This document shows, piece by piece, positions 1 through 64,000 of a stretch of DNA of 64,000 bases (the stretch's first letter is position 1; the number at the start of each line of letters is the position of its first letter). A model generated the notes under the pieces. It saw only the letters and a list, made by a program, of their open reading frames with translations, had not been told where the DNA came from and searched no databases. The stretch is taken from assembly GCA_016748015.1 (NCBI GenBank), contig JAAOMT010000762.1:124001-188000 (forward strand), given 5' to 3'. The DNA comes from Geosiphon pyriformis uo1. Its lineage: Eukaryota; Fungi; Glomeromycota. Position numbers and translations under genes: made by a program.

Positions 1-3000
1 AATATGGTTTCAATCAATCTTCATGTACTGCTTTAATTAAGATTTTGTTGTTCTATCTTAGTTTATAAGCTTTATTTTTTAGAATTTTTTTAATATAAAA
101 TGATCTATTTCATTTGGAGTCAAATTTTTTATTCCATTGTTTTTTTTAGTACAATATAAGAATACTTTGTCTCCAATTCTGAATTCGATTGGTTTATTTA
201 GTAATTAGTTATTATGTTGTTTTTTCTGTTTTGCTTGTAACTTTTGTATATTATCAGCTGTTTTTTGTTTTTCATTTTCTAATGTTTCTATTAAGTTATA
301 TGTTCTTTTCAGCAATGTTTTTTGGAAATTGGCTTTTGTTATTGGTTCTGTTAAATATGTGTTGATATTTATTTCAATTAGTAATGTTGTTGTTTTACTA
401 TAAACAAGTTTAAATAATGTTGTTTGTATAGTATCTTGTTTTATTGTTCAATAAGCAAATAATACTAATAATATAAACAAATTCTATTTGTTCTGGTTTT
501 CTTGGCTGATTTTGGCCATTGCTTTATATAATATTTTATTAAACTTTTTAACTAAGCTATTTGTTTGTAAATGATATAATAATGATAATAATCTTTTGAT
601 TCCAAATCTTTGACTTAATTTTGTTAATGTTCTGTTCACAAAATGAGTTTTCTGGTCTGATAATAATTTTTTTGAACATTCATATTGACAAATTAAATCT
701 TAATAAACAAATTTGGCTATGAATTCTGTATTTGCTCTTTGAATTGTTTTTGCTTCTGGCTATTTTGTAAAATAATACATAACTACTACTATATAATAAT
801 TGTCTCTGCTAATTATTGTTAATAGTTCAACTAAGTCAATTCCAATTTGATCAAATAGTTGTTTTACTTTAATTGGTCTTAGCAGTTTATTAGGTTTTGT
901 TCCTTTTTTTCTCTAACAAGTATTATAATTTTAAACATATTAGATAATATTTGAATACATAAATGGCTAATAATATCTTTTTTTGGTTTTTTCTATGGTT
1001 GCTTTTTTATGAAAATGTCTTATTGTTGAATCTGAATACATGTTAAACAATAATGTTTCTTTTTCTAGTTTTGTAATTACTCTGAATGACTGATTTGAAT
1101 ATTTTTTGGTTTTTTAATATAGTGTATTTTGGTAAGTGATAAAATATTTTGCTTGTTGTTTTATGTTTTTTTGTTTCTTTTGAGATAAATTTTTCTTGAA
1201 CTATTGAGTATTAATATAATGTTAGAATTGTTAATATTTTTGTGTGTTTATTTTTTGTTTTAAATTTGTTATATTTGCAACAAACCATTAATATTTCTTT
1301 TTTTTTCTTTTTTTATAATATACAGTATAATTAAATAGTGATAACTCTATTTTTTATCTTGTATGACAATTATCTTCAAATTTTTGTTTTTGAATTAATG
1401 TCAATTCTTTGTAATCAATATATACATCAAACTTTTGGCTTAAGTATTCTTTCTATTTAATGACAGCTTAATAAATAGCTAAGTATTCTAATACTAAAGT
1501 TTCATAATTTTTCTTGGCTAAACTTAAATTGTGACTAGTATATGCCATTAGATGTTTTTATTCATTTGTTTTTTTTTGTGACAATACAGCTTTCAATGCT
1601 TAACCAAATACATTAATGGTAATAATAAATGACTTATTGTAATCTAGATAAATTAATACTAAAGCTTAAATAAGCTTTTTTCTTAAGATTTTAAAAGCTT
1701 TTTGTTGGGTTTCCATCTATTTATATTTGATATTCTTTACTTGGAGCTGGTAAAGTGGTTGAGCCAGTTTAGAAAAGTTTTGGATAAAGTGGTAATAGTA
1801 TTCAGCAAATTCCAAAAATGCTTTTAGTTTTATCAAGTTAATTAATACTGAAAAGTTTTTAACTATTTCAATTTTGTCTGAATTTGTTTTGATGCCATTT
1901 TTGTTTACAACATGTTCCAAAAACTTGAGTTCTGTTTTGCCAAAGAAGCATTTAGTTGTGTTCAATTTTAATCTATTTTTTTATAACTTTTTAAACACTT
2001 GTTGAAGATGGTAGAAATAATCATCAAAGGTTTTGAAGAATACATTGGTGTTATTTAAATAGACTACTACTAATTTCCATAATAATTTGGTGTAGACAAT
2101 TTTCATAAGCTGTTAAAAAGTGGCTGGAACATTGGTTAAGCCAAATGGCATAACATTAAATTCAAAGTTTCCTTCTTTAGTAGTAAATGTTGTTTTTTTT
2201 TTGTTGGCTGAATTTATGGCTATTTATTAATAACTATTATCTAAGTTCAATGTTGAAAACCATTTTTTTTCTCCAAAAGCATCAAATAATTTTTGTATCT
2301 ATGGAATTGAATAGTTGTTTCCACAAATAATACTGTAAAGCTTTTAGTAATCTACACAAAAGTGAATTTTTCTATTTTTTTTCTGGACAAATACCACTGG
2401 TAATAATTATGGGCTTATTAATAGTTGAATTAATCTGTTGTTCAACATTTTGTTGATTTTTTGTTAGATGATTTTATAGCTGGCTAGTAATATTTTGTAT
2501 GCTTTTTGTTTAATTGACATTGTATCTCCAATTTTTATCTGGTATTGGATAATATTAGTTCTGTCAAATTTATTTTCACTTGTAAAGATATTAGTGAAAT
2601 TGTTGAGTAGTATTTTGAGTTGCATTTGTTAAAGTGAGTTTAGATTTTCCAAGTTCATTTGTTTTAATTGTTTTAATTATAACAAATAACACTTTTCTTG
2701 TCTGTAAATTGTAATGTAATATCTACATATTCACAAAGCTGTGAAAAATCTAAAATGGTGGTGGATGCTTAATTCTCAACTTCAGTGCTTAAGTATTTAA
2801 TAGTAATTTCATTTGGTATTTTTATGAAGTTTTCAGTTGTGTTGTATATTAAGATTTTGATGTATTTGTTGTTCTTGATTGATATGTAAAGATTGGTAAT
2901 AGTAATCTTTCCTGATTTACAAATATTTGTTTCCACTTCAAAAATTTGGGATTGGTTTTTTACTTTTTTTTTTATAATTACTATATACTGGTTATATAAT

Positions 3001-5890
3001 AGAATAAAAATTGATTAATGAGTGGAGATAATTTCTTCCTTATTAATTGTTTTTTTTTCTGCTATATTAACTAGTATATCTATTCTATCTATTGATTCAA
3101 ATTTTTTTATTCTTCTTGCTGTAATTCTTAATTCTTTTTTTGTTCATACTAATATTAATTGAACTATTTTAACCAGAGACAGAAATATTGCTTGTGGTAT
3201 CTTTTTATTTGATTCAATTATATATCTTTTTTCTAAATTATTTTGTAGTATTGCAATAACATTTTCTATATATTTTGCATCAATTATTTTTTTTCTAATA
3301 TTAATTTTTTTTTCACTAAACTAAATTTAGAGACTAGTTAGACCATTGTTGTTGCTGGAATTTTCAGTGCTATTTTCAGATCTATACTAGTGTGTAAATG
3401 TGGTTTCAATTTGATTGCAGTTTTTCTTGAATATTTAAGATTAAACTCTGCATTAGTATTATACATACATTCTAACATAATACTTTTATCATTATTATTG
3501 AACTATTTTAGTTCTTGCTCTATTGACAAATCTAGAAACACAATATATTATTTGGAGTTGTAATTAAAGTTTGAATTATTGTTATTGTTATTGTCATTAT
3601 AAATGGAGTTGAAATCATTGTTGTCATTATTGTTGAAGTCTAAATTACAATTAATCTTTATTTCTGATTTTAATACACATTTGCTAATTGGTTCTTCTTT
3701 TTTAGTAATTAAATAGATCATATATAGTGATAAATTGTAAATAAAGTTACAATTGTCACAATATTTAAAGTTATTTAGAATTAGACAATGTTTACAAAGT
3801 CTAGTGTTTAATTATTTTAAATACTGCTTTTGTTTTTTTCTAGTGAATACTAAGTCTTGATAGTGTTTGTAAAATTGTTTTAGGTTATTTAAAATATTAA
3901 TAAAAACATCTGAGTTGGAAATAAGAATGGTTTTGACAGATTTTGATGAATTATTTTTAATTGTAAGTATTTTACTGGACAAAATGTCTTTAACTTTGGC
4001 ACTTATCATTTATCAGATTTCATCTTTATTGTGTGAGTAACTGTCTAAGTATGAAAGTGTTCGGTTTTATATGACATTGAAAGAGATTTCTTGGCTTGCA
4101 GTAATAGTGGGTACATGTCTAATAGTTTTTATCTAGTGAAATTCAAGCTTTCATAGAAGAAAGCTTCTTTTTATAATTAATGTATTTTAGTGGAATATAA
4201 GGTGGTTTTTTTCTTATATCTATAGAGTATAATTTATTCTAACTATTGATTATTTTTTCAATAGTGGTAATGGCTTCTGGCTTGTTCTCTTTTTTTTTTC
4301 TTTATTGTCCTAAGAAAGTATTGGCAGTAATTTATTGTGTTTGTCTTTAGTTCACAAAATTTAATAGACTTTTCAGGTAAGTTTTTTTTTCCTCCAGCTT
4401 AATTAATGGTTGCTTTTTTGAAAAAGCTTTAAAATGTCCACAAGTAGTTGATATTCAAGTTTGCTGACCATCTTAACTAAGCTATAGCTTTTATATAGTT
4501 CAGTTAAATATAGCATTGGTCTTGGACAGCTAGTCATTACCAATAAAAGCTTAGTATTGCATGATTTCTATCATAAAAATCTTGATGGATGCCATAATGC
4601 TATTGACTTCAAATAGAAAATCATTGATTTTATCAATAAAAATCTTAATGGCTTTATTAGTGATAATAATTTTGGTACTGGTAGTATGATTAACTTAATG
4701 ACTTAATTGGTCTAGGAGTTGTCATTTAATAATGCTGTCTGCTAAACTATTATCAAGAATTAGTTTAATAGAGTAGTTATTAACTTTAATATTAGTATAC
4801 ATAACAGTAATTGGTTTGGCATTAAGAGTGGCTCTACTAAATAATAGTGTTTCTGAGTGGGTTTCTAATTTAAAAAGAAATATAATAGCAAATAATTTAT
4901 CCTTTATAACAGTTGCTAATAGAATATTATTGGTAAATAGTTGTTAGTTGGTTTTCAAATTGTTAAATACATTGTTTTCTGAAGTAACCAGGAGACTTAA
5001 ATAGTTCTGAGAATTCAGGTTTTGAATGTATTTACTTTCTGAACTCTGCTGGTATAATCTTGTTAGTTAATTTTATGAACTGAAAATCAGTTAGTGTATT
5101 ATAATTACTGATTTCCAATTTTGTTGTATATAAGTAATTCTTGGCCTTTGGTTGCTGATTAATATTTAAATTAAGTTTTGTGATAATACTTAAATTGGTA
5201 GTGGTTGATAAATAACTTGTAACTACAGCTAATAAATAACTAATACTAAAGTTTAATATATTAAAAATAAGTATATTGGTTGTTGCATTATTGGGGTATA
5301 ATAAAATTGATATTGTTTCTGATTCTGGATGTAATTTGGAATTTGAAACTGGCAATTGGAGTTTCTATATTAGTTTCCTAATTGTTGGTTATTTATCTTT
5401 ACATAATAGTCTAATTTTAAGTGTTTTTTTTTATTACAATAGTAGCAAATATGTGCTTTTTGCTGTTACAATTAGTTGGCTAATGAGAATAATGAATGTA
5501 ATTAATTCTGGAAATAATTGGAGTTTTCTAAATTGTTGTGGTATTGTAAAAGTTGATAGATTGCCTAATTGTTAGCTAAGTATCTCTCAATTTTCTAATT
5601 GATAACTTTACCAAATTGCTTTAACTTGGTATTTAATTTAAATAATCTGTTTATTACTAAGTTAATAGCTTAGACATAATTGGCTTCAAGTTTGGCCAAT
5701 TCAAAATCTCTGGCATGTGTAACTGCATTCTGGAAGGTGTTTAAGTACATTGAATATATTTGTTGTAACAAGCTACTGCATAATCTGTGGATAAACTGGT
5801 TCAAAATTTGTGTCTTGGTAAAGTAGTTAGCTTGAATTGCTTGAATCTGGTACAGATTTTTGTGAAAGTGTCTCAAGTAAGTAGTGACTG
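1..5890 (-). mobile_element. Degenerate Ty3/Gypsy LTR retrotransposon, family A (copy A0): part of gag, protease, dUTPase, RT, RNase H and integrase; 3' part runs off the window, 5' part lost
   Basis: ORF fragments match RT (KCFFGKTELKFLEHVV, 1717-1965) and gag (AVTTYLRHFHKNLYQIQAIQANYF, 5670-5909). Colinear at nucleotide level with 22765-28990 (A1). Many stops and frameshifts. Confidence 0.92.
3085..3520 (-). pseudogene. Degenerate dUTPase domain of A0 pol
   Basis: Colinear with the dUTPase of A1/A2; decayed motifs NAEFNLKY, IIDAKYIENVIAILQN, ARRIKKFES. Confidence 0.8.
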
Positions 5891-5891
5891 C

Positions 5892-7931
5892 TTTTTTTTT
5901 TGTTAACATATAGCCACATCAGTCATTTATTAGTTATGTCCACAGTAATGTGGCATTTTCATAAAGCCAGCTTACCCAATAACACAATAACACAAGATAT
6001 GGCTAACTACAAGTGGAAAGTCCTAACTACACACTAGTACTACCTTTGCTACTTAATATATCAAACATATCTAATTCATACATCTTATTCATAATGCTAA
6101 CAAGCTTATAACTATTTTTAACCATATCACTCATCCACTTAGCAGTTCAATCAGAATTGGATTTAATACTGAAGAGTTGGTCTTCTCATAAATTTATTAT
6201 AAGATCAAAGGTAACATCATAAACAGAAAAATTTTTAACATTATTATTATTATTATTATCCATGTTATCATTATCTGATACATCTTCCAAGCAGGTCTTT
6301 TTACATTTTTTCTTGAGATGTACTATTCTCTTTTGCAACATGGAAGTAATAACAGCAAAGCCTTTATTTTGCTTAGCCAATCCAGTCACATTTTTTTTAA
6401 CAGACACATTTATGGTAGGTAAAGCAGACAGCAATTTGATAACCAAAACAACCAGCACACCAATAGATTCAACCAAAGATTTTATTAACAAAGACAGTTC
6501 ACCAAGATAGAATTGCAAAGAAGCCAACCTAGCATTAACAGCAACATTAAGACTAGAAAAGACAACAAACAGCAAAAGTGTAACACCTTTTGGGGGGCAC
6601 CAAAATCCGAATCCATATCAACAACAGCAACAACAAAAAGAACCACATAGGCAGCAGCTTTGGCATAAAATTTAGTTCTTGCAAAGAACAACTTGAATAC
6701 TTTGGGACCACCAGCAGAATTGGAAAAAAATTTAGAAGGGAGAAGTGGCAATACTTTATAGTCCACAGCCAAATGATCCAGCCTTTAACATCTATAGCAA
6801 TGGCAACATCCAGAAGTTTTGCACCAGATGTGATAGCCACACAAGATACCAGTTTTTGAAACAGCAATGTTCAAAAATTCCAAAGAATCAAAAGTAACCA
6901 CAGCAAAACATTAATGTCAGTACAACTTAGAGGAGCAAGAAATAAAACAAGTACAGCCACCAACTTGAGAGACTAAATTACTTATTTCAAAAGCAGTACA
7001 GCCAAATAAAAGATTAACCAACTTAGCCTTAAAAGCATCTTTTGAAGAAATAACATCATTTTGGTTGACAACAGAAAGAATCCTAATACTGTCTTTTCTA
7101 ACCAGCACAGACCAGTGAGTAAGAACAGCAGCAGTAGAAAAAGTGTCTTTGAAATGAATCACAGTATATTGCCATAAACCAGCAGACTTCAACTTAACAG
7201 AAGTGACAACACCAAAAACACCAAGAGCAGATTTGATGTTATCAAAAAAGATACTCAAAGGTATTTTATAAAGTGCAACTGACAAAGGAGGAAAAAAAAC
7301 AGAGACCACACCAAAAGACTGTGCAATCTTAAGAGTGGTCAAAAAAATCTCATTACCAATGACCACTTTGGTAGCACCAGTTAAACTCTTCTAAAATGCA
7401 AATTTCATACAAAACAACTTAATAGTATCTTATGAAACTGACTTAAGTCCAATACAACCAAACAGAAGCTGAAACAAGAAACTAAGAAAGGCCATCTTGA
7501 TCTTGAATATGGCATCAGGCACAAGAATAGAGACCACCCACTCAGAAAATCTTTATCAACTATTCACATTCATTCAAGCATCTCTATTAGCAACACCAGA
7601 AACTGGGGAAGGAGTAGATGATTTTATTTCTATTTGATTAGCCCAATTTTTGAGATCATTTGAAATAATAAACTGTTTTGCTTTCATGGCAGAAAAAAAT
7701 CTGCTGGAGATCACCACATCAGACAACACAGCCAGTAGTTGATTTTGTTTCATATTAAGAGTTGAGCCATTGCTATTGCCATTCATATTAAGTAGAGGGC
7801 TGGCTGCTGTTGTGGAAATCTTACCCAAGATCTCATCTGGAACCATGAAGGGTTTGGTGTGACCATAGCAGTTGTGACTGTCTGCTGCTGTTTTTTGGAA
7901 TTTTTGGCTTTTGCAGCCATTTGTGAAGCAA

Positions 7932-7964
<33 letters not shown>

Positions 7965-8340
7965 AAGTTGTAAAAGCAAGAAAGACCAACTTGTTAACTG
8001 GTCTGTTATTAAAAATCTTTGGGTTTTTAAAAGTAGTAGAAACTACATTGGGATTAACCCAAGTGTGTCTTTTGGAAGAAACTTTGACTGAAGAGAAACT
8101 ACCAATCAAAGATAAAGAAAATAAATCAGAAGCTGCTAAAGACAGCTTTTTACTAATATTTTTCAAAGAAAATGTAGCCAGAATGTTTTGTTTATCTGTT
8201 TCAATAACAGAGAGACCCTCTTGTGTTGAAACTTTATTAGTTACTATAAGAAAAGTAATGTTTGCAACTTTTTTACTTTTAGCTCTAGTCGTGATCATGA
8301 AAATTAGGAGAGAAAGAGTTTTTTTATTCCTCCCTAATAT
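5892..8340 (-). mobile_element. ORF1-only non-autonomous non-LTR retroposon (HAL1-like), copy 1
   Basis: Poly(T) at 5892-5901 is the poly(A) tail. One interrupted ORF (8298 to TAG at 6027) is homologous to the LINE ORF1 (GLWQY...HWSVLVRKDSIR vs GLWQK...KWSVLMGKDSV). About 125-nt 3'UTR, no ORF2. 5' boundary approximate. Confidence 0.85.
7933..7963. repeat. (GTA)n microsatellite encoding poly-Thr in the ORF1-like protein
   Basis: About 10 GTA units; copy 2 has only a short ACT run at the same place. Confidence 0.9.
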
Positions 8341-8344
8341 AGAA

Positions 8345-9078
8345 GCTTTATTAAAGTTTAAAGTAAAATCAACTTTGGCTTTTTTTTTTCTTGTTAAATT
8401 AGAAAAATTGATTGCTAATTCATTTATACTATGGTTATTATCAATTAGATTAAAAGTATAAAAAAGATTTTCTTCCAGTTGGCTTGTACTTTCACTTTTT
8501 GGAAATATATTTACTAATTTAAAGACTAATAAATAGTGGCTTTAACTAAAAAATTCTCTTTAAAGAAATTGATGTTGGCATGATTAGGTTTTTAATTAGG
8601 AGCATTATTGTTATTAATTCTGTTGTTCTGAGTCTTATTGTTTTTAGAAGCTAAAAAGGACAAAAGAAAATTGTTGTAATTTCTGGAAAAATGTCTAGTT
8701 AATTCACAAAAATAGCACACAAATGGGCCATGATTTTGTTGTCTTTAATAAAGTAGTTGTTGAGACTAATTAAAGCATAGTTCAAATCTGGGTTTTTGTA
8801 ATTGCTGGTTATTTCTGATTGCTTGTGCCAAAAGTTTTAATAGCCAAGCAAAATTTATTGTAAGTCTATCTATTAACTATTTATTTGGGTCTTGGGTTTA
8901 AGCAGTAAAAGAAATAGCAGCCATTTAAGAAGCAAAGACCAGAATAAATGCAGAAGCAAAAATTAGAAAAATAAATTCTAAATACATTCTTTAATTATCT
9001 TTAATTTTCTAAGCAGATTTAATGACTATGTTTATTGTTGGATTATTTTTTAAAGCCAGAAAAAGCCAAAGAGCATAT
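8345..9078 (-). mobile_element. Gypsy family B copy B1: 3' part of gag (continues at 46262)
   Basis: Colinear with B2 gag at about 43810-44495. Ends AAAGAGCATAT at the B2 LTR and resumes ATATGAAAGATCAGTTC at 46262, matching uninterrupted AAAGAGCATAGAAAAGATCAGTTC at about 44485. Confidence 0.88.
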
Positions 9079-9765
9079 TGTTAGGGATTGGAGTAATAAG
9101 CTAACAGATAGCAAGGAAGAACAGAATTGTAGGATAATAAAAGGAATCAAAGGAAATTCAACTTCAAAGAGCAAATTGAATGAGTATGGATTTAATGTGT
9201 GAGATCAGTCTTATAAAATATTTCAGTTGCTATACTTTTCAAAAGATAACCAGAGAATTTAAAAGTAGAGGGATAGTTTGTATTGTCAACAAATGATCAC
9301 ACACTGGTATAATTCTATGTCTCATATTGGTGCTCTTAGAATTCAATATCAGGTATTAGATGTACTCTTTAGTCACATTTTATTCAATAATCTTTAAATG
9401 CTGTAATTACATGTTTCAGAAAAAGAATAAAAAATAACCAACAAGTAATCTTTTATTCCAAGATGTTCAGATACTTGAAAGTAGGAAAAAGGAAATTAGT
9501 GATAAGAGAATGATTGAGATAAAAGTTGTTATTTTATTTTTTTTAATTCTTATATACTTTTTTACAGCTAAGAGATTCATTACTTATATAGCTATTAAAA
9601 GTGGTCAATAATCAGGTTAACAACAAGGTCAATGTTCATGTTAATAATCAGATTAACAGTCAGGTCATTGATCAGATCAATGATTACTATTTAAAAATAG
9701 AGTGGCTAATTATATAACATCTGTGGCTAATACATGTAATAATTAATAAAAAGTATAAGTTTCAA
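9079..9765 (-). repeat. 3' LTR of B2; its first ~8 nt and the PPT appear deleted
   Basis: Aligns with 45534-46253; diverges just before the terminal TCATAACA. Confidence 0.88.
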
Positions 9766-10550
9766 AGAGATTGAGTTCTAGCAAAATCATGTTATTTATA
9801 GTGTAATCTATTTGAAGAGTTTTATTTAACTCAAAGCTAACTAGTTTATTGAAGTCTTTTATAGATAAAGTATATAATACTTGAAGTAAAATGAGTTTTG
9901 TATCCAAGAGACCAAATCTTTGTATTAGAGTTTTGGTTCTTTTAGCAATAGTTAAAACTCTTAGAACATTTAACTATATAATGTCCAAAATTTCTGCCTG
10001 TATTTCTGAAGTTGTTTTCTTCATGAGTTTTATGTTCTCTATGATTTTTCCAAGGTGACTATAAAGTTCTAATTGCCTTCCATATAACAGATTTTTGTCT
10101 ATGGGCAAGATTTCTTGGATTGTTTTTCCAATTGTGCTAGAAGATAAGAGTATAGTAGCTAATATATTTTTCAACAAATATTTATCCATTTTGCTACCAA
10201 TTTTTTCTCTTTTGGTAGTGGTTTTCTTTGATCTAATAACAGTATATGTTCTATTATTATCAGTTATAGTAGTGGTTAGTCATATCTTTGTAATTTAGGT
10301 TATTGGGTGAGTTGGCTTTATGAAAAAGTCATGCTTTTTTGAGTGTAGCTAAACTAATAAAAGACCAGTGTAACTACATGTTAACAAAAAAAAAAATTAT
10401 CAGTTATAGTGATTTGTTTTCTAATGGTCAAAGTAGTATTTGGATAGTTTTTGATTCAATACTCATGGAGAGTATAGAAGGTGTTTTGAATGTTTTAATC
10501 CAAAAAATAATTATTCATGTTGATTGAAGATACTTTTGTTTTGGGAATAG
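9763..10550 (-). pseudogene. ORF3 of family B (post-integrase helical protein), interrupted by a 125-bp retrocopy
   Basis: ORF 9974-10189 continues in frame past one TAG: LNVLRVLTIAKRTKTLIQRFG...KDFNKL...DFARTQSL*. 5' boundary approximate. Confidence 0.65.
10271..10395 (+). mobile_element. 5'-truncated (3'UTR-only) copy of the ORF1-only retroposon, with poly(A)
   Basis: Matches 31727-31853 and the reverse complement of 5892-6010; perfect 15-bp TSD ATTATCAGTTATAGT at 10256-10270 and 10396-10410. Confidence 0.92.
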
Positions 10551-12527
10551 TCTATTTATTTATACTTGATTTTTGTTAATTATTTGGGTCAGTATTACTA
10601 CAACAGACAACCAATTAGGTCGTTTATGATATTTCTTGAGTTATCTACCATGAACAAGATGATTACTGAAAATTGTTCTAAATTGATCTTGAAGAATATA
10701 AAAACTATTGTTCAAAACTTTGTTGATTATAAAAGATTCTTTCTACTGGCTAGAAATTTTATTACTATAGACATTGTTTCTGTTTGAATGGTATTCCAAT
10801 ACCAAATCACCAACACTTAAAGAAAGTGTTTTATAGGTTTTCTTTTTCTTAAGCTTTTCTTGAAACTGTTTTATCTTTTCAAAAGCAATTATTTATGCTT
10901 CTACCAAGGAGTCAAGAATAGTATCAAGTTTTTTTTGCAAAATGTCTTTGTAATTTCTTATTGTGATCTCTTCAAAAGGTATTATCTCAATGTTAATTTT
11001 TATTGGTAGTGTTGTCATGTGTTCATAGAGCAGATAAAAAAGTTCATAACTTGTTATGTCATAATTTACAGTTCTATAAGCAAACAAAGCTAAAAGCAGT
11101 ATTTTGTTCCATAAGTTTGTTTCTTCACTGGTTTTGGCCAAGATTTTACATAGTGTTTTATTAAAACATTTTACTAAGCTATTTGTTTAAGAGTGGTAAG
11201 GAGAGGAAAGTTTATGACATATTCCTATTTTTTTACAAAGTTTTTCAACTAGTGTACTGAGTAAAGCTTTTTTTTTATCAGATAAAAGTTTTTTGGGGCA
11301 GTCATAAGAGCAGATAATATCTTCATAAATAAAATTGGCTATTAAGACTGCTGTTTGATCTGAGATGACTCTTGCTTCTATCCACTTTGTAAGATAGTCA
11401 GTAGCTGTGATAATGTATCTGTTGCTATCAGGAGTTATTGTTAAAGATCTAACAACATCTATACCAATTTTGTCAAATGGTTGGCCAACAAAGATTGGAT
11501 AGATATCTTTTTTGCAATTGGGTTTGCCTCTTTTTTGGCAGATGTCACAGGTTTTAATGTATTCAACAATGTTTTTTTTCAAGGTAGACCAATAATAGCA
11601 AGCTAAGGTTTTCTGAATTGTTTTTGTTTTTCCAAAATGTTCAGCTAATAAGTCAGTGTGCATATTGTATATTACAATTTCTCTTTCTTCAAATCTAATG
11701 ACTCTTTGAGAGCAGTCAGAATCTTTTCTGTTTTTTTTATATAATTAGTTCTGGTAAATCAAATAGAAATTTGATTATTTGCACAAACATTCTCTTTGCT
11801 GTTGAGTGTATTTTGGTGGGTATTGTCCTTTACCCAAAAATTCTATTAAGACAAAATAGTTGTTCAAGTCCATTATCATGTTTGTTTGTGAAAGAGTTAT
11901 TAATAATTAGGTTGGTTTGGTTTGAGAGATTGTACTATCACTGATTAATAAGTCTAAAGAAAACATTGGCATTTTGATAATTTGCTTCTTTGTAGTGTTA
12001 AATATCATAATCAAATTCATCCAAGTAGAGTATTTAGCAAGTTATTTATTTGTGTTCTAGCTTCTTTTTATTGCACAGCCAAACCAAGACTTGATGATCT
12101 GTTACTACTAGAAATTTTACACCAAGAAGATATTAATCCTAGTAACTAGTAGCCTAAACTACTGCTAATCATTCTTGTTTAGTAACTGAATAGTTTTTTT
12201 TTGCTGGTGTAAGAGATCTACTCGTATATGCTATGACATGTTTTCTGCCATTTTCATCTTTCTGTGAAAGAACAGCACCAAGTTCATAGCCAGATGCATC
12301 AGTGTAGAGAATGAAAGGTTGGTTCAGATTAGATTGCTTGAGAATTGGTTTAGTAACAAGTTTTTCCTTCAGAATTTCAAAAGCTTTTTTTATTTTTTTA
12401 TTTAACACATTTAATGAGTGTAGTCCAATCACTATCTAGTACATAGAACCAAACTAAGAGACTCAAACTAAACGCGATTCACACACTTTCTACATGTGGC
12501 TAGCCACTCAGACCAGACAAGGCAACA

Positions 12528-15500
12528 CTATACATCTATAACTACTCGCACACTGCCTCTCAGACCAGAAAAGAAACAATAAGGCTTTCGACGACCAAAG
12601 CTAACAGCAAAGGAATTGGCCACACCAAGCAATCTCACAACACCATCAGACAGAACTGAAGACACACCACAAGGGAGCTCAGAAACAACACCAATGTCAC
12701 AGACCAGACCAGCCTTCTCCATTACCACCTGGTGGCTGGCCCTAGCCAATCATACTTTAGCACGATGTAATCTAACAACAAACCTGACATAATTAACAAT
12801 CCGAGCAGCGGCCACCTTCTTATCCTCAAAAATACTGCAAGCCTCCTCATACCACTCCTCCAGCACAAATCCTTTGCATACCAAAGTGTATAGCCCAACA
12901 TCAATAGAACATTGAGACAAAACCTGCAACACGGCAGAAGCAGGGAAACCACCAGCCAAAGCTGACCAATGGGCAGAAGCCTCCGCCAAAATCTCACCAT
13001 GGACGCCAGACTCATGAACACAAGTAAAAGTGTGGTCAGAGAATTCCACCTCACCGCAAAACAAACACAATACACTAGGGTAGCACTTATCATACAACCT
13101 CTTTCTTACTGCCACTGGCAACCTCCTGTGCACAGCCTTTATAACATAAGTGCAAAGCATTGAGGATGTGCGGTTAGTGAACCCAGTAAGCATATAAGAA
13201 TCAGGATGCCACACCTTTGCCGTGACAACCCAGTTTATGCAACCAATCATCGCATCTGAAACCATGTTACACCCAGGCCCAGCTTCCCAATGAGCACAAC
13301 AAATTGATTGAAAAATATTCCTGACAAAATAACGGGCATTACCAGAAACAGCGACACCCTCAGCAACCAAAAAATGTTCACGCACATCAGCACAAAGGGA
13401 AAAGGGAGACCCAGAGACAGCTCCAGCAGCCAAGTCAGCTTTCACATTACCAGGAATACCAGAGTGTCCTTTTACCTTAACCCAACTCATGCTAAGATCC
13501 TTATCCCTGACCAAATTGAAAATATGACACCTTTCCAGCCAGCATTGATTACACAAATCAGGGGCAACCAAAGACATTTCGGACACACATGCGTCAATGG
13601 CAGCCTGGCTGTCAAGACATAACACCACAGTACTTGAAGAAGGAACACACTCCAAAGCCAAAGTGACAGCCTATAACTCGGCCATAGTAGATGACAAAAG
13701 GCCATGAACAGCAACACCAATGCTTTTATCCAAGACTGGAAAGTATGCAGCAGCACCACAGGCGACTTCAGCAGAGCCTGCATTCCTCAAAGACCCATCC
13801 GTAAAAACTTCAAAAAAGCCCGACCAAATGTTATGCACTCCATCTTTTACCACAGAAAATTCCTTAGACCCCAAAATGTCCAAACCAAGCTTTTCCGCAG
13901 AGCCAATAGAACCAAAAACTGAGTAACCCTGACCCTTCAAAAACTCAGAAAAAACCATGAACCAGTGAGGCACAGAGCCATGCAGATCCAATCTTTTCCA
14001 ACGACGAAAAGTTTTCCAATCCAACAAAACGCCTTTCTTATCAAAAAGCCGATCACCAAAAGTGACACCAAAACATTTAAGAGATTTGACCAAATCAAAA
14101 TACAGAGACTTTCTAAGAACAAAAGATAACGGGAACTGACCAGGACTACGAAATGCAGTGGGGAGGTTGTTCACCAAAGCAAGCTCATTGTCCAGAAAGA
14201 TTTTCACCATCCCAGCCAAAAAATTGTTCACCGGACTAACACTCAACCTGACTGGAAACTGTAAAGAATCTAAGAGAGCCCAACCAAGAACCTGTAGGTC
14301 CAAAAACCTATGTCTAAACAAACACCCAAGAATACCAAAGGCATTAGAGAATGCCATTAAGGCAGCAACCTTCTCTTCTGACTGCACCTGCTCAAAAGGC
14401 TTTAGGCCATACAATGAGGGATAATGCAAAGCAGCATCAGGAAAATCACAGGGGAGACAAGCCTTGAACTTAAGACCCTTTCTAACCAAGACATCTCACT
14501 TGTGACAAACATTAGACAAGACAAAACTGAATTAAATACGATAGCTAACAATAGGCTGCAAAACAGCCAACACCAGATAGGAGAATTGTTTGTCTGTAAT
14601 AGCCTTCCTAAGCACAACATTGACAAAGAAATGTACATCTGCATGAGCCTTGGCAACACTTGGCTTGGAGAGCCCTTCAGTTGACAGAAAAATACCCAGA
14701 TACCAATGTGCCTTCCCTTTCTTGGCAATAGAAATTGGCTGACCACAAATGTTCAGTGAAGCAACTCTAACACCCTGATTGATGGGATAGCTACCGTCTT
14801 CTCACTATTGATAGAAATATCATTGATCACAAAAAATTCATTGGCAATATTCAGAGCATATTGAGTAGAAGCTTGACAATTTCCAACCCAGATCATATCA
14901 TCAACAAATACACCAGCCAAAAAATATGATGTCAAACCACTGCTGCTTTCAATTTTGCCAGATTTTGAAACAAACTTAGTATCAATCCAGTACTCACACA
15001 ATTGTTTGTGCCTCTTAACCTTACACAAAAGTGGATCGTAAAAAATTCTCCAAAGAAGTGGTGAAAAGACCTCACCCTAATCCAGCCCATCATGCACCTT
15101 ATAACCACCAGACAAACCAAAATCAGTCATCACCTTATTAACTCTATCCTCATGAATACCACCAAAAAACCTTATGAACCTTTCACACATCTTGATACGC
15201 CGCAAACTAGCTCTCAAATAATGCCACCCAACTGAATCATAAGCTTTCCGTATATCTTGCAAGACCAACCATAACTCCCTATCCTTCTCAATGGCATCTT
15301 CAATCACCAATCCAACAGCAAACACCAGAGATTGTGTTGACGTACCCTTCAGCACCAAAAAGTTGTCACCCCAAAGAACATTGAACTTGCTACAAGCCAT
15401 TGAAATACGATCAGACAGAATCTTGGAAAGAATCTTCCTGGCAGTCTCAATCAAAGCAATGGGCCAGGTGTTTGTAAGAACCCCATTCCAGTCATAAGGC

Positions 15501-17210
15501 TTAGGAATCATTGACACCCAAGCCCTCTTTTACAAAACAGGCACCACACCAACAGACAAACATTTATTAAACAGTGCCAACAGGCACCCCAAAATCACCT
15601 TACTACCATGTTTCCACAACTCATTAGGAATACCAGACAAACCAGCAGCCTTGCCATCAGGAAGACCACCAACAACAGAAAGTAACTCGCCCATACTGAT
15701 TGCACTCATAACACCCGAAAAGCATCATCCCGAACATGGTCCAAAGACGTGTACTAACGAGCCCAAAGACCAGGAAGCACTGACTGCACGGAGCATTTCC
15801 TCGTCCACCCCTCCATTATTCTATCTACACTGGACTTCACCTCTTCAGGCAACAAAACCAGATCATCATCAACTATCAAGTGATCCAACACAACCTTGCA
15901 AACAGGCTTTTCCAACACACTCCTGATCATACTACCCTTATCCGAACAGAAATTATCCATGCGCTTCTCAATCACCTTCCTAACCGAAGCTTCCTCAGCT
16001 AACCTTGACTCAAACATCTTCAACCTTCTGTAATCTCTGCGAACTAATGACAAATGCCTAACAACAACATCAGATTTAACACCCGAGCCAACCAAATCCT
16101 TGAAAGCACGAGCCTTCGCGTCATCCAGAGTCGACCATTTACCCACAAGATGATTAGCACCCAGCAAGTCACCAGAGCAAAATTTCTTGACAATCTTGGC
16201 CACCAACAATTCCAGACCAAAAAACTTAGAAGAATGTTTGTTTCTTAAACACTTGAATTCACTAAACCAAAGCCTTGAAAATGTTACATCAGCAGAATCC
16301 ACCACAGCTCCCACCAAAACTGTCCACATAGCATCCACATCACCACGTATTTTGGCACCAGAGAACACCTCACCCAAAGACAAAAGTTTAGCTGACGAGA
16401 GATCCCTAAACTTAGCCCATCCAACACAGTCAGCATTCTTGATTTTAAACTTCCAATAATCTTTATTTGCCTACTTGCGCAAGCTATTCAATTGTATATC
16501 TAGAAGCCCACCCAAACTGACCGAAACCACAACTGCCTTGTGATCGGTGTTAAAGAAATCTGAAACAGAGACAACTTGATGTCCAGCAACAGCAGAAGAC
16601 AAATTACTACCAACAAAAATGTAATCAATCGTTTTCCCAACCCCTCTTGAATTGCTCCATGTATAAGAATTAGCCAACCGATGACCAACAAATAAATTGA
16701 CCAAACCCAAACTCAAACAAAATTTGAAACTAGCACTTCTACCAGATCCATTTTCATTAAAGTCCTCTCCCAAGATAACAAAATTGCTGGAGTTGACTGC
16801 CTTTGCAATGAGAAAGTTAACTTCAGAAGCCTAACCAAATCTAGCCCAGAGGAGGCACCAGCATACAACCCCAAAACAGTAACCGAGAGCTTGCCCTTAA
16901 ACAGGAGCCGAACAGAAATAATCCAACCAGGAATCTCCTCCACCTTAGATACATGACGGGCCAAGGAAATGTTCATAACAATTGCAACCCCAGCACCCAT
17001 AAAACCCTTATCTAAGTCAGAAGAAAATATTCGCACTCCATCAAATTTGTTCTTTATCTATGGCCCAGAAGAGGACCTCAACTTAGTCTCAGTGATAAAA
17101 GAAACCATATTCCCCGAGTTCACATGCCAACAAACAATATCTGCTTGCTTCACAGGAACATTGATACCCTGAACATTGCACGTAGCAAATTTCCAAACCA
17201 AACTACTCAT
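12528..17210 (-). pseudogene. LINE ORF2: APE endonuclease, RT, RNase H and C-terminal Zn knuckle (several stops and frameshifts)
   Basis: APE FATCNVQGIN, ITETKL, GEDFN, KTIDYIF, TDHKAV; RT WPIALIETARKI, DIRKAYDSV, FVDD; RNase H VFTDGS, TMAEL, LDSQAAI, WVKVKGHSG..GNVKAD; CLFCGEVEFSDHTFTC. Confidence 0.95.
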
Positions 17211-19171
17211 TGAGATGGAAGAAAAGCCAATGAACCTGATCCAGAATGCAGATAATCCAATCTATCCAAAACTGAGCGAACTGAAGCCTCAAGAGCCACC
17301 ATATTTGATTCCAAACCACCAATCTTGGCAGTCAAATCCTTAGAACTGCTCAGACTGAAATCAACAATTAACTCACCAACATTGGGAGAAGAAGAGGCAG
17401 ACAATAACAATGTACTATCCAAAGCCAAACCTGAGTCCATATCTGAAACAACGGCAGTTGGAGATACCAAAGGAAGAGCTGAAGGAGAGGGCGCCAATGA
17501 CACCAAGTCAACGAAACTTAATTTCTTTAAAATGAGTGAGACTTGATCCAAGAGAATTTCCATAGAGCATTCCAGCACAGCCAGGCAACCACCTATATCA
17601 GCAGCACCAGACAAGAAGGAATCCATTGAGAAAGCCTTCGAACCAGAGATTAAACCAACACCAGGAGCACCTGAAGAGACAACATGAGAGGGAGAGCTGC
17701 CTGCTACTTGGGCCCATGTCTTTCCACCAAAAGAAACTGGGCAGACAATTGGTGTCTGCTTCTTCCTATAAATATTGGCCAACCGTACCCTATCCTGAGA
17801 AGTTGCCACACATTTCTCACGACCCCCAGACCCCCTACCCACAAAGCAATCAACAGAAGTATAACCAAACAGTTTGCAATGAGCGCAACTGGCCAAGGAA
17901 AGACCAGCCCAATGCAAGTCCACACTCTTAAAAACCAGAACCGAACCAATAGCAGCCAACTTGGATGCCTCACTTTCAAAACAAATTACAGCACACTGAT
18001 CACAAACATATAAAGGCAGATTACGGCCAATAAAACAAGTTTTCCCACCATAGGCATCCACCAATGCAGACAAATCATGAGCAGTAGAGCCAACTGGAAG
18101 AGTGTAAAGCAACGCCCAATGCTGATTCCTAGATACTCACGTTTGTTTATCAACATTTGCCTTTGCCATGCAAACAGAATCTTTTCCCATGAGTACAGAC
18201 CATTTAGCCGCAACCAAATCAGCTATCTCAGATGATTCATATTTCACTAGGGCCTTTTGCCAAAGACCAATAAGCTGCACTTTGATTGAAATAATCTTGC
18301 CAAACTTGGAGAACACTGTCTCAATCGCCGATTTGGGAAGATCCACTGGGATCTCCTTGACAATCACCTCCCGATCTGAACAGCTGTTTACCTTTCTTAG
18401 ATCATCATTTACCAAAATTTTTTCACTGATTGCCAATTCCCTTGTCTTAATCAAACTTTTTTCAGATGTAAATGATGACCTTATTATTCCTGGAAATTTT
18501 GAGAAAGTCGAAGCCTCCCCAAAACCATCAACTTGATAAAAAAATTTTTTCACACAAATCAACTTATCACTAACAGTTTTCTCAGGAACAGCAGAAAGTT
18601 CAATATCCAATGCAAAAGATTTCACCGAAATAAAACTCTGAATCTCCCGATCACGTAATATGACTGGCAGCAACTGATTGGATCCATCGAACATGCAAGA
18701 AGGGAGCTCCAAAACATCACCAGCACCACCCACATTAACGAAAGAAGGCTGCTTAGGCAGGTGTTTAAATACATACGTTCTCATTCTCAAACCCTTTGGC
18801 GTAGCATTACCCATTAGTTTGTCATCCCCGGAAGCGTCGGAATCGACATAGCTCATTTCTTCCACAATCGTGTCCTTCATGTTCTCAATGTCAGAAGTTC
18901 CACCAACACTTGATTCCTCGCTGTCCATTTCGCTACCCCAAGATTTCTTCTGGTCATCAATGCCACCATGTAACATGTTCACAGGCAGAGGACCAGCCGA
19001 CAAATCCACAACAACACCAGAATCATCAGGTTTCTTTGCTTTCTTGTAAGATGGACCATAAGTGTAAACACTCTCAACGCGTGCCTTTTTTTTAGTGCCA
19101 GAATGGGTCCCCACACCAGCCAAACCAGATGCTGACCCACCAGCAGAAGAGCCTACTGGATCTATTGTCAT
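17207..19171 (-). pseudogene. LINE ORF1 (RRM-like repeats, CCHC-like knuckle, C-terminal coiled coil), disrupted by stops
   Basis: ORFs 18137-19171 and 17207-18112; VIVKEIPVDLPKSAIETVFSKFG RRM-like segment; CAHCKLFGYTSVDC; stop overlaps ORF2 start (ATGA). Confidence 0.88.
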
Positions 19172-21126
19172 AAACAGAGGTGTATGTAAAAAAATAACTG
19201 AAGAGAACAGAAGGGGATAAGGGAAAAGGAAGATATTTCTTTGACTACTCTATGCTCTCATTATGGTCAGAGGATTAATGAAAGAAAGAGTTTTAAAAAG
19301 CTTTTTGTTGATAAGTGCTCCAGTAATAATTGACATTTTTTCTGAGTAGCTAATTGAGAAAAAAGATGATAAATTACTGAATGTTGTGACTAAAAAACTC
19401 TTTCTCTTTTAAATTTCATGACCATGACTAGAGCTAAAAGTAAAAAAGTTGCAAACAGTACTTTTCCTATAGTAACTAATAAAATTTTAACATAAAAGAG
19501 TCTCTCTATTATTGAAGTAGTTTGACAAAATGTTCTGGCAACATTTCTTTTAAAAAATATTAGTGAAAAACTGTTTTTAGTGGCTTCTGGTTCATTTTCT
19601 TCTCCTTTGGCTGGAAGTTCTTCTTTGGTCAAAGTTCCTTCCAAAAAACACACTTAGGTTAATCCCAGTATTGTCTTTACCACTTCAAAAAGCCCAAAGA
19701 TTTTTAATAACAGACCAGTCAACAAATTGGTCTTTCCTGCTCTCATTACTCCCATTACTACTACTATTGCTTTACAAATGGCCATAAAAACCAAAAATTC
19801 CAAAAAACAGCAGCAGACAGTCACAACTGCTATGGTTACACTAAACTTCTTTGTGGTTCCAAATAAAATCTTGGGTAAGATTTCAACAGCAGCAGCCAGC
19901 TCTCTTCTTGATATAGATGGCAACAGCAGTAGTATATTTTCCAAGATAGGCCAAGATCAACTATTGACTGTGTTGTCTGTTGTGGCAATTTCCAGCAGAT
20001 CATTGCCAATTCTGGAAGCAAAACAGTTTATTATTTCAGATAATCTCAAAGATTGAACTGATCAGATGAAAATAAAATCAACTGCTCCTCTCCCATTTTT
20101 TGGTGCTGCTAATGGTAGTGCTTGGAAAAATGTAAATGGTTGTCAAAAGTATTCTGATTAGGTGGTCTTCAATCTAGTATCTGATGCTATATTTAAGATC
20201 AAAATGGTCCTGCTTAGTTCCTTGTTTTAGTTGCTGCCTGGTTACATTGGGCTTAAGTCTGTTTCAAAAAATGCTGTTAAGTTGTTCTGTGTGGAATTTG
20301 CATCTCAAAAATATCTAAATAGTGCCACCAAAGTGGTTATTGGTAATAAAGTTTTTTTGACCACTCTTAAAATTACACAGTTTTTTGGTGTGGCCTCTGT
20401 TTTTTCCCCTTTTTTGTTAGTTGCACTTTGTAATATGTCTTTGGACATCTCTTCTAATAACATTAAAAGTGCTCTTGGCATTTTTGGTGTTGTTACTTCT
20501 GTTAAGTTAAAGTCTGCTGGTTTATGGCAATATACTGTGGTTTATTTCAAAAACACTTTTTCTGCCACTGCTACTCTTATTCACTGGTTTGTGCTGGTTA
20601 GGAAAGACAGTATTAGAATTCTTCCTGTTATCAACCAAAATGATGTTATTTTTTCAAAAGATACTTTTAAAGCTTAGTTGGTTAATCTTTCTTTTGGCTG
20701 TATTGTCTTTGAGATAAGTAATTTGGTCTCCCAAGTTGGTGGCTGTACATGTTTTATTCTTTACTCCTCTAAATTTTACTGATGTTAATGCTTTGTTGTA
20801 GTTATCTTTGATTCTTTAAAATCTCTAAATATGGCTGTGTTAAAGACTGGTACCTTACATAGTTGCTGCATCTGGTGGAAAACTTTTGGATGTCGCTGCT
20901 GCTACAGGTGTCAAGACTTGAATAATTTGGCTGTAGACTGCAAGATATCACCTTCTCTCCTACCCAAATTTTCTTCCAATGCTTCTAGTGGCCCCAAAGT
21001 TTTCAAACTTTTATTTGTTGGATCTAAATCTTATGTCAAAGCTGCTGTTTCTGTGGTTCTTCCTGCTGCTGCTGCTGCTGATATGGACTTGAATCTTGGT
21101 GGTTCCTCCAAAACTATAACACCCGT

Positions 21127-21929
21127 TGTTACAGATGATTATTTGGGGTCTCAAAGCAAATAACAAACCTGTAACTTGGTGCTCAATTGATCTATTAGTG
21201 TTGATATCTGAAGGTTTTTGTGATCTGAAGGTTTTGTTGTAAAGTTCTTTGTATAATGGACAGAGATTTAGTAATGATTATAGTAGTTTTTTGGAATTAC
21301 AATTCTGCCCAATTTTTTTCTTAGCTTGGCAGCTGGATTTACTCTGGCAGTTATGTCCTTTTGATAAGCTATCCATTAATATATATGTAATTCTACCCTT
21401 ATTTTTGGGGCTTTTACCAGGCTATTCTTAATGTCAGTAATTCAGTACTTAATCCTCAATCAATTAGTAAAACCAAAAAAAAATAACAAAAGAAATAAAA
21501 GAAAAAATAAAAGAAAATAAAGAAATGTATCAAGGCAATTACAAGTTAGTATCCCATCAATAGCTGTAATCAAGAACTATTGTTTTAGTGTGGTTAAGTA
21601 TTAATTATTATCAACATGAAGTGTTGATAGTGGGAAGTGGATTTGATATATTGAATAATTATTTATTGATATTTGTGATGTAAAAGGTTGTTTAGATTAA
21701 ATTTAAATTAAGAGGTCTCTCTTTTTTTCTTCTAATACTATAGCTATATATACATAATTAATGTTCTACGAGATTGCTCACATTCCCAAATAATGTGCTA
21801 TGATTTCTTGAACAATGTGCCATGATTTCTGATATTGCTCCATATTGTTAAACAATGTGCTCATGTGCTAATCACTATTCTCTTATTGGTTTACTATTTT
21901 TTATATCTGTTTTTTTTTTATGAGTAATA
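21127..21929 (-). repeat. 3' LTR of A1
   Basis: TGTTAC...GTAATA termini; aligns with 30262-31161 but has fewer U3 tandem units. Confidence 0.92.
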
Positions 21930-22580
21930 TTATCTCCTTCTTTTTAATATTGAGCTCTGTCAAAATTTTTATTTTGAATTATGTCAAATACTTCTTTTTC
22001 AAGTAGTGCCTGTTCTATCCTACTCTTTATTTCTTCAATCTGTGAATTATTTATTTTTTCCCATTGGTTGATAATTATTGTTTTCATATTAGAGTGTAAC
22101 AATACTTCTGAGTAGTTTTGAAATATAGTGTGTAGTTAATAAATGATCTTGATATGTAATATTAAGTTTTTTTTCTTTCCAATAATATCTTCAATGTTCC
22201 AGATTATCTCTTGGTTAAAGATTCTCTTAAATTTGTCAAGATATAACTTCTGAATATCTACTTTTTGTCCCAGTTAATAGTAGCAATATGGTATTGAAAA
22301 TTGGTCTATCTATCTGTTCCAATTTTTTTTTACCAGTTCTTCTGTTGGAATCATAATGATTATCTTTCTAAAAGTGTTCTTTACTTTCTCTACTATTTTA
22401 TTTAACCAGTTTGTTAATTGTTTCTGTAGTTGCTAGTATGGCACACTTTTCCCTTTTTGTTTGGTGTTTTGATAACAAATTGTTTGGTTGTTAATAATAA
22501 TTTTCATGTTTATTTGCTGTTGACTTAAAGCTTGAAACAATTGTTGAGCTAAAGTGTGAATATGGTCTGGTATTTCCATT
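21930..22580 (-). pseudogene. ORF3 of A1
   Basis: MEIPDHIHTLAQQLFQALSQQQ...LHTIFQNYSEVLLHSNMKTIIINQWEKINNSQIEEIK; homologous to 40689-41330. Confidence 0.75.
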
Positions 22581-25500
22581 TTTTTTTGTTGTTTTTGTCG
22601 CATATACTGTGTCTTTATATAATCTTTTGGTTGTTTAATTTGACATATTTGGTTTAATAATTATGATTGGTTTCAAATCTTGTGGAATTTTATCTGGTTA
22701 GACTAGTATTTTTTGTACTTCTAATTGTGGAATATTACTGGTGAATGATAACACTATATGGTAATATGGTTTTATTCAATTACCATGTGCTGCTTTGGCT
22801 AAAATTTTGTTATTTTATCTTAATTTATAAGCTCTATTTCCTAGAATTTCTTTTATGTAAAATAGTTCATCTCATTTGGGATCAAATTTTCTACTTTATT
22901 GTTTTTTTGCTTTGGTACAATATAGAAGTACTTTGTCTCCAATTCTGAATTTGACTGGTTTATCTAGTAGTTGGTTATTGTGTTTTTTTTTTGTTTCTCT
23001 TGTAACTTTTGAATGTTATCAGCTGCTTTTCACCATTTGCTTTCTAGTGTTTCCATTAAGTCATATGTTCTTCTCAACAATGTTTTTTGAAAATTTTCTT
23101 TTGTTATTGGTTTTGTTGGATATGTTTTGATTTCTATCTCAACTGGTAATGTTGCTGTCTTACTGTATATTAATTCAAATGGTGTTGCTTGTGTAGTGTC
23201 TTGTTTCATTGTTCTGTAAGCAAATAATACTGATGGTATGAGCAAATCTTATTCATCCTGGTTTTTTTGGCTAATCTTGGCTATTGCTTCACACAGTATT
23301 CTGTTGAATCTTTTAACTAACCTATTTGTTTGTGGATAATATGATGATAATAATGGTCTTTTTATCCCAAATCTTTGACTTAATTCTGCCAATGTTCTAT
23401 TCACAAAGTGGATTCTTTGATCTGATAGTAGTTTTTTTAAACATCCGTGTTAACAGATCAAATCTTAATAGACAAATTTGGCAACAGATTCTGTATCTGC
23501 TCTTTGAATGGGTTTTGCTTCTGGCTATTTTGTAAGATAATCCATGGCTACTGCAATATATCTGTTGCCTCTACTGGTAATTGTTAATAGTTTGACTAAG
23601 TCAATTCCAATATGATTAAATGGTTGTCTCACTTTGATTGGTCTCAATGGTTTACTGGATTTTGTTCCACCTCTTCTTTGACAAGCATCACAATTTTGAA
23701 CATATTGAATGATATCTGGATACATTAATGGCCAATAGTATTTTTTTCTGGTTCTTTCTATGGTTGCTTCTTTATGAAAATATTCTGCTGTTGGATCTGA
23801 ATGCATGTTGAATAATATTGTCTCTTTCTCCAGTTCTGTGATTACTCTGGTTGGTTGATCTAGATTTTTTTTGTTCTTCTGATAAAGTATATTTTGATGG
23901 TTGATAAAATATTTTGATTGCTGTTTTATGTTGTTTTGTTCTTTTTAAGATAATTTCTTTTTAAACAGTTAAGTATTTATATAATATTAGAGTTGCTGGT
24001 ATTTCTGTATATTCATCTTTTTGTTATATTTTTTTTTTGGGTTGAAATGTTTTTAGATTTGTTTTATTCACGACAATCTGTTAGCATTTCCATTTTTTTT
24101 TTTTTTTTTGTAATATACTGTATAGTTAAATAGTAAAAGTTTTATTTTTCATCTGGCATGGCAATCATTACCAAATTTTTGCTTCTGGATTGAAGTCAAT
24201 CTTTTATGATCAGTGTACACATCAAACTTTTGACTCAAGTATTCTTTCTATTTGATGACAGCCCAATAGATAGCTAAGTGTTTTAGTGCTGGAGTTCCAT
24301 AGTTCTTTTCACTTGGATTTAAGCTTCTATTGGCATAAGCTACTGGATGTTCTCATTCATCTGGTTTTTTTTAAGATAGTACTACTCCCAAAGCTTGACC
24401 TAATGCATTTGTTGTAATTATGAATGGCTTGCTATGATCTGGATAAATCAATACTGGGACTTGAATAAGTTTTTTTCTCAGCATATCAAAAGCTTTTTGC
24501 TAAGTTTTAGTCCATTTGTATTTGGTGTTCTTTGTTTGGAGTTAGTGTAGTGGTTGAGCTATTTTGGAAAAGTCTTTAATAAAGCAGCAGTAGTATCCAG
24601 CAAATCCCAAGAATGCTCTTAATTCCATGAGATTATTTGGTACTAGAAAGTTCTTAACAATTTCAATCTTATTTGGATCTGTTTTAATACCATCTTTGTT
24701 CACAACATGTCCCAAAAACTTTAATTTTGTTTTGTCAAAGAAATATTTATTGGCATTTAATTTCAATCCTGCTGGTTTGAGTCTTTCAAATACTTGTTAA
24801 AGATGATGCAAATAATCATCAAATTTTTTTGAGAACATATTGGTGTTATCCAAGTATACAACTACTGATTTCTATAGTAGTTTAGTATAGACAATTTCCA
24901 TAAGTTGTTAAAATGTGGTAGAAGCATTCATCAAGCCAAATGGCATCATTTCAAATTCAAAATTTTTTTTTCATATTGTAAAAGCTGTTTTTTTTTTGTT
25001 TTCTGGTTTTATGGCTACTTGTTAGTAACCACTGTTTAAGTTTAAAGTCGAAAACCATTTTTTTCTTCCAAAAGCATTGAACAGCTCTTGGATCTTTGGT
25101 GTTGGGTAACTATTTTCTTTTGTCACTCCATTTAGTTTTCAGTAATCCACACAAAAGTGGATTTTTCTATTTTTCTTATGGACTAGTACCACTGGTGATA
25201 ACCATGGGCTCATTAATGATTGAATTAATCTGTTGTCAAGCATCCAATTGATTTCTTGATGGATGATCTCATGGCTGGCTGGTGGTACTTTGTATGCTCT
25301 TTGTTTGATTGGCATTACATCTCCAGTCTTGATCTGGTGTTAAATTATGTCAGTTCTGCCAAATTCATTTTCACTGGCAAAGATGTCATTGAAGTTGTTG
25401 AGTAATATCTTGAGTTGCATCTATTAAAGTAGGTCTAAGTTTTCCAAGTTCATTTGTTCCAATTGTTTCAGTTGGAGCAGATAACATTTTTCTTGTCCAT

Positions 25501-25879
25501 ATATTGTTTGTAATGTGATATCCACATATCTGCAAAGTTGTGGAAAGTTCAGAATAGTGCTTGGTGGTTGATCTTCAACTTCAGTACTTAAGTATTCGAT
25601 TATGGTTCCTTTTGGTATTTCGATAACATCTCCAGTTGTGTTGTAGATAGAAATTTTAATGTGTTTAAGGCTTTTGGCTGATATATAAAGATTGGTGAAT
25701 CCAATCTCTCTTGTTTCACAAATAGTTGTTTCTGCTTCAAACATCTGGGCTTGACCTTTCACTTTTCTTTCTATAGTTAACATGTACTGGTCATATGGTA
25801 GAATAAAAATTGATTGACAAGTGGAAATAATTTCTTTCTTGTTAATAATTTCTTCCTTTGCCATATTAACTAATACATC

Positions 25880-26320
25880 TATTCTACCCATTGATCTGAA
25901 TCCCTGTATCTCTCTAGCTGTAATTTCTAATTCTTCTCTGTTTTCTACTAATACTAATTGAGCTACTTTAACCAAAGGCAGGAATATTGCCTGTGTTATT
26001 TTTTTATTTAGCTCTATGATATAAACTTTTTCTAAATTATTTTGTAATATAGCAATGATATTTCTTATATATCCTGCATCAATTATTTCTTCTCTGATGT
26101 TGATTTTTTTTTGCTAAACTACTTCTGAATGCTAATTGAACCATTGTTGTTGCTAAAATTTCTAGTGCTATTTTAAGATCAATGCAGATACATGAGTGTA
26201 GTTCCAATTTGATGGCATTTTTTTCTGGATATTTCAGATCAAACCCTATATCAATATTATGTGCACATTCTGGCATAATATTCTCATCATTATTGCTAAA
26301 CCATTTTAGTTCCTGCTCCT
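25880..26320 (-). pseudogene. dUTPase domain of A1 pol
   Basis: DIGFDL, LAFRSSLAKK, IIDAGY, ITQAIF, AREIQGFRSMG correspond to the five trimeric dUTPase motifs. Confidence 0.9.
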
Positions 26321-29300
26321 TAAAGAGATTGAAGAGCATGATGTATTGTTTGGAATGTGAATTGGAATTTGAATTATCATAATTTTCATTGTCATTTTGA
26401 ATAGAACTGGAACTATTATTTTCATTGTTATCATTGTCAGAGTTTGAATTGGAATTAAACAATGATTCCAATTCTGATTCACAGCTGCTGATTGGTTCTT
26501 CTTCCTTTTGGATTATGTAGATCATGTGTAGTGGTGAATTGTAAATGAGGTCACACTTATTACAATATTAAAAGTCATAGAGAATTAAACAATGTTAATA
26601 TAATCAAGTATTCAACTGCTTTAAATACTGCTCTTGTTCTTTTCTAGTGGATGCTAGTTGCTAGTAGTGTTCATAAAATTCTTCCAAATTGTCCTCAATG
26701 TTGCCAAAAACGTCAAAAGTTTGGATGTATTCAGGTTTAGGAAGAGATAAAGGGTTGTTTTTGATTTTCAGTAGTTTACTGGTTGTCATGTTTTCTGCTT
26801 TTGCACTTACCATTCTCCAAATTTTATGTTTGTCGTGGAAATATTTTTTTAATTATCACAATGCTCATATTTAAATATTGTCAATTGGTGTTCTCTTGCA
26901 TACTCAGTCATTGATTAAAATTGTATATTAACACATTTCATCACATGTTCTTTCATGCTCAGGAATGTTATTCCACATTTTTTTGTTGGGCAAAATAATT
27001 CCACATGCAAGGCACAGTTCATTGTTCTATTTTCCCTGTTGTTTTAGTCATCCAAAGCATTTTATGATGCATGGGCAACAGTAAAATTTTGTTGCTATGG
27101 AGTATTCTTTGTTGTTGTTACAGCATGCACCCATTAATGACAATTTCTTATCACAATTGACACATATGAGTTTTGGTTGGCAATAGGTGGATTGTTGTGA
27201 TATAGTATAGGTGTAGGAGTAATAAGTAGTAGTGTTGGTGAGTGTTGTTTCTTTCTTCTTCTCTTTTCTTTTTTTCTTATTGCTTTTTTTCCTCTTCCAA
27301 GTTATTAGCTCTTTCTGGTTATTGTCAGTTTTTTAGACTTGGTTGACATTTCAAGTAAGTTCTTTTTTTTGCTTTCTTTTTCTATTGTTGTTCTAAAAAA
27401 GTATTGGTGATAGCTTGTTGTGGTCTTCATTGGCCCATGAAACTTGATAAGCTTTCCAGATGAGTTTCTCTTCTTCTTCCTTGAATTTGATTAGTGGTGC
27501 TAATGTGGTACTGTTTGGTTTGAAGTGGCCACACATGGCTGGCACTTTCATATATTGTCCATCCTAACTGAGCTGTAGTTTTTGCATGTTCTAGTCAAAC
27601 ACAGCATTGGTTTTGATTAGCCAGTCATTATTAACTAATGCTTGGTACTGTGTAGCTTCTATTACTAAAACTTTGATTAGAGTAATAATACTATTGACTT
27701 CAAAAAGAAAATCATCAATCTTACCAATAGGAGTTTTGGTCGCTTCATTAGCCATTATTATTCTGGTGCTGGTAGTGCAATTAACTTGGCAACCTAATTG
27801 GTCCATGAGTTGTTATATAATAATGCTGTCTGCTAATCTATTATTCAGACTCAGTTTAATGGTCTGTCCATCAACTTTGGCATTGGTGTACATTGCAGTA
27901 ATGAGTTTGGTGTTGAGTGCAGCTCCACTAAAAAGTAAAACTGGTATCATTTACTCAAATTTGAAGGGAAAAATTGCTGCTAGAGTTTTATTGTCAGTAA
28001 TAGTAGCTAACAGTAAGTTGCTGGTAAGTAATTGTTTTTGGGTGGCTTCCAGGTTATTGAGTAAGGCGTTTTCTGGGGTTACCAGAAGGCTTAAATAGTG
28101 TTGCAAATTTGGGTTTTGGGTGTGCTCAGTTCCTGAATTCCAAGAATGTGATCCTGTTAATTGGTGGGAGGAGCTGGGGATTAGCTAATAAACAACCATT
28201 GCTAATCTTCAGTTTTGAGTAATTCTTAATCTGAGACTTCTTGCTGTTATCTGAACTGGGTTTAGTGGCTGTGTTTGAAGTTGCTGTGATTTATAATTTA
28301 CTGGTGACTGTGGTTAATATATAATTTGTGGCTGCAGTTAATAAATTGACAGTTAATATACAAGTGGTTAATACATTGGCTGTTGTGTCAGTGGCAAATA
28401 AGTTGGTTGATTTGGAGCTGAGTTTAAGTGATAATTCGGAGTTTAAAACTGGCAATTGGGATTTCAATATTGATTTCCCAATTGTTGGTTATTTAGACAT
28501 TAGTGGCAATTAATTTGTAAGTGTCTTTGTCTACCACAATAGTGGCAAGTATGCATTTCCTGTTGTTACTATTAATTGGTTGATAATGCTGAATGCAGTT
28601 GATTTTGGAAACAATTGGAGTTTCTTTGGTTGCTGCATTATTGTAGTAGTTAATAAATTACCTGATTGTTGTTAGCTAAGTATCTCTCTAATTTTTAATG
28701 GATTGAATTACTGAATTGCTTCAATTTAGAATCCAAGTCAGATAATCTATTTATTACTAAATTTACTGCTTGGGTGTGGTTAGCTTTGAGTTCAGCTGTT
28801 TCAAAATTTCTGGCATTTGTAACAATGACTTGAAAATCTGTTGGATACATTAAACATATGCATTAAAAGATGCTACTATACAGGCCTCTAATGAATTGGT
28901 TTAGGATTTGTGGTGCTGTAAAATAATCAGCCTGTATTGCCTGGATTTGGCGCAAATTTTTGTGGAAGCATTCCAAGTAAGTGGTAACTGCTTCTGTGTT
29001 TTTTGTTTAATAGTAGTGAAAGTATTTGCTAGCCAATTAATACTATTATTGTTGCTAAAATATTGTAGAAATGCAAGCTTAAATGCATTAAAATCCTGAG
29101 GTTTGTTGGCTAAGCTTTGATACCATAAGTCAGTGGTATCCTAGAGAAAATATGAGATGGCTTGTATGGCTCTGGCATCATTTTATCTGTTGGCTGTAAT
29201 GGCTTTTTCAACATTATTTAGCCCCACCTAGGCATCATCTTCTTTGTCAGTGAATTTTTTGATTTTGGCTATCAGTATGTATACCATTTGTTGTTGTAGT

Positions 29301-30243
29301 TGTGGCAGTTGTTGGAGTGGTTGCTGCAATTGTTGTTAAGATAGTAATTGTGGCTGTTGCTGTTGTTGTTTGTCGATTGGTAAAGCTGGTGGTGGATTAA
29401 TCATGATTACTGAAGGTAAGTTTTTCTGAGTAATAATATTAGGATTTTAATTGTTCTGATTTTTTGGAGTTTGATTAACTGGAGTTTCAATTTCTGAATT
29501 TTCTAGGATCAGGTTTTGTTTGCTAATTTCCTGATTACTGTCTTTTTTTTCTTTGGAGTCAGTTATTTCTTAAGAACTAACAGCTCCGAAATTTGGTTGT
29601 GGTAAAAGTGATCAAATTTCTGATGGTATTGGGAATCATAATTTAAATTCCTCAAAGTAATTGCTGTACATTCCTAGTAACTCTGTTTTTTTTGTTTGCT
29701 TTGAAATGGGATTCTGTTCAGTAGTGCTGTTTTACTTGCTGTAGCTGTGTTAATTATATTAATAGTACTTCTGGGTATGTGGTAATATAATAAATTAGCA
29801 GATGAATCAAATCTTTGTTTCTTCTAAGTGGGTAATTGGATTTGTTTTGGTGTTTCTACTGGTATTTGTAATCTTTTTTTTTTATTGGCAAAAGTAATAA
29901 GAAATCTTTGCTTGGTGTATTTTTCAATTTCTCTGTTTATTTCTGTGATTAAGGATACAAATAAGTAGTTTTGTGAAAGGGTAGTGCTTTGGAGTAGTTT
30001 ATTGAAAAAATTGTTGAAAGTGGATTTTGGATCTCCTTGGCCTCCCAAGTGATATACTATTCTTTCATTGATGTAGCAATTAAAAGCTGATTCTGTTTGC
30101 CAACTATTATTTGTTAATCCGAGATAGGTGTGATAATATTAGAATAAAAATTTTGCAAATCCCAAATGGTTTGTTCTTATTTCTTCGAATTCTGCCACTG
30201 TTTGGATGGATGTTATTGGTGCTAGTTCTCTGTAAGATTATAT

Positions 30244-30259
30244 CTTACAGGAAGCACCA
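30244..30259 (-). promoter_or_regulatory. Primer-binding site of A1 (TGGTGCTTCCTGTAAG)
   Basis: Starts with TGG 2 nt inside the 5' LTR end; complementary to a tRNA 3' end ...GAGCACCA. Confidence 0.8.
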
Positions 30260-30261
30260 AA

Positions 30262-31161
30262 TGTTACAAGTGATTATTTGGGGTTTTAAAGCAAATAACA
30301 AACCTGTAACTTGGTACTCAATTAATCTATTAGTGTTAATATCTGAAGGTTTTTGTGATCTGAAGGTTTTGTTGTGAAGTTCTTTATATAATGGACAGAG
30401 ATTCAATGGTAATTGTAGTAGTTTTTTGGAATTACAATTCTGTCCAATTTCTTTTTCAGCTTGGTGGCTGGATTTACTCTGGCAGTCATGTCCTTTTGAT
30501 AAGTTATCTATTAATATATATGTAATTCTACTCTTATTTCTGGGTCTTTTACTAGGCTATCCTTAACGTTAGTAATTCAGTACTTAATCTTTAATCAATT
30601 AGTAAAACCAAAAAGAAATAACAAAAGAAATAAAAAAATAAATAAAAAAAGATAAAGAAATATGCCAAGACAATTACAAGTTAGTATCTTGTCAATAGTC
30701 ATGATCAAGAGTTATTGTTCTAGTGTGGTTAAGTATCAATTACTATCAACATAAAGTATTGATAATAAGAAGTAGATTTGATATATTGAATAATTATTTA
30801 TTAATATTTGTAATGTAGAAGATTACTTAGATCAAATCTAAACTAAGAGGTCTCTTTTTTTTTTCTAATACTACCACTATATATACATAATTGATGTTCT
30901 ATGAAATCGCTTACATTTCTGAGCAATGTGCTATGATTTCTTGAGCAATGCTTATATTGCTAAGCAATATGCCCTATTTTCTAACATTGCTTCATATTGC
31001 TAAACAATATGCTGTAATTTCTGACATTGCTTTATATTGCTAAATAATATGCCATGATTTCTGACATTGCTCCATATTGCTGAACAATATGCTCATATGC
31101 TAATCACTATTCTTTTATTGGTCTACTATTTTCTATATCTGTTTTTCTTTTATGAGTAATA
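30262..31161 (-). repeat. 5' LTR of A1, with a U3 tandem array at about 30900-31100
   Basis: Aligns with 21127-21929; roughly 40-bp units like GCCATGATTTCTGACATTGCTCCATATTGCTGAACAATAT. Confidence 0.92.
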
Positions 31162-32224
31162 TCATGTTGCCTACTGTTTCTTCTGCTCCCAATTTTGCTG
31201 TTGAATCTAGGTTGGCTTTTCTGAAATTTCACTTTAGTGAACTGTCTGTTTTAATAAAGTCCTTGGTTGAGTCTGTTAATACTTTGGTTGTATTGGTTAC
31301 CAAATTGCTATTTACTCCACTTGCCATGGATGTGTTAATTAAAGAATGTGTGAATGAATTGGCTAAGCAGAATAAAGGCTTGGCTGCTATTGCCATTGTG
31401 ATGCAAAAAAGAATAACATGTCTTGAGAAAAAATGTGAACAGACCTGCTTAGAAGATAGATCAGATAATGACAACATAGTTGATAATAATGATAATGATG
31501 ATAGAGATTTTTCAGTTTATAATAATACTTTTAATATTATAATGCACTTATGGGAAGATCAGCCTTCTGAAATCAAATCCAGTTTTGACCAGACTGCTAA
31601 GTGAATAAATAATATGATTAAAAATAGTTATGAGCTTGTTAGCATTATGGGTAAGATGTATAAATTAAATATGTTTAATATATTAGGTAGCAAAAGTAGT
31701 ACTAGTGTGTAGTTAGAGCTTTCTATTTGTGGTTAGCTGTATCTTGTGATTTGTATTATTAGGTGAGCTGGCTTTATAAAAATGGTATATTACTATGAAC
31801 ATAACTAATAAACAACCAGTGTGGCTACATGTTAACAAAAAAAAAAAAAAAAAGTCGATTTTGGAGAAATCCTTGATAAATTTGCAATAGTAAGAAGCCA
31901 AACCAAGAAAAAAACATAGTTCAAGAATATTCATTAGTTGTCTAATGTTTTGAACTTTTTTAACTTTAGCTGAATCAGAGAAGATTTTATCTTTTGTAAT
32001 AAAATGACCAAAAAACTGGATGAATTGGCATCCAAAAAAAGATTTGATTGGGTTGATCTTAAGATCAGCATTTCTAAGCAGATCAAAAACCTTCTGCAAA
32101 TGTTCAAGGTGTTCATCTCAGGTTTTTGAGTAGACTATTATGTCATCTAAATAGACCAGAACAAAGTTTTTTTTTACTGATTCAAATACTTTGTCTATTA
32201 GGTATTAAAAGATAGGAGAAGCAT

Positions 32225-33062
32225 TGTTACTCATAGAATATAGGAGATATATTAGCATATAAATTAGCCAATCAAAAGTAGCCATAGTAAATGTGGAATT
32301 CCAAGATTCCTTTTAAAAGAATTGCAGGATTCTAAAAATTTCAAGATTCTTATACAAGGAATCACAGAATTCCAGAATTCCAGAATTCTTCTCAAAGGAA
32401 TCACAGAATTCCAGGAATTTTAGGATTTCTGGTGTAAAAAATTGAAGAATTAAGGAATCTCAATTATGTATATATATCAGTAGTATTAGAAGAAGAAAAG
32501 ACAGATTTTTTAGTTTAAATTTGATCTTAGCAATCTTCTATATCACAAATATCAATATAAATAATTATTTACTATATCAAATTCACTCTTTATTATTAAC
32601 ACTTCATGTTGATAGTAATTAATACTTGACCACACTAGAACAATAGCTCTTGATCATGGCTATTGATGAGATACTAACCTTTAACACCTTGGCTTATTTC
32701 TTTATTTTCTTTTATTTCTTTATTTTTTTTTGTTATTTCTTTTGTTGTGTACTAATTAATTAAAAGATTAAAGCACTGAGTTATTGATGTTAAAGATTGC
32801 CTGGTAAAAGACCCCTGCAAGTGGGTAGAACACATAAAAAAATTACAGATTACTTATCAGAGGAGTACCAGCCATCAAGCTGAAGAAAGAAATTGACAGA
32901 ATTGCAATTTTGAAAAGCTATAGATAAACAACTATTGAATCTTTGTTCATTATACAAAGAACTTAACCAAAACCTTCAGATTACTATTATTGCAAATAGC
33001 TTCTGAGCACCAAGTTATTGGTTTGTTATTTGATTAAAGACTCCAAATAATCACTTGTAATA
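32225..33062 (+). repeat. 5' LTR of A2, with a GGAATTCCAGGATTC-type U3 array at about 32295-32460
   Basis: TGTTAC start; aligns with 41332-42213. Confidence 0.92.
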
Positions 33063-36000
33063 TTTAGTGCTCCTTGTGAAGTATAATCCTACAGAGAACC
33101 AGCACTCACAAAAATCATCCAAAAGTGGCAAAATCAGAAATTATAAGAGCAAACCATTTAGGATTCACCAAATCTTTGTTTTAACAGTATAGCTAACAGT
33201 TAGAATTAAACAATAACCATTTCCCAGTAGAATTAGCTTTCAACTTTTACGTCAATGATAAAATCACAAACTGCTTAGGAGGAACAGTTAATATTAAATC
33301 CACAAGAGAAAATTTTTATATAGAATTGTTTCAACATACCAGCTTACCAAGAAATTACAGTTTCACATTAATCATCAAGGAAATCAATCAAACCATTGAA
33401 AAATACACCCAACAACAATTCTCTATTACTTATGCAGACAAAGGCAAAAGAAAATTGCAAACACCAGCAGTAACATCCAAAAAGATACAACCACCCACTT
33501 AGAAGAAGACCAGAGTTGAATCACCAACCAATCCATTATATCATTATACATTAGGAAGTGCCATCAATATCTTCTTAGCAGACGTGTTCACATCAAACAT
33601 GACATCAACCTTTGGACAATTCCCATTTCAAAGTAAACAAAAAAGAACAGAGTTATTAGAACCATATAGTAAATATTTTGAAAGATTTAAATTGCGATCA
33701 CCAATGCCATCAAAATTTCAATCACTACCATCTCAACCAGATTTTAGAACTGCAAGTCTGTGGGAAATAACAGAATCAGAAGAAAAAAAAAGTGAGGATT
33801 AAGAATTTAATTACCAAAACCTGATTTTAGAAAATCCAAAAGTTGAAACTCCAAATATTTAAACCCAGCAAATGCAAAACAATCCAAACCCCAAAACAAT
33901 TAATTAGCAAAACTTACCTCCAGTAATTGTCATTGACCAGCCACCAATTGAACTGATTATTAAGCCAATTCAATAGCAGCCACTTCAGCAACTTATTCAA
34001 CAACTGCTTCAACCACCACAACAACAACCAATTACACAAATAGCATATACACCTATTGCAAAGCTAGAAAAATTTTCTGGTAAAGAAGACAATGCCCAAA
34101 CATAGATCAACAATATCGCCAAAGCCATTACTGTTAATAACTAAGATAATACCAGAATTCTTCAAGCAATTCCCTATTTTCTTCAGGATGCTGTCAACTC
34201 ATAATATTATAGCTTAGCTTAGAAACTTCAAACATTTGATGTATTTAAATTGGAATTTTTAAGATATTTTAGTAATAACAACAGCATTAATTGCTTGGCC
34301 AACATCTTTACCACTATCAAACAGGGAGATACTGAAGCAGTTACCACTTACTTGGGATGTTTCCATTAAAATCTATGCCAAATACAAGCCATCAATGCCA
34401 ATTATTTCACCACAGCCCAGATCCTAAATCAGTTTATTTGTGGATTACACAGTAGCATTCTGCAATGCATATGGCCACTACATCCAGTCAACTTACAAGA
34501 TACAGTCACATGTGTCAAAGATTTTGAATTAGCTGAATTAAAAATTAATTATGCCCAAGCTGTAAATCTAGTAATGAATAGATCATCTGACTTGGATTTC
34601 AAACTAAAGCAATTCAGTAATTCAATCAATCAGAAAATCAAGGAATACTTAGTTGACAATCGTGCAATTTATCAACCACCACAATGATGTAATAATTTAA
34701 AAAATACAAATTGTTTCCAAAATCAGTCATGTTCACTATTATCATCCAATCAGCCATGGCAGCCAGAGATGCATGTCTGCCACCACTGTGGTAAACAAGA
34801 CCATATTCAAGCTAACTGCCATTTTTATAGTAACATATGATCGGAAAATCAATACCAAAACTCTGTTTGCAGCATTTAAACTTCACACTATTACTCAAAT
34901 CAAAACCAATATCAGCCCACTTACCTGCTAATAACACAGTAATCAATATATCAACCATCTGTATATCAACCTCCAGTTTATCAACCACAGCCATTAGTAA
35001 TTTATCAACCTCTACAACTTCAAACACTGCTTTAAAACTCCACCCAGATGACATCAGGAAACTCTAGATCCAAAGTCACCCAAAACTGGAGATTGGTAAT
35101 GGTGGTTTACCAACTGATCTCCAGTTCACCAAATCATCCATCAGGATTATGCCAGTAGAATTCGGGAGCTGAGTACACCCAAAACCCAAATTCTCAGAAC
35201 TATTTAAGTCTTCTGATAACCACAAAAGATGTCCCATCTAACAAACAGAAAACCCATCACATGCCAACACCTACTAACAATATTCTACCAGCTACCATTA
35301 CTGAAAATGAATTATTGAATGCCATCTTCCTGTTTGAACTTGAGGAATCATTAGCCACACCATTATTTAGTGGAGCTGCTCTCGAAGAAAAACCTATTAT
35401 TATCATATATACTAATGCCAAAGTTGATGATCACCCTATTAAACTGATTCTAGACAGTAGATCAGCTAGCAGTATCATCACAAGACAACTTATGAACCAA
35501 TTAGGTTGCCAAGTTGATCAAGCTGCTAGCACATGAATCATCACTGCTAATGGAGTGACCAAAACTCTGATCAGCGAGATTGATGACTTCTTTATAGAAG
35601 TCAATAGCATTATTATGCCAATCAAGGTATTAGTCATAGAAGCCACCCAATACCAAGCACTTATTGACAATGACTGGCTGTTCAAAACCAATACAATGCT
35701 TGATTGGAACATACAGGAGCTTTAATTTAGCCAGAATGGTTGACACACACATGTTTCAGCCATGTATAATCATTTTAAGACCACCAACATGTCAGCACCA
35801 CTCATTGAGTTTGAGAAAAAAGAGAAGAAACCTACCTGAGAAGCCTATTAAATATTATAGACTAAAAACAACCACAACAAGTTATCACCAATACCTTTCT
35901 GGAATGACAACAGAAAAGAAAAACAAAAGAAAAAACTTACCTGGAATGCAGACCAAGTCTGGAGAACTGACAATGATCTAAACAAATCATCAACATGAGA

Positions 36001-36954
36001 ATGGAAAGAGACAGACAAGAGAAAAAGGAAAAAACAACATCCACCAGCACCATCACTTATAATTTTCACACCTACACTATACCACAATGATTCACTTATC
36101 ACCAACCAAAGCTCATATGCATTGATTATGGCAAGAAATTGTTATCAATGGGTGCATATTGTAGTGATGACAAGGAATACCAGATGGCAACTAAGTTTTA
36201 TTGCCGCCCATGTCTCATTGAACACTTTGGAAGACCAAAGTGAGTTGAAAAATGGAATAAGTCATGCTTGGCTTGTGGAAAAACTCTCCTTGATAAAAGA
36301 ATATGGAATGACATTTCTGGGAGAGAAGAAACATACAATGAATTGTGTCAATACATGATCCTAATAAGTGACTGAATAAGAAAAAGAACACCAATAAAAG
36401 CAGTCTGAAGGAGAACAGTAAAATAGTTAGATGGATGTTCACATAATAATGACAAAATTTGGTGAATAACTCTCACCAAAATCAAAAGAGCATTATCAGA
36501 ACAAATAAGGATGATCAAAAATAACCTTTCAGAGCCCATAAAACTTGACTGGGACCCAGAACCAGTCATAAATCTCTTAGATTCAGAACAATTTCATGAA
36601 CACTACCAGAAATTAGCATCCACTAGAGAAAAACAAGAGCAACAGTTGGAAGAAATAAACACAAGACTATGTGATCATTGTTTGATCCCATGTGACTTCC
36701 AATATTATAATAAGTGTAACCTCATTTACAATCCACCACCACACATGATCTACACACTCTTGGAAGAGAAAGAACCAATCAGCAGCTGTGCATTAGAATT
36801 GGAATCAATTTTCAATTCCAATTCAAACTCTAACAATGATGATGACAAAAATAATGGTTCCAGCTTTGTTTAAAATGACAACAAAAATTATGATGATTTA
36901 AACTCCAATTTAAACCCCAAAACATACATTGCACTTCCTGATCTCACCAAAAAA

Positions 36955-37395
36955 CAGAAACTTAAATAGTTCAGCAATAATAATGAAGGTATTATGCCAG
37001 AATGTGCACATGATACTAATGTAGGATTTAATCTAAGATATTTGGGAAAAGATCCCATCAAATTGGAACTCCATTTGCACACCTGCATTGATCTCAAAAT
37101 AGCACTGGAAATTCTAGCAACAACAATGGTTCAGTTAGCATCTAGAAGTAACTTAGCCAAAAAAGGAATCAACATTAGAGAAAGAATAATTGACACAGGA
37201 TATATAGAAAATATTATTGCTATACTACAAAATGACTCAAAAAAGGCATATATCATAGATTCAAATGAAGAGATAGCACAGGCAATATTCTTGCCTCTGG
37301 TTAAAATAGCTTAATTAGTATTAGTAGAAAACCGAGAAGAATTAGGGATAACAGCAAGAGGGATACAAAAATTCAGATCCACAAGTAGAATAGAT
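36955..37395 (+). pseudogene. dUTPase domain of A2 pol
   Basis: NVGFNL, LASRSNLAKKG, IIDTGY, IAQAIF, ARGIQKFRST. Confidence 0.92.
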
Positions 37396-40300
37396 GTACT
37401 AGTTAATATAGCAAAAGAAAAAATTGTTGACAAGAGAGAAATTATCTCCACCCATCAACCAATTTCTATTCCATTATATGACCAGTACATGGTAGTTATA
37501 GAGAGAAAAGTAAAGAATCAGGTTCAGATTTTTAAGACAGAAGCAACCCTTTGTAAATCAAGAGAGATTGGATTAGTCAATCTATACATACTGGTTAAAA
37601 ATCACAGTCACATCAAAATTCTCATTTACAACAACATGAGAAATGTCATCAAAATACTAGAAAAAACAACCATTAGATACTTAACCACTGAAATTGAAAA
37701 CCAACTGCCAAACACCATTTCAAACTTTCCACAACTGTGTAGATATGTAGATATCACATCTCAAACCATATATGGATGAGAAGAATATTATTTGCTCTAA
37801 CCAGAACAATTAGAACAGATAAACTTGGGAAATCTAGACCCACTACAATGTATGTAATTCAAGATATTACTCAACAACTTCAATAATATCTTTGCCAGTG
37901 AAAACAAATTTGGCAGAACTGACATTATTTAGCATCAGATTAAGATGAGAGATGCAATGTCAATTAAACAAAGAGCATACAGAGTACTACCAGCCAGCCA
38001 TGAAATCATTCGTCAAAAAATCAATCAGATGCTTGACAATGGGCTAATTCAGTTATTAATAAGCCCATGATCATCACCAATGGTATTAGTCTATAAGAAG
38101 AATGAAAAAATCTGCTTTTGTGTAGATTACTGGAAACTGAATGAAATAACAAAAGAAGATAGTTATCCAACTCCAAAGATCCAAGAACTTTTTGATGTTT
38201 TTGGAGGAAAAAAATGGTTCTCAACATTAGACTTAGACAGTGGTTATTAACAAGTAGCTATAAATCTGGAAGATAAAAAGAAAACAGCATTCACAACATA
38301 AGAAGGAAATTTCGAATTTAAAGTCATGCCATTTGGCTTGATGAATGCTCTAGCCACTTTCCAGCAGCTTATAAAAATTGTTTATACAGGACTGCTATGG
38401 AAATCAGTAGTTGTATATCTAGACAATACTAATATGTTCTCAAAAACATTTAATGATTATCTGCATTATCTCTAACAAGTATTTGAAAGACTCAGACAAG
38501 CAAGATTAAAATTGAATGCAAATAAGTGTTTCTTTGACAAGATGGAACTCAAGTTTTTGGAACATGTAGTGAGCAAAAACAGTATTAAAACAAATTCAGA
38601 TAAGATTGAGATTGTTAAAAACTTTCCAATACCAAATAATCTCACAGAATTAAGAGTATTCTTGGGATTTACTGGATACTATTGCCACTTTATCAAAGAC
38701 TTTTCTAAAATAGCTTAACTATTACACCAACTCCAAACAAAAAACACCAAATATGAATGAACTAAAACTCAACAAGAAGCTTTTGATACATTAAAAAGAA
38801 AGCTTATTCAAGTTCTAGTACTGATCTATCCAGATTATAGCAAGCCATTCATAATCACAACTAATGCATCTGGTTAAACATTGGGAACAGTACTATCACA
38901 GAAAGGATTAGATGAAAGAGAACATCCAATAGCTTACACTAGTAGAAGCTTAAGTCCAGCTAAAAAGAACTATAGAACTCCAACACTGGAACACTTAGCT
39001 ATCTATTAGGTTGTTATCAAATGAAAAGAATACTTGAGTTAAAAGTTTGATGTGTATACTGATTACAAAGGATTAACTTCAATCTAGAAACAAGAATTTG
39101 GAGACGATTGCCATGCCAAATGAAAGATAAAACTTTTATCATTTAATTATACAGTACATTATAAAAAATGAAAATGAAAATGAAAATGCTAATGGATTGG
39201 TGCAAATGAGACAAATCTAAAAACATTTCAACCCAAAAATATAACAAAAAATAAATATACAAAAATATCAACAACTCCAACATTATATAAATACCAAATT
39301 GTTCAAGAAGAAATTATCTCAAAAAAAACAAAGTAACATAAAACAGCAATCAAAATATTTTATCAACCATCAAAATATACTTTACCAGAAAAACAAAAGA
39401 AATCCAGATCAACCAACCAGAGTAATTACAGAATTAGAGAAAGAGACAATATTATTTAACATGCACTCAGATCCAACAGCAGAATATATTTATAAAGAAG
39501 CAACCATAGAAAGAACCAGAAAAAAATACTATTGGCCATCAATGTATCTAGACATTATTTAATATTTTCAAAGTTGTGATGCTTGTCAAAAAAGAGGTGA
39601 AACAAAACTCAGTGAACCATTAAGACCAATTAAAGTGGGACAACTATTCAATCACATTGGAATTAACTTAGTCAGACCATTAACTATTACCAGCAAAGGC
39701 AACAGATATATTGCAGTAGCCATGGACTATCTCACAAAATAGCCAGAAGCAAAAGCTATTCAAAGAGCAGATACAAAATCCATTGCCAAATTTGGCCATC
39801 AAGATTTAATTTGTCAACATAGATGTCTAAAAGAACTACTATTAGATCAAGAAACTCACTTTGTGAATAAAACATTGGCAGAATTAAGTTAAAGATTTGG
39901 GATAAAAAGACCATTATCATTATCATACTATTCACAAACAAATGGGTTAGTTAAAAAGTTTAACAGAACATTGTGTGAAGCCATTGCCAAAATCAGCCAA
40001 GAAAATCAGGATGAATAAAATTTGATTATATCATCAGTATTATTTGTTTATTGGACAATGAAGCAAGACACTACACAAGCAACACTATTTGAATTGGTAT
40101 ATGGTAGAACAGCAACATTACCAGTTAAGATAGAAGTTAAAACATATTCAATAGAACCAATAACAGAAGAAAATTTTCAAAGAACATTATTGAGAAAAAC
40201 ATATGACTTAATAGAGACACTAGAAAACAAATGACAAAAAGCAGTTGATAACATCTAAAAGTCACAAGAAAAACAAAAAAAAAGACATGATAACCAACTA

Positions 40301-40688
40301 TCAAAGAAACCAGTTGAATTCAAGATTGGAGACAAAGTACTTTTACATTGTATTAAAGCAGAAAAACAATGGAGTGGGAAATTTGACCCCAAATAGGATG
40401 GACCATTTCACATAAAAGAAATTCTTAGAAATAGAGCTTTTAAATTAAGGTAGAACAACAAAATCTTAACCAAAGCAGTACATGGTGATCAACTAAAACA
40501 ATATCACTATATAGTATCATCATCTACCAGTAATATTTCACAATTAGGAGTACAGAGAATACTAATCAAACCAGATGAGATTTCACGAAATCTAAAACCA
40601 ATTATAATCATTAAACCAAACACATAAAATCAAACAACTAAAAGAGTATATAAAAACACAGTATATGTGATAAAAAACAGCAGAAAAA

Positions 40689-41330
40689 TGGAGATTACTA
40701 ATAGCATTCACTCACTAGCACAACAACTTTTTTAACTGATCCAACAACAAGAAATGAAAATTACAATCAACCAACAAACTATCAGATACACAAACACCAG
40801 AAAAGAATTATGAGATAAAATACAGAGAAAAACAGAAAACACTGTGTACAAAATAATCATAAAAGTGAAATTGGCAATAGAAACACAACCAAAAATGACC
40901 CAATATTAAGAGTTGACTATAGAAACTTGAAATTGGTGAATACAGCAATTTCCAAAAAACTTTTGTTAATTTTATTTGGAACAACACTTGAACATTCAAA
41001 GCTTATATACAAATAAAACAAAATGATTATTTGATACAACAGTACTGCAACAACTGGAACAATTTGTGAAGAAAAACAATTTGACCACACAAGCAAAAGC
41101 CATTTATTGGCTACACACTGGATTTCAAGATCAATCAGAAATCTTACTCAATCCAGAAATGAACTCTATTATCATTAACCAAATAGGAAAAATAATCAAT
41201 GTTTAATTTGAAGAATTACAGAACAAGATAGCACAAGTAATTCTTAAAAAAGAAGTTCAAAAAATACTCAAAGATAGAAAATTAGAATTAAGAGATCTCG
41301 ATAGAGCTTAATATTAAAGAAAAAAAAATA
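40689..41330 (+). pseudogene. ORF3 of A2 (about 210 codons)
   Basis: MEITNSIHSLAQQLF...AKAIYWLHTGFQDQSEILLNPEMNSIIINQIGKII..FEELQNKIAQVIL; lies between the integrase end and the PPT. Confidence 0.78.
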
Positions 41331-41331
41331 A

Positions 41332-42213
41332 TGTTACTCATAGAATATAAAAGATATATTAGCATATAAATTAGCCAATCAGAAGTAGCTATAGTAAATA
41401 TGGAATTCCAGGATTCCTTTCAAAGGAATTGCAGAATTTCAGGAATTTTAGGATTCTCATACAAGGAATTGCAGAATTCCAGAATTCCAGGATTCTTTTC
41501 AAAGACATCACAGAATTCCAGAAATTCCAAGAATTCCAGGATTCCTGGTGTAAAAAATTGAGGAATTGAGGAATTTCAATTATGTATATATATCAGTAGT
41601 ATTAGAAAAAGAAAAAACAGACCTCTCAGTTTAAATTTGATTTTAGCAATCTTCCACATTACAAATATCAAAATAAATAATTATTTACTATATCAAATTC
41701 ATTCTTCACTATCAACACTTTATGTTAATAGTAATTAATACTTGACCACACTGGAACAATAGCTCTTGATCATGGCTATTGACAGGATACTAATCTTTAG
41801 CACCTTGGCTTATTTTTTTATTTTTTTTTATTTTTTTATTTTCTTTTTTTGTTATTTCTTTTGTTGTGTATTAATTAATTAAAAGATTAAAGCATTGAGT
41901 TATTGACATTAAGAATTGCCTGGTAAAAAACCCTTGCAAGTGGGTAAAGCACGTAAAAAAATTATGGATTACTTATCAAAAGAGTACTGGCCATCAAGCT
42001 AAAGAAAAAAATTGACAAAATTGCGATTCTGGGAAGCTACAGATAAACAATTATTGAATTTCTGTTTATTATACAAAGAACTCAACCAAAACCTTCAGAT
42101 AACAATATCTTTAGATAACAATACCTTCAAATTATCATCATTGCAAATAGCTTTTGAGCACCAAGTTATGAGTTTGTTATTTGATTGGCAACTCTAAATA
42201 ATCATTTATAACA
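41332..42213 (+). repeat. 3' LTR of A2
   Basis: TGTTAC...ATAACA; direct repeat of 32225-33062. Confidence 0.93.
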
Positions 42214-45200
42214 ACATGACTGTAAATTTATAAGTACCATACTTGGTAATAAAAGCAGTTTTTTTTTTGCTTTCTGGATCCATCTTTACTTGCCAGAATT
42301 CAGCAGTTAAGTTAATAGTTGAGAAGAAAGCAGCACTATTGAATTTATTTAGCATTGCATCAATTTTGAGAAGTGGGTATATGTCTCTTATAGTGATGAC
42401 ATTTAATTGACAGTAATCAACACAAAAGTGTAGGATTTCATCTTTCTTGGATACCACTACAACTGAAAAAGCCCATTTACTTTTGGTTTCTTATATAAAT
42501 CCAAGATCTTTTATCTGGTTTATTTTTTTCTTGATAAATTCATCATTGTGTTGATTAGATTAATAAAGATTCAAATAGATAAGATGAGTTTTTTTTGTGG
42601 TAATAGTGTATTGTATCACATGGGTTCATCCAGGGATATCACTTTCTTTTGAGATAACTGGGCTATTTCTAGCCAACAGATTTTTAATGTCCACTTTTCT
42701 TTCTTTAGAAAAAGGTTCTTTTTGTTCTACAACTAGTGATTGGATTTTAGGTGGTTTATTTTCAAAGAACTTTTGTATTTCTTTTAGTTTTTCTCTGGGT
42801 ATCAAACTAATTGGCTTCCAATCTTTGTAATAGATTAGACAGGAATTGTATTTATTACTAAGAGAATACAAAGATTTATTACACTAGCATCTGGCACAAG
42901 GATCATGCCACCAATAACTATATTTTGCTTTCTTGCCAGGTTTTCTATCAAAAGTTTTTCTGAGGATATCATAGTAGGGCCAGCAGATCAGCTTGTCATT
43001 TACCATAATTTCTTCTTTATCTGCTTTGACATTATCTAATGGCTTGCCATTGCTGGTAAAGATAGTATAAGCAAATTCAGCAGTTTTTTTTGTTTTTTTT
43101 GTTTATTTTCTTCATTATTTTCTTCATTATTTGACTCATCTGATTGCTTTTCTTCTTGGTTTTGTTTGGATATTAGAGAAGTTGTTCAATAACAACACTT
43201 AACCATGATGAGTTTTTCACCACATTTGATGATTAGTTCACAAAGTTCATAATTAAGCAAGACTTTTGCTTTTTTGAGTTATTTATTGCCAACAATTATG
43301 GTGTATTTTTTTGCTTCAGATACTTCCAATGCTAATGTTATTAATTTAAACAGGAACAGCTTTGGTTATGCCCAGACTTTTTTTTTTGTTACCATGTACA
43401 TTGGTCATTAGTCTTGTGGATGATTCATCAATTTTTCTGCCAATTGCTTCTAAAAAGTGTTTAGCAATAATGCTAACAGATGATTTACTGTCCAGAATCA
43501 AATCAATAAAATAACCTGCCACTTGGGCTTTACAAATAAGAGGAGTAATATTGCTGTTGTCAGCAAGTTCAGCTTGGTGTGAGTGCTTGTTGGTCTTTGG
43601 TGTCTTCTTCTTTGGAATCAATAATTTGTAAAAATCTTTTCTAAACTGTAAATGAATTATTAATTGGCCAAAAGTGATATGTGTTAAGGTTTCCATAAAA
43701 TCTTTTACAACAGAATAGGATCCAGATTTTTGTACAATTTCTGGGGGTTCTAACTTTAAAAGATTCTTAAAAACTTTAGCCTTTAATGGCTTATTGTTAT
43801 CAGCAATAGAAGTTAAGGCTTTGTTAGAATCTAGAACAAAATCAACCTTGGTTTTCTTTTTTTTCTTGTTAAGTCAGAAGTGTTAGTTTATCCATATTAT
43901 GATCATTATTAGTTAGGTTAAAGGCATAAAAGGGGTTTTCTTCTGGTTGGTTTGCACTCTTACTCTTTGGAGGTGTGTCTACCAGTTTAAAGATTGATAA
44001 ACAGTAGCTTCAACTAGGAGATTCTCTCCAAAGAAATTGATGTTAGCATAATTGGGTCTTTGATTGAAGATATTGTTGTTGATAGTTCTGTTGTTTTGAT
44101 TATCATTGTTACAATCTCTTGAGAAATGTTCAGTTAATTCACAGTAGTAGCATACAGATAGACTATAATTTTGCTGTCTTTGATAAGAGGGCTGCTGAAG
44201 CTAATTGAAACATGGTTCAAATCTGGGTCTTTGTGATTGTTGATTTTCTCTAACTGCTTGGGCTAAGGATTCCAGTAACTGGACAAGATTGGCTGTAAGT
44301 CTATTTATTAACTGTTCATTTGGGTTTTGAGTTTGAACAGCAAAAAATGCAGCAGCCATTTGTGGAGTAGGAGCAAAAATTGGAAGTGTAAATCTTAGGT
44401 GCATTCTTTGATTGTCTTCTATTTTCTGGGCAAGTTCAATGACCATATCTATTGTGGAATTATTTTTCAATGCCAAGAGAGGTTAAAGAGCATAGAAAAG
44501 ATCAGTTCTCAATTTTTTTGTAAAGGAATGAATCTTTTGCTTTTCTGTCCAGTTTCTTCTAAAATTTACTTACTTGATTAATTTTCTGATTGCTTTGGCA
44601 TACTCAGTTACAACTTTACCAGGACTTTGAGTTCTTCTTTTTAATTCCATATGTTATTTGAATATCAAGATTAAAGTTCTAAATTTCATTTTAAACCAGG
44701 TAGTAAAAGAGTTGTTATTTTCTCCAGCATTTGCCAGTGTCTATTTAATAATTCTTTGCTGAACATTGGCATTGGTTTTTTGTAAGAACCAAGTAGCAGA
44801 AAAGCCTTGGAAATAGCCACCAATAATTTGGAATTTATATTCATTATCATATTGGTTGGCTATGGCAGCTTTTTCAAAGTTATTCAATCATTTGATTAAA
44901 TTTTGTACATTACTTTTGAATAAAGATAGTGGGGTGTTATTTTTTTGCTTTAAAGCAGTTTATATGCACTGAAGGGCGATCAGAATGTTTTGTTGTATAG
45001 GATCATTAGCCATTGGTTCAGAAGTAGCTGTTTTTGTGAAATGTTCTGATTTACTTAAGAAGAAATCAAAAACAAGAGCAGTTTAATAGCTTTCTTTTTC
45101 TGTTTTAAAGAAGGTTTCAGATAGCTGATAAGCAGCAATCCAGATGTGAATTTGGTAATTCAAGTATTCAGAATCAGAGGGCTGTTGTTCAAAAGTTGTG

Positions 45201-45510
45201 GAGTATAAAAGTTGATTGATGCTGTTGTTTTTTTCTTCAAAGTTGTTTTCAAAATAAGCTTGGTCAAAGTAATAGGTTGTATAAGCTGTGTAGGTTTCAG
45301 CCAAATGCTTATTCAGAAACCAGTTCCAAAAGTCTTGGAATTGTCTACTGGATTGTTTTTCAATGAAGAAGCAAATTAAGCAGAAGGGCAAAAAATTGAG
45401 TTTAATAAAGTCTAAATTATTTTTGTTGTGTGCTTCAAAGTGTTTTTCTGATTGTTGTGACAGGTATGAATAATTACCCATATAATAAGAAACAAAGTAA
45501 ATTTTGACAA

Positions 45511-45527
45511 TCTTATAGGGAGCACCA
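45511..45527 (-). promoter_or_regulatory. Primer-binding site of B2 (TGGTGCTCCCTATAAGA)
   Basis: Located 6 nt inside the LTR end; decayed equivalent next to the B1 LTR at about 47277-47293. Confidence 0.78.
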
Positions 45528-45533
45528 CTTTTA

Positions 45534-46261
45534 TGTTATGAATTGGAATAACAAGCTAATGAATAGCAAAAAAAAACATGATTGTAGGGTGATAAAAGGA
45601 ATCAAAGAGAATTTAACTTTAAAGAGTGAATTGAATGAGTATAGATTCAATGTGCAAGATCAGTCTCATAAAATATTTCAGTTGCTATACTTTTCAAAAG
45701 ATAACCAGAGAATTTGAAGGTAGAAGAATAATTTGTACTGTTAACAAATAATCACACATTGGTATAATTCTATGCCTTATATTAGCACTCTTAGAATTCA
45801 ATATTAAGTATCAAATGTACTCTTCAGTCATGTTTTATTTAATAATCTTCAAATGCTGCAATTATATGTTTCAGAAAAAGGGTAAAGAATAACCAACAAG
45901 TAATTTTTTATCCCAAGATATTTAAATACTTGAAGATAAGGAAAGAGAAATTAGCAATAAGAGAATGATTGTGATAAAAGTTGTTATTTTATTTCTTTTA
46001 TTTCTTTTAATTCTTATATACTTTTCTACAGCTAAGAGATTTATCACTTATATAGCTATCAAAAGTGGTCAATAATCAGGTCAACAACTAGGTCAATAAT
46101 TAGGTCAATAATCAGGTCATTGATTAGGTCAATAATCAGGTCAATAATCAGGTCATTGATCAGATCAATAATCACTATCTAAAAATAGAGTGGCTAATTA
46201 TATAACATTAATGACTAATACATGTAATAATTAATAAGAAGTATAGATTTCAATCATAACA
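45534..46261 (-). repeat. 5' LTR of B2, with a 12-bp AATAATCAGGTC array at about 46065-46175
   Basis: TGTTATG...CATAACA inverted termini; aligns with 9079 and 47300. Confidence 0.93.
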
Positions 46262-47967
46262 ATATGAAAGATCAGTTCTTAATTTTTTTGTAAAGAAATA
46301 AATCTTTTGCTCTTCTGTTTAATTTTTTTCAAAGTCTATTTATTTGATTAGTTTTTTAATTGGTTTGACATATTTGATTACAACTTTACCAGAATCTTGA
46401 GTTTTTTTTTAATTCCATATGCTATTTTGAAATTAAAATAAAAGTTCTGAGTTTGTTTTCAAATAAAGTGATAAAAAAAGTATTTTTTTCTTCAACATTT
46501 GTTAATGTTTATTTAATTATTATTTTTAAGCACCAGTATCAGTTTTTTGTAAAAACCAAGTAGCAAAAAAGTCTTGAAGATAATCACCAACAATTTGCAA
46601 CTTGTATTTTGTATTATACTAATTTGTAGTGGCTGCTCTTTTAAAATTATTCAACTATTTAATTGAGTTTTAAGCATTACCTCTAAATAGTAGTAATGAG
46701 ATGTTGTTTTTTTACTTCAAAGCAGTTTATATATCTTAGAAGACAGCTAAAATGTTTGCTTATATAAGATTAACAGCCATTGATTCAGAAGTAATAGTTT
46801 GTGTGGAATGATTTGAATCACTTAAGAAGAGATCAAAAACAAGAGTAGTTTAGTAGCTTTCTTTTTTTGTTTCAAGAAAAGTTTCAGCTAATTAATGGGC
46901 AGCAATTCAGATGTGGATTTGATGATTCAGATATTCGAAATTAGAGAGCTGTTATTTAAAGATTGTTGAATATAAAAACTAATTAATGTTATTGTTTTTT
47001 TTTCAAAATTGTCTTTAAAGTAAGCTTGGTCAAAAAAGTAAGTTGTGTAGACTGTGTAAATTTTAACTAAGTGCTTGTTCAGGAACCAGTTCTAAAAATC
47101 TTGGAATTGTCTACTGGATTGTTTTTCAACAAGAAAACAAATCAAGTAGGAAGACAAAAAATTAAGTTCAATAAAGTTTAGGTTATTTTTGTTGTGTGCT
47201 TTAAAGTATTTTTCTAATTGTTGTAACAAATATAAATAATCATCTATACAATAGAAAACAATGTGAATTTTGACAATCTCACAGAAAATATTACTTTTAT
47301 GTTATGGATTGAAGTAATAAGCTAATGGATAGCAAAAGAAAACAGAATTGTAGAGTAAGAGAATTAATCAAAAAAAGTTCAATTTCAAAAAGTAAGTTGA
47401 ATGAGTATGAATTCAATATGCAAGATTAGTTTTATAAAATATTTCAGTCAATATTTTTTTTAAAAGATAACTGGAAAATCTGAAAATAGAGAGATAGTTT
47501 ATATTGTTAACAAAATAATAACACATTAGTATAATTCTATGCTTTATGTTGGCACTCTTAGAATTCAATATTAAGTATTGGATGTATTCTTTAGTTATGT
47601 TTTATTTAATAATTATCAAATACTACAATTATATAAGTTAGAAAAAGGGTAGATAAATGCCAACAAATAATTTTATTCTAAGATATTCAGATACTTAAAG
47701 ATAAAAAAAAGAAATTAGCAAAAAGAGAAAAATTAAGATAAAGTTGTTATTTTATTTTTTTGTTTTTGTTGATTTGTACATACTTTTTTATAGCTAAGAG
47801 ATTTATTGTTTATATAACTATTGAAAGTAGTCAATAATTAGGTTAATAATTAAGTCAGATATTGATCAGATTAATGATTACTATCTAAAAATAAGATGAC
47901 TAATTAAATGATATTAATGACTAATATATATAATAATTAATAAAATATATGAGTTTCAATTATAACA
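46262..47967 (-). mobile_element. Gypsy B1: 5' part of gag plus 5' LTR (47300-47967)
   Basis: Colinear with 44495-46261; more decayed than B2. Confidence 0.9.
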
Positions 47968-48909
47968 CTATATTAATTAGCAAATTAAAAAAAAATTTGT
48001 TTAAATTTGCAAAAATTTAAATTTTAAAAATATTATTATTATTTGAATAAAAAATCCAACCAATTACAAAAAAACATAATTAATATATAATAATATATAA
48101 TAATACAAAAATAATATTAAAAAATATTAAATAGTTAATAATAATATAAAATAATATTAAATAAAACTTTAATATTTTTGTTTTTTATAAAAAAATTTTT
48201 ATAAGTAAACTACTTAAAAAAACCATTAAAAACTTTTAAATCTAACAAAAACTTTTAAATTATCACAAACTTTTTAAAGATTAATAATATATAATTAAAT
48301 ATTAAAAATTACTCAAATAAATTACTTACAACAACAAATAAAATTATTATTTCAATATTAATTGTTTTATTAAAATAATTAAAAATTATATTGTAAATAT
48401 TTATAAAGAAGTAATATTATATATTATTGATTATTCATTAAATATAAAACATGGTTTTTTTTTAATATTAAAACTACTATATATATATATATAATTATAG
48501 TTCTATAAGATATTAAGATATTAAACAAGAATTGTACTGTTTAAAAGTTTAGTTTTTTGCTGAAATATAATATTGTTTTAATTGGCTTAAATAATTAATT
48601 ACATGTAAAAAACGCATAGTTTGCATTTATTATGTTATATATATATAATAGCAATTGAATTACATTAATAAGCAATTTAAACCGATTTTTTAAATTAATT
48701 TTATAGTTTCTAATTAATCATTAATTTATATTTTGTAAATTTTACCAACTTAAATACACACTTTGATTCTGAAATTGCAAAACAGAATTATTCATTTTGG
48801 ATGAATGATATTAGATTTCACAATAAACTAAGGTCGCATAATGCTATTAGCCTAACCAAGTCTTTTAATTCTTTCATATGGCAACTTTAAAGGTATTTAC
48901 TTCCGCTAA

Positions 48910-51642
48910 TTAAACTCGATCGCTTGAATTGCTGAAAAAATAAGATAAATCTGTTTTCCTTTTTTTTCGACTATTTACCAGACTCCTTACCTCTCGATCT
49001 TTGGTACGTTCTTCCTTTTGAAGCTCACGCGCAAAATGAAAATCTTGATGTTCACTCAAATTCCGAGAATAAATTAATTGATTACATTTTGGACATGAAA
49101 TGGTTTCTGATGAAAGTGAGTGGGTAGCCCTTTCTTGAATTATCTCCGGAGTTTTGTTATTATTATTTTTACCATGATTGCCGTTTTCTGATCTTCCAAA
49201 AAATTGAAGAATTCCTGTGACCGGAGGATTTGAAAATGAGGCTTTTGATGATTTGTTTTTCTTAGGAGCCTCAGTAACTTGGCTAACAATCGGTGTGATG
49301 GTTTTCGAGCTTAACTTTTCCTCTCCCAAAGGACTAATGTTAAACTCTTCTCGGTCAGCAAGCAGTGGATTGCGGATAGTACTTTTCGCTTGCAAAAAGG
49401 GATGAGACTCTGTCTGTTGATGTTTCACGGCCGAAGAAAGCAACCCTTCTGCTGACACATCATCAAACTTTTTAATAACTCTCATACTCTTTTCGGGGAG
49501 ATCACTTTCTGAATTATGAGTTGAAGCATTCGAAATGTCAGATTTTCTATGCTCCGGGGACTTTAAAAAGAATTTTGCAATATCCACGCTTCCCACACTG
49601 TCATCTTTGACTAAGCCTGTTGCCGCGGCTGAAATGTTGGTGCATGGAAATGCGTAATCAGAACTCTTGAACAATTCCAAAATTTTGTCTGATAAAATAT
49701 CAGGTGACTTTAGACTACCACGTCGTGGGAAAGGAGCTGATTTAGAACGTGGGCTTTGATGGGAGACACATTTAAAATGCATCTAATAATTAATGGTACC
49801 AAAACGATCGAGTAATCTGAATGAATGAGATAACTTTATCCTTAGCTATAAAACTCACCACCAAAGTTCTTGGCCACCTTTGATTCAACTCATAATCATC
49901 GATAACTCGAGTGTATAATTCTGTGGCCAAGATATTCATCCAATGTTCCACATTTGCTAATGTCTTGATTGGAGGCCGAAAGGATTTAGAAGCCATCATG
50001 GATTTCGTAGTATTTCTTTGAACAACTATAAATAAAGTCACATACTCTCGGTTAATTTGAATAACAATATTCACAAACATCTATGTGCAGACCTCCTTCA
50101 GTATCTATTCCACGGCTGATATTAAAAAGCCAAACTCCTGTTGACATTCCAAATTTTGCTTGGAGTTCTTCTACAGTAAATTTCCTTCAAATTTACCAGA
50201 TTTTTCGTATTGGCAAACTCAAATAAACTTTACTGGCCATTATAAATACCGAAACTTAGAAATAATAATTTGAAATACCACAATTCCCCAGCGGTTTCAA
50301 CTTTCAATTCGTTGCCAATCTCTGATCCCAATTTTCCACCAAGATTACGAATTTTTTGAAACGGTAATTCCCGCATGAAATTCATAGCTTCAGTCCCTTT
50401 AAGCACAGTCTGCATAACAGAAAAGTTTTGTACCCTTAATAATTCACATATTGGAATATCTACCCTTACCTGTTTATTTGGTTTGTTTAATGCTGAACAA
50501 AGTTTCGCTAGCGTTTTATTGTGGGCAATTCCTAGGAATACATATGTTGAGCAAATAATGCTGGATATGATACAGATCAGTGACAAATTACCAGCAGAAC
50601 AGGTGTATCCCAATTCCATAAGCACGGTTTCTCTTATTTCTGAAGCCAATTCAGCAGCTATGGCAAGCTGCCAATCATTCCATGTATTTTCTTCAAAAAA
50701 AAAAGACAACCATATTTTAATTCATCATTTCAGTTAAACCTGCATTTTATTTCTATTGACTTACTTTCTTTATCAGCATCAACATCTTCATTCCTAGTAT
50801 TTGACCATATAATCCCTAAACCATTCCAATCAATCTCCGGAGCTTGACTAGATTCATTCAGTTCATGAAATCGTTTCACCAATCTTTCGTTTACAAAGTC
50901 TGTAACATCCATATATGCTTCATCAACACTTGCTCGCTGAATCAACGTACAATATCTTTGTAAAATTTGGAAAATCTGAGAGCTTGCACGACGATAAGTA
51001 TCAAGTGAAACTTTGTGAGTAGCATAATGTGGATTCAAATGATATTGTGGTTCTATCTCTCCATTAACATAAGTAGCCACATGTACAAGTTGCAGTTCTA
51101 AAATTTTTGAAAGGCTAGGTTATCATCGGGGAGAAAGCAAAACTATCTGAAAGTATGGGATGTGAGATAAAGGCCAAACTATACCGGGACATTTTGACCG
51201 CGCTTCGGTAACTGTACAATGTCTTTGGATTCCAGATTCACGTGCTGCATAGTTCACTGGTATTTGGAAAGTTTAGACTGATTATAGATAATTACATTTC
51301 TGAAATCTTATTATTAGAAATTCACCTGCAATCAATCCTTGCCACTGTTGAACCGCTAAAGGAACATTAGAAGGAATTCCCAAGCGGACCTGTTCTGTTT
51401 AATTGATGGGTATGATTTGAAAAACTATACTAAGATTGAAAGACATGAATCGATCTAACATCTGATGCACTTACCAACCTGACAATAAAAACAGTCTTTG
51501 TGACAATAAATGAGTGTTGAATATTCTTGTTCTTCCAACTCACTGAAAAAGTCAAGAAAAGTGACCGAAACAAACCAAGGTCAAGATGAATAATAACTTT
51601 TTGCCTGCGAATAGAGGAGTGAAGGAGAGGAACTTGTGACAT
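48910..51642 (-). CDS. RAD30: DNA polymerase eta (Y-family translesion polymerase), multi-exon
   Basis: Spliced IIHLDL-DCFYCQV-EQVRLG..PLAVQQWQGLIA-VNYAAR; KVSLDTYRRAS; RASVDEAYMD; CSAGIAHNKTLAKL; KIRNLGGKLG; KSMMASKSF; C-terminal UBZ CPKC..EHQDFHFA, basic NLS and PIP-like DLSYFF; short GT-AG introns. Confidence 0.95.
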
Positions 51643-52136
51643 GGAGTAAAATTCAACGGTTCGGCTTTGATGTTTAGCAGAGTAATACCCAAGCTAAATT
51701 CAGTGACTTCCAAAATCCAATGATAAAAAGTGGGAAACCAGTGAAAAGTGGACGCGACACCGCGACCTATCAAACAATAGAGGATCTATAACATGATTGG
51801 TCAAGTGTGTCTTGTCAAAAAGAAATGTAAATATGCACATCATCTTTAATCATTTATTGCCAAATCCGAAGAACGTTAAAACAGGAGTATGGTTGAAATA
51901 TTCATACACAAGGATTAATTTACTAATCAACCATTTGAAATTATTAACAATATTCGAAAATTAATGATCATCGAAAGAATTTATCATTAAAAGATAGCTA
52001 GGAAAATTAAGAAAATTTCTGGATAGTTAAACGTTCCATTTCTCTCAGCGTAATAACATGAAGAGAAATTATGTTCCAATCAGCTCTTTCAACACTCGAT
52101 CCAATTTTGACGAAAAAATTCTAGAGAACTGCTTGA

Positions 52137-53426
52137 TCATTGACTAACTTGGATAGCTCCTGAATCCACAGCTTGTGAGGAATCCTTTTTTGACGTGTAA
52201 AAAATATTGCTTTGAAATTTATGATACAGATTTGAAAATGCAGAGAAACACAAGTTTTGGGAAACAAACCTCGTCAATTTGCATGTATTCACTCATTTCC
52301 GCATCCAACTGTTCTTGTGTTGGCTTTGGTCGATTTTCTGATCTACGGATTCCACCACGACCTCCCCTTATAGAAGAGCCACGAGGTCCACTAGGCATGC
52401 GAACTGATGGTCTAGCCCTATTAAACAATAATCTCAAGTATCAGATCAAGCATTATGTAATAAAAGATCATATGTGATAATAATTTAGAAAATAACAAAT
52501 ATTCTATTTACTCGTTTAGTCCGCCAATCCGTTGAGCGATAGAACCGGCATTGGGAGCCACGACAAATTCGATTTTTATATCACGACCTGAAATTCCAAA
52601 CTAAAGAGATCAGAACTAAATATCTTAAAGATACAGAGGTGAATATCTTTAATACCTACCGTCTAAAGTGGTGTTACGAAACTTTTCGACGGCTTTCACA
52701 GCATCTGTTCTTCTGTTAAAAACGACGGAGGCTGTGCCTTTAGAACGACCATTCTGATCAAAGTTGAGGTTAACTTGACGTACAGGGCCGATCATCGAGG
52801 TGAAGAGTTCCTGGGTTGAAGGGATAGGGGTGTCGAATTACGTTTGTTTTGAGGGAAAGGAGCGGATTTTGCGAGGGGGTTGATTGTTTCAGTAGGGGGC
52901 AACAATTGGTTGGGATTGCAGAGCGGTGAGGAACGTTTCTGACTTTCAAAAGTTCCAAAGCAGCAAGGCGAAGAAAACGGCCGTTGACGAGAAAATTCGT
53001 ACAAAGGTCGCTATGATTCTTCAAATTTATCTGTTGACGGTAACCCCAGCAGCTTTGGCACCAGAACAAGATGAAACTTTTCGCTCTCTCTCGCCTTTAA
53101 AGGCATATCTGCCGACAAATCGGAACGGTATGCAAAGTTTGGACATTTTATGAAATATTTACCCAAAGGTCATTCTCTGTTACTTTATAAGCGAGGTTAG
53201 AAACCAAAATTTTTCCTTCAGTGGCTGCGCTAAGATTCGGCGTTGTGGTAACTGCACTTCCTGTATAGGGTCTCGGTCTACTCTGTGGAGACCGCAAATT
53301 TCTGACTGGACCAGTGGTGCGTTTGCTTGTGCCGCCACCACGGCTGGGGCCCCCAGTTCGAGCTCCTCTGGAAGTTCTTTTGTTTGCAATGATGTCATCT
53401 AAAGACATATCTAAGCTTGCTGCCAT
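52137..53426 (-). CDS. YRA1: RNA export adaptor Yra1/ALYREF; exons 53426-53163, 52810-52660, 52587-52512, 52417-52270, 52184-52137
   Basis: REF-N box LDMSLDDII, RGG region, RRM (KILVSNL...GRSKGTASVVF...LDGRDIKIE), REF-C box TQEQLDAEMSEYM. Splice sites keep the frame. The last exon uses an AAG acceptor and is less certain. Confidence 0.93.
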
Positions 53427-54599
53427 GACGGTCAATTGATTTTGAAAAGTAGTCTTTACGAAAAAAAAAAAAGAAGACGAAAAGCGAAGAAAAAATAAAA
53501 AGCTAAAGTATAATGTGGTTAAGTTGACGAACAAAAAACGAAAAATGGGTACCAATTACCACTTAAATTGATTAGTGTTTTATAGTCCTCAAACTCCCTA
53601 TCAAATATATCATTTAGGGTTTGACCATACTTGGCTTAAATTTTTCCGCATAATTTGTCACATTTCATTTTAAATGTCACGTCCCGGATGATGAAAAGTT
53701 TATCAAGAAAACTATTTTTTATTATTAATAAATTACTATAACAAATAAATTACTATATTATAATTATACAAATATAAAGTTATTTACAAAAAAAAAATAA
53801 AAAACACAAATACTAATTGCTTATTACAAATAAGATACACATAATTATTTTAAATAACAATAAACAATTAACTTTAATTTAATAAAAAATGTTAATAAAA
53901 GAATAAATTAAGCTTTAAAATCTATTAAAACATTATTTTATACAAATCAACCTATTTTATTATTATTATAATAAACAAAATTCAAATAATTTATTAAAAT
54001 TATTATTTTAAATATGTATTTAAATATTTATTCAAGCTATTTTAAAAAAATTATTGTTTAATAAATAAATATTATTTGATTAAAAATTTATTTAATATGT
54101 TAAAATTATAATTTATAAATAAAAAGATATAATAAAAACAATAAAATTACTATAATCAATAAAAATAAAAACTTTAAAAGAATAACTAATAATAAATAAA
54201 ACATTTTTTTAAATTTTTTATTGTTAATTTTTTCTTTATAATTAACAATTAATATTTAATATAAAAAATTTTTTGTCAAAAAAATCAATTTTTTTAAGTA
54301 ATAAAAAAAAATTTAATAATAATACTAGCTTTAATAAAAGCAAAAATAGACTTACTATCATTATTTAATATATTAAAATTAAATGTATTAAAAAATTTAA
54401 TCATATGTTTTTAAAAAAATATTAATATTATTAATAATTTTTATATTATTTTTTTGGTATTATTTTTTTGTTTAAGCTTTATTATATTTTATAATTATAC
54501 TTTTTATATATTATTTAAACCAAATAGTTTTTAAATAAAAAACAAAAGACATTTTTTTTCTCTTCTTTGTTTCAAATTCCCAAAAAAAAATCAAAAGTT

Positions 54600-54824
54600 T
54601 TTTCTTTAAAAGTAGTTTTTTATCATTTAGTACAATAAATTTAAATCATTTTTGCTTGATTACAAGGCCACTGTTGGCTTTAGTATTACTGTTATGAAAA
54701 AAGGTCTAAAAAATTCTGGTTCTGGTGTTGGTGTTAAATCTGTTGTGTTTAAAAAGAAGAGAAAAGGTGATACTTTAAAAGATGATATTAGTGATAGAAA
54801 GATTTCTGCTAAGAAATTAGGTGG
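54600..54824 (+). mobile_element. Probable 5' fragment of another LINE-type ORF1, interrupted by Gypsy C
   Basis: MKKGLKNSGSGVGVKSVVFKKKRKGD resembles the Gly/Ser then basic N-terminus of LINE ORF1 (GSASGLAGVGTHSGTKKKAR); ends abruptly at the LTR edge. Confidence 0.45.
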
Positions 54825-55797
54825 TATTACCAAAGATTTTTGGTTTCTTTTCTTGACTGTTGTTAATGTTTGTCTGTTGCTATTTTCACATTTTCTGGAA
54901 GCAGTTAAACCTTCAATAACTGAATTTATCTTTAAATTATCTCCTATAATTTAAACTGCTGGACTTATAAGTAAAATGGCCAATTCTGTGCCAATTACTT
55001 TGTGTAGTTATATTGTAGTAAATATTAACTTTTTTCCAGGAATTGCTTATCTGGAAGTTTACTAAAAATGTGTAGTTACTTTGCTGTGAAAGTCAACTCT
55101 TCTACAGGAATCTCATTTGTAGGCTACCCTAATAATTATGATAAGAAAAGAATGGAAAAATAAAAAAAATATAAAAGAAATAGAATTCTGTCAAGGAAAA
55201 TGTTTTCTATTTAAGCCTGGAGTTATTAACAGTTTACTGAAATTGGTAGCTAATCAATTTCGAAATGTTAGTTGTGTTTAAGAGAATTTTAAGTATAATG
55301 ATTTAAGAATTTGGTTTTCGAATATTTAATTTTTATTTGAATATGTAAAAGATAATTTGTTTTAATTAAGATATCTAAAGTGAGACACTATGTTAAGATA
55401 CTATGAGAAGATATATTTTTTTAATGAAAAAAGCTCTTCTTTTATACAACTTGTTGTAGTACTAGTCTTTGAACTTGCACTTTTTTTTTTGCTACAATTT
55501 TGGTAAACTAAAGATATATTTTGGTAAATTACAAGTTATTTCACTGAATTATTGATTATTTTAGCCAATTTTCATTAATTTCGGCGAATTTTGACTATAT
55601 TAAATGGTTCAGAGTATTGTGTAATTTGATCATCTTAATTTCTATGGTACAGATTGGATTATTAATTAAGTAATAATATTTAATAATTTGATTAAATAAT
55701 AAGTGGTAATCGAAATAATAATAATATATGCTAATTAATAATAAGAATTATAAGGGTAATTTCATGCTAATTATTAGCTAAAATTCTACTGGTAACA
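54825..55797 (-). repeat. 3' LTR of C
   Basis: Aligns with 63731-64000; termini T(G)TTACCAG...CTGGTAACA. Confidence 0.9.
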
Positions 55798-55809
55798 TAA
55801 TTTTTTCTT

Positions 55810-56480
55810 TAAGACTGAGCTCTATCAAAGTCCAAGCACTATCTGTGATGTCAAGATAGTGGTCCAAAATAATTGAAGTGATTTGGTTTGAAAATTGTTG
55901 AAATTTCAGTTCTGTGAGCTTTCTAATGTATTGAATCTTCATTGGATAAAATATTGGATTTTGTAGGATGTTTTTACAAGTATTAAATAACTTATAGAGT
56001 CTAAATACTGCTCTAAGTTTGTAATGAGTGTTTGTTGATCCAGCTGTTGTCTTGAATTCATTGTGAATTTGTTTTTATATAGTCTCAAAAGTAATGTTGA
56101 TTGCTTCAAGTTCCAGTTTTTGTTCATAAAGTGTTTTTTCAATATGAAAATATCTATATATAAAGGTATGTTTATTGTTTTGTTCATTAAGAAATAATAG
56201 AAGTTTTTGTTGAATAATGGCATTTGGTGGAATGTCAATAGGAGTAATTAAAAGGTTTTCTTTTAATGCTTGCTTCAAAAGTTCTGGTAATTGGATTCCA
56301 GAGTGATCTTTTGTTTTTCTTCTATAGGGGTAATAATTTTGAGAATTATTTACTACTAGTGTTGTGGTTTCTTTCTGAGTATAATTAATTTAACTTCCAT
56401 TAATTATTATAGATAAGTCAGAAAGTGTTTTCAAGGCTAACATTAATTTTTGAAATATTTGTTGAATATTTTGGAGAATA
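55810..56480 (-). pseudogene. ORF3 of family C
   Basis: ORF 56075-56278 continues past one TAA: HYKLRAVFRLYKLFNTCKNILQNPIFYPMKIQYIRKLTELKFQQF; 5' end approximate. Confidence 0.68.
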
Positions 56481-59400
56481 ATTATGATAAAAAAAATTGA
56501 CTAATTAATAAAGAAAATTTAAAAAAGAATAAAGAAAATTATTTTCGAGTATAGGATTTTTATTTGTTTTTGGGTTTGAATGTTTTTTGTAATTATTTTA
56601 CTATTTTTGTTTCTGTTTTTGTGTGTTTTTAAAAAGATTATTATAAAAATATTTTTAAATTAAGTGCTCAAGTTTTGTTGTTGTTTTATTATAATTATTG
56701 GTTCTAAATTTCGGAAAATATCTTCAGGATTAATTAAAGGGGAATGTGTACCAATTTGTGGAATTAATGATTCAGAATTGTTTCTGAAATAATAGTATTT
56801 CAATCTATCTCCATGTGCAACTTTTACTAGTACTTTGTTATCAAGTCTTAACTTGTATGATCCATTGCCTAGAATTTTGTAAATATAAAATGGTCTATCT
56901 TATTTATGTTCAAATTTTTCACTCCATTGTTTTTTAGTCTTAGTTCTGTGTAAGAGAACTTTATTTTCCACTTTAAATTCATTGATAACTGGTGGCAATT
57001 TGTTGTCATATCTTTCTTTTGGTTGGGCTTGAAAGTGTTTAATATGAGTAGCTGCTATGTGTTTTTTTCTTTCCAATATACTAAGAAGAGTGTAGGCTCT
57101 TTTTTGAAGTGTTTTTTGAAAGTTTTTTGAAAGTTTTCTTCATTGGTTGGTTGTACTGAGTATGTTTCCACTGTGAAATTAATTGGTAATGTTGCTGTCC
57201 TTTCATAAGTAAGATTAAATGATATGTGTTTTGTAGTATCTTGTTTTAGTGTTTTGTATATTAATAATACTGATGGAATAAAGATATCCCATTCCTGCTC
57301 AAAATCTGTTGAGATTTTGGCTAAAGATTTACATAATGTTTTGTTAAAACATTCTACAAGTTCATTTGTTTGAGGGTAATAAGGTGATGATAGGGGTCTT
57401 TTAACATTGAATCATTCACAAATTTCTTGTATCAAGTTGTTCACAAAATGTGTTTTTTGATCAGATAAAAGTTCAATTGGACATCTATGTTTACAAATAA
57501 TGTCTTCATAGATAAAATTTGTTACTGATTTTGCATTTGCTCTTTGGATGGCTCTAACTTCAGGCCATTTGGTAAGATAATCTACTGCTATTGCAATATA
57601 ACAATTTCTTTGGGTTGTGATAGATAATGGTCTGACTAAATTAATTCCAAATCTGTCAAAAAATTTTTCAATTTTGATTGGATTTAATGGTTCTGTGGGG
57701 CAAGTTCTTCTTCTTTTTTGACAACTATTACAAGATTCTATATATTGTCAAATGTCTTTTTACATATGAAGCCAAAAATAATGTTCAAAAGTTCTTTGAA
57801 TTGTTCTATCTCTTCCCAAATGTGCTGAAAATGGATCTGTGTACATGTTGTATAGAATTGTTTCTTTTTTATTTTCCTGTACTAATTTGAGTGGTTGGTT
57901 TGGATTTTTGCGATTTTTGTAATACATTTTGTTGTAGTATATAAAATATTGTTTAGATTGGTATTGTAATCAATTTTTTTTACTTGAAGACCAATTTTCT
58001 GGCATGGTAAGAGTCTTCAAATAGTTTTTAAGGTTGTTGTAATTTCTGGAATCTATTGTTGTTTTGTTGTTTTGTTGGTAATAGTAAGTTGTAGTGGATT
58101 TGTTGATGGTGTTAATCTTGTCTTATTCTTGAGAAGCTATTAACATTGGTGTGTAATTTTCCTGGTTTGTGGTGTACAATATATTTGTTGTCTACTAAGA
58201 AATTATTTCATCATAACTGTTTGGCATTTTGTTCAGTTTTCTTTTTATTGAGCCATTTGAAACCAATATTGTCAATTATAATGTCAAATTTTTTTCTATT
58301 CTTTAGATATTACTGAAAGTGTTTAAGAGCCCAAATAACTGCAGCAGCTTCTAATTCAGTTTAGCCATAGTTGAGTTCTGTAGGCTTAAGTGTTCTATTG
58401 ACATAAGCAATAACTTGTTCCTGGCCATTTTCATCTAATTGTGATAGAATGGCACCAAATACTATGTGTAAAACATCAGTGGTTAGTTAAAACCATTTGT
58501 TAAAGTCTGCATAAGCAAGAACTAGGGCTGTTGTCAATTTTGTTTTGAGAGTTTCAAAGGCTTTCTGCTATTCTTCAGTCCATTGATATGGCATGTTTTT
58601 GTTGATAAGATAATTGAGTGGTTTGGCAATTTCTGAGAATTCTTTGATGAATTTTCAATAGTAAGAGATTAATTCTACAAATTCTTGTAGTTCTGTGGTA
58701 TTTTTGAGAGTTTGAAAGTTTTTGATAGCACTAATTATTCCAAGATTTGGTTTGACTTCATCTTTGCTAACAATGTGTCCAAAAAAGATTAAACTTGTTT
58801 TTCTAAAGTGACACTTCTCAATATTCAATTTCAATTCTGCTTTTCATAATCATTGAAAAATTTCTTGTACACATCAGTATCATCAAGATAAACAACTACT
58901 GACTGCCATAAAAATCCTTCATATACAACATCTATGAGTCACTAGAATGTTGCTGGTGTATTGCAGAGTTTAAAAGGCATAATATTGAACTCATAATTTT
59001 TTTCTTGGATAGTAAATGCAGTTTTGGGTCGATCTTTTGGGTCCATTTTGACTTGTCAATATCTATTTTTCAAGTCTAAAGTTAAAAAAAACTTGGCTTT
59101 TTCTAGAACATTTAGCATGTCATTAATTCTTGAAAGAAGATAGACATCTTCAATTGTTATGTTGTTGAGCTGACAATAATCTACACAGAATCTGATTTTT
59201 TTGTTTTTCTTTTTAACAAAAACTACTGGTAAGGCCCAAAGACTTCTTGATGGTTGAATCAATCTATTATTGAGCATTCTTTGGATCTTTTCTTTGATAA
59301 ATTAGTGGCTAGCAGATAAAACTCAATAGGCTTGTTGTCATTTTGGTGGAGCATCTCTTGTATGGATCTGATGTTAAACAATGTCAGTTTTTCTCAGGTT

Positions 59401-59924
59401 ATTGTTGTCTTTTGCAAATATATCTGTAAATTCAGCTATTAGCTGTTTCAATTGTCTTTATTGTTGGGATTCTAAGAGATTTATGTTGATTCAAAAGAGT
59501 TTTTCTTTTAAAAGATGGTAGTTTTCAGTAATAGGGATGATATTTGGATTTGGAAGTAGAGTATATCTTACAATTTTGATAAAATTAGAGACAAGTTGAG
59601 AGTTTTCATTTTGAAAGATGTTATTGTATATGATTCCAATTGCTAATTTGTTTAATAAGACAATAGGATAATTATTGGGGTTATAGAATATAACTTGAAA
59701 TTTTTTTATTCATTTGAGAATATAAACATTTGGAATTAAGATTTCATGCTTTAAACAGATTTGTTCATTGAATTCAAAAATTTGTTGTGTAGTAGTGGGT
59801 TTTGAACAAGTGTAAATTTCGTGATGTTCTCCAAAAAATGAAATAGTAATTGGTTGGAGAAGTTAAAGAATCTGGTGAGATTCATTTTGTGCATTGAGAA
59901 CTATGTTTACTGGAACTGTAAATT

Positions 59925-60355
59925 ATCCAGTTGAACCAAAATCTTGCATTCCTCTTTTACTTTTTTTCAATTGTTCTTTGTTGTTAACTGATTGTAAATC
60001 CGAAATGTTGATTAAGAGTAGGTAAATTGCTTGGACAATTTTTTTAGCATGTTTAATTCTAAATGGTTTGTCTGTTTTATTCTATAACATAATAATAATA
60101 TCTCCAGTATATTCTGCATTTATAACTCCTTCTCTAACATTGATTCTTTTGCTTGCCAATGATAATTGGGAAGCAATTTGGACTATTGCTTCTAGTGGTA
60201 TTTTAAGAACAATTTTGAGATTGATTTTGGTTAAAAATTTTGGTTGGAGAACCAAAGTGTCTTTGCCAGGATATTTTAGGTTATATCTTGCATTAATTTC
60301 GTGGGCTTTTTCTGGTTTTATTCTTTTTCCATTGTTGTCAAAGTATTTGAGTTGT
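59925..60355 (-). pseudogene. dUTPase domain of C pol
   Basis: NARYNL, IASQLSLASK, GVINAEYTGDI, IVQAIY, KRGMQDFGSTG. Confidence 0.88.
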
Positions 60356-63300
60356 ATAGCAAGTTGGTTTTCAGTAAGATAAATTGGAATTGTTGCAATT
60401 TTTTCTTTTGGCTTAAGTTCTCCAAACTTAATTTCCTTCTGGTCATTTTTGTTGAGTAAGAGAATGTTAAGTGCATAGCATTCTGGACACTATTTGTCAT
60501 TACAAGGCATAATGCATTCTTCACACAATTGAATGTTCATCTGCTCTAATCATTGAATTTAAGCTTTTTGAGTCGAATAAGTGTAACTTCAATTTGGTGG
60601 TATGTTTCTACTTTATCTTCATAGTTGAATCTAGCTAATTCTATTGTATACTCAATATATTCTGCTTTTTTCATTTGGCAGACATTTTTTTGTATGGCTC
60701 CATTAATTAAAGCCATTGCTAAGTCAAAGATTATTTCAGTATCATAAGGGTAGTGGTAAAGTTTGTTAAGAACACTGTTGTATGCTGCATTAAAAGATGT
60801 TCCTTTTCTGACTTTTTCTGAAATTGATAGAGCATATTGACAAGTTTGATCACATACTTCTCCTCTCATTGCAATATTAATCCAGTTGTATTCTTCTGGT
60901 AGCATATTTCCACATGTAAGACAAGAAGTGTTGTCCTATTTTCTACTTCTTTTGGGATATTCAAATTGTTTCTTATGGCATTTTTTGCAAAAGTAGCAGG
61001 TATAAGTTTCATATTTTTCTTCTGAAGAAATACATGCTCCCATTGATAAAAGTTTTTTGTTGCAATCTTTGCATTTAAGTGGAATATAGGGTGGTTGTTT
61101 CTATGGTTCTGATATAGAATATCTAATTACATTCTATTCTCTGGTTTCCTCAAAGATTTTTTGTTTTGTTTTCTTGGCCCAACTGGATGTTGATTCAAAA
61201 GTCATAAAGGTTTCAGTAATTGGTAGTTTTTTTTCTTCTTCAAATTCGAATACTGGAGCTTTTTCAGATTTTTTATTAAAAGTACCACAGATAATAGGTA
61301 CTTTAGTGTATTGTTCTTGGTATGAAATCTTCAATTCTTGGGTTTTTCAATCTAAATTTATATTGGCCTTGAAAAGCCAATCATTTCTGATAAGAGCTTG
61401 ATATTGTGGTGCATCCATAATTAAAATTTTGACTGGAATAGTGATTCCATCAATTGTAAATAGGAAGTTGTCAATTTCTCTTACTGGTGTCTTTTTTATC
61501 TCATTTGCTATAACAATGACAGTTTGGGCTGGTCTGTCAACAGTTTTTTGAAGCTGTTGTATCAATTGGTAAGTGATAATACTTCCAGCTGATTCATTGT
61601 TTAAGATTAACTGAATTAGTTTTCCTTCAATTTTAGCTTTAGTATATATTGCTGTAATTGCTTTTTGTTTATTAACTGCTGTATTGGTAAGCAAGAATGG
61701 TGATTTATTGGCTTCAAATTCAAATAGAAATATATCTGAGAGGTTGGCATTTTGAGTAATTTGAGCTGGTAGAATAGTATTGTTAGAAGGATTTGATCTT
61801 GGTGCTGCAACTTTATCTTTAGAAAGTGCAGTTTATTAAAAATCCGATTCTTTAGACATTGTGAGATAATTGAGTTGGGTGTGATAGTAATTGGGTCTTT
61901 GCTGATCAGAATTTTGGAAAACCAATTGGTTGTTTGAATTGATTCTGTTGTTATTGTTCTAAAATTGATTTTGAGGTATAAATTGGTTAAGTTGAAACAC
62001 TTTTTAGACTGGTACTTGATATTGTTGTGTAGGTGGTTGTTGATACTGTTGAATTAATAGAGGTTGTTGGTATTGTTGCTGTAGAGCAGGTTGATAGTAA
62101 TTGGTTTGCTATTGGGATTTGAGAAATAGTAGGCTAGTAGTGAAGACTGATAATAAGATTGCTGTGTTGAAGAGTAACATTAATTATTCCTGTTTTGTTG
62201 GTCTCTTTGTAGCTTTCTGCAATCTTGTTTCCAATGTTCTGGAATCTTACAATAGTGGCAACTTTGGCTTTGGCTATTTGATAATGAGTAGTTGTTTTGG
62301 TTTTGTCACTGTAATGGCTGATATTTTTGTGATTGTTGCTGTTGTTGTTAATTGGTAAAATAGTTCTCAATTTTTTTTGTAAGTTGGTCAATTTTTTCTT
62401 TAGCTGCTGAGCTGGTTTCTCCAATAGCAAGATTCACAAGTTTGGTATAATTTGCTTCTTTCATTGCCATTTTATAGTTCTTTGTATGTCTAATAGCTGT
62501 TGTTAAATTTTTTGAGACATATGGGTAAACTTTCTTGATTAACTTGTTTTTCAATTCTGCTATAAACTGATCTAAAATCTGGGCATTGGAATAGTATTTA
62601 TTGGTTTCCAATTGTCAAATTCATTAAAGAAGTTTGTTGAATTTCCCAAAATAGGTTATAACAATTTTAGATGTTTCTTGTTTAATATTATGAAAGTGAT
62701 TGTAAAGAGTAATAGAGATGTTGTTGTTGGTAAATTGTTATAAGAAAGCATCTTTGAATGCTTGCCAGTTTTCAAATAGTTCTTCTAAGTTTTCAAACCA
62801 TTCTTTTGCAGTTCTTTGAAGAAAGTATGGGATTGCTTTGAGCATTCTTGCTGCATTCCAACTATTTGTGTCTCCTGCTTTTTGAACTTTGTCAAGCCAT
62901 TCTTGAGAGCTGGTATTATTATCTTTACTGGTAAATTTTGTGATTTTTGCAATATAAACAGTTGTCATTTCTTCTTTGTTTTCTGTAGTTTCTTCTGGTT
63001 CTGATTTGGTTTCTTTACTTTCCAGATTCTCTGAATAATTACTTTCATTTTCCTGTAAATAATCAAAAAGATTAGTGCTAGTTGATATTGGTTTCTGTTG
63101 TTGAGTAGAATTTTTAAGTAACTGAAAATTTTCTGGTCTGGAAAAATAATTAAGTGGTGAATTTGGTGTTTGGGATTGAGTAAGTGAAATTAGAAATAGT
63201 GTAATAAAAAGTGGTAATTTGACACTGGTTCCTTGTTCAAATGTTTGTAAATGTTTGGCAGTTGTCTTTGGGGTCTTTAAAGTATTTAGGGTGGTACTTG

Positions 63301-63730
63301 AGTGTTGTTTTAGTTTTTGTTTGCCTTTGTTGCTTGTTTTTGTTTTTGATTCAAAGTCAATAAAATATTTGGACTGTACTGGATATGTTTCTTCACAATA
63401 CTTGATAATGTTAAAATTAAGTTTTTAGAAGTAGATGGCAAGTGTTTTATTATTAAGATCTTCAGTTCCCAACTGTGAATAGTGCACTAAATTATTGTAA
63501 AGATTGCTTCTAACTTCTGAAATATTGTAATTTTCAAGAAGATAATTGTTGATGTGGTTTTCAATATACTGGTAAAGTGTCTTCTTAACAATTTTAATTC
63601 CGTCTGTAATGTTGAATCTTTGCTTGCAATGGGTGTAAATTGACTGATAATACTCTAGAGTTGTTGTGTCTGGTGTGATCGCCACTTTGAAGTTGTTATT
63701 GTTGTGTTATTTCTATGGGAGAGCACCAAA

Positions 63731-64000
63731 TGTTACCAGAGATTTTTGGTCTCTTTTCTTGACTGTTGTTAATATTTGTCTGTTGCTACTTTCACGTTTT
63801 TTGGAAGCAGTTGAACCTCCAATAACTGAATTTATATTCAAATTATCTTCTATAATTTGAACTGCTGGACTTATGAGTAAAATAGCCAATTCCATACCAG
63901 TTATTTTGTATAGTTACATTGTAGTAAATGTCAACTCTTTCCCAGGAATTGCTCATCTGGAAGCTCACTAAAAATGTATAGTTACTTTGCTGTAAAAGTC
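63731..64000 (-). repeat. 5' LTR of C (partial)
   Basis: Direct repeat of 54825-55095. Confidence 0.92.

What the first reader, a model, noticed from the sequence alone, without database searches (positions are those of the whole stretch)
40689..41330. Conserved non-env third ORF after integrase in three Gypsy families
Seen: a ~210-260 codon sense ORF between integrase and PPT in A1, A2, B2 and C. A1 and A2 are clearly homologous yet more diverged than their pol. A loose C-terminal pattern is shared: A2 AIYWLHTGF..IL.NP..IINQIGKI...FEEL; C AVFRLYKLF..ILQNP..IQYIRKL...FQQF; B IAKRTKTLI..LQVLYTLSIKDFNKL. No signal peptide or transmembrane stretch is evident, so it is not a typical Env. Inference: an ancient helical accessory protein, possibly for targeting, silencing suppression or movement between nuclei in coenocytic hyphae. 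With the Cys-rich domain and dUTPase it defines a retrovirus-like accessory-gene architecture that I do not recognise as described.
Basis: partly seen in the sequence, partly recalled or inferred. Interest (0 to 1): 0.75.

Follow-up and report, generated by a model that had tools for sequence, protein, structure and literature searches.

The report
Third gene in fungal Gypsy retrotransposons
A dead copy of a fungal jumping gene carries, after its integrase, the remains of a real third gene whose intact relatives encode a small soluble protein matching no known family or solved structure, and which likely acts as a DNA-binding helper that keeps its own element active.

Summary
The third gene is real, but no window copy is open. 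A2 (40688-41311) has 8 internal stops, A1 4, C 2, and B 3 plus an insertion. Stop-free full-length relatives are annotated in Geosiphon pyriformis (A 1 of 59, C 71 of 120, B 35 of 116 listed hits). A metagenome contig shows an open 230-codon version after an integrase. The A and C proteins are homologous over their length (HHalign 94%, E 1.6e-7). They belong to a family of several divergent subfamilies (24-42% identity), and A1 versus A2 shows purifying selection (dN/dS about 0.27). B's ORF3 sits in the same place, but homology was not detected. There is no transmembrane stretch, so this is not Env. AlphaFold gives a confident helical core with no match among solved or viral structures. Weak, non-significant leads point to DUF1016_N/DUF3102-type helix-turn-helix domains. 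Best reading (0.4): a nuclear DNA-binding regulator of its own element. Function and expression are untested. Extra ORF3s are a known category, but I found no description of this family. Sequence look-ups in the scan's notes found no look-alike; word look-ups showed other fungal ORF3 notes from other genomes.

The parts
40688..41311 (+). ORF3 of element A2, pseudogene with 8 internal stops; some intact relatives start 10 codons further upstream and end 2 codons further down
   Evidence: 61% identical over 209 columns to stop-free P0127
39200..40627 (+). A2 integrase region (zinc finger, rve core, SH3), broken by stops; start approximate, stop at 40625-40627
   Evidence: Pfam Integrase_H2C2 9e-13, rve 9e-5, SH3_Tf2-1 2e-3
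41316..41331 (+). decayed polypurine tract of A2, preceded by a GAGCTCAAT-like DNA motif shared with A1, B, C and L001
   Evidence: read from sequence
41332..42213 (+). A2 3' LTR (TGTTAC...TAACA)
   Evidence: 88% identical to the 5' LTR, nearly all transitions
32225..33062 (+). A2 5' LTR, followed by a PBS-like motif at about 33065-33073
33100..39190 (+). A2 gag, protease, Cys-rich stretch, dUTPase, RT and RNase H, all decayed; limits approximate
   Evidence: three-frame translation read by eye; RT/RH tblastn 51% to L001; weak Pfam dUTPase hit (E 9e-4) in the matching region of A1
21944..22579 (-). ORF3 of element A1, a different subfamily; 4 internal stops
55778..56485 (-). ORF3 of element C; 2 internal stops, first start codon decayed (next ATG at 56443); ends about 20 nt inside the 3' LTR
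9743..10518 (-). ORF3 of element B, split by a 134-nt insertion (10262-10395) and lacking the PPT codons; homology to A and C not shown

Best explanation
ORF3 is a genuine third protein gene of a Gypsy lineage, dead in this window but intact in other copies, and its product is likely a soluble nuclear DNA-binding regulator that would recognise its own element and keep it transcribed or unsilenced. SHOWN: position and own start codon after the integrase stop; homology of A, C, further Geosiphon subfamilies and metagenome proteins; purifying selection; no membrane anchor. PREDICTED: an N-terminal helix plus beta-hairpin, a basic disordered linker, and a compact helical core (residues about 80-195) with a helix-turn-helix-like stretch (helix, G-K-x-N turn, helix bearing conserved R, Y/H and F). 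INFERRED, untested: translation by reinitiation or from a subgenomic RNA; nuclear import through the basic linker; binding to LTR or internal DNA of its own family; transactivation or protection from host cytosine methylation, as VANC proteins do for VANDAL transposons.
For: Homology: A versus C HHalign probability 93.9, E 1.6e-7, 187 columns; direct BLASTP links among the subfamily representatives, with only B left out. Conserved core columns in 9 of 9 representatives: Y92, N131, F146, L153, I181; in 7-8 of 9: Y94, G98, G128, K129, R141, G167. In family C the core (156-210) is most conserved (88-91%) and the linker least (69%). Selection. Open DNA copy after an integrase in L001. AlphaFold2 pLDDT about 90 over residues 81-190. 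Helix-turn-helix leads: Pfam DUF1016_N is the most frequent weak hit (5 of 58 members, best E 0.015, below cut-off); Atlas neighbours of the core include DUF6192, DUF3102, Plasmid_parti_N and HTH_3 at 0.85-0.91; HHalign with 10 DUF1016 proteins falls in the register seen by eye. Silencing context: CpG observed/expected is 0.07-0.10 in these elements; TE mCG methylation is reported in Rhizophagus (PMC8647823, passages).
Against: The DUF1016_N profile match is not significant: score 17.0, P 0.11, while 60 column-shuffled controls reached 18.5. The top Atlas neighbour in both searches is a closterovirus coat cluster, not a helix-turn-helix family. The two metagenome proteins are acidic (pI 5.4-5.9), and R141 is not invariant. 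There are no expression, localisation or binding data. That ORF3 stays with the LTR while the integrase is exchanged is also explained by simple linkage.
Confidence: 0.4

Rival explanations
1. ORF3 is a protein-protein adaptor of the particle or pre-integration complex, for nuclear import, target-site tethering or particle assembly, with no sequence-specific nucleic-acid binding.
For: Soluble and helical with long amphipathic helices; most conserved residues are hydrophobic or structural; it lies next to an integrase that is itself a separate ORF; PMC7264820 suggests such roles for extra ORFs.
Against: A1 and A2 have a near-identical integrase but deeply diverged ORF3s, so ORF3 does not track the integrase sequence; the weak sequence leads point to nucleic-acid-binding domains.
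Confidence: 0.25
2. ORF3 is an RNA-binding protein, possibly derived from a filamentous RNA virus coat protein, that coats, exports or shields the element's RNA from RNA interference.
For: Closter_coat is the first Atlas neighbour in both searches (0.91 and 0.93); similar size and all-helical make-up; an earlier unchecked note reports RNA-virus DNA inside a retrotransposon of this genome (e1-10417419).
Against: Shared features are 138 and 149 of 256, under the 170 typical of true members, and only one cluster; Closter_coat is not among the 25 Pfam families shown for the 58 members; the only coat protein in the Foldseek viral list has E 0.93 and TM 0.17.
Confidence: 0.2
3. ORF3 is an Env-like or movement protein that carries particles across membranes or between nuclei.
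For: It occupies the env position, and the host lineage is coenocytic (established knowledge).
Against: Maximum 19-residue Kyte-Doolittle mean is 0.27-1.44 in 9 of 9 proteins, under the usual 1.6; 0-2 cysteines; only about 210-240 aa.
Confidence: 0.05
4. The region is not a protein gene under selection but a by-product of AT-rich 3' untranslated DNA and gene-caller noise.
For: All window copies are broken, and A2's frame has 8 stops against 10 in another sense frame; many database models are mis-spliced or chimeric; the last codons of C, B and L001 are dictated by the PPT.
Against: Full-length homology kept at 24-42% identity across subfamilies and two metagenome sources; dN/dS 0.27; codon-position bias p=0.001; triplet indels; confident fold.
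Confidence: 0.03

Closest known systems
Sense additional ORFs between pol and 3' LTR of plant LTR retrotransposons (aORF-3S; Athila, Bagy2) (PMC7264820; parts 1-2 of 3 read, which hold the whole main text)
   Same: Same position and orientation; present in many copies; function unresolved.
   Different: Those are described as env-like, some with transmembrane domains and splicing. This protein has no hydrophobic segment and no detected similarity to any Pfam family.
ORF3s of bdelloid rotifer LTR retrotransposons (PMC5408684; abstract and outline seen)
   Same: Non-Env ORF3s in dUTPase-bearing Gypsy-like lineages, shared between families.
   Different: Theirs are a fusion glycoprotein, a GDSL esterase, a DEDDy exonuclease or small membrane proteins. 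This one has no enzyme family match.
Fungal Gypsy elements with dUTPase and 'additional ORF of unknown function', e.g. PosPlaTy3-5 (PMC2864245; passages)
   Same: dUTPase between protease and RT; extra ORFs noted in a figure legend.
   Different: Basidiomycete elements; I did not see the sequence of their added ORF and could not compare it. Supplements were not opened.
VANC21/VANC6 of Arabidopsis VANDAL DNA transposons (PMC6719617; passages)
   Same: Functional analogue under the best explanation: a transposon-encoded accessory protein, family-specific, acting against DNA methylation.
   Different: Different transposon class and kingdom; no sequence link found; activity untested here.
DUF1016_N (PF17761; YhcG N-terminus), DUF3102 and Plasmid_parti_N helical domains
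   Same: Motif order Y-x-[IL]-G helix, second helix, G-K turn, helix with R..Y..F.
   Different: Match not significant; bacterial; ORF3 has an extra N-terminal helix-hairpin and no nuclease. Their helix-turn-helix nature is recalled, not shown by a call.
3' accessory genes of complex retroviruses that overlap the PPT and U3 (Nef, foamy virus Tas/Bel; recalled, no call)
   Same: 3' position; the C, B and L001 frames run through the PPT into the LTR.
   Different: No env in these elements and no sequence similarity detected.

Membership tests
Ty3/Gypsy LTR retrotransposon (carrier element) | LTRs with TG...CA ends, PBS and PPT | tested here: met
Ty3/Gypsy LTR retrotransposon (carrier element) | order protease, RT, RNase H, integrase | tested here: met
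   protease identified by eye only
Sense additional ORF (aORF-3S) class | sense ORF between pol and 3' LTR | tested here: met
   4 of 4 window elements whose 3' end is in view, and L001
Sense additional ORF (aORF-3S) class | present in most copies of the family and conserved like other element genes | tested here: inconclusive
   198, 59 and 116 related proteins and dN/dS 0.27, but no genome was held to count copies with and without it
Env / env-like protein | transmembrane anchor | tested here: not met
   hydropathy maximum 0.27-1.44 in 9 of 9 proteins
Env / env-like protein | N-terminal signal peptide | tested here: not met
   no hydrophobic N-terminal stretch by hydropathy; no dedicated predictor was run
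Env / env-like protein | expression from a spliced RNA | not testable with these tools
   no reads could be laid on the region
DUF1016_N / DUF3102-type domain | profile match above family cut-off | tested here: not met
   best E 0.015, under the gathering score
DUF1016_N / DUF3102-type domain | remote homology by profile-profile or fold | tested here: inconclusive
   HHalign P 0.11, within shuffled range but in the expected register, using only 10 DUF1016 sequences; the core was not folded alone
Closterovirus coat protein | sequence or fold similarity | tested here: inconclusive
   weak Atlas lead only
VANC-type anti-silencing factor | family-specific loss of DNA methylation on expression | not testable with these tools
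   needs an experiment
The A/C ORF3 family, for B's ORF3 | detectable profile similarity | tested here: not met
   HHalign probability 0.2% or less; HMM scores no better than shuffles; B's alignment has very low diversity, so remote homology stays open

The most novel reading that the evidence does not exclude
A whole lineage of Gypsy elements of early-diverging mycorrhizal-type fungi, family B included, has three cistrons (gag-pol, stand-alone integrase, ORF3). ORF3 is an ancient, fast-diverging, sequence-specific LTR-binding factor built on a bacterial-type DUF1016/DUF3102 helix-turn-helix that switches on or unmethylates its own family. It would be a retrotransposon counterpart of VANC or foamy-virus Tas, and could help explain the LTR expansion to about 41% of the Geosiphon genome.
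Probability: 0.2. Interest if true: 0.8.

Novelty: new variant of a known kind. Interest (0 to 1): 0.5.

Why it matters
LTR elements cover 41.2% of the G. pyriformis genome (PMC11952901, passage). Hundreds of its 'hypothetical proteins' are this transposon gene or B's ORF3, which matters for annotation. The family gives a small, soluble, foldable protein with intact natural copies, so the open question of what non-Env ORF3s of retrotransposons do can be tested directly. If it is a family-specific activator or anti-silencer, it would be a rare counter-defence factor in a fungal LTR retrotransposon.

Full report
Setting. The window is a stack of nested, decayed retroelements. Element A2 spans 32225-42213 on the + strand. 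Its LTRs are 88% identical and differ almost only by transitions. It has a PBS-like motif, gag, protease, a Cys-rich stretch, dUTPase, RT, RNase H and an integrase with zinc finger, rve core and SH3. No genome is held. All named homologues listed for the three ORF3s are from Geosiphon pyriformis (120 of 120 listed, 59 of 59 and 116 of 116), at up to 85% identity. I infer that the window is from that fungus or a close relative.

Observation. A methionine-initiated sense frame starts 60 nt after the integrase stop of A2 (40688-41311). Equivalent frames exist in A1 (22579-21944), C (56485-55778) and B (10518-9743). None is open: they carry 8, 4, 2 and 3 internal stops, and B has a 134-nt insertion. 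In A2 the frame has 8 stops against 20 and 10 in the other sense frames, so A2 alone would not prove a gene.

The gene is real. Searches returned 59 (A), 198 (C, 120 listed) and 116 (B) related proteins. Models that align full length with at most 6 gap positions number 1 of 59 for A (P0127, a cluster of 6 sequences), 71 of 120 for C and 35 of 116 for B. Many of the rest are mis-spliced around stops. I could not see the DNA behind these database models. DNA evidence comes from metagenome contig L001, which reads RT-RNase H, stop, integrase-SH3 (one internal stop), a 316-nt spacer, then an open 230-codon ORF3. Its integrase is 52-56% identical to those of A1, A2 and C.

Selection. A1 versus A2 ORF3 gives 45% amino-acid identity, pN/pS 0.50 (bootstrap 0.40-0.63) and dN/dS 0.27, with dS near saturation and a protein-guided alignment. 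Shifted-frame controls gave 0.61 and 1.45. A DNA-only alignment with a high gap penalty has 4 of 4 indels in multiples of three. A lower penalty gave several non-triplet gaps, so this point depends on the setting. Transversions mark divergence from before insertion, since decay afterwards is nearly all transitions. They are rarer at second than at third codon positions (27/190 versus 48/170, p=0.001). The stricter four-fold-site test was not significant (p=0.14). ORF3 is more tolerant than the gag core (second-position transversions 27/190 versus 4/188). Its excess divergence over the integrase partly reflects mosaicism: four-fold transversions are 2/69 in integrase, 11/64 in RT, 9/29 in gag and 3/9 in ORF3. 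A1 and A2 therefore probably share a recently exchanged integrase while keeping older ORF3, gag and LTRs (inference).

One family or three? A and C align over 187 columns (HHalign 93.9%, E 1.6e-7). An A+C profile against 1.84 billion representatives gave 116 hits. Of 10 looked up, 8 are further G. pyriformis models, including two more subfamilies, and 2 are metagenome proteins. The divergent subfamily representatives share 24-42% identity. The tree splits them into an A/A1/D/G group and a C plus metagenome group (14 rows, midpoint root, B left out). B is not detected by any test: HHalign probability was 0.2% or less and HMM scores were within shuffles. B does share position, size, an N-terminal helix, hairpin and basic linker order in a low-confidence model, and a by-eye resemblance of the core, and its integrase is the most distant (38-43%). 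Remote homology is possible but not shown. No named homologue outside Geosiphon was seen among those checked. In the Atlas, 25 of 30 hits for P0337 were clusters without a Pfam family, the best mostly Mucoromycota (0.90), which is a lead only.

The 3' end. Family A stops before the PPT. C, intact B proteins and L001 read through it into the LTR. A GAGCTCAAT-like motif, the purine tract and TGTTA are shared as DNA and read in different frames, so the last dozen residues are a cis-element footprint and not protein homology.

Protein anatomy. Nine intact or near-intact proteins have no hydrophobic segment (19-residue maximum 0.27-1.44) and 0-2 cysteines. The Geosiphon proteins are basic (pI 8.5-9.7) and the two metagenome ones acidic. 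AlphaFold2 on a 58-row alignment gives mean pLDDT 77.8 and pTM 0.67: helix 2-20, a beta-hairpin at 23-36, a disordered basic linker at 40-49, and a confident helical core at about 81-190. The conserved pattern in the core is Y-x-Y-x-x-[IL]-G, a helix, G-K-x-N, a helix with A-x-x-R-L-[YH]-x-x-F, then LL and N-x-x-G-x-x-T. No Pfam family passes its cut-off.

Mechanism. The most coherent leads are to small helical domains of the DUF1016_N/DUF3102/Plasmid_parti_N type, which I recall as helix-turn-helix-like. A direct test against 10 fetched DUF1016 proteins aligned the expected motifs but scored within the shuffled range (17.0 against a maximum of 18.5). The top Atlas neighbour was instead a closterovirus coat cluster, below the Atlas's own reliability marks. 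The elements are strongly CpG-depleted (observed/expected 0.07-0.10), which fits methylation-driven silencing as reported for TEs of Rhizophagus (PMC8647823, passages). LTR-LTR transitions are not confined to surviving CpG contexts. I commit to a nuclear DNA-binding self-regulator (0.4), ahead of a particle or integration-complex adaptor (0.25), an RNA-binding or coat-derived protein (0.2), Env or movement protein (0.05) and no gene (0.03). How ORF3 is expressed is unknown.

Comparison and novelty. Extra sense ORFs after pol are a known category in plants (PMC7264820, main text read), rotifers (PMC5408684, abstract and outline) and fungi (PMC2864245, passages, which also describe a dUTPase between protease and RT). 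Passages of a survey of fungal LTR elements (PMC3248453) and of a Glomeromycotina TE survey (PMC11952901) did not mention such an ORF. PMC5006619 (passages) was irrelevant. Seven searches gave no description of this family; supplements and repeat databases were not seen. The scan's notes hold no look-alike by sequence or by my last word search, but they list ORF3 findings from other fungal genomes whose proteins I could not compare. Verdict: a real, apparently undescribed accessory protein family with no known fold match, shared by at least families A and C. It is a new variant of a known kind; interest 0.5.

Noticed in passing
L001 772-1566; window 39150-39260, 24030-24140, 58050-58160, 11880-11990: The integrase is separated from RNase H by a stop. 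In L001 it is an in-frame TAA followed by a new ATG, which makes these elements appear to have three cistrons. Agrees with earlier notes on this genome.
   Followed up: partly
window 39025-40600 versus 22700-24300: A1 and A2 share a nearly identical integrase (1-2% transversions) while gag, LTR and ORF3 differ by 4-18% transversions: a probable recombination patch.
   Followed up: partly
window 41303-41337; 21925-21960; 55790-55822; 9765-9780; L001 3091-3125: A GAGCTCAAT-like DNA motif just upstream of the PPT is kept in A1, A2, B, C and L001 whatever the reading frame; a candidate cis-element for plus-strand priming.
   Followed up: partly
window 32221-32224 and 42214-42217: A2 flanks GCAT and ACAT look like a decayed 4-bp target duplication, compatible with the NCGN note e1-10582392.
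   Followed up: no
window 10262-10395: A 134-nt insertion in B's ORF3 resembles the end of another repeat at 5892-6010 and 31721-31847.
   Followed up: no
window 9079-46253: The B pieces (5' half 46253-42214, RT pieces near 32111 and 12390, 3' half to 9079) look like one element split by A2, A1 and a GC-rich non-LTR-like element at about 12500-19300; B's PPT is deleted in this copy.
   Followed up: no
window 48910-50721 (-): Host gene pieces with IMS, Pol eta/Rev1 HhH and UBZ zinc-finger matches (Y-family polymerase) amid the repeats.
   Followed up: no
window 36150-36720 (+): Cys-rich stretch between protease and dUTPase in A2, seen by eye; not searched on its own.
   Followed up: no
window 56500-56540 (-): A pyrimidine-rich tract ending in AG lies just upstream of C's ORF3 start, like a splice acceptor; not evident in A2 or L001.
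   Followed up: no
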